From positions 9,982,001 through 10,046,000 of the forward strand of contig CM126232.1 in NCBI GenBank assembly GCA_052327205.1: DNA of 64,000 nt, in the 5' to 3' direction. The notes beneath the pieces are model-generated. The model worked only from the letters and a program-made list of their open reading frames with translations. It did not search any database and was not told the origin of the DNA. The first letter of the stretch is position 1. The number at the start of each line of letters is the position of its first letter. The DNA comes from Somniosus microcephalus. Taxonomy: Eukaryota. Positions 1-64,000 of this stretch are shown piece by piece. The position numbers and the translations under genes were made by a program.

Positions 1-204
1 CGCGGCTTTGCCAGAGAGTTATCTGTTAGTTAGTTAGTTATGGTTTCTGTTGACATGACGTTGTTATGCTGGAAGGAAGCACTTTTTGGAAAATAAAGAT
101 TTTTTTTTATTTACAAGGGAGCTCCTGACTCTTTACAATCATGGTGGTCTTCATAGGCTTTGTGCGAACCGAAGGGCGCGGATCCAATGACACCCAGCAT
201 TCCG

Positions 205-2231
205 TCAGAGGGGCCTAGAACCGAGTCCATATGAGCCTCTGACGGACGGCCCTTCCAGTTTCAGGAGCCCTCCCATCTTCCTCCTCCTCCCCCTCGTCTG
301 CATGCTCCTCCTCCTCCTCCTCCTCCTCATCCGCCTGCTCTTCCTCCTCCTCCTCCTCGTCCGCCTGCTCTGCTGGACCTTGAGGGTGGGCTGGGTACGT
401 CGAATGGCCAGGTTGTGGAGCATGCAGCAGACAACGACGATGTGCACCACTTGCTCCGGCGAGTACTGTAGGGCTCCCCCCGAATGGTCTAGACAACGGA
501 AACGCTGCTTGAGCACACCAATTGTGTGCTCCACAATGTTCCTGGTCACCTGATGGCTGCTGTTGTAATGCTCTTCTGCCAGGGTGCTGGGCAAACGGAG
601 TGGGGTCATGAGCCATGGGCAGAGAGGATAGCCCTTGTTGCCAAGAAGCCAGCCTCGTGGGTGAGCCGGGGCCTCAAAAAGGTCAGCCACTGAGGTCTGC
701 CGCAGGATGAACGCGTCGTGGATGCTGCCAGGGAATTGTGCATTGTGCATTGGCATAGTGGTTAGCACTGTTGCCTCACAGCGCCAGGGACCCGGGTTCG
801 AATCTGGCCTCGGGCGACTGTCTGTGTGGAGTTTGCACATTCTCCCCATGTTTGCGTGGGTTTCCTCCGGGTGCTCCGGTTTCCTCCCACAGTCCAAAGA
901 TGTGCAGGTTAGGTTGATTGGCTATGATAAATTGACCCTTAGTGTTAGGGGGATTAAATACAGGGGGTTACGGGGATGGGGTGGGATATGTGTTGGTGTA
1001 GGGGTTACGGGGATCGGGTGGGATATGTGTCGGTGCAGGCTCAATGGGCCGAAATGGCCTCTATCTGCACTGTGGGGTTTCTGTGATTTCTGTGATTTCT
1101 GTGATCATCTGCCGGTGGTCACAGACCAGTTGGACGTTGAGGGAGTGGAAGCCCTTGCGGTTGCGGAACTCCTCGGGATTCTGTACTGGTGCCCGCAAAG
1201 CCACGTGTGTGCAATCAATGGCCCCCTGCACCATGGGGAAGTCCGCAATAGCAGCGAAGCCCTGCGCGCGCTCCCCATGCTTCTCCAGGGTCACAGGGAA
1301 GGTGATTAATTCACGCCTCCTTCTATAGAGGGCAGCTGTCACTTGCCGGATGCAGCAATGCACCGCAAATTGTGATATATTAGCTATGTCCCCAGTGGCT
1401 GCCTGAAAGGATCCGCTGGCGAAAAAGTTGAGGGCAACAGTGACTTTGACGGCCACCGACAGAGAGGCCCTGCACCGTATACGTGGCTGCAGATCTTCAG
1501 CAAGCAGGTGGCACAGCTCAGTCACAACATCCTTACCGAATCTGAGCCTTCGCAGACACTGCTCTTCCGACATGGTAAGGTATGACACCTGCTGCCTGAA
1601 AACCCTCTCAGCGTATCGTCGGATTGGGCGACGTCCATTGCCCCTCCTCCTTCTGGCCAATCTCGGCCCTCTCTCCCGCCATTTCTGTGCCCATGCCAAA
1701 TGTTCAGCCATGAGGATGTTCCCCTCCAAAGCAGCTCCCATTGTTATGCCAGACGAGCAAGACGCAGTAATCTGTAACATTCCAACTCTTCCGGACAGGG
1801 CTGAAGGTCCCAAGTCTCCGAAGGTTCAATGAGAAGATTACTGTCCCACTGAAGGTCAGCAACTCTCTCCAGCAATGATCAGAATGGCCAGGCCAAATGG
1901 CTGCAGCTTTTATACTAGTGCTGTCCCCTTTAAATAGCGCCCCCCGAGTGCGAGAAGGACCTGGAAACGTTCCATCCAACTGTCACTAATAGCGCCAGGC
2001 GGAAAGGTTGCGGGCGCAACCGAATATCCGGTCCAGGGCGCCAAAAAGGCGTTGCACACTGAAATGACGTCATGATCTGCCTGCACTCGCGGGCGCGTGC
2101 TGGCACTAAAAGGCTACTCGATATGGCAGGTGGCGCTAGATTTACTGCGCCCGTCCGGAAATTGGGTAATGCCCCAATTCTCGGGCTCTTTAGGCGCTAA
2201 TCGCTGGCGCAACCAACCGAATTTCTAGGCC
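205..2231 (-). mobile_element. PIF/Harbinger DNA transposon, transposase half, inactivated
   Basis: ORFs 1061-1813 and 205-897 carry Harbinger DDE motifs: [63 protein letters not shown] (second catalytic D changed to N) and [16 protein letters not shown]. There is an acidic GAG-repeat tail. A TIR-like end GGCCTAGAAATT (minus strand) sits at 2220-2231. A SINE splits the element. Confidence 0.9.
751..1105 (+). mobile_element. tRNA-derived V-SINE (HE1-like) inserted in the Harbinger transposase
   Basis: A box TGGCATAGTGG, B box GGTTCGAATC, V-domain GTGTGGAGTTTGCACATTCTCCCC...CCTCCCACAGTCCAAAGATGTGCAGGTTAGG, CR1-like 3' tail ending (TTCTGTGAT)3. Confidence 0.88.
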
Positions 2232-3766
2232 ATAGAGTTATACAGCACAGAAAGAGGCCCTTCGGCCCATCGCGTCCGCGCCGGCCATCAAGCCCTATCT
2301 AATCTAATCCCATTTTCCAGCATTTGGTCCGTAGCCTTGTATGCTATGGCATTTCAAGTGCTCATCCAAATGCTTCTTGAATGTTGTGAGGGTTCCTGCC
2401 TCTACCACCCTTTCAGGCAGTGAGTTCCAGATTCCAACCACCCTCTGGGTGAAAAAGTTTTTCCTCAAATCCCCTCTAAACCTCCTGCCCCTTACCTTGA
2501 ATCTATGCCCCCTTGTTATTGACCCCTCTACTAAGGGGAAAAGTTCCTTTCTATCCACCCTATCTATGCCCCTCATAATTTTGTACACCTCAATCAGGTC
2601 CCCCCTCAGCCTTCTCTGCTCCAAGGAAAACAACCCCAGCCTGTCCAGTCTTTCTTCATAGCTGAAGCGCTCCAGCCCAGGTAACATCCTGGTAAATCTC
2701 CTCTGCACCCGCTCCAAAGCAATCACATCCTTCCTATAGTGTGGCGACCAGAACTGCACACAGCACTCCAGCTGTGGCCTTACCAGCGTTTTGTACAGCT
2801 CCATCATGACCTCCCTGCTCTTATATTCTATGCCTCGGCTAATGAAGGCAAGTATCCCATATGCCTTTTTAACCACCTTATCCACCTGTTCTGCTGCCTT
2901 CAGGGATCTATGTACATGCACACCAAGGTCCCTCTGATCCTCTGTCTTTCCTAGGGTCTTACCATTCATTGTGTATTCCCTTGCCTTGTTAGTCCGTCCA
3001 AAATGCATCACCTCACACTTTTCAGGGTTAAATTCCATTTGCCACTGTTCCGCCCATCTGACCAACCCATCTATATCGTCCTGTAGCCTGAGGCTTCCCG
3101 CCTCGCTATTTACCACCCCACCAATTTTTGTGTCATCTGCGAACTTACTGATCGTACCTTTTTCATTCACATCCAAATCATTAATGTAGACCACAAACAG
3201 CAAGGGACCCAGCACCAATCCCTGCGGTACCCCACTGGACACAGGCTTCCAGTCACAAAAATAACCTTCCACCATCACCCTCTGCCTTCTGCCAGTTTTG
3301 GATCCAATGTGCCAAGGCACCCTGGTTCCCATGGGCTCTTACCTTCCTGACCAGTCTCCTATGTGGGACTTTATCAAAACCCTTACTGAAATCCATGTAA
3401 ACCACATCCACTGCACTACCTTCATCCACACACCTAGTCACGCTCTCGAAAAATTCAATCAAATTGGTCAGACATGATCTTCCCTTGACAAAGCCATGCT
3501 GGCTATCCCTAATTAATCCCTGCCTCTCCAAGTGGAGACCAATTCTGTCCCTCAGAATTTTTTCCAATAATTTCCCTACCACTGATGTTAGGCTCACTGG
3601 CCTGTAATTCCCTGGTTTATCCCTACTACCCTTCTTGAATAATGATACTACGTTAGCTGTTCTCCAGTCCTCTGGCACATCCCCTGTGGCCAGAGAGGTT
3701 TTGAAAATTTGTGTCAGAGCCCCTGCAATCTCCTCCTTTGCCTCACATAGTAGCCTGGGATACATG
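2232..3766 (-). mobile_element. CR1 LINE, 5'-truncated (RT C-terminal half plus 3' UTR), frameshifted
   Basis: ORFs 3253-4029 and 2304-3332 contain PGNYRPVSLTSV, QHGFVKGRSCLTNL, GVPQGLVLGP, KFADDTK and CR1 C-terminus GYGPNAGKWD. A frame break lies near 3290. Confidence 0.92.
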
Positions 3767-4050
3767 TCCAGGGTGAGAGAGAACAATGGTGCCCTTGTGC
3801 CCATTAAAACCAAAGGTGAGGGTGGGATTAGAAATGTGGTGAATGGAGGGGCAATGGCTGGACAGTTGGGAGTTTGATAGTGCCGTTGTAAATGACTTGG
3901 GGCAGAGATTTTTCCAGGGGCGGACACAGAAGTAAATGGGGTTGGAAGGGGGAAAGGGGATGTGAGTGGAGAGCGATACAAGGAAGTGATCAGAGATAGC
4001 CTCCTACGGGGTGGGTCACTGACGACCAACAGGGTTGGGGGTAGAAGTTA
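3767..4050 (-). mobile_element. Degenerate L2-like LINE fragment (EN-RT linker)
   Basis: The minus strand gives VRPWKNLCPKSFTTALSNSQLSSH-like remnants, recognised as a fish/shark L2 ORF2 linker. Confidence 0.55.
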
Positions 4051-4101
4051 GACGGGGGAAGGCCGTTGGTGGTGCCCCAGCGTGCGACTGCAAATCCTTA
4101 C

Positions 4102-4253
4102 CTGCTCCTCTTTAGTGTCAATGACTATGAGGTGGGACCGGGTGGAGAAGCAATGCATGTTAGCTGCATGCCAGTCCCTCACAGATGATGAAAAGTAGTA
4201 ACATTTGCCTCTGAAGTACTTCCAGCCAGTGGCACAAGGTGTACATTGGGAAT
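4102..4253 (-). CDS. C-type lectin gene, first CTLD exon (152 nt): DSQCTPCATGWKYFRGKCYYFSSSVRDWHAANMHCFSTRSHLIVIDTKEEQ
   Basis: Acceptor tttacag, donor GTAAGG, phase 1 to phase 0. Classic CTLD N-terminal motifs CxxGW..F...CYYFS, W..A...C and HL.VI...EEQ. Confidence 0.93.
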
Positions 4254-4429
4254 CTGTAAAACAGTACAAATAGTTACTCTGTGGAACATTATTTCCACGG
4301 CTTGTTCATTTCATTTCCCTTTATTACACGGGAGAAAGCAGTGCGCTGTGCAAGCTCGGTGGTGTAGCTGGTGTCCTAAACTCACTCAGGTTTCTCAATA
4401 CAAAACTATCCCCTCTAACCAGCCACTGA

Positions 4430-7292
4430 GGGGGTGAATTGGGTATCGCCTCATTTGGGGCGCTAGCTTATGAAATTTTGAAAATTTAGCGCCAGGCACT
4501 AAGGATTCTGAACTTCTACTAGATTGGGTGTTAGCACCCCAGGAAGGAAGTGAGGCGCTAAATCAAGCGCTAATGACCTCAGTGGGGCGCGACAGGGGCG
4601 CTACCAGCAGAACGCTGCTGAATTTCAGGTGCAATGAATTCAGCAATGATCCTTCACACTGGTTCCTTCCAGCTCTTCAAGGGGAGGTTGCATCACTGTG
4701 TAGATGCTTGTTGCTGGCTTCGAGGTGACCTACGAGCGAGTGAATCCATCGATGGATACGGCTGTTCCCACTCCCAGGGAGAAAGCTTGTCGGTTCACAG
4801 ATGTGGCATTGGAGGCTGGAGTGGAGCGAAGGAGGTTGATGCTGTTCCTGGCCACTGGAAGGAGGCCATCGCTTCAGGTGTTCAGGGCAATGTGGAGGGA
4901 AGTGGCCCAGGAGGTCTCGGCCAGTAGTGTGGTGGAACGCAGCCTGACAGTGCCACAAGAAATCAACAGCCTCACTCGGGTGGTCAGGGTGAGTACATGC
5001 TTCAACACCTCCTACATACCAGCATCTGAACCTCAGTCTGTGCACACTGCACAAACAACCACACCCCCACCACTCATCCACCAAACATCTTCACCGACTC
5101 AAACTCACATCCACATCTCACGCCTTGCCCACAATCACAGCTATTCAATGACAGCAGGCATATCGCCCAAACACATAGCTGGACTCTGACTCAAACACAT
5201 TTGTTCCTCTTGCAGGCCAAGGTGGCCCACAATAGGAGGGAGCAGCAGAGAACAGGCAGGGGTGATGCGCAGCTCCAGCAGCTCTCAGACCTGGAGGAGC
5301 GAGTGCTGCGACTCATTGGGCAGCAGGTGGTAGGCGGTGTGGCCGTCGGCGATGTCGATCCTGATGGGGCCAAAAACGGTATCTTCAGCCCCTCTCATCT
5401 CATCCCACTTCCCCCTCACACCACAAACCTTTCTCACTTTCCACCTCCTGAGAATGTCTGCGTTCCTTGCTCCCTTCCTGCCCCCACTGCCTTCACCTTA
5501 ATGCGAGTGTTGTGCCTTTATGCTTTCAGTGAATCAGCAACCAGATGATCAGCCTGTCCCTGAGACCCCACTGAGAGTGAGGAAGGAGAAGAGGAGGAGG
5601 AGCAAAGCAGCGCGTCACTGCATCTCTCACCCGCAGGCACCACCTCAGATACTGGCACTACGCGATCTTTAGAGGCAAGTTTAGTAGAGGGGTCTGCACT
5701 GGGTGATGCACCAGGGACGAGTGGGCTGCAGCAAGGCCAGGGGGAAAGGGTAGCTCCGGAGTCAGCTCCCCAGAGGGTGAGTTCGCACACAAGTTCTACT
5801 GCACAGGACTCAGATGAGGAGCTTGATGGGGAGGCGTTCACAAGAAGGGTGATGGGCATACAGACGGAGATGAGAGGTGCAATGGCAAGGGTGCCCAAGA
5901 GCCTCTCAGCAATGGTAAGGAGCATGGAGGAGTCCACCTCCAACATTGCAGGGCTCTGCGCACACCATGGAGACCATCATTTCCACTGTGCAGAGGATAG
6001 TGGACTTCCAGAGAGACCGTGGGGACCCAGACCTCATGCCGCGTGTCATGGGTGATGTGGCAGCTTCCATTGCAGCACAGGCAGAAGCGATGCAACGTCT
6101 TAGTGCTGTAATGCAGTCACTGGTTGCTGCCATCGAGTCTCAGACTGCTCTCATACAGTCTCGGCTTGATGCCACGCAAGCTCTGACTGCTGCCATCGTC
6201 ACTGGGTTCACCACAGTCCACCAGGGATCTCACGGTGTCGCAGCAGGCCAGCAATCTGTGCTCCAGCAGATTGGTAGGGATGCTGTGGTGCTGCCCCGGG
6301 GGACTGGAAGTGGGTTAGTAGAGCAGGAACCTATTGTATCACTCAGGATGACAGCATTCCTGATCCCATCACTGCCACTCCGCCATTGCCCTTGTCGCTG
6401 CCTGTTATCCAGCCAGCCCAGACTGCTGCCGCCCAGCCTGAGATGGTGCAGTCTACAGCCAGGCTTTCCAGGCCCAGAGCTGGTTGAGGGCGTCCTGCAA
6501 GACCATCTGTAGTCTCTGGCACTGACACTCAGCAGCCTTCCACCAGCCCTGCTGCAACCACTGGGGAGACACAACGTAGGAGGACTAGATTAGGAAAGGG
6601 GGCTGTAAAGAGGGGGGGCAAGGGTTTGCACAAGGGTGATTAGTCAATATTGTTGTTGTATATATTTGGGTAATGGTTTTTGATAAATTTATTACTGGAA
6701 TGTTGCAGATTTGGTGCTGTGTCTCATTTCAGTTCTGGGGTGTGGGACAGAATCACAAAGTGAGGGAATGATGGAGACGTGCTCAGCAACCGGAAAGAGG
6801 CCTCGAAGCCACTGGAAACAAAGTCTGATGAGGCGGTCAGGGACCGAGCTTGTAAAATGCTGAATGAGTGGCTGCCTCCNNNNNNNNNNNNNNNNNNNNN
6901 NNNNNNNNNNNNNNNNNNNNNNNNNNNNNNNNNNNNNNNNNNNNNNNNNNNNNNNNNNNNNNNNNNNNNNNNNNNNNNNNNNNNNNNNNNNNNNNNNNNN
7001 NNNNNNNNNNNNNNNNNNNNNNNNNNNNNNNNNNNNNNNNNNNNNNNNNNNNNNNNNNNNNNNNNNNNNNNNNNNNNNNNNNNNNNNNNNNNNNNGCTCG
7101 TCCTCCTGTTCGTCCTCCTTGTCCTGCTCCTCCTCCTGAGGTGGTGGAGCTATGCTTGGTAGCTATGGCTGCGCTCTCATGATGGTCAAGTTGCGCAGCA
7201 TGCAGCAGACGATGATGAAGTGACAACTGATCAGCCGAGTACTGGAGGGCTCCTCCTGAGTGGTCAAGGCAGCGGAAGCGTTGCTTGAGCTC
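4430..7292 (+). mobile_element. Harbinger element: Myb/SANT-like gene (+; exons ~4752-4988, 5216-5378, ~5530-6640) with a convergent transposase remnant (-, ~6800-7292)
   Basis: REKACRFTDVALE...WREVAQEVSA, donor AGG/GTGAGT, then AKVAHNRREQQRTGRG. The minus strand has [18 protein letters not shown]. The last exon is frameshifted. Confidence 0.8.
6880..7095. other. Assembly gap (216 N)
   Basis: Run of N within the acidic CCT-repeat tail of the transposase remnant. Confidence 0.99.
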
Positions 7293-7293
7293 C

Positions 7294-7515
7294 AATGTGT
7301 CCTGGTCAATATTTATCCCACAACCAACATCACTTAAAAATAGATTATCTGCTCATTATCACATTGCTGTTTGTGGAAGCTTGCTGTGTGCAATTTGTTG
7401 CTGCGTTTTCTACATTACAACAGTGGCTACTCTTCAAAAGTACTTCATTGACTGTGAAGCACTTTGGGACATCCTGAAAGGCACTATAGAAATGCGAAGC
7501 TTTTTTAATTTCTCT
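7294..7515 (+). mobile_element. Deu-domain SINE 3' part (SacSINE1-like)
   Basis: CCTGGTCAATATTTATCCC...ATCACATTGCTGTTTGTGG...AAGTACTTCATTG...GAAGCACTTTGGGACATCCTG. Same family as 60720-61165. Confidence 0.7.
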
Positions 7516-8238
7516 CTCTATAACCTTTAAATTCTTGTAGCAGATCTGGTCAGTCAGTTTCTGAGACCAATCCTGCGAGGTTTTACTGAGCAGTTTAACT
7601 GCTGGGCGGGACTCCCGTCTCGCACATTTAAAGCAGTAATGATGTCCGTGGACCCCAATTTTCAGATATGATCACCTGCCCCTGTTTCCGGTGGGTGTCT
7701 TCCTCACACATTCCAGTTCAGCGCTATAAATGGTGGTCATCGCGCCCAGAGTGGGAGCGACGCGGTTAGTCGGTTTTCGCGATGTTAACCACTCACTTGC
7801 CCGGTTCCCGCTGGGCAGGCAGGGTTAAAATCAGGGCCACTGACTCCAACCAACAGCAGCAAGAGCAGATTAACTTCTCCCTCATTTGTAGTTAGTTGGA
7901 GCTTGCTGTGCACAAACCAGCTGCTATGTTCAACCGCGGAACATAATAAGCCCCATTACAAAGTGATTCATTGGCTGAGAGACACTTTGGGATGTCCCGA
8001 GTGCCTGATAATGCACTCTAACTCCAGCCTCATTGTTTCATTCTCTTCAAACCCAAACTTGGGGGTCATCACTCGATTGGCCTCGTCTTCTCAGCAGCTC
8101 TTGACAAAGGTGATGGTGTTGGGTGCTCAGGGCCTTGGCCCTTCACACAGGTTTCTCAATAATGAAATGGCAGCTTTCCAGCAATGACCCGGATTATTTC
8201 ATTGATCCGACTCTCTGGAGTCTCACGCTGGCTCTTAC

Positions 8239-8319
8239 CTGATGGGTTCAGGCACAACTTCTTGCGGAGATTGTCACCGTCTTCCTGCAGCAACGACACA
8301 TTCCTCGATATTTCAGCAT
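8239..8319 (-). CDS. C-type lectin neck exon D (81 nt): NAEISRNVSLLQEDGDNLRKKLCLNPS
   Basis: Acceptor ttgatcag, donor CAG/GTAAGA, phase 1-1. Splices in frame onto the CTLD exon; heptad character. Confidence 0.85.
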
Positions 8320-8699
8320 CTGATCAAGAGCAATGGGAGTCAATGAGCCATTCTGGTAATGTAGTGACCGAGGGATCAGACGGACACAGTGGGGAATGTG
8401 TGGGGGGGGATTTGGGAGGGGTGAGTGGGTCAAGGGAGATCAGAAAAGTATATTAAAAGAATATGGAAACATTTGAATTGTGATAAATCTCAGACTGACC
8501 ATTTCTCTGGAGGCGAGAGATGTCTTGTTTGAATGTATTCTCAATCGCTGCCAGGTTTGTTGAACACTCAGTGCCTAAAAATAGGAAATGTGATGAATTA
8601 TACGGACAAGTTAAAGATTCTACAGAATCAGGGCACTGTCTCCATGGGAACAGAATAAATAATAACTCACTGAGTGTACAATGTTGTTATAACTTCTGC

Positions 8700-9530
8700 T
8701 GAAGCCTGAATTAACCTGGTGGCATCGAATTTAGAGCCACGGTCACATTGACAGCCACAGGCAAGGCGGGCCTTGCCCTGCTTTGACCCTGCAGTTGTGG
8801 CGACAGCAGTTGGCCATTTTCAGTTACTATCTCCGTGGTGAAGCAAAGACGACTCATACACGGGTGCTCACTGAAGCTGAGGTAAGAGAATTCTTCCCTG
8901 AAGACCCTGGGTGGATATGGCCACCTGCTGAGAGCCCTGCTCCCCCTCCTCCTCCTCCCTCTTCGAGCAGCTCATCCTGCTCTGTGTAGCCTCTCTTCAT
9001 TCTCCCTGTCATGTCCTATATCGAGAGGAAGCACGACCAGGCCACCCATGCTTGGAGACAGCTACTTTGTGCAATATATTATAAGAAGCACAGAGAGGAC
9101 TGCAAGAGTAGCCAGACCACTCCCTGTAGATTAATGAAAGTTTCAACAACTCTAGAAATCTTCCAAAAAGAAGTCAACCAGCAGTCAGAAGAAATAATCC
9201 AGCAACTAAACTGTAAGTACTGCATGATCCCTTTAAATAGCACTGGTGGGGAATTCTTCATGCCATTTAACATCATGCTCAGCTGAGCGAGGTTAAGGGC
9301 GTTGGCTGGAGTGTGGAGTTGTAAAACGGCTTCAAAACAGCGTTGCACACTGATTCCTGTCATGACCTGCCTGCTTTGCATGCTGCCGGAAGTTGTTAGG
9401 CGCGTGCAAACCCCTTTACCAAGATGGTGGCCTGTGCACTTCCTATTGGATATGTGTGCACCTCTTGGACCACATTTTGGAAGCTTAGCTGCCCATGCAC
9501 CACCTAAAAAAAAAGCACAACACAGCCCAC
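8700..9530 (-). mobile_element. Degenerate Harbinger transposase 5' fragment
   Basis: The minus strand has PVAVNVTVALN-like CTGTGGCTGTCAATGTGACCGTGGCTCTAAA and the same CCTTTAAATAG upstream motif as the element at 205-2231. Confidence 0.6.
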
Positions 9531-9561
9531 TTTAACCTAAATTGCATTTAAAATCACTTAC

Positions 9562-9636
9562 TCGATATCTCCAACTCAGAGAGATTCTTCTGTAACTCGC
9601 GGTCCCGTCGTTCTAATTCAGCAACAGCTTCTGAAA
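9562..9636 (-). CDS. C-type lectin neck exon C (75 nt): ISEAVAELERRDRELQKNLSELEIS
   Basis: Acceptor tctgttgcag, donor GTAAGT, phase 1-1, open frame, coiled-coil sequence. Confidence 0.88.
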
Positions 9637-9665
9637 CTGCAACAGACACAGATTAGAAACATTGC

Positions 9666-12600
9666 TGGGGAATGGGGATGGTGATTCGTGCTGGGGAAGA
9701 GATGGAGTTAGTGATGGGGAATGGATAGAGTTAGTGATGGGGAAGGGATGGAGTTAGTGATGGGGAAGGAATGGAGTTATTGATGGGGAAAGGATGGAGT
9801 TAGTGATGGGGAAGAGATGGAGCTAGTGATGGGGAAGGGATGGAGTTAGTGATGGGGAAGGGATGGAGTTAGTGATGGGGAAAGGATGGAGTTAGTGATG
9901 GGGAAAGGATGGAGTTAGTGATGGGGAAGGGATGGAGCTAGTGATGGGGAAGGGATGGAGCGAGTGATGGGGAAGGGATGGAGTTAGTGATGGGGAATGG
10001 ATAGAGTTAGTGATGGGGAATGGATGGAGCTAGTGATGGGGAAGGGATAGAGTTATTGATGGGGAAAGGATGGAGTTAGTGATGGGGAAGAGATGGAGCT
10101 AGTGATGGGGAAGGGATGGAGTTAGTGATGGGGAAGGGATGGAGTTAGTGATGGGGAAAGGATGGAGTTAGTGATGGGGAAAGGATGGAGTTAGTGATGG
10201 GGAAGGGATGGAGCTAGTGATGGGGAAGGGATGGAGCGAGTGATGGGGAAGGGATGGAGTTAGTGATGGGGAAGGGATGGAGCTAGTGATGGGGAAGGGA
10301 TGGAGTTAGTGATGGGGAAGTTTTGGTGATTCGTGCTGGGGAAGGGATGGAGTTAGTGATGGGGAAGGGATGGAGCTAGTGATGGGGAAGGGATGGAGTT
10401 AGTGATGGGGAAGGGATGGAGTTAGTGATGGGGAAGGGATGGAGTTAGTGATGGGGAAGGGATGGAGTTAGTGATGGGGAAGGGATGGAGTTAGTGATGG
10501 GGAAGGGATGGAGTTAGTGATGGGGAAAGGATGGAATTATTGATGGGAAGGGATGGAGTTAGTGATGGGGAAGGGATGGAGCTAGTGTTGTGGAAGGGAT
10601 GGAGTTAGTGATGGGGAAGGGATGGAGTTAGTGATGCGGAAGGGATGGAGTTAGTGATGGGGAAAGGATGGAGTTAGTGGTGGGGAAGGGATGGAGTTAG
10701 TGACGGGGAAGGGATGGAGTTAGTGATGGGGAAATATTGGAATTAGTGATGGGGAAGGGATGCAGTTAGCGATGGAGAAGGGATGGAGTTAGTGATGGGG
10801 AAGGGATGGAGTTAGTGATGGGGAAGGAATGGAGTTAGTGATGGGGAAGGGATGGAGTTCATGATGCAGAAGGGATGGAGTTAGTGATGCGGAAGGGATG
10901 GAGTTAGTGATTGGGAAGGGATGGAGTTAGTGATGGGGAAGGGATGAAGTTCATGATGGGGAAAGGATGGTGTTAGTGATGGGGAAGAGATGGAGTTAGT
11001 GATGGTGAAGGGATGGTTTTAGTGATGGGGAAGGGATGGAGTTAGTGCTGGGGAAGGGCTGGAGTTCGTGATGGGGAAGGAATGGATTTAGTGATGGGGA
11101 AGGGATGGAATTAGTGATGGGGAAGGGATGGAGTTAGTGCTGGGGAAGGGATGGATTTAGTGATGGGGAAGGGATGGAGTTAGTGCTGGGGAAGGGATGG
11201 ATTTAGTGATGGGGAAGGGATGGAATTAGTGATGGGAAGGAATGGAGTTAGTGATGGGGAAGGAATGGCGTTAGTGATGGGGAAGCGATGGATTTTGTGA
11301 TGGGGAAGGGATGGAGTTAGTGATGGGGAAGGGATGGAGTTAGGGATGGGGAAGGGATGGAGTTAGTGAAGGGGATGGGATGGATTTAGTGATGGGGAAG
11401 GAATGGAGTTCGTGAATGGGGAAGGGATGGAGGTAGTGATGGGAAGGGATGGAGTTAGTGATGGGGAAGGGATAGAGTTCATGATGGAGAAGGGATGGAG
11501 TTAGTGATGCGGAAGGGATGGAGTTAGTGATGGGGAAGGGATGGAGTTAGTGATGGGGAAGGGATGGAGTTAGTCATGGGGAGGGCATGGAGTTAGTGAT
11601 GGTGAAGGGATGGAGTTAGTGATGGGGAAGGGATGGAGTTAGTGATGGTGTAAGGCCAGATTTAATGATGGGGAAGGGTTGGTTTTAGTGATGGGGAAGG
11701 GTTGGAGTTAGTGATTGGGAAGGGATTTAGTGAGTGATGGGAAGGAATGGCGTTACTGATGGGGAAGGGATGGAGTTAGTGATGGGGAAGGGATGGAGTT
11801 ATTGATGGGAAGGGATGGAGTTAATGATGGGAAGGGATGGAGTTAGTGATGGGGAAGAGATGGAGTTAGTGATGGGGAAGGGATGGAGTTAGTGATGGGA
11901 AGGGATGAAGTTAGTGATGGGGAAGGGATGGAGTTAGTGATGGGGAATGCACGCAGTTAGTGATGGGGAAGGGATGGAGTTAGTGATGGGGAAGAGATGG
12001 AGTTAGTGATGGGGAAGGGATGGAGTTAGTGATGGGAAGGGATGGAGTTAGTGATGGGGAAGGGATGGAGTTAGTGATGGGGAATGCACGCAGTTAGTGA
12101 TGGGGAAGGGATGGAGTTAATGATGGTGAAGGGATGGAGTTAATGATGGGGATGGGATGGATTTAGTGATGGGGAAGGGATGGCGTTAGTGATGTGGAAG
12201 GGGTGGAGTTAGTGATCGGGAAGGGATGGAGTTTATGATGGGGAAGGGATGGAGTCAGTGATGGGGAAGGGATGTAGATAGTGATGGGGAATGCACGCAG
12301 TTAGTGATGGGGAAGGGATGGAGTTAGTGATGGGGAAGGGATGGAGTTAGTGATGGGGAAGAGATGGAGTTAGTGATGGGGAAGGGATGGAGTTAGTGAT
12401 GGGGAAGGGATGGAGTTAGTGATGGGGAAGAGATGGAGTTAGTGATGGGGAAGGGATGGAGTTAGTGATGGGAAGGGATGGAGTTAGTGATGGGGAAGGG
12501 ATGGAGTTAGTGATGGGGAAGGGATGGAGTTAGTGATGGGGAATGCACGCAGTTAGTGATGGGGAAGGGATGGAGTTAATGATGGGGAAGGGATGGAGTT

Positions 12601-15600
12601 AATGTTGGGGATGGGATGGATTTAGTGATGGGGAAGGGATGGAGTTAGTGATGTGGAAGGGGTGGAGTTAGTGATCGGGAAGCGATGGAGTTTATGATGG
12701 GGAAGGGATGGAGTCAGTGATGGGGAAGGGATGTAGATAGTGATGGGGAAGGGATGGAGTTAGTGATGTGGAAGGGACATGGTTAGTGATGGGGAAGGGA
12801 TGGAGTTAGTGATGCGGACGGATGGAGTTAGTGTTGGGGATGGGATGGATTTAGTGATGGGGAAGGAATGGAGTTCGTGAATGGGGAACGGATGGAGTTA
12901 GTGATGGGAAGGGATGGAGTTAGTGATGGGGAATGGATAGAGTTCATGATGGTGAAGGAATGGAATTAGTGATGGGGAAGGGATGGAGTTAGTCATGGGG
13001 AAGGCATGGAGTTAGTGATGGTGTAAGGACAGATTTAATGATGGGGAAGGGTTGGTTTTAGTGATGGGGAAGTGTTGGAGTTAGTGATTGGGAAGGGATT
13101 TAGTTCGTGATGGGAAGGGATGGAGTTAGTGATGGGGAAGGGATGGAGTTAGTGATGGGGAAGGGATGGAGTTAGTGATGGGGAAGGGATGGAGTTAGTG
13201 ATGGTGTAAGGACAGATTTATTGATGGGGAAGGGTTGGTTTTAGTGATGGGTAAGGGATGGAGTTAGTGATGCGGAAGGGATGGAGTTAGTGATGGGGAA
13301 GGGATGGAGTTAGTGATGGGGAAGGGATGGAGTTAGTCATGGGGAGGGCATGGAGTTAGTCATGGGGAGGGCATGGAGTTAGTGATGGTGAAGGGATGGA
13401 GTTAGTGATGGGGAAGGGATGGAGTTAGTGATGGTGTAAGGCCAGATTTAATGATGGGGAAGGGTTGGTTTTAGTGATGGGGAAGGGTTGGAGTTAGTGA
13501 TTGGGAAGGGATTTAGTGAGTGATGGGAAGGAATGGCGTTACTGATGGGGAAGGGATGGAGTTAGTGATGGGGAAGGGATGGAGTTATTGATGGGAAGGG
13601 ATGGAGTTAATGATGGGAAGGGATGGAGTTAGTGATGGGGAAGAGATGGAGTTAGTGATGGGGAAGGGATGGAGTTAGTGATGGGAAGGGATGAAGTTAG
13701 TGATGGGGAAGGGATGGAGTTAGTGATGGGGAATGCACGCAGTTAGTGATGGGGAAGGGATGGAGTTAGTGATGGGGAAGAGATGGAGTTAGTGATGGGG
13801 AAGGGATGGAGTTAGTGATGGGAAGGGATGGAGTTAGTGATGGGGAAGGGATGGAGTTAGTGATGGGGAATGCACGCAGTTAGTGATGGGGAAGGGATGG
13901 AGTTAATGATGGTGAAGGGATGGAGTTAATGATGGGGATGGGATGGATTTAGTGATGGGGAAGGGATGGCGTTAGTGATGTGGAAGGGGTGGAGTTAGTG
14001 ATCGGGAAGGGATGGAGTTTATGATGGGGAAGGGATGGAGTCAGTGATGGGGAAGGGATGTAGATAGTGATGGGGAATGCACGCAGTTAGTGATGGGGAA
14101 GGGATGGAGTTAGTGATGGGGAAGGGATGGAGTTAGTGATGGGGAAGAGATGGAGTTAGTGATGGGGAAGGGATGGAGTTAGTGATGGGGAAGGGATGGA
14201 GTTAGTGATGGGGAAGAGATGGAGTTAGTGATGGGGAAGGGATGGAGTTAGTGATGGGAAGGGATGGAGTTAGTGATGGGGAAGGGATGGAGTTAGTGAT
14301 GGGGAAGGGATGGAGTTAGTGATGGGGAATGCACGCAGTTAGTGATGGGGAAGGGATGGAGTTAATGATGGGGAAGGGATGGAGTTAATGTTGGGGATGG
14401 GATGGATTTAGTGATGGGGAAGGGATGGAGTTAGTGATGTGGAAGGGGTGGAGTTAGTGATCGGGAAGCGATGGAGTTTATGATGGGGAAGGGATGGAGT
14501 CAGTGATGGGGAAGGGATGTAGATAGTGATGGGGAAGGGATGGAGTTAGTGATGTGGAAGGGACATGGTTAGTGATGGGGAAGGGATGGAGTTAGTGATG
14601 CGGACGGATGGAGTTAGTGTTGGGGATGGGATGGATTTAGTGATGGGGAAGGAATGGAGTTCGTGAATGGGGAACGGATGGAGTTAGTGATGGGAAGGGA
14701 TGGAGTTAGTGATGGGGAATGGATAGAGTTCATGATGGTGAAGGAATGGAATTAGTGATGGGGAAGGGATGGAGTTAGTCATGGGGAAGGCATGGAGTTA
14801 GTGATGGTGTAAGGACAGATTTAATGATGGGGAAGGGTTGGTTTTAGTGATGGGGAAGTGTTGGAGTTAGTGATTGGGAAGGGATTTAGTTCGTGATGGG
14901 AAGGGATGGAGTTAGTGATGGGGAAGGGATGGAGTTAGTGATGGGGAAGGGATGGAGTTAGTGATGGGGAAGGGATGGAGTTAGTGATGGTGTAAGGACA
15001 GATTTATTGATGGGGAAGGGTTGGTTTTAGTGATGGGTAAGGGATGGAGTTAGTGATGGGGAAGGGATGGAGTTAGTGATGGGGAAGGGATGGAGTTAGT
15101 GATGGGGAAGGGATGGAGTTAGTGATGGGGAAGGGATGGAGTTAGTCATGGGGAAGGCATGGAGTTAGTGATGGTGAAGGGATGGAGTTAGTGATGGGGA
15201 AGGGATGGAGTTAGTGATGGTGTAAGGACAGATTTAGTGATGGGGAAGGGTTGGTTTTAGTGATGGGGAAGGGTTGGAGTTAGTGATTGGGAAGGGATTT
15301 AGTTAGTGATGGGAAGGGATGGATTTAGTGATGGGGAAGTGATGCAGTTCGTGATGGGGAAGGGATGGAGTTAGTGATGGGGAAGGGATGGAGTTAGTGA
15401 TGGGAAGGGATGGAGTTAATGATGGGGATGGGATGGATTTAGTGATGGGGAAGGGATGGAGTTAGTGCTGGGAAAGTGATACAGTTAGTGATGTGGAAGG
15501 GATAGATTAGTGATGTGGAAGGGATGGAGTTTATGATGGGGAAGGGATGGAGATAGAGATGGGGAAGGGATGGAGTTCGTGATGGGAAGGAATGGAGTTA

Positions 15601-18600
15601 GTGATGGGGAAGGAATGGAGTCAATGATAGGGAAGGGATGGAGTCAGTGATGGGGAAGGGATGTAGTTCGTGATGGGGAAGGGATGGAGTTAGTGATGTG
15701 GAAGGGACATGGTTAGTGATGGTGAAGGGATGGAGTTAGTGATGGGGATTGGATGGAGTTAGTGATGGGGAAGGGATGGAGTTAGTGATGGGGAAGGGAC
15801 AGAGTTAGTGATAGGGAAGGGATGGAGTGGGTGATGGGGAAGGGAAGGAGTTAGTGATGGGGAAGGGATCGAGCTGGTGATGGGAAGGGATGGCGTTAGT
15901 GATGGGAAACGGATGGAGCTGGTGATGGGGAAGTGATGGAGTAACTAATGAGGAAGGGATGGAGCTAGTGATGAGAAAGGGGTGAATTTACTGATGGGGA
16001 AGGGATGGAGTTAGTGATGGGGAAGGAATGGAGTTAGTGTTGGGGAAGGGATGGAGTTAGTGATTGGGAAGGGATGGAGTTAGTGATGGAGAAGGGATGG
16101 AGTTAGTGATGGGGAAGCGATGGATTTAGTGATGGGGAAGGGATGGAGTTAGTGATTGGGAAGGGATGGAGTTAGTGATGGAGAAGGGATGGAGTTAGTG
16201 ATGGGGAAGGGGTGGAGTTAGTGATGGGGAAGGGATGGATTTAGTGATGGTGTAAGGACAGATTTAGTGATGGGGAAGGGTTGGTTTTAGTGATGGGGAA
16301 GGGATGGAGTAAGTGATGGGGAAGGGATGGAGTTAGTGATGGGAAGGGATGGAGTTAGTGATGGGGAAGGGATGGAGTTAGTGATGGGGAAGGGATGGAG
16401 TTAGTGATGGGGAAGGGATGGAGTTAGTGATGGGGAAGGGATGGAGTTAGTGATGGTGTAATGACAGATTTAGTGATGGGGAAGGGTTGGTTTTAGTGAT
16501 GGGGAATGAATGGAGTTAGTGATGGGGAAGGGATGGATTTAGTGATGGGGAAGGGATGGAGTTAGTGATGGGGAAGGGATGGAGTTAGTGTTGGGGAAGG
16601 GATGGAGTTAGTGATGGGAAAGGGATGGAGTTAGTGATGGGGAAGGGATGGAGTTAGTGATGGGAAGGAATGGAGTTAGAGATAGGGATCGGATGGAGTT
16701 AGTGATGGGGAAGGGATGGATTTAGTGATGGGGAAGGAATGGAGTTAGTGATGGGAAGGAATGGAGTTAGAGATAGGGATCGGATGGAGTTAGTGATGGG
16801 GAAGGGATGGATTTAGTGATGGGGAAGGGATTGATTTAGTGATGGGGAAGGGATGGAGTTAGTGATGGGGAAGCGATGGAGTTAGTGATGGGGAAGGGAT
16901 GGAGTTAGTGATGGGGAAGGAATGTAGTTAGCGATGGGGAAGGGATGGAGTTAGTGATGGGGAAGGGATGGAGTTAGTGATGCGGAAGGGATGGAGTTAA
17001 TGATGGGGAAGTGTTGGAGTTAATGATGGGGATGGGATGGATTTAGTGATGGGGAAGGGATGGAGTTAGTGTTGGGAATAGGATGCAGTTAGTGATGTGG
17101 AAGGGATGGAGTTCGTGATGGGACAGGGATGGAGTTAGTGATGGGAAGGGATGGACTAAGTGATGGGGAAGGGATGGAGTTAGTGATGGGGAAGTGATGG
17201 ATTTAGTGATGGGGAAGGGATGGAATTAGTGATTGGACCGTAATGGAGTTAATGATGGGGAAGTGATGGAGTTAGTGATCGGGAAGTGATGGAGTTAGTG
17301 ATGGGGCAGGGATGCAGTCAGTAATGGGGAAGGGATGGAGTTAGTGATGGGGAAATGATTGTGTTCAGGATGGGGAAGGGATGGAATTCGTGATGGGGAA
17401 GGGATGGAGTTAGTGATGGGGAATGGATGGAATTAGTGATGGGGAAGTGATGGTGAAGGGATAGAGTTATTGATGGGGAAATGATGGAGATAGTGATGGG
17501 GAAAGGATGGAGTTAGTGATGGGCAAACGATGGAGTTCATGATGGCGAAGGGGTGGAGTTAGTGATGGGGAAGGGATGGAGTTCGTGATGGGGAAGGGAT
17601 TGATTTAGTGATGGGGAAGGGATGGAGTTAGTGATGGGAAGGAATGGAGTTAGTGATGGGGAAGGGATGGAGTTAGTGATGGGGAAGGAATGTAGTTAGC
17701 GATGGGGAAGGGATGGAGTTAGTGATGGGGAAGGGATGGAGTTAGTGATGCGGAAGGGATGGAGTTAATGATGGGGAAGTGTTGGAGTTAATGATGGGGA
17801 TGGGATGGATTTAGTGATGGGGAAGGGATGGAGTTAGTGATGGGAATAGGATGCAGTTAGTGATGTGGAAGGGATGGAGTTAGTGATGGGACAGGGATGG
17901 AGTTAGTGATGGGAAGGGATGGACTAAGTGATGGGGAAGGGATGGAGTTAGTGATGGGGAAGTGATGGATTTAGTGATCGGGAAGTGATGGAGTTAGTGA
18001 TGGGGCAGGGATGCATTCAGTAATGGGTAAGGGATGGAGTTAGTGATGGGGAAATGATTGTGTTCAGGATGGGGAAGGGATGGAGTTCGTGATGGGGAAG
18101 GGATGGAGTTAGTGATGGGGAATGGATGGAATTAGTGATGGGGAAGTGATGGTGAAGGGATAGAGTTACTGATGGGGAAATGATGGAGATAGTGATGGGG
18201 AAAGGATGGAGTTAGTGATGGGCAAACGATGGAGTTCATGATGGCGAAGGGGTGGAGTTAATGATGGGAAGGGATGGAGTTAGTGATGGGATGGTTCGGA
18301 GTTAGTGATGGGGAAGGGATGGAGTCAGTGATGGGGAAGGAATGGATTTAGTGATGGGGAAGGGATGGAGGTACTGATGCGGCAGGAATGGAGTTAGTGA
18401 TGGAGAAGGGATGGAGTCAGTGATGGGGAAGGGTTGGAGTTAGTGATGGGGCAGGAATGGAGTTAGTGATGGGGACGGGATGGAGTCAGTGATGGGGAAG
18501 GAATGGATTTAGTGATGGGGAAGGGATGGAATCAGTGATGGGGAAGGGATGGAGTAAGTAATGGGAAAGGGATGGAGAAAATGATGGGGTAGGGATGGAG

Positions 18601-21600
18601 TTACTGATGGAGAAGTGATGGAGATAGTGATGGGGAAGGGATGGAGTTAATGATGGGAAAGGGATGGAATTAATGACCAGGGAAGGGATGGAGTTAATGA
18701 TGGGGAAGGGATGGAGTTAATGATGGGGAAGGGATGGAGTTAATGATGGGAAAGGGATGGAGTTAGTGATGGGGAAGGGATGGAGTGAGTGATGGGACAG
18801 GGATGGAGTAAGTGATGGGAAGGGATGGAGTTGGTGTTGGGACAGGGATGGAGTAAGTGATGGGGAAGGGATGGAGTTAGTGATGGGAAAGGGATGGAGT
18901 TAGTGATGGGGATGGGATGGAGTTAGTGATGGGTAAGCGAAGGAGTTAGTGATGGGGAAGGGATGGATTTAGTGATGGGCAAGGAATGGAGTTATTGATG
19001 GGGAAGGGATGGAGTTAGTGATGGGATGGTTTGGAGTTAGTAATGGGGAAGTGATGGAGTTAGTGATGGGGATGGGATGGCGTTACTGATGGGGCAGGAA
19101 TGGCGTTAGTGATGGGGAAAGGATGGAGTCAGTGATGGGGAAAAAATGGAGTTAGTGATGGGCAAACGATGGAGTTCATGATGGCGAAGGGATGGAGTTA
19201 GTGATGGGGAATGGATGGAGTTAGTGATGGGATGGTTCGGAGTTAGTAATGGGGAAGTGATGGAGTTAGTGATGGGGATGGGATGGCGTTACTGATGGGG
19301 CAGGAATGGAGTTAGTGATGGGGAAAGGATGGAGTCAGTGATGGGGAAAGAATGGAGTTAGTGATGGGCAAACGATGGAGTTCATGATGGCGAAGGGATG
19401 GAGTTAGTGATGGGGATGGGATGGAGTTAGTGATGGATAAGCGAAGGAGTTAGTGATGGGGAAGGGATGGATTTAGTGATGGGGAAGGAATGTAGTTATT
19501 GATGGGGAAGGGATGGAGTTAGTGATGGGATGGTTTGGAGTTAGTGATGGGGAAGGGATGGAATTAGTGATTGGACCGTAATGGAGTTAATGATGGGGAA
19601 GTGATGGAGTTAGCGATCGGGAAGTGATGGTGAAGGGATAGAGTTACTGATGGGGAAATGATGGAGATAGTGATGGGGAAAGGATGGAGTTAGTGATGGG
19701 CAAATGATGGAGTTCGTGATGGGGAAGGGATGGAGTTAGTGATGGAGAATGGATGGAGTTAGTGATGGGATGGTTTGGAGTTAGTGATGGGGAAGGGATG
19801 GAGTTAGTGATGGGATGGTTTGGAGTTAGTGATGGGGAAGGGATGGAGTCAGTGATGGGGAAGGAATGGATTTAGTGATGAGGAAGGGATGGAGTTACTG
19901 ATGGGGCAGGAATGGAGTTAGTGATGGGGAAGGGATGGAGTTAGTGATGGGGCAGGAATGGATTTAGTGATGGGGACGGGATGGAGTCAGTGATGGGGAA
20001 GGAATGGATTTAGTGATGGGGAAGGGATGGAATCAGTGATGGGGAAGGGATGGAGTAAGTAATGGGGAAGGGATGGAGAAAATGATGGGGAAGGGATGGA
20101 TTTAGTGCTCGGGAAGGGATGGATTTAGTCATGGGGAAGGGATGGAGTTAGTGATGGGGAAGGGATGGAGTTACTGATGGAGAAGTGATGGAGATAGTGA
20201 TGGGGAAGGGTTGGAGTTAATGATGGGGAAGGGATGGAGTTAATGATGGGGAAGGGATGGAGTTAGTGATGGGGAAGAGATGGAGTTAGTGATGGGCAAA
20301 CGATGGAGTTCATGATGGCGAAGGGATGGAGTTAGTGATGGGGAATGGATGGAGTTAGTGATGGGATGGTTCGGAGTTAGTAATGGGGAAGTGATGGAGT
20401 TAGTGATGGGGATGGGATGGCGTTACTGATGGGGCAGGAATGGAGTTAGTGATGGGGAAAGGATGGAGTCAGTGATGGGGAAAGAATGGAGTTAGTGATG
20501 GGCAAACGATGGAGTTCATGATGGCGAAGGGATGGAGTTAGTGATGGGGATGGGATGGAGTTAGTGATGGATAAGCGAAGGAGTTAGTGATGGGGAAGGG
20601 ATGGATTTAGTGATGGGGAAGGAATGTAGTTATTGATGGGGAAGGGATGGAGTTAGTGATGGGATGGTTTGGAGTTAGTGATGGGGAAGGGATGGAATTA
20701 GTGATTGGACCGTAATGGAGTTAATGATGGGGAAGTGATGGAGTTAGCGATCGGGAAGTGATGGTGAAGGGATAGAGTTACTGATGGGGAAATGATGGAG
20801 ATAGTGATGGGGAAAGGATGGAGTTAGTGATGGGCAAATGATGGAGTTCGTGATGGGGAAGGGATGGAGTTAGTGATGGAGAATGGATGGAGTTAGTGAT
20901 GGGATGGTTTGGAGTTAGTGATGGGGAAGGGATGGAGTTAGTGATGGGATGGTTTGGAGTTAGTGATGGGGAAGGGATGGAGTCAGTGATGGGGAAGGAA
21001 TGGATTTAGTGATGAGGAAGGGATGGAGTTACTGATGGGGCAGGAATGGAGTTAGTGATGGGGAAGGGATGGAGTTAGTGATGGGGCAGGAATGGATTTA
21101 GTGATGGGGACGGGATGGAGTCAGTGATGGGGAAGGAATGGATTTAGTGATGGGGAAGGGATGGAATCAGTGATGGGGAAGGGATGGAGTAAGTAATGGG
21201 GAAGGGATGGAGAAAATGATGGGGAAGGGATGGATTTAGTGCTCGGGAAGGGATGGATTTAGTCATGGGGAAGGGATGGAGTTAGTGATGGGGAAGGGAT
21301 GGAGTTACTGATGGAGAAGTGATGGAGATAGTGATGGGGAAGGGTTGGAGTTAATGATGGGGAAGGGATGGAGTTAATGATGGGGAAGGGATGGAGTTAG
21401 TGATGGGGAAGAGATGGAGTTAGTGATGGGCAAACGATGGAGTTCATGATGGCGAAGGGATGGAGTTAGTGATGGGGAATGGATGGAGTTAGTGATGGGA
21501 TGGTTCGGAGTTAGTAATGGGGAAGTGATGGAGTTAGTGATGGGGATGGGATGGCGTTACTGATGGGGCAGGAATGGAGTTAGTGATGGGGAAAGGATGG

Positions 21601-24600
21601 AGTCAGTGATGGGGAAAGAATGGAGTTAGTGATGGGCAAACGATGGAGTTCATGATGGCGAAGGGATGGAGTTAGTGATGGGGATGGGATGGAGTTAGTG
21701 ATGGATAAGCGAAGGAGTTAGTGATGGGGAAGGGATGGATTTAGTGATGGGGAAGGAATGTAGTTATTGATGGGGAAGGGATGGAGTTAGTGATGGGATG
21801 GTTTGGAGTTAGTGATGGGGAAGGGATGGAATTAGTGATTGGACCGTAATGGAGTTAATGATGGGGAAGTGATGGAGTTAGCGATCGGGAAGTGATGGTG
21901 AAGGGATAGAGTTACTGATGGGGAAATGATGGAGATAGTGATGGGGAAAGGATGGAGTTAGTGATGGGCAAATGATGGAGTTCGTGATGGGGAAGGGATG
22001 GAGTTAGTGATGGAGAATGGATGGAGTTAGTGATGGGATGGTTTGGAGTTAGTGATGGGGAAGGGATGGAGTTAGTGATGGGATGGTTTGGAGTTAGTGA
22101 TGGGGAAGGGATGGAGTCAGTGATGGGGAAGGAATGGATTTAGTGATGAGGAAGGGATGGAGTTACTGATGGGGCAGGAATGGAGTTAGTGATGGGGAAG
22201 GGATGGAGTTAGTGATGGGGCAGGAATGGATTTAGTGATGGGGACGGGATGGAGTCAGTGATGGGGAAGGAATGGATTTAGTGATGGGGAAGGGATGGAA
22301 TCAGTGATGGGGAAGGGATGGAGTAAGTAATGGGGAAGGGATGGAGAAAATGATGGGGAAGGGATGGATTTAGTTCTCGGGAAGGGATGGATTTAGTCAT
22401 GGGGAAGGGATGGAGTTAGTGATGGGGAAGGGATGGAGTTACTGATGGAGAAGTGATGGAGATAGTGATGGGGAAGGGTTGGAGTTAATGATGGGGAAGG
22501 GATGGAGTTAATGATGGGGAAGGGATGGAGTTAGTGATGGGGAAGAGATGGAGTGAGTGATGGGACAGGGATGGAGTAAGTGATGGGGATGGGATGGAGT
22601 TAGTGATGGGGAAGCGAAGGAGTTAGTGATGGGGAAGGGATGGAGTTAGTGATGGGGAAGGGATGGAGTTAGTGATGGGGAAGGGATGGAGTTAGTGATG
22701 GGGAAGGGATGGAGTTAGTGATGGGGAAGGGCTGGAGTTAGTGATGGGGAAGGGATGGAGTTAGTGATGGGGAAGGGGCGGAGTTAGTGATGGGGAAGAG
22801 ACGGAGTTAGTGATGGGGAAGGGATTGAGTTCGTGATGGGGAAGGGATGGAGTTAGTGATGGGGAAGGGATGGAGTTAGTGATGGGGAAGGGAGGGAGTT
22901 AGTGATGGGGAAGGGGCGGAGTTAGTGATGGGGAAGAGACGGAGTTAGTGATGGGGAAGGGAGTCAGTTAGTGATGGGGAAGGGATGGAGTTAGTTGTGG
23001 GGAAGGGATGGATTTAGTGATGGGGAAGGCATGGATTCAGTCATGGGGAAGGGATGGTGTTATTGATGGGGATGTGATGGTGTTAGTGGTGGGGAAGGGA
23101 TGGGTTTAGTGATGGGACTGGGATGGAGTTCGTGATGGGGAAGAAATGGAGATGGTGATGGGGAAGTGATGGAGGTAGTGGTGGGGAAGGGATGGATCTC
23201 ATGTTGGAAAAGGGATGATGTTAGTGATGGGGAAGGAATGGATTTAGTAATGGTGAAGGGATGGAGTTGTTGACGGCGAAGCGATGGAGTTAGTGATGGG
23301 GCCGGGATGGAGTTAGTGATGAGGAAGAGATGCAGTTAATGATGAGGACGAGATGGAGTTAGTGATGGGGAAGGGATGGAGTTAGTGATGGGGAAGGGAA
23401 GGATTTAGTGATGGGGAAGGGAAGGAGTTACTAATGGGGAAGGGATGGAGTTAGTGATGGGGAAGGGATGGAGATAGTGATGGGGACGGGATGGATTTAC
23501 TGATGGGGCAGGAATGGAATTAGTGATGGGGAAAGGATGGAGTAAGTGATGGTGAAGGGATGGAGTTAGTGATGGGGAAGGGAAGGATTTAGTGATGGGG
23601 AAGGGAAGGAGTTACTGATGGGGAAGGGATGGAGTTAGTGATGGGGAAGGGATGGAGATAGTGATGGGGATGGGATGGAGTTACTGATGGGGAAGGGAAG
23701 GAGTTAGTGATGGGGAAAGGATGGAGTCAGTGATGGGGAAGGGATGGAGTTAGTGATGGGGAAGGGATGGAGTTAGTGATGGGGAAGGGATTGATTTAGT
23801 GATGGGGAAGGGATGGAGTTAGTGATGGGGAAGGGATGGAGTGAGTGATGGGACAGGGATGGATGAAGTGATGGGAAGGGATGGAGTTGGTGATGGGTAT
23901 GGGAAGGAGTTAGTGATGGGGAAGTGATGGAGTTAGTGATGGTAACTTCGATGGAGTTAGTGATGTGGTAGGGATGGATTTAGTGATGGGGAACGGATGG
24001 AGTTATAGATAGGGAAAGGGTGGAGTTAGTGATGGGGAAGGGATGGAGTTAGTGATGGTAACTGCGATGGAGTTTGTGATGTGGTAGGGATGGATTTAGT
24101 GATGGGGAAGGGATGGAGTCAGTGATGGGGAAGGGAAGGAGTTAGTGATGGGGAAGGGATGCAGTTAGTGATGGGGATGGGATGGAGTTAGTGATGGGGA
24201 AGGAATGGAGTTAGTGATGGGAAGAAATGGAATTTGTGATGGGGAAGGGATGGAGTTAGTGTTGCGGAAGCGATGGAGTTAGTGATGGGGAAGGGATGGA
24301 TTTAGTGATGGGGAAGGGATGGAGTTAGGGATGGGGAAGGGATGGATTTAGTGATGGGGAAGGGATGGAGTTAGTGATGGGGAAAGGATGGATTTAGTGA
24401 TGGGGAAGGGATGGAGTTAGTGCTGGGGAAGGGATGGATTTAGTGATGGGGAAGGGATGGAGTTCGTGATGGGGAAGGGATGAGTTAGTGATGGGGAAGG
24501 GATGGAGTTAGTAATGGGGAAGGGAAGGAGTAAGTGATGGGGAAGGGATGGAGTTAATGATGGGGAAGGGATGGAGTTAGTGATGGGGAAGGGATGGAGT

Positions 24601-27600
24601 TAGTGATGGGGAAGTGATGGAGTTAGTGATGGGGAAGGGATGGAGTTAGTGATGGGACATGGATGGATTAAGTGATGGGAAGGGATGGAGGTATTGATGG
24701 GGAAAGGGTGGAGTTAGTGATGGGGAAGGGATGGAGTTAGTGATGGTAACAGCGATGGGATTTGTGATGTGGTAGGGATGGATTTAGTGATGGGGAAGGG
24801 ATGGAGTCAGTGATGGGGAAGGGATGGAGTTAGTGATGGGGAAGGGATGGAGTTAGTGATGGGGAAGGGATGGAGTTAGTGATGGGGAAGGGATGGAGTT
24901 AGTGATGGGGAAGTGATGGAGTTAGTGATGGGGAACCGAAGGAGTTAGTGATGGGAAGGAATGGCGTTAATGATGGGGAAGGGATGGAGTTGGTGATGGG
25001 ACATGGATGGACTAAGTGATGGGGAAGGGATGGAGTTAGTGATGGGGAAGTAATGGATTTAGTGATGGGGAAGGGATGGAATTAGTGATTGGACCGTAAT
25101 GGAGTTAATGATGGGGAAGTGATGGAGTTAGCGATCGGGAAGTGATGGTGAAGGGATAGAGTTACTGATGGGGAAATGATGGAGATAGTGATGGGGAAAG
25201 GATGGAGTTAGTGATGGGCAAATGATGGAGTTCGTGATGGGGAAGGGATGGATTTAGTGATGGGGAAGGGATGGAGTTAGTGATGGGGAAGGGATGGAGT
25301 GAGTGATGGGACAGGGATGGATGAAGTGATGGGAAGGGATGGAGTTGGTGATGGGTATGGGAAGGAGTTAGTGATGGGGAAGTGATGGAGTTAGTGATGG
25401 TAACTTCGATGGAGTTAGTGATGTGGTAGGGATGGATTTAGTGATGGGGAACGGATGGAGTTATAGATGGGGAAAGGGTGGAGTTAGTGATGGGGAAGGG
25501 ATGGAGTTAGTGATGGTAACTGCGATGGAGTTTGTGATGTGGTAGGGATGGATTTAGTGATGGGGAAGGGATGGAGTCAGTGATGGGGAAGGGAAGGAGT
25601 TAGTGATGGGGAAGGGATGCAGTTAGTGATGGGGATGGGATGGAGTTAGTGATGGGGAAGGAATGGAGTTAGTGATGGGAAGAAATGGAATTTGTGATGG
25701 GGAAGGGATGGAGTTAGTGTTGCGGAAGCGATGGAGTTAGTGATGGGGAAGGGATGGATTTAGTGATGGGGAAGGGATGGAGTTAGGGATGGGGAAGGGA
25801 TGGATTTAGTGATGGGGAAGGGATGGAGTTAGTGATGGGGAAAGGATGGATTTAGTGATGGGGAAGGGATGGAGTTAGTGCTGGGGAAGGGATGGATTTA
25901 GTGATGGGGAAGGGATGGAGTTCGTGATGGGGAAGGGATGAGTTAGTGATGGGGAAGGGATGGAGTTAGTAATGGGGAAGGGAAGGAGTAAGTGATGGGG
26001 AAGGGATGGAGTTAATGATGGGGAAGGGATGGAGTTAGTGATGGGGAAGGGATGGAGTTAGTGATGGGGAAGTGATGGAGTTAGTGATGGGGAAGGGATG
26101 GAGTTAGTGATGGGACATGGATGGATTAAGTGATGGGAAGGGATGGAGGTATTGATGGGGAAAGGGTGGAGTTAGTGATGGGGAAGGGATGGAGTTAGTG
26201 ATGGTAACAGCGATGGGATTTGTGATGTGGTAGGGATGGATTTAGTGATGGGGAAGGGATGGAGTCAGTGATGGGGAAGGGATGGAGTTAGTGATGGGGA
26301 AGGGATGGAGTTAGTGATGGGGAAGGGATGGAGTTAGTGATGGGGAAGGGATGGAGTTAGTGATGGGGAAGTGATGGAGTTAGTGATGGGGAACCGAAGG
26401 AGTTAGTGATGGGAAGGAATGGCGTTAATGATGGGGAAGGGATGGAGTTGGTGATGGGACATGGATGGACTAAGTGATGGGGAAGGGATGGAGTTAGTGA
26501 TGGGGAAGTGATGGATTTAGTGATGGGGAAGGGATGGAATTAGTGATTGGACCGTAATGGAGTTAATGATGGGGAAGTGATGGAGTTAGCGATCGGGAAG
26601 TGATGGTGAAGGGATAGAGTTACTGATGGGGAAATGATGGAGATAGTGATGGGGAAAGGATGGAGTTAGTGATGGGCAAATGATGGAGTTCGTGATGGGG
26701 AAGGGATGGAGTTAGTGATGGAGAATGGATGGAGTTAGTGATGGGATGGTTTGGAGTTAGTGATGGGGAAGGGATGGAGTTAGTGATGGGATGGTTTGGA
26801 GTTAGTGATGGGGAAGGGATGGAGTCAGTGATGGGGAAGGAATGGATTTAGTGATGAGGAAGGGATGGAGTTACTGATGGGGCAGGAATGGAGTTAGTGA
26901 TGGGGAAGGGATGGAGTTAGTGATGGGGCAGGAATGGATTTAGTGATGGGGACGGGATGGAGTCAGTGATGGGGAAGGAATGGATTTAGTGATGGGGAAG
27001 GGATGGAATCAGTGATGGGGAAGGGATGGGGTAAGTAATGGGGAAGGGATGGAGAAAATGTTGGGGAAGGGATGGATTTAGTGCTCGGGAAGGGATGGAT
27101 TTAGTCATGGGGAAGGGATGGAGTTAGTGATGGGGAAGGGATGGAGTTACTGATGGAGAAGTGATGGAGATAGTGATGGGGAAGGGTTGGAGTTAATGAT
27201 GGGGAAGGGATGGAGTTAATGATGGGGAAGGGATGGAGTTAGTGATGGGGAAGAGATGGAGTGAGTGATGGGACAGGGATGGAGTAAGTGATGGGAAGTG
27301 ATGGATTTGGTGATGGGACAGGGATGGAGTATGTGATGGGAAGGGATGGAGTTAGTGATGGGAAAGGGATGGAGTTAGTGATGGGGATGGGATGGAGTTA
27401 GTGATGGGGAAGCGAAGGAGTTAGTGATGGGGAAGGGATGGAGTTAGTGATGGGGAAGGGATGGAGTTAGTGATGTGGAAGGGATGGAGTTAGTGATGGG
27501 GAAGGGATGGAGTTAGTGATGGGGAAGGGCTGGAGTTAGTGATGGGGAAGGGATGGAGTTAGTGATGGGGAAGGGGCGGAGTTAGTGATGGGGAAGAGAC

Positions 27601-30600
27601 GGAGTTAGTGATGGGGAAGGGATTGAGTTCGTGATGGGGAAGGGATGGAGTTAGTGATGGGGAAGGGATGGAGTTAGTGATGGGGAAGGGAGGGAGTTAG
27701 TGATGGGGAAGGGGCGGAGTTAGTGATGGGGAAGAGACGGAGTTAGTGATGGGGAAGGGAGTCAGTTAGTGATGGGGAAGGGATGGAGTTAGTGGTGGGG
27801 AAGGGATGGATTTAGTGATGGGGAAGGCATGGATTCAGTCATGGGGAAGGGATGGTGTTAGTGATGGGGATGTGATGGTGTTAGTGGTGGGGAAGGGATG
27901 GGTTTAGTGATGGGACTGGGATGGAGTTCGTGATGGGGAAGAAATGGAGATGGTGATGGGGAAGGGATGGAGGTAGTGGTGGGGAAGGGATGGATCTCAT
28001 GTTGGAAAAGGGATGATGTTAGTGATGGGGAAGGAATGGATTTAGTAATGGTGAAGGGATGGAGTTGTTGACGGCGAAGCGATGGATTTAGTGATGGGGC
28101 CGGGATGGAGTTAGTGATGAGGAAGAGATGCAGTTAATGATGAGGACGAGATGGAGTTAGTGATGGGGAAGGGATGGAGTTAGTGATGGGGAAGGGAAGG
28201 ATTTAGTGATGGGGAAGGGAAGGAGTTACTAATGGGGAAGGGATGGAGTTAGTGATGGGGAAGGGATGGAGATAGTGATGGGGAAGGGATGGAGTTAGTG
28301 ATGGGGAAGGGATGGAGATAGTGATGGGGAAGGGATGGAGTTACTGATGGAGATAGTGATGGGGAAGGGATGGAGTTAATGATGGGGAAGGGATGGAATT
28401 AATGACCAGGGAAGGATGGAGTTAATGATGGGGAAGGGATGGAGTTAATGATGGGGAAGGGATGGAGTTAGTGATGGGGAAGGGATGGAGTGAGTGATGG
28501 GACAGGGATGGAGTAAGTGATGGGAAAGGATGGATTTGGTGATGGGACAGGGATGGAGTAAGTGATGGGGAAGGGATGGAATTAGTGATGGGAAAGGGAT
28601 GGAATTAGTGATGGGGATGGGATGGAGTTAGTGATGGGGAAGCGAAGGAGTTAGTGATGGGGAAGGGATGGAGTTAATGATGGGGAAGGGATGGATTTCG
28701 TGATGGGGAAGGGATGGAGTTAATGATGGGAAGGAATGGAGTTAGTGATGGGGAAGGGATGGAGTTAGTGATGGGGAAGTGAAAGAGTTAGTTATGGGGA
28801 AGAGCAGGAGTTAGTGATGGGATGGTTTGGAGTTAGTGATGGGGAAGTGATAGACTCAGTGTTGGGGAAGGGACGGATTTAGTGATGGGGAAGGGATGTG
28901 GTCAGTGATGGGGAAGGGATGGAGTTAGTTATGGGGAAAGGATGGAGTTAATGATGGGGAAGGGATGGCGTTAATAATGGGGAAGGCATGGAGTTAGTGA
29001 TGGGGAATGGATGGAGTTAGTGATGGGGAAGGAATGGAGTTAGTGATGGGGAAGGGACGGAGTTCGTGATGGGTAAGGGAAGGAGTTAGTGATGGGGAAG
29101 TGATGCTGTTAGTGATGGGGAAGTGTTGGATTTATTGGTGGGGAAGGGATGGAGATAGTGAAGGGGAAGGGATGGAGTTAGTGATCAGGAAGGGATGGAG
29201 TTCGTGATGGGGAAAGCATGGAATCAGTCATGGGGAAGGGATGGTGTTGGTGATGGGGATGTGATGGTGTTATTGTTGGGGAAATGATGGATTTAGTGAT
29301 GGGGAAGGCATGGAGTCAGTCATGGGGAAGGGATGGTGTTGGTGATGGGGATGTGATGGTGTTAGTGTTGGGGAAGGGATGGGTTTAGTGATGGGACTGG
29401 GATGGAGTTAGTGATGGGGAAGAAATGGAGATGGTGATGCGGAAGGGATGGATGTAGTTGTGGGGAAGGGATGGATCTCATGTTGGAAAAGGGATGATGT
29501 TAGTGATGGGGAAGGAATGGATTTAGTAATGGCGAAGGGATGGAGTTAGTGATGGGGCAGGGATGGAGTTAGTGATGAGGAAGAGATGGAGTTAATGATG
29601 AGGATGAGATGGAGTTAGTGATGGGGAAGGGATGGAGTTAGTGATGGGGAAGGGATGGAGTTAGTGATGGGGAAGGGATGGAGTTAGTGATGGGGAAGGG
29701 ACCAAGTTAGTGATGGGGAAGGGATGGATTTAGTGATGGGGAAGGAATGGAGTTAGTGATGGGGAAGGGATGGAGTTAGTGATGGAATGGTTTGGAGTTA
29801 GTAATGGGGAAGTGATGGAATTAGTGATGGGGATGGGATGGAGTTACTGATGGGGCAGGAATGGAGTTAGTGATGGGGAAAGGATGGAGTCAGTGATGGG
29901 GAAGGGATGGAGTTAGTGATGGGGAAGGGAAGGATTTAGTGATGGGGAAGGGAAGGAGTTACTGATGGGGAAGGGATGGAATTAGTGATGGGGAAGGGAT
30001 GGAGATAGTGATGGGGACGGGATGGAGTTACTGATGGGGAAGGGAAGGAGTTAGTGATGGGGAAGGGATGGAGTTAGTGATGGGGAAGGGATGGAGATAG
30101 TGATTGGGAAGGGATGGAGTTAGTGATGGGGAAGGGATGGAGTGAGTGATGGGACAGGGATGGATTAAGTGATGGGAAGGGATGGAGTTGGTGATGGGTA
30201 TGGGAAGGGGTTAGTGATGGGGAAGTGATGGAGTTAGTGATGGTAACTTCGATGGAGTTAGTGATGTGGTAGGGATGGATTTAGTGATGGGGAAGGGATG
30301 GAGTTATAGATGGGGAAAGGGTGGAGTTAGTGATGGGGAAGGGATGGAGATTGTGATGGGGAAGGGATGCAGTTTGTGATGGGAATGGGATGGAGTTAGT
30401 GATGGGGAAGGAATGGAGTTAGTGATGGGGAAGAAATGGAGTTCGTGCTGGGGAAGGGATGGATTTAGTGATGGGGAAGGGATGGAGTTAGTGATGGGGA
30501 AGGGATGAGTTAGTGATGGGGAAGGGATGGATTTAGTGATGGGGAAGGGATGGAGTTTGTGATGGGGAAGGGATGAGTTAGTGATGGGGAAGGAATGGAG

Positions 30601-32107
30601 TTAGTGATGGGGAAGGGATGGATTTAGTGATGGGGAAGGGAAGGAGTTAGTGATGGGGAAGGGATGAGTTAGTGATGGGGAAGGGATGGAGTTAGTAATG
30701 GGGAAGGGATGGAGTTAGTGGTGGGGAAGGGATGGAGTTAGTGATGGGGAAGGGATGGAGTTAGTGATGGGGAAGGAATGGAGTTAGTGATGGGAAGAAA
30801 TGGAGTTTGTGATGGGGAAGGGATGGAGTTAGTGTTGCGGAAGGGATGGAGTTAGTGATGGGGAAGGGATGGAGATAGTGATGGGGAAGGGATGGAGTTA
30901 GTGATGGGGAAGGGATGGAGTTAGTGATGGGGAAGGGATGGAGTTAGTGATGGGGAAGGGATGGAGTTAGTGATGGGGAAGGGATGGATTTACTGATGGG
31001 TAAGGGATGGAGATAGTGATGGGGAAGTGATGGAGTTAGTGATGGGAAGGAATGGCGTTAATGATGGGGAAGGGATGGAGTTAGTGATGGGACATGGATG
31101 GACTAAGTGATGGGGAAGGGATGGAGTTAGTGATGGGGAAGTGATGGATTTAGTGATGGGGAAGGGATGGAGTTAGTGATGGGGAAGGGATGGAGTTAGT
31201 GATGGGGAAGGAATGGAGTTAGTGATGGGAAGAAATGGAGTTTGTGATGGGGAAGGGATGGAGTTAGTGATGGGGAAGGGATGGATTTAGTGATGGGGAA
31301 TGGATGGAGTTTGTGATGGGGAAGGGATGGAGTTAGTGATGGGGAAGGAATGGAGTTAGTGATGGGGAAGGGATGGAGTTAGTGCTGGTGAAGGGATGGA
31401 GTTAGTGATGGGGAAGGGATGGATTTAGTGATGGGGAAGGGATGGAGTAAGTGATGGGGAAGGGATGGAGTTAGTGATGGGGAAGGGATGGAGTTAGTGA
31501 TGGGGAAGGGATGGAGTTAGTGATGGGGAAGGGATGGAGTTAGTGATGGGGAAGGGATGGAGTTAGTGATGGGGAAGTGATGGATTTAGTGATGGGGAAG
31601 GGATGGAGTTAGTGATGGGACATGGCTGGACTAAGTGATGGGGAAGGGATGGAGTTAGTGATGGGGAAGTGATGGATTTAGTGATGGGGAAGGGATGGAA
31701 TTAGTGATTGGACTGTAATGGAGTTAATGATGGGGAATGATGGAGTTAGTGATCGGGAAGTGATGTAGTTAGTGATGGGGCAGGGATGCAGTCAGTTATG
31801 GGGAAGGGATGGAGTTAATGATGGGGAAATGATTGTGTTCGGGATGGGGAAGGGATGGATTTAATGATGTGGAAGCAATGGAGTTAGTGATGGGGAAGTG
31901 ATGAATTTAGTGATGGGGAAGGGATGGATTTAGTGATGGGGAAGGGATGGAGTTAGTGATGGGGAAGGAATGGATTTAGTGATGGGGAACGGGTGGAGTT
32001 AGTGAAGGGAATGGGATGGTTTTAGAAATGGGGAAGGGATGGTGTTAGTGATGGGGAAGTGATGAAGTTAGCGATATGGATCGGATGGAGTTAGTGATGG
32101 GGAAGGG
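9666..32107. repeat. ~22.4 kb satellite, 23-bp unit GTTAGTGATGGGGAAGGGATGGA (~975 copies by length), intronic
   Basis: Continuous degenerate tandem array, strongly G-skewed, with recurring variant blocks (higher-order repeats). No ORFs. Confidence 0.98.
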
Positions 32108-32290
32108 AACATAGGAATGGAGGAGGCCTTTTAACCCCTCGAGCCTTTTCCGCCATTCAATGTGATTCTGGCTGATCTCTGACCTAACTCCATGTACCTG
32201 CCTTTACCCCAATCCCTTAATATCTTTGGTTAGATTTAAAATTAACAGTTGACCCAGCATAAACTGCCATTTGTGGAAGATTGTTCCAAA
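32108..32290 (-). mobile_element. CR1 3' end fragment
   Basis: GAACATAGGAA..GGAGGCC...CCCCTCGAGCC...CCGCCATTCAAT is the reverse complement of a CR1 3' UTR (compare 61440-61525). Confidence 0.6.
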
Positions 32291-32355
32291 CATCTATTGT
32301 TAGTTACTTTTATATCATATTGTTTAGATTTCCTACATAAATCTGTAAAAGTCTT

Positions 32356-32745
32356 GGGCCTAGAAACTCAGTGGTTAGCGCCAGCCGCTAGCGCCTTAAG
32401 AGGCCGAGAAGCGGGGCGCGAGGCGGCTGGCGCCCGGGCGCGGCGCGATCTGCACCTCTCGCGAACTTCAGTCAAGAATTAGCGGCGGTGCAAAACAGTT
32501 GTGCCCACTCAGCTGCGCGCGCTGATCCTGACGTCATTTCATGGTGCAACGCCCTTTGTGCGCCCCGAACCGGAACTTCAGTGCCATAGCATTAATTCGA
32601 TACATCTAATGGGGACTGTAATGGGTGCAAAGGTTGGCTTACTGCATTGCATTCAGAGGGCTCAGAGACGCCGTGAGAGAGTGCCAGTCATGGCCAGACG
32701 GAGAAGGGCCAACAGGCGTCGGCACAGGAGGCCTTACCCACCCAG
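32356..32745 (+). mobile_element. Harbinger 5' terminus plus transposase N-terminus, truncated
   Basis: GGGCCTAGAAA start matches the TIR at 2220-2231. Encodes MGTVMGAKVGLL...RRRRANRRRHRRPYPPR, an Arg-rich Harbinger N-terminus. Confidence 0.7.
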
Positions 32746-33400
32746 GTCAGCTTGCTCATCCATCCTGCAGGCTTTTCCCTCATCCACACAGGGAGCAAGA
32801 ACCTCATAGTTGTTGGACAAGGGCAAAGGCTGAGGCTCCTCCAGCACTGTACCTGGAGTTCCCTTACCTGCCTGAGTTGCAATCACACCCTCCTGTCCCT
32901 GACCACTAACCAGACCTGTACCACTATCTAACCTAAGGGGTGTGACTGCCTCTTGGATCAAAGTGCCCAGGTAACTCTCCCCATCCCTGATGCCCCGCAA
33001 TGTCTGTACCTCAGACTCCAGCTCAAAAACTCTGAGCTGAAGTTCCTCAAGATGCAGGCACTTACTGCAAACGTGGTTGTCCGGGATCACAAAGCTCTCC
33101 ACTAACTCCCACATGCTGCAGTTGCGGCACACCACCTGCACTGCAATCCCAATATGACCTTGTTTTATTTAATTAAATTTGTATTTAGGTAACTTAGTTT
33201 ACAGTGTAGTTTCTTGACTACTTACTTGATCTAGATTAGGTTAAGGGTACTGAAATTAAATATCTGCCTGTAACACAAAGCACTACAAGTAGCGTAGGCA
33301 ACAAGCAGCAACTCCTTCCCCCTCTTATCCAAATTTCCACTCTTTCCAAACTCCCAAATAAAGCACTCTGTTCAATCCACTCCGTTTAATCCCACTCTGT
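32746..33400 (-). mobile_element. CR1 5' fragment (ORF1 zinc finger/leucine zipper); copies at ~37321-37970 and ~41892-42545
   Basis: MQVVCRNCSMWE...HVCSKCLHLEELQLRVFELESEVQTLR...LPLSNNYEVL, a typical CR1 ORF1 N-terminus. Confidence 0.8.
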
Positions 33401-33549
33401 GCACCAATATAAATGTCTGTAGTAACCAGAGCCGGTGATCAGTATCTGTGCAGTATTATCAATCCACCCGATCCCAGTGTCACCATTCTGATAGTTTCCA
33501 GTATGAATAATTGGAGATCAAAGGTCTCACTGATGGTTATTAAACTTAC

Positions 33550-33621
33550 TCTCCTTCAGCTGTGAAATGTCAGTCCTAAGTTCAGCGACTGAGCTTCTTG
33601 TCTCCTCAGACGTTCCTGTAA
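33550..33621 (-). CDS. C-type lectin neck exon B, copy 1 (72 nt): ITGTSEETRSSVAELRTDISQLKE
   Basis: Acceptor cctctttcag, donor GTAAGT, phase 1-1, open frame. Confidence 0.85.
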
Positions 33622-34330
33622 CTGAAAGAGGAACAACACTTGAGATCGTGTGGCACTGTTTGTAGAACAAGATCAATTTTGCTTTCGAACACGAGAGATT
33701 TTCACAGGAGAAAACAGACAAAACTGTTTCCACTGGTTGGCGAGTTGGTAACTGGAGGGCATCAACTGAAGATTTGAAGGTGATCAGCAACACAATGAAG
33801 GGAGAGGTTAGGAATTGTTTTATGCAAATGGTTTTTAAGACCTGGAATGGCCAACCAGAAATAGTGGCGGAAAAAAAGAAAGAAAGACTATTATTTATAC
33901 AGCGTCTTTCACGACCACCAGACGTCTCAAAGTGCTTTACAGCCAATGAAGTACTTTTGAAGTGTAGTCACTGTTGTAATCCCGGAGAGCCAGCACACAT
34001 GATGGTCTGAATGACCTCCTTCCGTGCTGTAAGATTCTATTGATTTTAATTGTACAGTACATGGACACTCATTTATTATCTATTTAATTTTCTTCTCTGG
34101 GAATTCCCCCAATGTGTTCACAGCATAAAAATCTGTAGTGCTTTTATAATGGGCCGATGGGAAGTGTGAACCAATCAAATCCACTTATACTTGATTGGTT
34201 CAAAATTTGAACCAAGCAAAACACTCCAGTGTGAAATGCACTGGAGATCAATCCTCGAAGAATGAGCAGACCATCTGAAAAACTAGAGAGCCCTTTGAAC
34301 TGGAGATCCTGACTGGCATTTAACACTTAC

Positions 34331-34405
34331 TGTTACTCTTTATCTGGGAAAGTTCCATCTTGAAATCGGCCAATGACGCTTTCATTTCACTGAACACCTG
34401 TGGAA
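34331..34405 (-). CDS. C-type lectin neck exon A, copy 1 (75 nt): IPQVFSEMKASLADFKMELSQIKSN
   Basis: Acceptor tttctatttcag, donor GTAAGT, phase 1-1. Two non-synonymous differences from copies 2 and 3. Confidence 0.85.
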
Positions 34406-35047
34406 CTGAAATAGAAAGACAGCTTTAGCTCCCAACCCAGAAACACACTGTGGCACAGGTTAGAATAGTTTGTACACAAATGGCAGCCAAGAGACTGTTC
34501 TGATACCAGATTGGAGTTTAATGATATCGTGAATAGACTAATGGTCCTGTCACCATCATTATTCTTGCTTGTTGTTGACTTTGATGTTCCTCGCACGAGG
34601 TGAGGATGTGTATTCCTTTGAGAGTTCTGAACACACAACACAATTGTAGGGAGGACAAGGAGAAAGCTCAGGTTTTAGGGCTGAAGTAGGTTACAGAGAT
34701 AGGGAAAGGCTGGGCCATGAATGGATTGGGGGACCTGGAGCCAATGTAGTTCAGTAAGGACAGGGGTGATGAGTGAGTGAGACTTGGGATGTGGGACACG
34801 ATATGGGCAGTAGAGATTTGGATGAGCTGAAGGTTATGGAGAGTGCAACATTGGAGGCCGGGCAGGAGAACAGCCGAGTCTGGAGGGGACAGAGGCATGG
34901 ATGAGGGTTTCAGCAGCACATGGTGGGTGATGTTACGGAAGTGGAAGTAGGCAGTCTTCGCGATGGAAAGGATATGGGGTTGGAAGCTGAAGTCGGGGTC
35001 CAATAGAATGCTGAGGTTTGGAACATTTTGGATCAGCCTGAGACAAT

Positions 35048-37255
35048 GGCCCCAATAATAACTCCGCGGTGTGTTTGGAGCGGGATGTGCAATGTCGGGT
35101 GGGAAATCAGGAAGGAATTTTAGCACCTCTGTCTGTGGCATTTTAGTGTAGCTACTTTATTATCATTTGCCTCCACGTTTGACATCGAATGCGGGGCACC
35201 GGGCGTGGTGCGGACCTGCCTGACATAATCTCAACTCCAGTATTTAAAGGTCCATTTCAAAGATGGAATTTGGAGGAGTTGGGAGTTTTTGCCCAGAGAC
35301 AGCCATTGTACAAATGGACTCAGGACGCTCAAAGGCTGCGTCCAACTTTAATAATGCATCGCTCGATGTACTGCTGAATGCTGTCAGGAGCCGGAGAGAG
35401 ATCCTCTTCGCCAGCAATGGGAAGAAGAAACCTGCTGCTGGCACAAAGGAGGCCTGGCTGGAGGTGGCCCAGGAAGTGAGCAGCAGGAGCATTGTGCCAC
35501 GTTCCTGGATTCAGTGCAGGAAGCGCTATAATGACCTAACCAGGTCAGGAAGGGTGAGTACAATTCCTCATGGCACATCAATCACGGCAATCAAATGAGA
35601 CCATGCAGCCCTTGATCACAACGTCTCTGGATACCTTAAATAGGATGACAGATCAATGGATGTGTAATAGGTGATCGGTTGTCTATAGAACTGCTTTGTT
35701 TTAGTGGGATTGAGGAGAGGAGCGAGGAGAGTGGCTGTTGGGTGTGATTGCTACATCGGTCCAGTGCTGGCATCTAACTGAACCTTACAGCCATAAGGGA
35801 ATCCCTGGCACCCGGACAGCAATGTGAGTGGCTGGTGCTGCATTGGGGTTGCCATATTCCTCTTGCTCCTGCTCCTCTTCCTCCTCGGATCCACCTGTAG
35901 ATGGTGTGCGCTCAGAGCCTTGTTCCTCCTGTGGAGCCTATCCTGCGCAATGATGTGCAGAGCGCAGCACACCACAATCATTCTGGACACCCTGGCTGGT
36001 GCGTAATGAAGGGCGCCTCCAGGTCTGTTGAGGCACCTGAAGCGCATCTTGAGCATGCCGATTGTGACACATCTGGTTGTCATATGGCTTTTGTTGTACT
36101 GCTCTTGGGCTTCATTGGTGGGTTTTCACGGGTGTCATCGGCCAAGTTTGAAGTGGGTAACCTTTGTCTCCTAGCAGCCATGCCTTAAGTCTGCTTGCAG
36201 CTCCAAAGACATCAGAGAGCTTGGACTACCGCAGGATGAAAGCACCGTGGCAGCTCCCCGGGAATCTTGCGGTTGCACAGCAGCTGCACATTGATGGATT
36301 GGAAGCCCTTGCGGTTGACGAATACTCCTGGTTGATCTGGGGTGCACGGATTGCCACGTGTGTGCAGTCGATGATGCGCTGCACCTGTGGGAAGCCAGCC
36401 AGAGGTACAAACCCGAGTGTCCGCTCATTCTGACTAGCCTCACCTCAGGTGATGTTGACACAATTGCCAGCCTTGGCAAACAGGCCATCACTCACCTCTC
36501 TTATATATTGTTGGGCCGCCGACTGGGAGATCCTGGATATGTCTCCGGTCGTGTCCTGGAAGGATCCGGAGGCAAAAAGGTTGAGGGTTGTGGTCACTTT
36601 TACAGCCACTGGTGGCCAACCAGGTCCAGAAGGGAGCAGGTCTTCTTCTTGGAGGCTGCAGATGTCTGCCACCACCTGACATGACAACCTGAGCCTCCTG
36701 AAACACTGCTGTTCGGACATGTCAAGGAAACTCAGCCTCGGCCTGTACGTCCTGTGTCGAGGGTAGCGCCCCCTGTGATCTGCCCCCTCTCTGTGCAGCA
36801 CCTCCTCTGCTGCCCCCTCTCTGTGCAGCACCCCCTCTGCTGCCCCCTCTCTGTGCAGCGCCCCCTCTGCTGCCCCCTCTCTGTGCAGCGCCCCCTCTGC
36901 TGCCCCCTCTCTGTGCAGCGCCCCCTCTGCTGCCCCCTCTCTGTGCAGCGCCCCCTCTGCTGCCCCCTCTCTGTGCAGCGCCCCCTCTGCTGCCCCCTCT
37001 CTGTGCAGCGCCCCCTCTGCTGCCCCCTCTCTGTGCAGCACCTCCTTTACTGCCCCCTCTCTGTGCAGTGCCCCCTCTGCTGCCCCCTCTCTGTGCAGCG
37101 CCCCCTCTGCTGCCGCCACTCTGTGCAGCGCCCCCTCTGCTGCCCCCTCTCTGTGCAGCGCCCCCTCTACTGCCCCTCTCTGTGCAGCGCCCCCTCTACT
37201 GCCCCCTCTCTGTGCAGCACCCCATCTGCTGCCCCCTCTCTGTGCAGCATCCCCA
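35048..37255 (-). mobile_element. Internally deleted Harbinger element (Myb/SANT exon 1 on +, 35314-35553; transposase remnant on -); copies at ~39619-41826 and ~44190-47350
   Basis: Plus strand MDSGRSKAASNFNNASLDVLLNAVRSRREILF...WLEVAQEVS...RSWIQCRKRYNDL then GTGAGT. Minus strand [41 protein letters not shown] and TIGMLKMRFRCL. Flanked on the left by an L2 fragment (34647-35047). Confidence 0.88.
36780..37255. repeat. 30-bp GC-rich minisatellite CTGCCCCCTCTCTGTGCAGCGCCCCCTCTG (~16 copies)
   Basis: Direct tandem array inside the Harbinger transposase N-terminus; reads [10 protein letters not shown] in the transposase frame. Confidence 0.96.
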
Positions 37256-38123
37256 GTGCCAGTCATGGCCAGATGGAGAAGGGCCAACAGGCGTCGGCAC
37301 AGGAGGCCTTACCCACCCAGGTCAGCTTGCTCATCCATCCTGCAGGCTTTTCCCTCATCCACACAGGGAGCAAGAACCTCATAGTTGTTGGACAACGGCA
37401 AAGGCCGAGGCTCCTCCAGCACTGTACCTGGAGTTCCCTTACCTGCCTGAGTTGCAATCACACCCTCCTGTCCCTGACCACTAACCAGACCTGTACCACT
37501 ATCTAACCTAAGGGGTGTGACTGCCTCTTGGATCAAAGTACCCAGGTAACTCTCCGCATCCCTGATGCCCCGCAATGTCTGTACCTCAGACTCCAGCTCA
37601 AAAACTCTGAGCTGATGTTCCTCAAGATGCAGGCACTTACTGCAAATGTGGTTGTCCGGGATCACAAAGCTCTCCACAAACTCCCACATGCTGCAGTTGC
37701 GGCACACCACCTACACTGTCATCCCAATATGACCTTGTTTTATTTAATAAATTTGTCTTTAGGTAACTTAGTTTACAGTGTAGTTTCTTGACTACTTTCT
37801 TGATCTAGATTAAGTTAAGGGTACTGAAATTAAATATCTGCCTGTAACACAAAGCACTACAAGTAGCGTAGGCAACAAGCAGCAACTCCTTCCCCCTCTT
37901 CTCCAAATTTCCACTCCTTCCAAACTCCCAAATAAAGCACTCTGTTCATTCCATTCCATTTAATCCCACTCTGTGCATCAATATAAATGTCTGTTGTAAC
38001 CAGAGCCGGTGATCAGTATCTGTGCAGTATTTACAATCCACCTGATCCCAGTGTCACCATTCTGATAGTTTCCAGTATGAATAATTGGAGATCAAAGGTC
38101 TCCCTGATGGTTATTAAACTTAC

Positions 38124-38195
38124 TCTCCTTCAGCTGTGAAATGTCAGTCCTAAGTTCAGCGACTGAGCTTCTTGTCTCCTCAGACGTTCCTGTAA
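38124..38195 (-). CDS. C-type lectin neck exon B, copy 2 (72 nt)
   Basis: Same coding sequence and splice sites as copy 1. Confidence 0.83.
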
Positions 38196-38900
38196 CTGAA
38201 AGAGGAACAACACTTGAGATCGTGTGGCACTGTTTGTAGAACAAGATCAATTTTGCTTTCGAACACGAGAGATTTTCACAGGACAAAACAGACAAAACTG
38301 CTTCCATTGTTTGGTGGGTTGCTAACCGGAGGGCATCAACTGAAGATTTGAAGATGATCAGCAACACAATGAAGGGAGAGGTTAGGAATTGTTTTATACA
38401 AACGGTTTTTAAGACCTGGAATGGCCAACCAGAAATAATGTCGGAAAAAAAGAAAGACTTTTATTTATACAGTGCCTTTCACGACCACCGGATGTCTCAA
38501 AGTGCTTTACAGCCAATGAAGTACTTTTGAAGTGTAGTCACTGTTGTAATCCCAGAGAGCCAGCACACGTGATGGGCTGAATGACCTCCTACCGTGCTGT
38601 AAGATTCTATTGATTTTAACTGTACAGTACATGGACACTCATTTATTATCTATTTAATTTTCTTCTCTGGGAATTCCACCAATGTGTTCACAACATAAAA
38701 ATCTGTAGTGCTTTTATAATGGGCCCATGGGAAATGTGAACCAATCAAATCCACTTATACTTGATTGGTTCAAAATTCGAACCAAGCCAAACACTCCAGT
38801 GTGAAATGCACTGGAGATCAATCCTCGAAGAATGAGCAGACCATCTGAAAAACTAGAGAGCCCTTTGAACTGGAGATCCTGACTGGCATTTAACACTTAC

Positions 38901-38975
38901 TGTTACTCTTTATCTGGGAAAGTTCCATCTTGAAATTGGCCAATGACGCTTTCATTTCACTGAACATCTGTGGAA
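38901..38975 (-). CDS. C-type lectin neck exon A, copy 2 (75 nt): IPQMFSEMKASLANFKMELSQIKSN
   Basis: Acceptor tttccatttcag, donor GTAAGT, phase 1-1. Confidence 0.83.
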
Positions 38976-41350
38976 CTGAAATGGAAAGACAGCTTTAGCT
39001 CTCAACCCAGAAACACACCGTGGCACAGGTTAGAATAGTTTGTACACAAATGGCAGCTAAGAGGCTGTTCTGATACCAGTTTGGAGTTTAATGATACCGT
39101 GAATAGACTAATGGTCGCATCACCATCATTATTCTTGCTTGCTGTTGACTTTGATGTTTCCTCACAGGAGGTGAGGATGTGTATTCCTTTGAGAGTTCTG
39201 AACACACAACACAATTGTAGGGAGGACAAGGAGAAAGCTCAGGTTTTAGGGCTGAAGTAGGTTACAGAGATAGGGAAAGGCTGGGCCATGAATGGATTGG
39301 GGGACCTGGAGCCAATGTAGTTCAGTAAGGACAGGGGTGATGAGTGAGTGAGACTTGGGATGTGGGACACGATATGGGCAGTAGAGATTTGGATGAGCTG
39401 AAGGTTATGGAGAGTGCAACATTGGAGGCCGGGCAGGAGAACAGCCGAGTCTGGAGGGGACAGAGGCATGGATGAGGGTTTCAGCAGCACATGGTGGGTG
39501 ATGTTACGGAAGTGGAAGTAGGCAGTCTTCGCGATGGAAAGGATATGGGGTTGGAAGCTGAAGTCGGGGTCCAATAGAATGCTGAGGTTTGGAACGTTTT
39601 GGATCAGCCTGAGACAATGGCCCCAATAATAACTCCGCTGTGTGTTTGGAGCGGGATGTGCAATATCGGGTGGGAAATCAGGAAGGAATTTCAGCATCTC
39701 TGTCTGTGGAATTTTAACATGGCTACCTCATTATCATTTTACTTCCGGGTTTGACATCGAATGCGCGGCACCGGGCGTGGTGCGGACCTGCCTGACATAA
39801 TCTCAACTCGATTATTTAAAGGTCCATTTCAAAGATGGAATTTGGAGGAGTTGGGAGTTTTTGCCTCGAGACAGCCATTGTACAAATGGACTCAGGACGC
39901 TCAAAGGCTGCGTCCCACTTTAATAATGCATCGCTCGATGTACTGCTGAATGCTGTCAGGAGCCGGAGAGAGATCCTCTTCGCCAGCAACGGGAAGAAGA
40001 AACCTGCTGCTGGCACAAAGGAGGCCTGGCTGGAGGTGGCCCAGGAAGTGAGCAGCAGGAGCATTGTGCCACGTTCCTGGATTCAGTGCAGGAAGCGCTA
40101 TAATGACCTAACCAGGTCAGGAAGGGTGAGTACAATTCCTCATGGCACATCAATCACGGCAATCAAATGAGACCATGCAGCCCTTGATCACAACGTCTCT
40201 GGATACCTTAAACAGGATGACAGATCAATGGATGTGTAATAGGTGATTGGTTGTTTTTGAACTGCTTTGTTTTAGTGGGATTGAGGAGAGGAGCGAGGAG
40301 AGTGGCTGTTGGGTGTGATTGCTACATCGGTCCAGTGCTGGCATCTAACTGAACCTTACAGCCATAAGGGAATCCCTGGCACCCGGACAGCAATGTGAGT
40401 GGCTGGTGCTGCATTGGGGTTGCCATATTCCTCTTGCTCCTGCTCCTCTTCCTCCTCGGATCCACCTGTAGATGGTGTGCGCTCAGCGCCTTGTTCCTCC
40501 TGTGGAGCCTATCCTGCGCAATGATGTGCAGAGCGCAGCACACCACGATCATTCTGGACACCCTGGCTGGTGCGTAATGAAGGGCGCCTCCAGGTCTGTT
40601 CAGGCACCTGAAGCGCATCTTGAGCATGCCGATTGTGACACATCTGGTTGTCATATGGCTTTTGTTGTACTGCTCTTGGGCTTCATTGGTGGGTTTTCAC
40701 GGGTGTCATCGGCCAAGTTTGAAGTGGGTAACCTTTGTCTCCTAGCAGCCATGCCTTAAGTCTGCTTGCAGCTCCAAAGACATCAGAGAGCTTGGACTAC
40801 CGCAGGATGAAAGCACCGTGGCAGCTCCCCGGGAACCTTGCGGTTGCACAGCAGCTGCACATTGATGGATTGGAAGCCCTTGCGGTTGACGAATACTCCT
40901 GGTTGATCTGGGGTGCACGGATTGCCACGTGTGTGCAGTCGATGATGCGCTGCACCTGTGGGAAGCCAGCCAGAGATACAAACCCGAGTGTCCGCTCATT
41001 CTGACTAGCCTCACCTCAGGTGATGTTGACACAATTGCCAGCCTTGGCAAACAGGCCATCACTCACCTCTCTTATATATTGTTGGGCCGCCGACTGGGAG
41101 ATCCTGGATATGTCTCCGGTCGTGTCCTGGAAGGATCCGGAGGCAAAAAGGTTGAGGGTTGTGGTCACTTTTACAGCCACTGGTGGCCAACCAGGTCCAG
41201 AAGGGAGCAGGTCTTCTTCTAGGAGGCTGCAGATGTCTGCCACCACCTGACATGACAACCTGAGCCTCCTGAAACACTGCTGTTCGGACATGTCAAGGAA
41301 ACTCAGCCTCGGCCTGTACGTCCTGTGTCGAGGGTAGCGCCCCCTGTGAG

Positions 41351-41826
41351 CTGCCCCCTCTCTGTGCAGCACCTCCTCTGCTGCCCCCTCTCTGTGCAGC
41401 ACCCCCTCTGCTGCCCCCTCTCTGTGCAGCGCCCCCTCTGCTGCCCCCTCTCTGTGCAGCGCCCCCTCTGCTGCCCCCTCTCTGTGCAGCGCCCCCTCTG
41501 CTGCCCCCTCTCTGTGCAGCGCCCCCTCTGCTGCCCCCTCTCTGTGCAGCGCCCCCTCTGCTGCCCCCTCTCTGTGCAGCGCCCACTCTGCTGCCCCCTC
41601 TCTGTGCAGCACCTCCTTTACTGCCCCCTCTCTGTGCAGTGCCCCCTCTGCTGCCCCCTCTCTGTGCAGCGCCCCCTCTGCTGCCGCCTCTCTGTGCAGC
41701 GCCCCCTCTGCTGCCCCCTCTCTGTGCAGCGCCCCCTCTACTGCCCCTCTCTGTGCAGCGCCCCCTCTACTGCCCCCTCTCTGTGCAGCGCCCCATCTGC
41801 TGCCCCCTCTCTGTGCAGCATCCCCA
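41351..41826. repeat. 30-bp minisatellite, second array (~16 copies)
   Basis: Nearly identical to 36780-37255, including the order of variant units. Confidence 0.96.
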
Positions 41827-42694
41827 GTGCCAGTCATGGCCAGATGGAGAAGGGCCAACAGGCGTCGGCACAGGAGGCCTTACCCACCCAGGTCAGCTTG
41901 CTCATCCATCCTGCAGGCTTTTCCCTCATCCACACAGGGAGCAAGAACCTCATAGTTGTTGGACAACGGCAAAGGCCGAGGCTCCTCCAGCACTGTACCT
42001 GGAGTTCCCTTACCTGCCTGAGTTGCAATCACACCCTCCTGTCCCTGACCACTAACCAGACCTGTACCACTATCTAACCTAAGGGGTGTGACTGCCTCTT
42101 GGATCAAAGTACCCAGGTAACTCTCCGCATCCCTGATGCCCCGCAATGTCTGTACCTCAGACTCCAGCTCAAAAACTCTGAGCTGAAGTTCCTCAAGATG
42201 CAGGCACTTCCTGCAAATGTGGTTGTCCGGGATCACAAAGCTCTCCACAAACTCCCACATGCTGCAGTTGCGGCACACCACCTACACTGTCATCCCAATA
42301 TGACCTTGTTTTATTTAATAAATTTGTATTTAGGTAACTTAGTTTACAGTGTAGTTTCTTGACTACTTTCTTGATCTAGATTAAGTTAAGGGTACTGAAA
42401 TTAAATATCTGCCTGTAACACAAAGCACTACAAGTAGCGTAGGCAACAAGCAGCAACTCCTTCCCCCTCTTCTCCAAATTTCCACTCCTTCCAAACTCCC
42501 AAATAAAGCACTCTGTTCATTCCATTCCATTTAATCCCACTCTGTGCATCAATATAAATGTCTGTAGTAACCAGAGCCGGTGATCAGTATCTGTGCAGTA
42601 TTTACAATCCACCTGATCCCAGTGTCACCATTCTGATAGTTTCCAGTATGAATAATTGGAGATCAAAGGTCTCCCTGATGGTTATTAAACTTAC

Positions 42695-42766
42695 TCTCCT
42701 TCAGCTGTGAAATGTCAGTCCTAAGTTCAGCGACTGAGCTTCTTGTCTCCTCAGACGTTCCTGTAA
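42695..42766 (-). CDS. C-type lectin neck exon B, copy 3 (72 nt)
   Basis: Intact AG/GT sites, phase 1-1, same peptide as the other copies. Confidence 0.85.
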
Positions 42767-43471
42767 CTGAAAGAGGAACAACACTTGAGATCGTGTGGCA
42801 CTGTTTGTAGAACAAGATCAATTTTGCTTTCGAACACGAGAGATTTTCACAGGACAAAACAGACAAAACTGCTTCCATTGTTTGGTGGGTTGCTAACCGG
42901 AGGGCATCAACTGAAGATTTGAAGATGATCAGCAACACAATGAAGGGAGAGGTTAGGAATTGTTTTATACAAACGGTTTTTAAGACCTGGAATGGCCAAC
43001 CAGAAATAATGTCGGAAAAAAAGAAAGACTTTTATTTATACAGTGCCTTTCACGACCACCGGATGTCTCAAAGTGCTTTACAGCCAATGAAGTACTTTTG
43101 AAGTGCAGTCACTGTTGTAATCCCAGAGAGCCAGCACACGTGATGGGCTGAATGACCTCCTACCGTGCTGTAAGATTCTATTGATTTTAATTGTACAGTA
43201 CATGGACACTCATTTATTATCTATTTAATTTTCTTCTCTGGGAATTCCCCCAATGTGTTCACAACATAAAAATCTGTAGTGCTTTTATAATGGGCCCATG
43301 GGAAATGTGAACCAATCAAATCCACTTATACTTGATTGGTTCAAAATTCGAACCAAGCCAAACACTCCAGTGTGAAATGCACTGGAGATCAATCCTCGAA
43401 GAATGAGCAGACCATCTGAAAAACTAGAGAGCCCTTTGAACTGGAGATCCTGACTGGCATTTAACACTTAC

Positions 43472-43546
43472 TGTTACTCTTTATCTGGGAAAGTTCCATC
43501 TTGAAATTGGCCAATGACGCTTTCATTTCACTGAACATCTGTGGAA
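43472..43546 (-). CDS. C-type lectin neck exon A, copy 3 (75 nt): FPQMFSEMKASLANFKMELSQIKSN
   Basis: First neck exon after the TM exon; intact AG/GTAAGT, in frame. Confidence 0.87.
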
Positions 43547-45931
43547 CTGAAATGGAAAGACAGCTTTAGCTCTCAACCCAGAAACACACCGTGGCACAGG
43601 TTAGAATAGTTTGTACACAAATGGCAGCTAAGAGGCTGTTCTGATACCAGTTTGGAGTTTAATGATACCGTGAATAGACTAATGGTCGCGTCACCATCAT
43701 TATTCTTGCTTGCTGTTGACTTTGATGTTTCCTCACACGAGGTGAGGATGTGTATTCCTTTGAGAGTTCTGAACACACAACACAATTGTAGGGAGGACAA
43801 GGAGAAAGCTCAGGTTTTAGGGCTGAAGTAGGTTACAGAGATAGGGAAAGGCTGGGCCATGAATGGATTGGGGGACCTGGAGCCAATGTAGTTCAGTAAG
43901 GACAGGGGTGATGAGTGAGTGAGACTTGGGATGTGGGACACGATATGGGCAGTAGAGATTTGGATGAGCTGAAGGTTATGGAGAGTGCAACATTGGAGGC
44001 CGGGCAGGAGAACAGCCGAGTCTGGAGGGGACAGAGGCATGGATGAGGGTTTCAGCAGCACATGGTGGGTGATGTTACGGAAGTGGAAGTAGGCAGTCTT
44101 CGCGATGGAAAGGATATGGGGTTGGAAGCTAAAGTCGGGGTCCAATAGAATGCTGAGGTTTGGAACATTTTGGATCAGCCTGAGACAATGGCCCCAATAA
44201 TAACTCCGCGGTGTGTTTGGAGCGGGATGTGCAATGTCGGGTGGGAAATCAGGAAGGAATTTCAGCATCTCTGTCTGTGGAATTTTAACATGGCTACCTC
44301 ATTATCATTTTACTTCCGGGTTTGACATCGAATGCGCGGCACCGGGCGTGGTGCGGACCTGCCTGACATAATCTCAACTCGAGTATTTAAAGGTCCATTT
44401 CAAAGATGGAATTTGGAGGAGTTGGGAGTTTTTGCCCAGAGACAGCCATTGTACAAATGGACTCAGGACGCTCAAAGGCTGCGTCCCACTTTAATAATGC
44501 ATCGCTCGATGTACTGCTGAATGCTGTCAGGAGCCGGAGAGAGATCCTCTTCGCCAGCAATGGGAAGAAGAAACCTGCTGCTGGCACAAAGGAGGCCTGG
44601 CTGGAGGTGGCCCAGGAAGTGAGCAGCAGGAGCATTGTGCCACGTTCCTGGATTCAGTGCAGGAAGCGCTATAATGACCTAACCAGGTCAGGAAGGGTGA
44701 GTACAATTCCTCATGGAACATCAATCACAGCAATCAAATGAGACCATGCAGCCCTTGATCACAACGTCTCTGGATACCTTAAATAGGATGACAGATCAAT
44801 GGATGTGTAATAGGTGATTGGTTGTCTATAGAACTGCTTTGTTTTAGTGGGATTGAGGAGAGGAGCGAGGAGAGTGGCTGTTGGGTGTGATTGCTACATC
44901 GGTCCAGTGCTGGCATCTAACTGAACCTTACAGCCATAAGGGAATCCCTGGCACCCGGACAGCAATGTGAGTGGCTGGTGCTGCATTGGGGTTGCCATAT
45001 TCCTCTTGCTCCTGCTCCTCTTCCTCCTCGGATCCACCTGTAGATGGTGTGCACTCAGCGCCTTGTTCCTCCTGTGGAGCCTATCCTGCGCAATGATGTG
45101 CAGAGCGCAGCACACCACGATCATTCTGGACACCCTGGCTGGTGCATAATGAAGGGCGCCTCCAGATGTGTCCAGGCACCTGAAGCGCATCTAGAGCATG
45201 CCGATTGCTTGCTAAGTGACACATCTGGTTGTCATATGGCTTTTGTTGTACTGCTCTTGGGCTTCATTGGTGGGTTTTCACGGGTGTCATCGGCCAAGTT
45301 TGAAGTGGGTAACCTTTGTCTCCTAGCAGCCATGCCTTAAGTCTGCTTGCAGCTCCAAAGACATCAGAGAGCTTGGACTACCGCAGGATGAAAGCACCAT
45401 GGCAGCTCCCCGGGAACCTTGCGGTTGCACAGCAGCTGCACATTGATGGATTGGAAGCCCTTGTGGTTGACGAATACTCCCGGTTGATCTGGGGTGCACG
45501 GATTGCAACGTGCGTGCAGTCGATGATGCCCTGCACCTGTGGGAAGCCAGCCAGAGATACAAACCCGAGTGTCCGCTCATTCTGACTAGCCTCACCTCAG
45601 GTGATGTCGACACAATTGCCAGCCTTGGCAAACAGGCCATCACTCACCTCTCTTATATATTGTTGGGCTGCCGACTGGGAGATCCTGGATATGTCTCCGG
45701 TCGTGTCCTGGAAGGATCCGGAGGCAAAAAGGTTGAGGGTTGTGGTCACTTTTACAGCCACTGGTGGCCAACCAGGTCCAGAAGGGAGCAGGTCTTCTTC
45801 TAGGAGGCTGCAGATGTCTGCCACCACCTGACATGACAACCTGAGCCTCCTGAAACACTGCTGTTCGGACATGTCAAGGAAACTCAGCCTCGGCCTGTAT
45901 GCCCTGTGTCGTGGGTAGTGCCCCCTGTGAG

Positions 45932-47285
45932 CTGCCCCCTCTCTGTGCAGCGCCCCTGTGAGCTGCCCTCTCTCTGTGCAGCACCCCCTCTGCTGCCCCC
46001 TCTCTGTGCTGCGCCCCCTCTGCTGCCCCCTCTCTGTGCAGCGCCCCCTGTGCTGCCCCCTCTCTGTGCAGCACCCTCTCTGCTGCCCTCTCTGTGCAGC
46101 GCCCCCTCTGCCGCCCTCTCTGTGCAGCACCCCCTCTGCTGCCCTCTCTCTGTGCAGCGCCCCCTCTGCTGCCCCCTCTCTGTGCAGCGCCCCTTCTGCT
46201 GCCCCCTCTCTGTGCAGCGCCCCCTCTGCTGCCCTCTCTCTGTGCAGCGCCCCTCTGCTGCCCCCTTTCTGTGCAGCGCCCCCTCTGCTGCCCCCTCTCT
46301 GTGCAGCGCCCCCTCTGCTGCCCTCTCTCTGTGCAGCGCCCGCTCTGCTGCCCCCTATGTGTGCAGCGCCCCCTCTGCTGCCCCCTCTCTGTGCAGTGCC
46401 CCCTTTGCTGCCCCCTCTCTGTGCAGCGCCCCCTTTACTGCCCCCTCTCTGTGCAGCGCCCCCTCTGCTGCCCCTCTCTGTGCAGCGCCCCCTCTGCTGC
46501 ACCCTCTCTGTGCAGTGCCCCCTTAACTGCCCCCTCTCTGTGCAGCGCCCCCTCTGCTGCCCCCTCTCTGTGCAGCTCCCCCTCTGCTGCCCCGCACCCC
46601 CTTTGCTGCCCCCTCTCTGTGCAGCATCCCCTCTGCTGCCCCCTCTCTGTGCTGCCCCCTCTCTGTGCAGCGTCCCCTCTGCTGCCCCCTCTCTGTGCAG
46701 CGCCCCCTTTACTGCCCCCTCTCTGTGCAGCGCCCCATCTGCTGCACCCTCTCTGTGCAGCGCCCCCTTTGCTGCCCCCTCTCTGTGCAGCGCCCCATCT
46801 GCTGCCCCCTCTCTGTGCAGCGCCCCCTCTGCTGCCCCCTCTCTGTGCAGCGCCCCCTCTGCTGCCCCCTCTCTGTGCAGCGCCCCCTCTGCTGCCCCCT
46901 CTCTGTGTAGCGCCCCCTCTGCTGCCCCCTCTCTGTGCAGCACCCCCTTTGCTGCCCCCTCTCTGTGCAGCACCCCCCTTACTGCCCCCTCTCTGTGCAG
47001 CGCCCCATCTGCTGCCCCGTCTCTGTGCAGCGCCCCCTCTGCTGCTCCCTCTCTGTGCAGCGCCCCCTCTGCTGCCCCCTCTCTGTGCAGTGCCCCCTCT
47101 GCTGCCCCCTCTCTGTGCAGCGCCCCATCTGCTGCCCCTCTCTGTGCAGCGCCCCCTCTGCTGCCCCCTCTCTGTGCAGCGCCCCCTCTGCTGCCCCCTC
47201 TCTGTGCAGCGCCCCCTCTGCTGCCCCCTCTCTGTGCAGCGCACCCTCTGCTGCCCCCTATCTGTGCAGCGCCCCCTCTGCTGCT
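45932..47285. repeat. 30-bp minisatellite, third and longest array (~45 copies, more heterogeneous)
   Basis: Same unit as 36780-37255, with many 29-bp and substituted variants. Confidence 0.96.
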
Positions 47286-47359
47286 CACCCCTTTGCTTCT
47301 CCCTCTCTTTTGCTCCCCTCTCTGCTGTCCAGCTGCAGGTCTCTCAAGAGCAGTTTTGA

Positions 47360-49335
47360 TAGATGGTCAGTACATGCAGAGAGGGAATAATTTATGTCAA
47401 TTAGCATGGCGGCAGGAAGGGAAGTTGGGTGGTCCGCAGTTTGGTGGGAAGGGTGTCAAGAGAGCAGGGGATGGGTCTCATAGACAAGCTGAGATGAGAG
47501 AGTGCAGCAGGGGAGATAGGAGAGAAACTAGACAAAGACACAGGATTAGCACTCAGTAAGGGAAGAGCCTGGGGGCAGGTTTGGCCCGGTGTGCTAGGGG
47601 AGGTGCGGAAGCAGCAGAGGCAGCTGAACAGATGGTCTCAATCTTAATGACAAAGAAATCCATGAGCTCTTCGTACTGGTTGTTGCATGTGAGGATGGAG
47701 CGGGCATGGGAGAGGGGTTTCAGGAGATGGTTGATAGTGGAGAAAAGAAGCCGGGTTGTCTATGCCATTCAGGGTGATCCTGGATTATTGGGCGGCTTTG
47801 GCAGCGGAGAGTGAGGTCCGATAGCACTTGATGCAGGCCCGCCAGATCTGGTGATGGATGGCTAAACTAGTTGTGGGCCAGATATGCTCAATTTGTGTCC
47901 CTTGCACTTGAAGGAGCTAAGATGGTTCCTCTAAAGTTCCCCACTGCCCTAGCCCTGAACTAGTATCTTTTTCCCATTTCTCTCAGATCTCCCCTCTTGA
48001 CCTCTCCATGTGCATCTTGTCCATGCGACCCACTTGCTGCTTCCCCAACCTTATTCCCACCAAACTGCTGACCACCCAACTTCCTTTATTAGCTCCCATG
48101 TTAGCTGATATTGTTAACGGTTCTCTCTCCTCAGGTACTGTCCCCCTCTCCCTCAAATCTGGCGTTATCACCCCTCTCCTCAAAAAAACCTTGACCCCTT
48201 TGTCCTTGCAAACTACCGTCCCATCGCCAACCTCCTTTTCCTCTCCAAAGTCCTTGAACCTATTGTCGCCTCCTAAATCCGTGACCATCTTTCCCAGCAC
48301 TCCACGTTTGAATCCCTCCAATCAGGTTTCCGCCCCTGCCACAGTACCGAAATAGCTCTCATCAAAGTGACAAATGAAATCCTATGACTGTGACAAAGGT
48401 AAACTATCCCTCCTCATCCTTCTTGACTTGTCTGCAGCCTTTGACACAGTTGACCACTCCATCCTTCTCCAAAGCCTCTCCACCGTCATCCAGCTGGGTG
48501 GGACTGCACTTGCCTGGTTCCATTCTTATCTATCTAATCGTAGCCAGAGAATCACCTGCAATGGCTTCTCTTCCCACTCCCGCATCGTTACCTCTGGAGT
48601 CCCCCAAGCATCTATCCTTGCCTCCTCCTATTTCTCATCTACATGCTGCCCCTTAGTGACATCATCTAAAAACACAGCGTCAATTTCCACATGTACGCTG
48701 ACGACACCCACCTCTACCTCACCACCACTTCTCTCGACCTTTCCAGCTCATCCATGCCTTTGTTACCTCTAGACTTGATTATTCCAATACACTCCTGGCT
48801 GGCCTCCCACATTCTACCCTATGTAAACTTGAGGTCATCCAAAACTCGGCTGCCCATGTCCTAACTCGCACCAAGTCCCGTTCACCCATCAGCCCTGCGC
48901 TCGCTGACCTACATTGGCTCCCGGTTAAGCAATGCCTTGATTTCAAAATTTTCATCCTGGTTTTCAATCCCTCCAGGGCCTCGCTCCTCGCTATCCCTGT
49001 AATCTCCTCAAGCCCCACAACCCCCCGAGATATCTGCGCTCCTCTAACGCCCTCTTGAGCATCCCTGATTATAACCGCTCAACCATCGGTGGCCGTGCCT
49101 TCTGTTGCCTGGGCCCTAAGCTCTGAAATTCCCTCTCTAAACCTTTCTGCCTCTCTACCTCTCTTTCCTCCTTTAAGACGCTCCTTAAAACCTAGCTCTT
49201 AGACCAAGCTTTTGGTCACCTGCCCTAATTTCTCCTTATGTGGTTGGTGTCACATTTTTTGTCTTATAATACTTCTGTGAAGCACCTTGGGACATTTTAC
49301 TACATTAAAGGCACTATATAAATACAAGTTGTGGT
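47360..49335 (+). mobile_element. L2 LINE fragments: a minus-strand piece (~47360-47930) and a plus-strand deleted RT with 3' end (~47985-49335)
   Basis: NYRPIANL, QSGFRPCHSTE, LILLDLSAAFDTVDHSILL, GVPQ, YADDT, and 3' end CTGTGAAGCACCTTGGGACATTTTACTACATTAAAGGCACTATATAAATACAAGTTG. Confidence 0.85.
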
Positions 49336-49451
49336 TTTTGTTGTTATTAGATCAGTGAGCCTGTATTTTCTATAAGGTGTTATTATGTGTCCTGCCCACG
49401 CTGTCCAGTTTTAATAATACTGATCCCCAGTCCCACTACTGAATTAATATT

Positions 49452-50172
49452 GGGCCAAATCTTGCTGGAGTGGGGCATCTTGCGATGTTAGCCTTTAGTT
49501 AGACTTTTTCCTGCCCCCTTCAGCTCAAAGGTTTTTTGCGCTGTAATTTGCTGGACGTTCGAGCTGAGAGCGGTGCGGCGAAGGGCCATCATGGGCCTTA
49601 GTGAATGACAGGACCAACAGTCTAACTCCTTAATCAATGAAATGTAGGGACTGAGAAATGAACTAGGAATGACTGAGAAGAGGGTGAATTCAATGCCAAC
49701 AAAAGATTGAATTAAGAGAGAGAGAAGAAAGAGGCAGGAAGGAAAAGTGGGAAAAAATGTTTTTAAATTTTACATTTTTAAAATCTCCAACAGCAATTCA
49801 GTACCTGAAGGAATGAGATTCCACACATTTAATTGTTCACTTTCTGGGCCAGGGAGGTTGACTGGCACTCATTAACAAATATTGCATTGTTTAAAGGGTA
49901 CCTATGCTGTTAATTACTAGACTTAATTTTCTGAGCAGAGTTTAATGGACAATTAATGTGCAAATGCAGCAACTTCAGGAAACTCACGGGGAGGTTAAGG
50001 GCGAGATACCGTTTTCGCGAGGCTAATGGCGGAGCGGCACAAATCGTCCAGCAACTTGTGGTGATTCGCAATTCACAGGGTATCTCTTCCTTGCCACAAG
50101 ATGTCGGACAATTTGTACGTTAATAATGGCGTGCTTTTTTCACACAGTTATAGTTTCAGCAAGTTCTGGCCC
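49452..50172. mobile_element. Non-autonomous MITE-like element with GGGCC termini (Harbinger-like)
   Basis: Imperfect terminal inverted repeats GGGCCAAATCTTGCTG (49452) and CAGCAAGTTCTGGCCC (to 50172). No coding capacity; no clear TSD. Confidence 0.65.
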
Positions 50173-50288
50173 GATACCTACATTATTAATGCATGCTAAT
50201 TGATGCACAGCTCTGAATTAGCTTTGTTAACTATCATTGCAGAATTCACAACAGTAAATTCCATAGTTTCAAATATCACAAAACTTAC

Positions 50289-50408
50289 ACAGTATAACTG
50301 CAGTGCCAAGAACCACTACAGACAGCAGGATGGAGAGACCCAGGAGAATGTAGATGACCAGAGGTGACCGTTTTCCTCCGACAGGCTCTGCTGATCGGAC
50401 ACCAGTTT
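50289..50408 (-). CDS. C-type lectin transmembrane exon (120 nt): ETGVRSAEPVGGKRSPLVIYILLGLSILLSVVVLGTAVIL
   Basis: Acceptor ctttctcttacactttgcag, donor GTAAGT, phase 1-1. Basic residues followed by a ~24-aa hydrophobic helix indicate a type II signal anchor. Confidence 0.92.
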
Positions 50409-50832
50409 CTGCAAAGTGTAAGAGAAAGTCATCACTGAAAGGATTAGAGGGAACCGTCTTGTGAAAAAGGCTCCAAACCTTTTCTCATTTGGACCTGGAG
50501 AGGAGGCAGAGGAGCCGAGTGTTGTTGTCAACACTGGAATGTTTGAAACTTTGCACTATTGGGCCTCTCGAACACACATTTCTTCAATTTAAGAACATTC
50601 ATCAACAGCAGGTTAGAGATCTAAACTGGGCCGGAAACTGAAGTGATGCAAGTTATGGACAGTTACAAACAACAGGCACAAAATATCATTTACTCAGGTA
50701 ATCTGCAGGGTACAAGGAATAAATACCATTCGTTCATCTCACCCCTCTGTCCTCACCATTTCTTCAACATTTCACCATCCTTCATCCAGCATCTTTACAT
50801 CATCACCTTCTTCACAGATTTCAGTGTGAGCC

Positions 50833-50963
50833 AACAACACCATCAGTTAAAGGGATGGTCACGGGGGGTTTCTGACCCCACTGCTTTATTTCGCTGTGTG
50901 CTAACAACACCATCAGTTAAAGGGATGGTCACGGGGGGTTTCTGGCCCCACTGCTTTATTTCA
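50833..50963. repeat. Local direct duplication, ~60 bp x2 (period 71 bp), lectin intron 1
   Basis: AACAACACCATCAGTTAAAGGGATGGTCACGGGGGGTTTCTG(A/G)CCCCACTGCTTTATTTC occurs twice. Confidence 0.9.
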
Positions 50964-51144
50964 CTGTTCAGATCTAAATCCATCAGTTTTTCTGAAGAAG
51001 TGGAATTTCCTAACAACACGCTCCCCAACCAATGAGAAATGACCTTTTCACTGTTGTTAATTGATCTGAAGGTGTTAATGAATTCGAACTAATTAACTCA
51101 AACTGAATAAACTCTACAATAATGATCAGATCACTGATGTGTAC

Positions 51145-51229
51145 CTGGCTTCAACTCCTGTTTTCCTCTGCCTCCTATTAGTTGATCAGAATAAAAATCA
51201 CTGAGATTTTGACAATTGTCTAGCTCCAT
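51145..51229 (-). CDS. C-type lectin first coding exon (85 nt), cytoplasmic tail MELDNCQNLSDFYSDQLIGGRGKQELKP
   Basis: Kozak-compatible gacATGG, donor CAG/GTACAC, phase 1, joins the TM exon in frame. Confidence 0.75.
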
Positions 51230-51284
51230 GTCACCAGCTGGATGAACTTCTTGTCTTTGAAGAACGTGTGAGAGGCTGTTAGAG

Positions 51285-51367
51285 AAATGGGACTTTTTGC
51301 CTCACTCAGTTCCTCTTGCTGCGCTTGCAGTGTTTCTCTGATAAACCACAACTATAAATATTTTCTG
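51285..51367 (-). promoter_or_regulatory. Candidate proximal promoter/5' region of the lectin with ETS(PU.1), RUNX, GATA and TATA-like motifs
   Basis: AAGAGGAACTG (51307-51317), TGTGGTT (51344-51350), TGATAA (51339-51344) and TATTTATA (51353-51360), all within 130 bp of the ATG. Motif matches only. Confidence 0.45.
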
Positions 51368-52136
51368 TACGATAGCAAAATACTGCAGATGTTGGAAATC
51401 TGAAATTACAACAGAAAATGCTGGAAAAACTCAGCAGGTCAGGCAACATCCGTGGAGAGAAATTTGAGTTGATGTTTCGGGTTGGACCTGACCTGCTGAG
51501 TTTTTCCAGCATTTTCTGTTGTTATTTCAGATTTCCAACATCTGCAGTATTTTGCTATCGTACTAGTGTTTGGTTCACTGCCACACCTCTTCTAGGAATG
51601 CCTAACTTGAAGAAGTTCTGCTCTTCTCTTCGACGGGATCTCCGTTTGGCTCTTCAACCTTGTTCATCTTCATTACTTTCTTTTATTCTTTTGTCCGATC
51701 GCAGCCCTGCCTTCGATCTAGTTTCTTTTCTTTCCAGTTTTGAAGAAGGGTCCAACCCGAAACGTCAACTCAAATTTCTCTCCACGGATGTTGCCTGACC
51801 TGCTGAGTTTTTCCAGCATTTTCTGTTGTTATTTCAGATTTCCAACATCTGCAGTATTTTGCTATCGTACTAGTGTTTGGTTCACTGCCACACCTCTTCT
51901 AGGAATGCCTACCTTGAAGAAGTTCTTCTCTTCGACGGGATCTCCGTTTGGCTCTTCAACCTTGTTCATCTTCATTACTTTCTTTTATTCTTTTGTCCGA
52001 TCGCAGCCCTGCCTTCGATCTAGTTTCTTTTCTTTCCAGTTTTGAAGAAGGGTCCAACCCGAAACATCAACTCAAATTTCTCTCCACGGATGTTGCCTGA
52101 CCTGCTGAGTTTTTCCAGCATTTTCTGTTGTTATTT
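51368..52136 (+). mobile_element. Penelope-like element remnant: inverted 5' pLTR plus ~2.1 tandem pLTRs (~305 bp), with a 15-bp target-site duplication
   Basis: TATAAATATTTTCTG at 51353-51367 and 52137-52151. The unit restarts at 51487/51794/52096. Same terminal sequence as the GIY-YIG-bearing fragment at 53296-53830. Confidence 0.85.
51736..51770 (+). ncRNA. Minimal hammerhead-ribozyme-like motif (Penelope type); further copies at 52038-52072 (+) and 53395-53429 (-)
   Basis: AGTT-TTGAAGA-A-GGGTccaACCC-GAAAC-GTC-AACT gives stem I, a core with U in place of C3, stem II, GAAA, palindromic ACGT and a GUC site. Confidence 0.6.
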
Positions 52137-52344
52137 TATAAATATTTTCTGATGGACACACACTTCTGTTTTTAGATGATGGGTTTAAATGGCAATGCCC
52201 TGAACTGAGGACCTTGAGGGGTCCATCAGGCATTCCTGCCCTAAACCTGCTCTCAGACTGAGGGCTTTTATACAGATCTCTTTGGGTTTGTAGATATTCA
52301 CTGTCGTAGGTTCTTTCTTCCACTGCACACTATTCCAGAATATT

Positions 52345-54395
52345 ATGTTGCCTCCCTGGTGCCAGGGTCAAGGATGTCACTGAGCGGCAGCAGGACATTC
52401 TGAGGGGGGGAGGGTGAACAGCCAGATGTTGTGGTCCATCTCAGTACCAATGACATACGTAGAAAGAGGGATGAGGTCCTGCAAGCAGATTTTAGGGAGC
52501 TAGGAAAGAGATTAATAAGCAGGACCTCAAAGGTAGCAATCTCCGGATTACTCCCGGTGCCATGTGCTAGTGAGTACAGAAATACGAGGATAGAGCAGAT
52601 GAATGTGTGGTTGGAGAGATGGTGCAGGAGGGAGGGCTTTAGATTCCTGAGGCATTGGGACCAGTTCTGGGGGACGTGGGCCTTGTAAAAACCAAATGGG
52701 TTGCACCTCAACAGGGCCTGGAACAATATCCTCATGGGGCGGTTTGCCAGTGCTGTTGGGGAGGGTTTAAATTAGCTTGGCAGAGGAATGTCAACCTGAG
52801 AGTGTTTTCAGAAAGGAGGGAAGCAAAGTTGGAATTTAAGGCAGAAAATTAGAAAGTTAACTTGGAAGGCAGAGGAAAGAAAGGCTAGGAAATAGACAAG
52901 AAAAGGGTTTGGCAGTGCTTAATGTTATATACTTCAATGCATGGAGTATAGGGAATAAGGTAGATGAGCTGAGGGCACAGATAGACACTTGGAAGTATGA
53001 TATCATAGCTATTACTGAGACATGGCTGAAAGAAGGGCAGGAATGGCAGCTCAACATTCCTGGTTACAGGATTTTCAAATGAGATAGAGAGGGGGATAAA
53101 AAAAAGGAGGGGTGTCATAATATTGGTTAAAGAAACAATTACAGCTGTGAGGAGGGATGATATGTTAGAAGGATCATCAAATGAGGCTGTATGGGTTGAA
53201 CTGAAATACAAAAAAGGGCCAATCACACTGCTGGGACTGTACTATAGACCCCAAATAGTCAGAGATAGATAGAAGAGCAAATATGTAGGCATACAGTACG
53301 ATAGCAAAATACTGCAGATGCTGGAAATCCGAAATAACAACAGAAAATGCTGGAAAACTCAGCAGGTCAGGCAACATCTGTGGAGTGAAATTTGAGTTGA
53401 CGTTTCGGGTTGAACCCTTCTTCAAAACTGGAAAGAAAAGAAACTAGATCGAAGGCAGGGCTGCGATCGGACAAAAGAAGTGAAAGAAACAAAAGAGCTA
53501 GACGAGATGGTAATAGGCTGAGATTAGGTGTAAAGTGTACTGGCAGGGCAAGAGATAGCTGCCAGGTGTGAGACAGAAACAAAAGGAAAGGCGGGGGGGG
53601 AAAAGGAGTGGAAAAATTACAAGAAAAAATGAAATAGGGGCCGAGGTTATGATCTGAAATTGTTGAACTCGATATTGAGTCCGGAAGCCTGCAAAGTGCC
53701 TAATCGGAAGATGAGGTGCTGTTCCTCGAGTTTACGTTGAGCTTCCGTGGAACAATACAAGAGGCCAAGGACGGTGAGGTCTGAGTGGGAATGGAGCGGT
53801 GAATTAAAATGACAGGCGACTGGAAGCTCGACACTAGTTCGGCCACAGCTAGAATAATGTGTACAGTTCTGGTCACCACATTACAGGAAGGATGTGATTG
53901 CACTAGAGAGCATACGGAGGAAATTTACCAGGATGTTGCCGGGACTGGAGAATTTTAGCTATGAGGAAAGATTGGACAGGCTGGGGTTGTTTTCTTTGGG
54001 ACAGAGGAGGCTGAGGGGAGACGTGACTGAGGTGTATAAAATTATGAGGGGCCCCGATAAAGTGAATAGGAAGGACCTATTTCCCTTAGAAGAGAGGTCA
54101 ATAACCAGGGGGCATAGATTTAAAGTAATTGGTAGAAGTATTAGAGGGGAGTTGAGAATCTTTTTCACCCAAGAGTGGTGGGGGTCTGGAATGCAATGCC
54201 TGAAAGGGTTATAGAGGCAGAAAGCCTCATTACATTAAAAAAGTGCTTGGATATGCAGTTGAAGTGTCGTAACCTACAGGGCTACGGACCAAGAGCTGGA
54301 AAGTGGGATTAGGCTCGATAGCTCTATTTCAGCTGGGACAGAAACGATGGGCCGAATGGCTTCCTTCTGTGTCATAAGTTTCTATGATTCTATGA
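52345..54395 (+). mobile_element. CR1 LINE remnant: ORF1 esterase, ORF2 endonuclease start, then RT C-terminus and 3' tail; most of RT is replaced by a Penelope fragment
   Basis: CCLPGARVKDV...VVVHLSTNDI, YFNAWSIGNKVDEL...YDIIAITETWL, then ALESIRRKFTRMLPGLE...EERLDRLGLFSL and tail TTCTATGATTCTATGA. Confidence 0.88.
53296..53830 (-). mobile_element. Penelope-like element 3' end (GIY-YIG C-terminus plus pLTR)
   Basis: Minus strand LPVACHFNSPLHSHSD...EEQHLIFRLGTLQASGLNIEFNNF, followed by a pLTR with the hammerhead motif. Confidence 0.85.
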
Positions 54396-54639
54396 ACACG
54401 TCATTCCCACTGGATGGTTTTAGAATTCCCAATAAAGCATTGACGGCAGGTGGCAATGGGATGTTATCGGATGAGGAAGAGCTGCGTGTGCTTGGGGTGG
54501 AAGGGGCGAAGCAGTGGAACTGGCTGGATGGGTCAAAGAGACTGTGATTTGAGGTAATGGGTGGTATGTGTGAACCGAGGGTGATCGTGCTGTTGAAATG
54601 GGTGTGTTAGACATGTCCATTTTGTGATATCACAAAGAC

Positions 54640-55045
54640 CATGATGGCCAAGGGAGGCCATTCAGCCCATCTACCTCTTCCAATGAAACCTATGACCTCG
54701 CCCCTATCGCACTATTTAACTGCAGAGTTCCTGCCTCCTCTTCCCTACCCAGAGGCCACTGTGTGTTGTTCACTCTGTGTGTGAAGGGCTTTCTGTTGTC
54801 AGTCCTGAACCTGCCATTTCCCAGTTTGTACCCGTGTCTCCTTGTCCTGCTCTCATGGGTTAATGTGAAATAATGCTCCAGATTAACCCTTTCTATTCCA
54901 CGTGGCATCATATACACCTGGTGCCCTCCGCCATTTCCCCCCTAAAGTGTGGGGCCCAGAATTGAACACGATACTCCAGTTGGGGTCTAACCAGTGATTT
55001 ATAAAGGTTCACCATAACATCCTTGCTTTTGTACTCTATGCCTCG
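54640..55045 (-). mobile_element. Degenerate CR1 3' fragment
   Basis: RGIEYKSKDVMVNLYKSLVRPQLEYRVQFWAPHFR and RTRRHGYKL remnants. Confidence 0.75.
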
Positions 55046-55722
55046 ATGCTCCCGGGCACACGTCTCCCTGTAAGACAGCATGCTCACTGCCGCAGACTGA
55101 AGTCGATGCACAGGAGGCTGTGGAGAAAGTGCACAGAGGTTCCTTTATACAGGGTGATTCAAGGTGCTTTAGAGAATGCACACTGAAAAAATCTCCTTAA
55201 AAACTGTATTATGCAAAATATTCTGCTCTGATTTAGATTGCTAAACATGTGAAGAGATTTTAGTTTCTGTTTTACTATTTTGCAATGTTTCAGTAAATCA
55301 CAGCTCAATCCATCAGTGGCATTACTGTGACAATGATATAGTCTTCGGGACAACCTCCCTGAAACCCCTCCCTTTTAATCCTTCTTTCTTCCCTCCATCT
55401 TTAAATGTCTCCTTGTAGGAATTGTCAGATTCCTAATCAAAAGACTGAGATTGAGTCAGTCTGTCAACCAAACGAATTTAATACTGTTTTGCAGAAGTAA
55501 CAATCAAACGCAGGAGAACTAACAAACAGGTCTATGCTCAATGCTGGCTCCACGAGGACTGAGAGAGAGAGCTCCTCCCTCTGACGTCATGACATCATGA
55601 CGTTTCCCGCCGTTGGGAACGTCACGTGACCCACGTGGTGACGTCATCGCGTTTGGTCTTAACCCTCTAGGGACCGCGCTATTTACATGTAGTAAAACGA
55701 ATTCAGGTACAGATTCATTCTG

Positions 55723-58368
55723 CTACAGATAATTATGTACATTGATGTAAGAGTCCCTTGGTGGCTCTGCCACATGCGCCCCCCCAGAATTATCTTTAAT
55801 AGTGAAAGTCAATTGAAGAGGAGGTCGGACAAGTCTGTTCGAACGACTCCTATATTCCCGGAGAGGAATTTGTGGAGCGGTAGATGGGCTGACAGGTGGA
55901 ACGATCCGTTCGGACGTAGTAGCAGCGGGCGGTCGACCACGGTGTGGTGGCTGTGCAGTTTCAACCGGCCGGTTGAGGTCCAGGTGCGCGGGCTTGAGGC
56001 GGTCAATCGAAATGTAGTCGGGTTTGTCCCCGATGTCGACCAAAAAACTCTTGTCGCCAGCCTCCCGCACCCGGAAGGGGCCCGTATAAGGAGGCTGGAG
56101 TGGACCGCGATGGGCATCATGGCGAACGAAGACAAACTCGGCCTGCCTTAACTCCGTTGGAATATGAGAGGAAGGAAGGCCGTGGTGCGACATCGGAATC
56201 GGCTTAAAGGAGTTGGCCGTTTCTCGGTGGGTGCTGAGTTGATCAGCCGCGGACCACGGCTTAGTTGGCGATGGCAAGAAATCACCCGGCACCCGGAGTG
56301 GCTGGCCGTACACCAGTTCCGCGGAAGATGACTGCAGGTCTTCTTTAGGCGCCGTGCGCAAACCAAGCAGAACCCACGGGAGTCGATCTACCCATGCAGT
56401 GCCCTGAAGGGTGGCCCTTAGCGACGCTTTTAGCGACCGATGGAAACGCTCACACAACCCGTTCGCCTGCGGGCGGTAGGCCGTGGTGTGATGGAGCTTG
56501 GTGCCCAAACCTGAGGCTACAGCTTTCCAAAGTTCAGACGAAAACTGTGGACCGCGGTCGGACGAAATATCTGATGGGACACCGAAACGGGCGACCCACG
56601 AGGAGATAAAAGCCCTGGCGACATCAGCGGAGGTAGTAGACGCCAAAGGAACCGCCTCTGGCCATCTTGTAGTGCGGTCAACCATGGTCAGGAGGTGTGT
56701 GAACCCTTGTGACGGCGGAAGCGGCCCAACGAGGTCTACGTGGACATGGTCGAAACGGCGTTCTGGCACTTCGAAAGTGGCCAAGGGGGCTTTTACATGT
56801 CGTTGAACCTTAGATTTTTGACACACGGCGCAGGTGTTAGCCCAGTCACAAACATCTTTACGCATCCCTCTCCAGACGAATTTAGATGCCAGTAATCTTT
56901 GAGATGCCTTCGCACCAGGATGCAAAAGTCCGTGTATGGCATTGAAAACTTTGCGACGCCAGGAGGTCGGAACGATCGGGCGGGGATCCCCCAAGGAGAC
57001 GTCACAGAGCACGGAGGTGTATGCTGAGTGGAACTGCACATCTGCTGGCTGGAGGCAGGTTGAGTCGGAACGGAACGCCTGTGTTTCTGGATTGGTGGCT
57101 TGGTCGGCAGCCAGTTCGGAATAGTCGATCCCCAGCTGAACGGCTTGGACGGTCGCACGCGAAAGACAATCAGCCACCACGTTGTCCTTTCCGGCCACGT
57201 GCTGGATGTCGGTAGTAAACTCCGAAATAAAGGTAAGTTGTCGCTGCTGTCGAGCCGACCACGGTTCGGCGGTCTTGGCCATAGCAAACGTCAGTGGCTT
57301 GTGATCCACGAACGCGGTGAAGTGACACCCCTCTAATAAAAATGGAAAATGGCGGATAGCCAGAAACAGCGCCAACAACTCCCTGTCAAACGTGCTGTAT
57401 TTGCGCTCATTACGTCGTAGTTGGCGACTAAAAAACGCCAGTGGCTGCCACATGCCGCCGACCCACTGTTCTTGCACGGCGCCTATGGCGTAGTCCGAAG
57501 CGTCGGTCGTGAGAGCGAAAGTGGCACCCGGCAGTGGGTGTGCCAACATAGTTGCGTTTGCAAGAGCGGTCTTCATGTCGCTGAAGGCGCAGTCCATCTC
57601 GGGCGTCCAAACCACGGGCCCTTTACCCGGCTTTCCCCTGAGAGCCTCGTAGAGTGGTTGCATAAGTTGAGCAGCCCTGGGAACGAAACGGTGGTAAAAA
57701 TTTACCATACCCAGGAACTCCTGGAGGTCCTTGGTGGACTGCGGCCATGGGAAAACTGTAATCACCTCTACATTCGACTGAAGCGGCATCGCACCCTCCG
57801 AAGTGATGCGGTGGCCCGAGAAGTCGATATGTGGTTGGCCGAACTGACATTTGGCTGGGTTGATTATGAAACGATGCTGATGGAGGCGGCGAAACAGGGT
57901 GCACAACTGGCAGATGTGTTCCTCTTTGGTGGAGCTGGCGATCAGAATATCGTCAAGGTAGACGAATAAAAAGGGAAGGTCCCGGAGCACTGAATCCATC
58001 AGACGCTGAAACGCCTGCGCCGCATTCTTAAGCCCAAACGGCATCCGGAGGAACTGGAAGAGGCCAAAAGAAGTAATGACCGCCGTCTTTTGGATGTCTT
58101 GGGGGTGTACCGGCACTTGATGGTACCCCCGTACGAGGTCGACCTTCGAGAATATTGACTTTCCCGCCAAATGCGCGGAGAAATCCTGTATATGCGGTAT
58201 TGGGCACCGATTGGGAGTTGTAACGTCATTAAGGGGTCGGTAGTCACCGCATGGCCGCCATCCGCCACCGGGTTTCGGGACGATATGGAGTGGCAAGGAC
58301 CAGGGACTATTCGACTGGCGAATAATCCCCAACTGCTCCATTGCGGCGGATTCTGCCTTAGCGGCCAC
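55723..58368 (-). CDS. Gypsy pol (RT-RNase H-integrase), 881-aa open stretch
   Basis: [44 protein letters not shown] zinc finger, HVDLVGP...SDRGPQF...NGLCERFHR, and LQPPYTGPF (GPY/F). Confidence 0.93.
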
Positions 58369-58478
58369 GAGTTTGAGGAGTTCCAGGCGGCGAGCTCATG
58401 CGTAAACCGGAAAGCCGGTCATTGCGATGTGGTGCTCCACGCCGTGTTTGCCGGTGGATGAGGAGAAAGTAGGCTTGG

Positions 58479-59554
58479 TTAGCTCCGGAAATTCCCCGAG
58501 CAGGCGAGTGAATTCATTAGGTGCGGGCGTAGCACAGGAGACTGTGTGCAACACAACTGTGCTGCGGAAACAAGGGATGGAGTTGAAAGTGGCCGCGTCG
58601 AATCTGCGCCGAGGATGGCTTGCGAGGTTTTGGCGGTGATGAAGTCCCATTGAAAATGCTGTCCGCCGAAACACACCTTGGCTCGCCGTTTACCGAAAGT
58701 ACGGATAGCACCGCCGTTGGTGGCCTGGAGGGGAAAACCACGCCTCCCAGTCTGGATGTCGAGGACGGAGGCGGGCATGATGCTACACTGCGCCCCTGTG
58801 TCGGATAAAAATCGTCGGCCGGAGATGGAATCAGTAATATAAAGGAGCTTCCCGGAATCGCCACTCGCCATCGCGGCCGTGGGACATCCCTCAGGCTCGG
58901 GCTTCCTTTCCCGGACTTGGCGCTGGTGTTTTTTCTTCGGTTGAGGCGTGAAACTGCAGGGAGGCCGGCAGCATCTGGCTCTCGCGCCGAAATGGGCGTG
59001 GTAAAAGCACAAGCCGGGCGATGGAGGCGTCGGGGCGGGATCCACGAGGGGGGGTTGCCTCGTGGCGGCGCAGTGACCGCATAAATGGTGTCTGCCTCAG
59101 CGGCAAGTGCGACGCAATCCGTAGCATCCGATCTTGCGAGGGCTGCCTGTACCTGCTCGGGCAATTGGCTCAAAAACAACTCTCGAAAGAGGAAGCATTG
59201 CGGTTCGGAGTGAAGGAGTGTGAGCATCTGGCACATTAACTCCGATGGCTTGGAGTCGCCTAACCCGGGCAGCGTAAGTAAACGGTGTGCGCGTTCCGCC
59301 TTCGTGAGGCCGAAAACCTGAATTAACCGCGCTTTTAGCATTTTGTACTTGCTGTCGACCGGGGGGTTTTCAAGCAGGTTGATGATCCTTGAAGCCGTGG
59401 AGCCGTCGAGTGCGGAGACCACGTAGAGGTAACGGGTCTGATCCGCCATGATGTTTCGCAGTTCAAACTGAGCTTCCGCTTGCACGAACCAGGAGGCCGC
59501 CTGTTGTTCCCAGAACTGAGGGAGCTTCAAAGCCACCACGTACGCTTCCATCAT
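58479..59554 (-). pseudogene. Gypsy gag-protease, frameshifted near 59045, with deletions
   Basis: ALKLPQFW....ASWFVQAEAQF gag N-terminus, CFYHAHFGARARCCRPPC knuckle, and FLSDTGAQCS aspartic protease motif. Confidence 0.88.
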
Positions 59555-60097
59555 CTCGTTGCACGTCGCTTCCTCCGCAAAGATCGTTCGCGAAAGTTCG
59601 GGGTCATCACTGTAGGAATTGTCAGATTCCTAATCAAAAGACTGAGATCGAGTCAGTCTGTTAACCAAACGAAGTTTAATACTGTTTTGCAGAAGTAACA
59701 ATCAAACGCAGGAGAACTAACAAACAGGTCTATGCTCAATGCTGGCTCCACGAGGACTGAGAGAGGGAGCTCCTGCATCACGTTTCCCGCCGTTGGGAAC
59801 GTCACGTGACCCACGTGGTGACATCATCGTGTTTGGTCTTAACCCTCTAGGGACCGCGCTATTTACATGTAGTAAAACGAATACAGGTACAGATTCATTC
59901 TGTTACAGATAATTATGTACATTGATATAAGAGTCCCTTGGTGGCTCTGCCACATCCTCACTATTTCTCGTTTTGCCTGTACATTCGGTCCCCTCCGCTC
60001 CCTCTCCTGCCCCTGCTCCGTGTTGCTACTCTCCTTTGTGAAGTGCTTTGCCATGTTTTGTTATGTCAAAACGCTGTATAAATGTCAATGTAAAATC

Positions 60098-60690
60098 TGT
60101 AACCTCGCCCGACTCTGCCCCTGCCTCAGCTCATCCATGCCTTTGTTACCTCTAGACTTGGCCACCCAACGCTCTCCTGGCCGGCCTTCCATCTTCCACC
60201 CTCCATAAACTTGAACTCATCCGGAGCTCTGCTGCCCGTACCTGAAATCGCACCAAGTCCCGCTCACTCATCACCCCTGTGCTCGCTGACCTACATTGGC
60301 GCCCTTGACGGCAACGCCTCCATTTTAAAATTCTCATCCTTGTTTGAAATCCCTCCCTGGCTTCGCCCCTCCCTATCTCTGTAACCTTCTCCAGCCCCAC
60401 AACCCCCCGAGAACTCTGCTCTCTTCCAATTCTGACCTCTTGCACACCCCCGATTTTAATCGCTCCCCCACTGGCGGCCGTGCCTTCAGCTGCCTAGGCC
60501 CTAAACTCTGGAATTCCCTCCCTAAACCTCTCCACCTCTCTCTCCTCCTTTAAGACGCTCCTTAATACCTAACATGTGTCCCAATATCTCCTTATGTTTC
60601 TCAGTGTCAATTTTGTTTGATAACGCTCCTGTAAAGTGCCTTGGGACATTTTACTATGTTGAACGCGCTATATAAATGCAACTTGTTGTA
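60098..60690 (+). mobile_element. L2 LINE 3' end
   Basis: Homologous to 48745-49335; ends GTGCCTTGGGACATTTTACTATGTTGAACGCGCTATATAAATGCAACTTGTTG. Confidence 0.85.
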
Positions 60691-60719
60691 AATCGTTCCA
60701 GTTCGGAATTCTGTCGAAA

Positions 60720-61165
60720 TAAAGAAGTTGCATTTATACAGCGCCTTTCACAGCCTCAGGGCATCCCAAAGCACTTGAAAACCAGTGAAGTACTTTTGGA
60801 GTGTAGCCACTGGTGTAATGTAGGAGGCGTGGGAGGCAATTTGTGCACAGCAAGCTGCCACAAACAGCAATGTGATAATGACCAGATAATCTGTTTCTAG
60901 TGATCTTGGTTGAGGGATAAATATTGGCCAGAACACCGGGGAGAACTCCCCTGCTCTTCTTTGAAATAGTGCAGTGGGATCCTGGGAGAGCAGACGGGGC
61001 CTCGGTTTAACGTCCCATCTGAAAGACGGCACCTCGGACAATGCAGCGCTCCCTCAGTACTGCACTGGGAGTCTCAGCCTGGAGTTTGTGCTGGAGTGGA
61101 GCTTGAACCCATAACCTTCTGACTCGGAGGTGAGAGCGCTGCCCTCTGAGCCATGGCTGACACTG
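60720..61165 (-). mobile_element. tRNA-headed Deu-domain SINE (SacSINE1-like), near full length
   Basis: Minus strand GTGTCAGCCATGGCTCAG...GGTTATGGGTTCAAGCTCCACTCCAG head, Deu core and L2-like tail. Confidence 0.8.
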
Positions 61166-61169
61166 AAGG

Positions 61170-61527
61170 AGTTTAAAATTATAAAGGATTCGATAGAGTA
61201 GATACAGAGAGACTATTTCCTCTGGTGTCAGAATTCAAAACAAGGAGGCAGAATCTTAAAATTAGAGTCAGGCTATTCAAGAGTGTTGAATCAGGAGGCA
61301 CTTCTTCCACACAAAGAGTAGTGGAAATCTGGAACTCTCTCTCCCAAAAGGCTGTGGATGCTGGGGACTAATTAAAATTTCCAATACTGAGATTGACAGA
61401 TTTTTATTAGGTAAGAGTGTCCAGTGATAAGGCAGGTAAATGGAGTTGAGCTACAGATAAGCCATGATCTCAGTACCTGGCAGAACAGGCTCGAGGGGCT
61501 GAATGACCTACTCCTGTTCCTATGTTC
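61170..61527 (+). mobile_element. CR1 3' end fragment
   Basis: FDRVDTERLFPLV remnant; tail GGCTCGAGGGGCTGAATGACCTACTCCTGTTCCTATGTTCC. Confidence 0.75.
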
Positions 61528-61627
61528 CTCTCCTTGGCAGCCATGTCTTTGATTGTGGCTCCTGTTCTCCACAGGGAATCGGTCTGTTTTCCACTGTGCA
61601 ATGCTGGAGCAGACCTTTCCTTCATAG

Positions 61628-61975
61628 TCAGCCTTGGCTCAGTCATAGCACTCTCACATCAGAGTCAGAAGGTCGTGCGTTCAAACCCCACTCCAGGACT
61701 TATGTCAACCCAGACTAAGGATTCCAGTGTGGTACAGAGGGAGTGCAGCACTGTCAAAGGTGACATCCTTCAGATGTGACAATAAATTGAGGCCCCATCT
61801 GCCAGTTCTGCTTCGTCAGGTAGATGTTACGGATCCCATGGCACTAATTGAAGAAGAACAAGTAATTCTCCCACTATACCCAACAATTAACCTTCACCCA
61901 ACACCACCAAAGACACATTAGTTATTCACCTCATTGCTCAATGTGGGATCTTACAGTGCACAAAATGGCTGCTGC
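61628..61975 (+). mobile_element. Degenerate tRNA-headed Deu-domain SINE
   Basis: TCAGCCTTGGCTCAG...GTTCAAACCCCACTCCAG head, homologous to 60720-61165. Confidence 0.65.
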
Positions 61976-62177
61976 AAAGTTATTCACTGTGTGCAAACTG
62001 ATTTTAGGCATTGATAAAGCAGGAGGCGAGGAGGAGTTGCAGAGTTCTGTGCCCTGCGAAAGAATGGATTCGAGGCAGAGATGGTTTAGGAGGAGGAGAA
62101 ACATGGAGGAGAATGCGTTTGTAGATTACATGGAGCCACGATGGAAAGTTTGGAGGATAAATGACTATAGTCTTATG

Positions 62178-62963
62178 GAAGTAGAAATGAGGAAGGTTGT
62201 GAAGGGTGAAGTAGAGATGAGGAAGGTTGTGAAGGGTGAAGTAGAGATGAGGAAAGTTGCGAAGGGTGAAGTAGAGATGAGGAAGGTTGTGAAGGGTGAA
62301 GTAGAGATGAGGAAGGTTCTGAAGGGTGAAGTAGAGATGAGGAAGGTTGTGAAGGGTGAAGTAGAGATGAGGAAGGTTGTGAAGGATGAAGTAGAGATGA
62401 GGAAGGTTGTGAAGGGTGAAGTAGAGATGAGGGAGGTTGTGAAGGGTGAGGTAGAGATGAGGAAAGTTGCGAAGGGTGAAGTAGAGATGAGGAAGGTTGT
62501 GAAGGGTGAGGTAGAGATGAGGAAGGTTGCGAAGGATGAAGTAGAGATGAGGAATGTTGCGAAGGATGAAGTAGAGATGAGGAAGGTTGTGAAGGGTGAA
62601 GTAGAGATGAGGGAGGTTGTGAAGGGTGAAGTAGAGATGAGGAAGGTTGTGAAGGGTGAATTAGAGATGAGGAAGTTTGTGAAGGGTGAAGTAGAGATGA
62701 GGAAGGTGGTAAAGGGTGAAGTAGAGATGAGGAAGTTTGAGAAGAGTGAAGTAGAGGTGAGGAAGGTTGTGAAGGGTGAAGTAGAGATGAGGAAGGTTGT
62801 GAAGGATGAAGTAGAGATGAGAAAGGTTGTGAAGGGTGAACTAGAGATGAGGAAGGTTGTGAAGGGTGAAGTAGAGATGAGGAAGGTTGTGAAGGGTGAA
62901 GTAGAGATGATGAAGGTTGTGAAGAGTGAAGTAGAAATGAGGAAGGTTGTGCAGGGTGAAGTA
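62178..62963. repeat. 30-bp purine-rich minisatellite GTAGAGATGAGGAAGGTTGTGAAGGGTGAA, 26 copies
   Basis: Exact 30-bp period with substitutions only and no indels. Confidence 0.97.
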
Positions 62964-62984
62964 CAAGAGTCCAACAAGATGACC

Positions 62985-64000
62985 TGTCAGAACCTTTAAG
63001 GGGGGGAACTATCTTTTACAGCTCATGTATACTGCAGTACCAGCAGTGACCACACCTGTATATAGCACTGAGTAGTAATCTGTACAGATCAGTTCCCGTG
63101 TGAGCCACGTTGAGTAAACACCTGTTGTACCGTTCTCCTGCAGTCTGTGTCTTATTATACACAGACACAGCATTGGCGACAAGGCAAGTTCGAACCTACC
63201 TGCAACTCTGCATCATCTCCCGGGGATTCATTCCTGGAGATCAGTGGATTGGAGGTCAAGGCCAGAGACTCGGGCGTTGACCACGGGCAACCACCCAGTC
63301 ATCCAGCAGAGACTCGAGAATTGCGGGGGGAGGCTGTCGAGAGCCAGGATTGGCTTTCCAGTCGAGGTGGACCAGCGAAACGGGCTGGCAACAGATAGTA
63401 CACAGACCCTTCCCGGACAACGGCGGGCTAGAGCCCGACCGAGCGGCACAGCAAAGGGCCGAGCAGCGTCGACGGGGGAGAGAGAGAGAGGGCAGAGCAC
63501 ACATGGCGCAGCCGGTGTTCAGGGGCCGAGCAGCGTCGAAAAGAGGGAGAGAGAGACGCGCAGAAACCCGCAAGGCGCCGCCATTGCCACAAGGACCGCC
63601 GAGAGCGGCGTTGGCAGCAGCGCAGGAGAAGCGCGCGAAACCTACAGGGCGCCGCCATTGCCATGAGAACTGCCGGGAGCGGTGTTGGCAGCAGCGGGGG
63701 AGGAAGGAAAGAGCGGGAGATGCCATTTTAAGCCATTGGGAGATGCCATTTTAAACCACACCCAAAATGCCGAAGAGTGGCAGTATCACCGCGTTTGACA
63801 ATGAAGTCGAAGATTGGACTACATATGTCGAACGAATAGAGGTATACTGCCAGGCAAATGAGGTGTCAGATGACAAGAAAGCATCGGTATTGTTAAATTT
63901 AATGGGTGCAAAGACGTATGGGTTATTACGAAATCTAGTAACCCCAACGAAGGCAATGGAAAAGAGTTTTGAAGACATAGCAACGATACTACAGGAACAT
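62985..64000 (+). mobile_element. 5' end of a second Gypsy-type LTR retrotransposon (LTR ~62985-63172, PBS 63174, gag from 63767)
   Basis: TG...CA segment followed by TGGCGACAAGG. The ORF MPKSGSITAFDNEVEDWTTYVERIEVYCQANEV...VLLNLMGAKTYGLLRNLVTP...FEDIATILQEH runs off the window. Confidence 0.85.

Follow-up and report, generated by a model that had tools for sequence, protein, structure and literature searches.

The window, a stretch of 64,000 nucleotides from contig CM126232.1 of the Somniosus microcephalus assembly, harbours a minus-strand gene of 404 codons that starts at position 51229 and extends ~7.6 kb beyond the left window edge. In silico splicing of its 13 exons (tail, transmembrane, three A-B pairs, C, D and three CTLD exons) yielded 1215 nt and 404 aa, with a frame that is open throughout and a single, terminal stop. 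Exon 1 (51145..51229, 85 nt, ending in phase 1) encodes the cytoplasmic tail and is of the same type as the exon that starts the shark homologues P0001 and P0103; it carries a Cys in place of the Tyr of the YQN[LI] motif found in the paralogs. The type II transmembrane exon follows (50289..50408, 120 nt, phase 1-1; 88% identity to sawshark proteins). A possible additional tail exon near 50496-50533 was omitted on account of its weak donor. The stalk is encoded by exons A3 (43472..43546), B3 (42695..42766), A2 (38901..38975), B2 (38124..38195), A1 (34331..34405) and B1 (33550..33621), and by exons C (9562..9636, 75 nt) and D (8239..8319, 81 nt), both phase 1-1. Exon C matches a stretch of P0002 at 17 of 24 positions, and exon D matches P0001 and P0002 at 19 and 20 of 26, respectively. 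CTLD exon 1 lies at 4102..4253 (92% to P0001), and CTLD exons 2 and 3, with the EPN and WND motifs and the stop, lie to the left of the window (G000:C31:9975542-9975654 and 9974409-9974556).

EPN/QPD-type and WND motifs are the Ca2+/sugar motifs of such domains, and EPN together with WND defines mannose-type binding. Pfam Lectin_C matched CTLD exons 2 and 3 as well as the homologues, while a Pfam search with CTLD exon 1 alone gave no match. Exon order and open frame give the group II layout, i.e., a short N-terminal tail, a single type II transmembrane segment, a stalk and one C-terminal CTLD, here split over three exons. The gene is a group II C-type lectin with an EPN/WND head and is predicted to encode a sugar-binding surface receptor. 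As stated in the original prediction, all six A and B exons (75 and 72 nt, respectively) retain AG/GT splice sites and phase 1-1 on the minus strand. The boundaries of A1 and B1 agree with contigs from two relatives (organisms F and D); these contigs, presumed to derive from RNA, skip 33622-34330 (CT..AC) and thereby join A to B.

Self-BLAST revealed a direct repeat (32680-41818 versus 37255-46396; 9154 columns, 97.8% identity) that resolves into three units of 4.57 kb, each with one exon A and one exon B, so the proposed tandem duplication of the exon pair is genuine. The span first given for it (33550..43546) contains all of these exons but is too narrow, since the true units begin at 32680 and the gene reaches 51229. 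Unit 1 (32680..37254) starts inside a high-copy dispersed repeat, and contigs matching this part are very deep; both ends of unit 2 (37255..41825) are formed by a shared minisatellite-to-repeat junction; and unit 3 (41826..47284) continues into a long copy (45 units) of a 30-bp minisatellite. Each unit carries a decayed Harbinger-type transposon (35248..37248 in unit 1) with a Myb/SANT frame on the plus strand and a DDE_Tnp_4 fragment on the minus strand, within which the 30-bp minisatellite occupies 36765-37248. The intron between B1 and C contains 22 kb of a 23-bp satellite (9666..32108). Units 2 and 3 are most similar (99.07%), compared with 97.5% for units 1 and 2 and 97.4% for units 1 and 3. 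Exon B is identical in all three units, and exon A1 carries V and D where A2 and A3 carry M and N.

The junction fuses a minisatellite of the upstream intron to a repeat of the downstream intron. In the DNA retrieved, the same junction was found in 13 copies in eight paralogs, on both strands; a junction query against the genome gave 11 matches at ≤1 mismatch, and the reversed control gave 0. One contig of organism B has a junction-type variant at 37249, and the same letters also occur in plain minisatellite. Unit 2 is a mosaic: over 37255-39754 it has 75 sites in common with unit 3 and 3 with unit 1, and over 40255-41331 it has 17 sites in common with unit 1 and 6 with unit 3. The mosaic supports unequal crossover as the likely route of duplication. 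The junction would have arisen once, and a misaligned crossover would have made the third copy.

The gene belongs to a large cluster of paralogs on C31 (9.05-11.07 Mb), where 15 assembled genes have tail, transmembrane segment and stalk, a count that may be inflated near assembly gaps. Their numbers of A-B pairs are 4, 1, 2, 2, 2, 1, 2, 3, 2, 1, 2, 3, 4, 1 and 3. The paralogs combine these one to four pairs with three tails, in which the Tyr motif is kept or lost, and with two heads (EPN or QPN). Over 5.6 kb, the tail and transmembrane surroundings are 100% identical between the three-unit EPN gene and one QPN gene. Four chimeric QPN genes have one satellite-to-QPN-intron junction in common, and their head switch sits where a short copy of the 23-bp satellite ends. 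A head swap through satellite-to-satellite crossover was rejected: within the regions retrieved, the native QPN genes lack the satellite, and the sequences joined at the junction are non-homologous. The cluster also holds broken copies (one B without acceptor, one head without D and CTLD exon 1, and orphans at gaps). Identity between some paralogs reaches 99.95-100% over 5-13 kb, and the cluster region contains three 500-N gaps; both the number of genes and certain tail-head linkages may therefore be products of the assembly. The V and D of exon A1 cannot serve, as had been suggested, as tags for assigning reads to the three-unit gene, because 7 of 39 A exons share this sequence. What the original prediction did not mention is that stalk length already differs from paralog to paralog within an extensive cluster in which tails and heads are exchanged as well, and the lectin family likely varies the reach of its head through one to four stalk blocks placed on different tails and heads.

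Taken together, we consider it probable that the units represent genomic tandem expansion of an old symmetric stalk exon pair in a recently multiplied shark lectin cluster, likely via unequal crossing-over, and that the gene would encode a putatively trimeric receptor with a mannose-type head and a stalk of ~200 residues. Each stalk exon would form a short stretch of coiled coil whose register shifts at either end, and for this reason the stalk would tolerate added exons. Any phase 1-1 exon could then be added; a full pair would contribute ~7 nm, as originally predicted for each added unit, together with one N-glycan site, and would restore the net register. With tails, heads and pair numbers mixed among the paralogs, the outcome would be a family of glycan receptors of differing reach, in which the three-unit copy, having lost its tail Tyr, would capture ligands rather than efficiently internalise or signal. 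We put forward more tentatively, and as an unlikely extension, that the cluster is a germline mix-and-match repertoire in which recombination independently shuffles the tail (endocytic or silent), a 7-nm stalk ladder (~9-29 nm in the copies seen) and the EPN or QPN head, the register-restoring pair allowing unequal chains to co-assemble. If so, it would be a variable receptor system resembling KIR or BG, based on reach and not on ligand sequence.

Alternatively, the extra units and many paralogs could be a neutral by-product, i.e., debris of recent birth-and-death evolution, with the added exons skipped or the gene barely expressed. Two RNA runs labelled as this species, of unstated tissue, gave no spliced A/B reads in the portions covered (~24% of one run, 16.7 million records, and ~31% of the other, 14.4 million), as this reading would expect. 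X24 had just ~2x cover over B, unspliced, and no B-to-A joint was present among the joints listed in four runs. The units are only 0.9-2.6% apart, so intact exons are expected even without selection, and youth and symmetry alone could account for the intact frame of the added exons. The broken and headless copies and the lost tail Tyr fit the same picture. Against it, frame and splice sites are intact in 38 of 39 A-B pairs across the cluster, and one open frame passes through all 13 exons. Exon B is also more constrained than its intron, with 6 of 72 variable sites versus 125 of 602 (Fisher P=0.011, for copies that are not independent), whereas the difference for exon A was not significant (11 of 75, P=0.28). 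This comparison was restricted to the A-B intron, since the other flanks are partly non-homologous DNA. In addition, A/B stalks made of several exons are present in annotated proteins from other sharks as well as in the contigs of relatives. We regard a purely neutral origin as possible but rather unlikely.

A comparison of neck exon number in orthologues had been proposed as a check; among the homologues parsed, this number varies. In 13 of 14 shark proteins parsed, the stalk orders were D, AB, BB, AB, AB, AB, ABB, BAAA, B, B, B, AA and C+D, and a repeated A-B pair was absent from all 14. In the relatives' contigs guessed to be RNA, a second B is added. The B-B arrangement read in X15, with 0 and 1 differences, is not what one would expect of a graph contig; firmer support for B-B comes from X16, where the second B has 7 differences, and from the proteins P0103 and P0106. 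An older paralog in the S. microcephalus genome carries 13 irregularly ordered A/B-type exons.

These orders bear on the idea, taken from the original prediction, of heptad-locked tuning: a 49-residue unit would be favoured for preserving an uninterrupted coiled coil, and alleles and splicing would determine stalk length. The arithmetic behind it is correct (147 nt, 49 aa, 7x7), but the unit does not consist of seven canonical heptads. Exon A scores best in register 4 (0.97), and exon B scores best in register 1 (0.70, versus 0.46 in register 4). The two registers have one core column in common, and no single a/d register runs through the whole unit, exon B being shifted; A, C and D have their best scores in the same register. 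Per A-B pair, a stutter and a proline-bearing stammer cancel out. An added unit thus leaves the downstream register unchanged, as claimed, even though B lies in a shifted register within it. This net return after each pair and a stalk periodicity peak of 3.51 speak for selection of the 49-residue unit. So do the recent duplications in the main cluster, which all involve the pair, the four chimeric QPN genes likewise gaining a whole one. Between annotated isoforms of other shark lectins, too, the stalk changes by a single repeat (P0026/P0027, 22 aa; P0028/P0040, 25 aa). The pair duplications, however, amount to about two independent events because all descend from one junction, and a multiple of seven has a one-in-seven prior. 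The premise that the system depends on a multiple of seven finds no support, given that single exons of 24 or 25 residues are arranged in many ways among homologues, including B, BB, AA, ABB and BAAA, and that the 13-exon array in the same genome is irregular. Such heptad-locked tuning is accordingly improbable.

Sequence and structure prediction give a tentative picture of the stalk. Register shift and Pro coincide with the exon joints in the sequence, and a low-confidence monomer model breaks the helix at 82-86. For P0102, a sawshark A-B orthologue with one pair, the three-copy model scored 0.58 versus 0.02 for the best control, with contact agreement of at least 90% between runs and a pLDDT of 84. 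Of proteins solved as pairs, 21 of 30 attain the mark applied in this test, compared with 0 of 23 single chains; among eukaryotes, the corresponding counts were 17 of 29 (animals 7 of 16) and 0 of 30, and 1 of 7 for proteins without an older solved relative. The trimer score of P0102 may reflect memory of solved lectin necks. At the A|B joint, the predicted core spans 82-93, an 11-residue step, in a model of the one-pair orthologue and not of the three-unit protein. From 11 sequences, AlphaFold built a P0102 monomer with a mean pLDDT of 47, which was kept out of the fold search.

That the three units are an assembly artefact, made by stacking of haplotypes or paralogs, is very improbable: the cluster does have gaps, near-identical paralogs and overlapping contig ends, and the unit junction has no clear bridge in raw-DNA contigs, with a unit start in a very high-copy repeat, but stacking does not account for a non-homologous junction that is present at 13 sites and has sequence variants of its own, the three units are distinct from one another and from the three-unit arrays of other paralogs, and 9,862,001-10,056,000 contains no 500-N gap. 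Haplotype stacking in particular is unlikely because the junction recurs 13 times in eight paralogs and the middle unit is a crossover mosaic. Contig depth over exon B (748 in X1, 335 in X3, 16 in X4) is a hint only, lacking a single-copy baseline, and was not taken as copy number; short contigs collapse the paralogs.

An exon structure in which CD23 stalk repeats occupy one exon each, with one extra in mouse, would, if right, offer a direct precedent for stalk growth through exon duplication. CD23/FCER2, langerin, MGL and ASGPR are described as trimeric group II lectins (PMC6791321, PMC2212946). The shark gene resembles them in its short tail, type II transmembrane segment, heptad stalk and Ca2+-type CTLD, a likeness of layout. 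The necks of DC-SIGNR/L-SIGN (CLEC4M) and DC-SIGN are reported to contain 23-25-residue repeats of heptad character with a proline-bearing break and in variable number, those of CLEC4M being an allelic VNTR in exon 4 that builds four-helix bundles (PMC2971551, PMC3261175, PMC11945572). Here too, the head of a type II C-type lectin would be projected by heptad-type repeats with a proline break. Unlike in CLEC4M, every shark repeat has an exon to itself, with two exon types in alternation; duplication involves entire 4.57-kb blocks, the observed variation lies among paralogs, and the oligomer modelled is a trimer. DC-SIGNR neck length has been linked to head placement and, genetically, to infection risk; the shark cluster attains similar variation through whole-exon duplication, plus recombination of tails and heads. 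In the chicken BG cluster, tandem immune receptors are described as expanding and contracting, with hybrids formed by unequal crossing-over or deletion and a cytoplasmic coiled coil of many heptad repeats derived from 21-nt repeats (PMC4046983). The shark cluster likewise multiplies in tandem, forms hybrid genes and encodes a predicted heptad-repeat coiled coil, but its predicted products are lectins, whereas BG proteins are Ig-type with a cytoplasmic coiled coil.

The principles of variable necks and of hybrid genes in immune clusters are thus already known, and the three-pair gene is a further form of variable-neck lectin. We found no publication on the shark A-B lectin cluster in the open-access literature, and it is apparently undescribed so far. 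With one to four pairs on near-identical heads and tails, it provides a natural series for direct tests of reach. Shark proteins auto-annotated as 'CD209 antigen-like protein C' or 'hepatic lectin-like' (P0001, P0102-P0112, P0032) have the same tail, transmembrane and A/B exons, with A and B up to 21 of 24 and 20 of 23 identical and both head types present. Their names are automatic, and we found no functional study of them. Database names of the homologues differ (hepatic lectin-like, CLEC10A-like, CD209-like), and the top single-domain PDB matches of the orthologue P0001 are langerin and DC-SIGNR.

Self-comparison of the window, which comes from a 6.45-Gb genome, revealed a direct repeat of three ~4.57-kb units running from 32680 to beyond 46396, inside a lectin gene whose nearest relatives in protein comparison are shark. 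Each unit carries, on the minus strand, one exon A (75 nt) and one exon B (72 nt), all with AG/GT sites and in phase 1-1, which bears out the original prediction of a three-unit exon-pair duplication with splice sites and frame kept. Every unit also contains the remains of a Harbinger element, recognised by Myb/SANT and DDE_Tnp_4 matches, with an internal 30-bp minisatellite (16, 16, and 45 copies in units 1, 2, and 3), and the unit start sits inside a very high-copy repeat. The minisatellite is an in-frame 10-residue repeat at the front of the transposase reading frame (36445-37250, minus strand); two more Harbinger-like relics were seen by eye in the introns flanking the first exon of the C-type lectin head (CTLD), at 1-2250 and 4400-7300.

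The tail exon (51145-51229, minus strand) and TM exon (50289-50408, minus strand) are followed by A3-B3-A2-B2-A1-B1, an intron filled by a 22-kb satellite (9666-32108; 23-bp unit, ~978 copies), the further stalk exons C and D, and three CTLD exons, the last two beyond the window's left end. Spliced in silico, the gene has 404 codons without an internal stop, a predicted 200-residue stalk, the head motifs EPN and WND, and an N-I-T sequon at each A|B joint. A coiled coil rises ~1.5 Å per residue, so that one A-B pair would add about 7 nm. Short tandem duplications were observed in intron 1 (70 bp x2, 50818-50988) and upstream of exon 1 (302 bp x2, 51487-52136). Further upstream, inspection by eye picked out a Ty3/gypsy-like element with a similar LTR at either end (~55,400-59,960), and a second LTR retrotransposon seems to start near 63,000.

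The triplication is very likely real. At each of the two internal junctions, minisatellite sequence abuts the interior of a repeat, without visible homology. This junction recurs, slightly varied, at 13 places in eight genes and on both strands of the fetched DNA, and its sequence had 11 genome matches versus 0 for a control. The units diverge pairwise by 0.9-2.6%. The middle unit resembles unit 3 in its left part (75 sites versus 3 unit-1-like) and unit 1 in its right part (17 versus 6 unit-3-like), the mosaic that one would expect unequal crossover between copies of two units each to leave, the route originally proposed; it is also distinct from three-unit arrays in other paralogs. Contigs from raw data did not bridge the junction cleanly. 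Contigs of two relatives, organisms F and D, are guessed to come from RNA; in them A is joined to B exactly at the exon boundaries seen in the window, and they run on into a second B. In two raw RNA runs under this genome's species label, of unstated tissue, the portion read (roughly one quarter to one third) held no spliced reads on A or B, and the listings for the four runs examined contained no B-to-A joint.

The 49-residue pair had been interpreted as exactly seven heptads. A, C, and D all fall in a single register, and a full pair therefore leaves the downstream register unchanged, as claimed; a Fourier peak lay at 3.51. However, B favors another register. By our reading of hydrophobic positions, the pair would comprise 25-residue (3x7+4) and 24-residue (3x7+3) segments, whose stutter and proline-bearing stammer would cancel. 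The multimer prediction was run on P0102, a sawshark orthologue with one pair: the three-copy model placed the stalk in a parallel coil (score 0.58 versus 0.02 for the best control) in which the A|B joint forms an 11-residue step. The score mark was reached by 21 of 30 solved pairs and none of 23 single chains (7/16 for animals), and the model may merely echo solved lectin necks. Such a stepped stalk would resemble the segmented DC-SIGNR neck (PMC2971551).

A and B are old exons and mutually related (shuffle P=0.0005). In database gene models, stalk orders of other sharks are B, AB, BB, AA, ABB, and BAAA. The window's own genome carries A-A-B in a gene at 7.4 Mb, and on contig CM126232.1 (C31) lies an older paralog (8,758,000-8,815,000; array 8.76-8.81 Mb) with at least 13 diverged A/B-type exons in irregular order, some broken. 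As judged from these exon orders, a multiple of seven is not required in this lectin family. The stalk triplication is a real feature and a variation on the known variable-neck theme; it would work like the variable DC-SIGNR neck but is not an intra-exon VNTR. The main interest lies in the shuffling of tail, stalk, and head across paralogs rather than in the 7x7 arithmetic. DC-SIGN-like group II genes are expanded in fish (PMC514892), and the cluster dynamics are similar to those of chicken BG genes (PMC4046983). Listings and abstract openings of the open-access literature gave no description of this shark cluster.

Searches and ~1.6 Mb of fetched DNA revealed 15 genes that combine a tail, a TM exon, and a stalk at C31 9.05-11.07 Mb, and further members at 5.0-9.0 Mb. 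Because the region has three 500-N gaps with orphan pieces next to them, and copies that are 99.95-100% identical, haplotype duplicates may be counted among the genes, and the orientation of the plus-strand block may be wrong. Contig ends at two gaps (10,197,900-10,204,787 and 11,060,000-11,066,973) match mutually in reverse, which suggests that the scaffold carries the 862-kb plus-strand block in flipped orientation; the two partial genes there may be one.

Along the 15 genes, the pairs number 4, 1, 2, 2, 2, 1, 2, 3, 2, 1, 2, 3, 4, 1, and 3. Seven genes lead via C to EPN heads, seven to QPN heads, and one ends at a gap, with some heads fetched in part and two links spanning ~90-120-kb satellite introns that were only sampled. 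One of these EPN-type copies (9,558,765-9,561,260) lacks D and CTLD exon 1, C being followed by CTLD exon 2 after 1.2 kb. The satellite ranges in paralogs from ~0.1 kb to ~90-120 kb (upper end by sampling). Over its 5.6-kb tail-TM region, the window's gene does not differ from one of the QPN genes. Four QPN genes have a hybrid structure: their 5' part resembles the window's gene, ends in satellite, and continues into the native QPN intron at one common joining point, thereby adding a native pair. Pairs are intact in 38 of 39 cases, and a single sequence is shared by 35 of 41 B exons. B is less variable than its intron (P=0.011); exon A showed no significant reduction relative to intron (P=0.28). 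The older 13-exon paralog has a stop in one exon and the longest stalk seen.

The tails are DYQNI (six genes), NYQNL (three), and Tyr-less NCQNL (six, including the window's gene); we take YQN[LI] to resemble the YxxL/I endocytosis motif of ASGPR. Genes with Tyr-less tails have 2-4 pairs (mean 3.0) and those with Tyr tails 1-3 (mean 1.7), a comparison that shared ancestry keeps from being a test.
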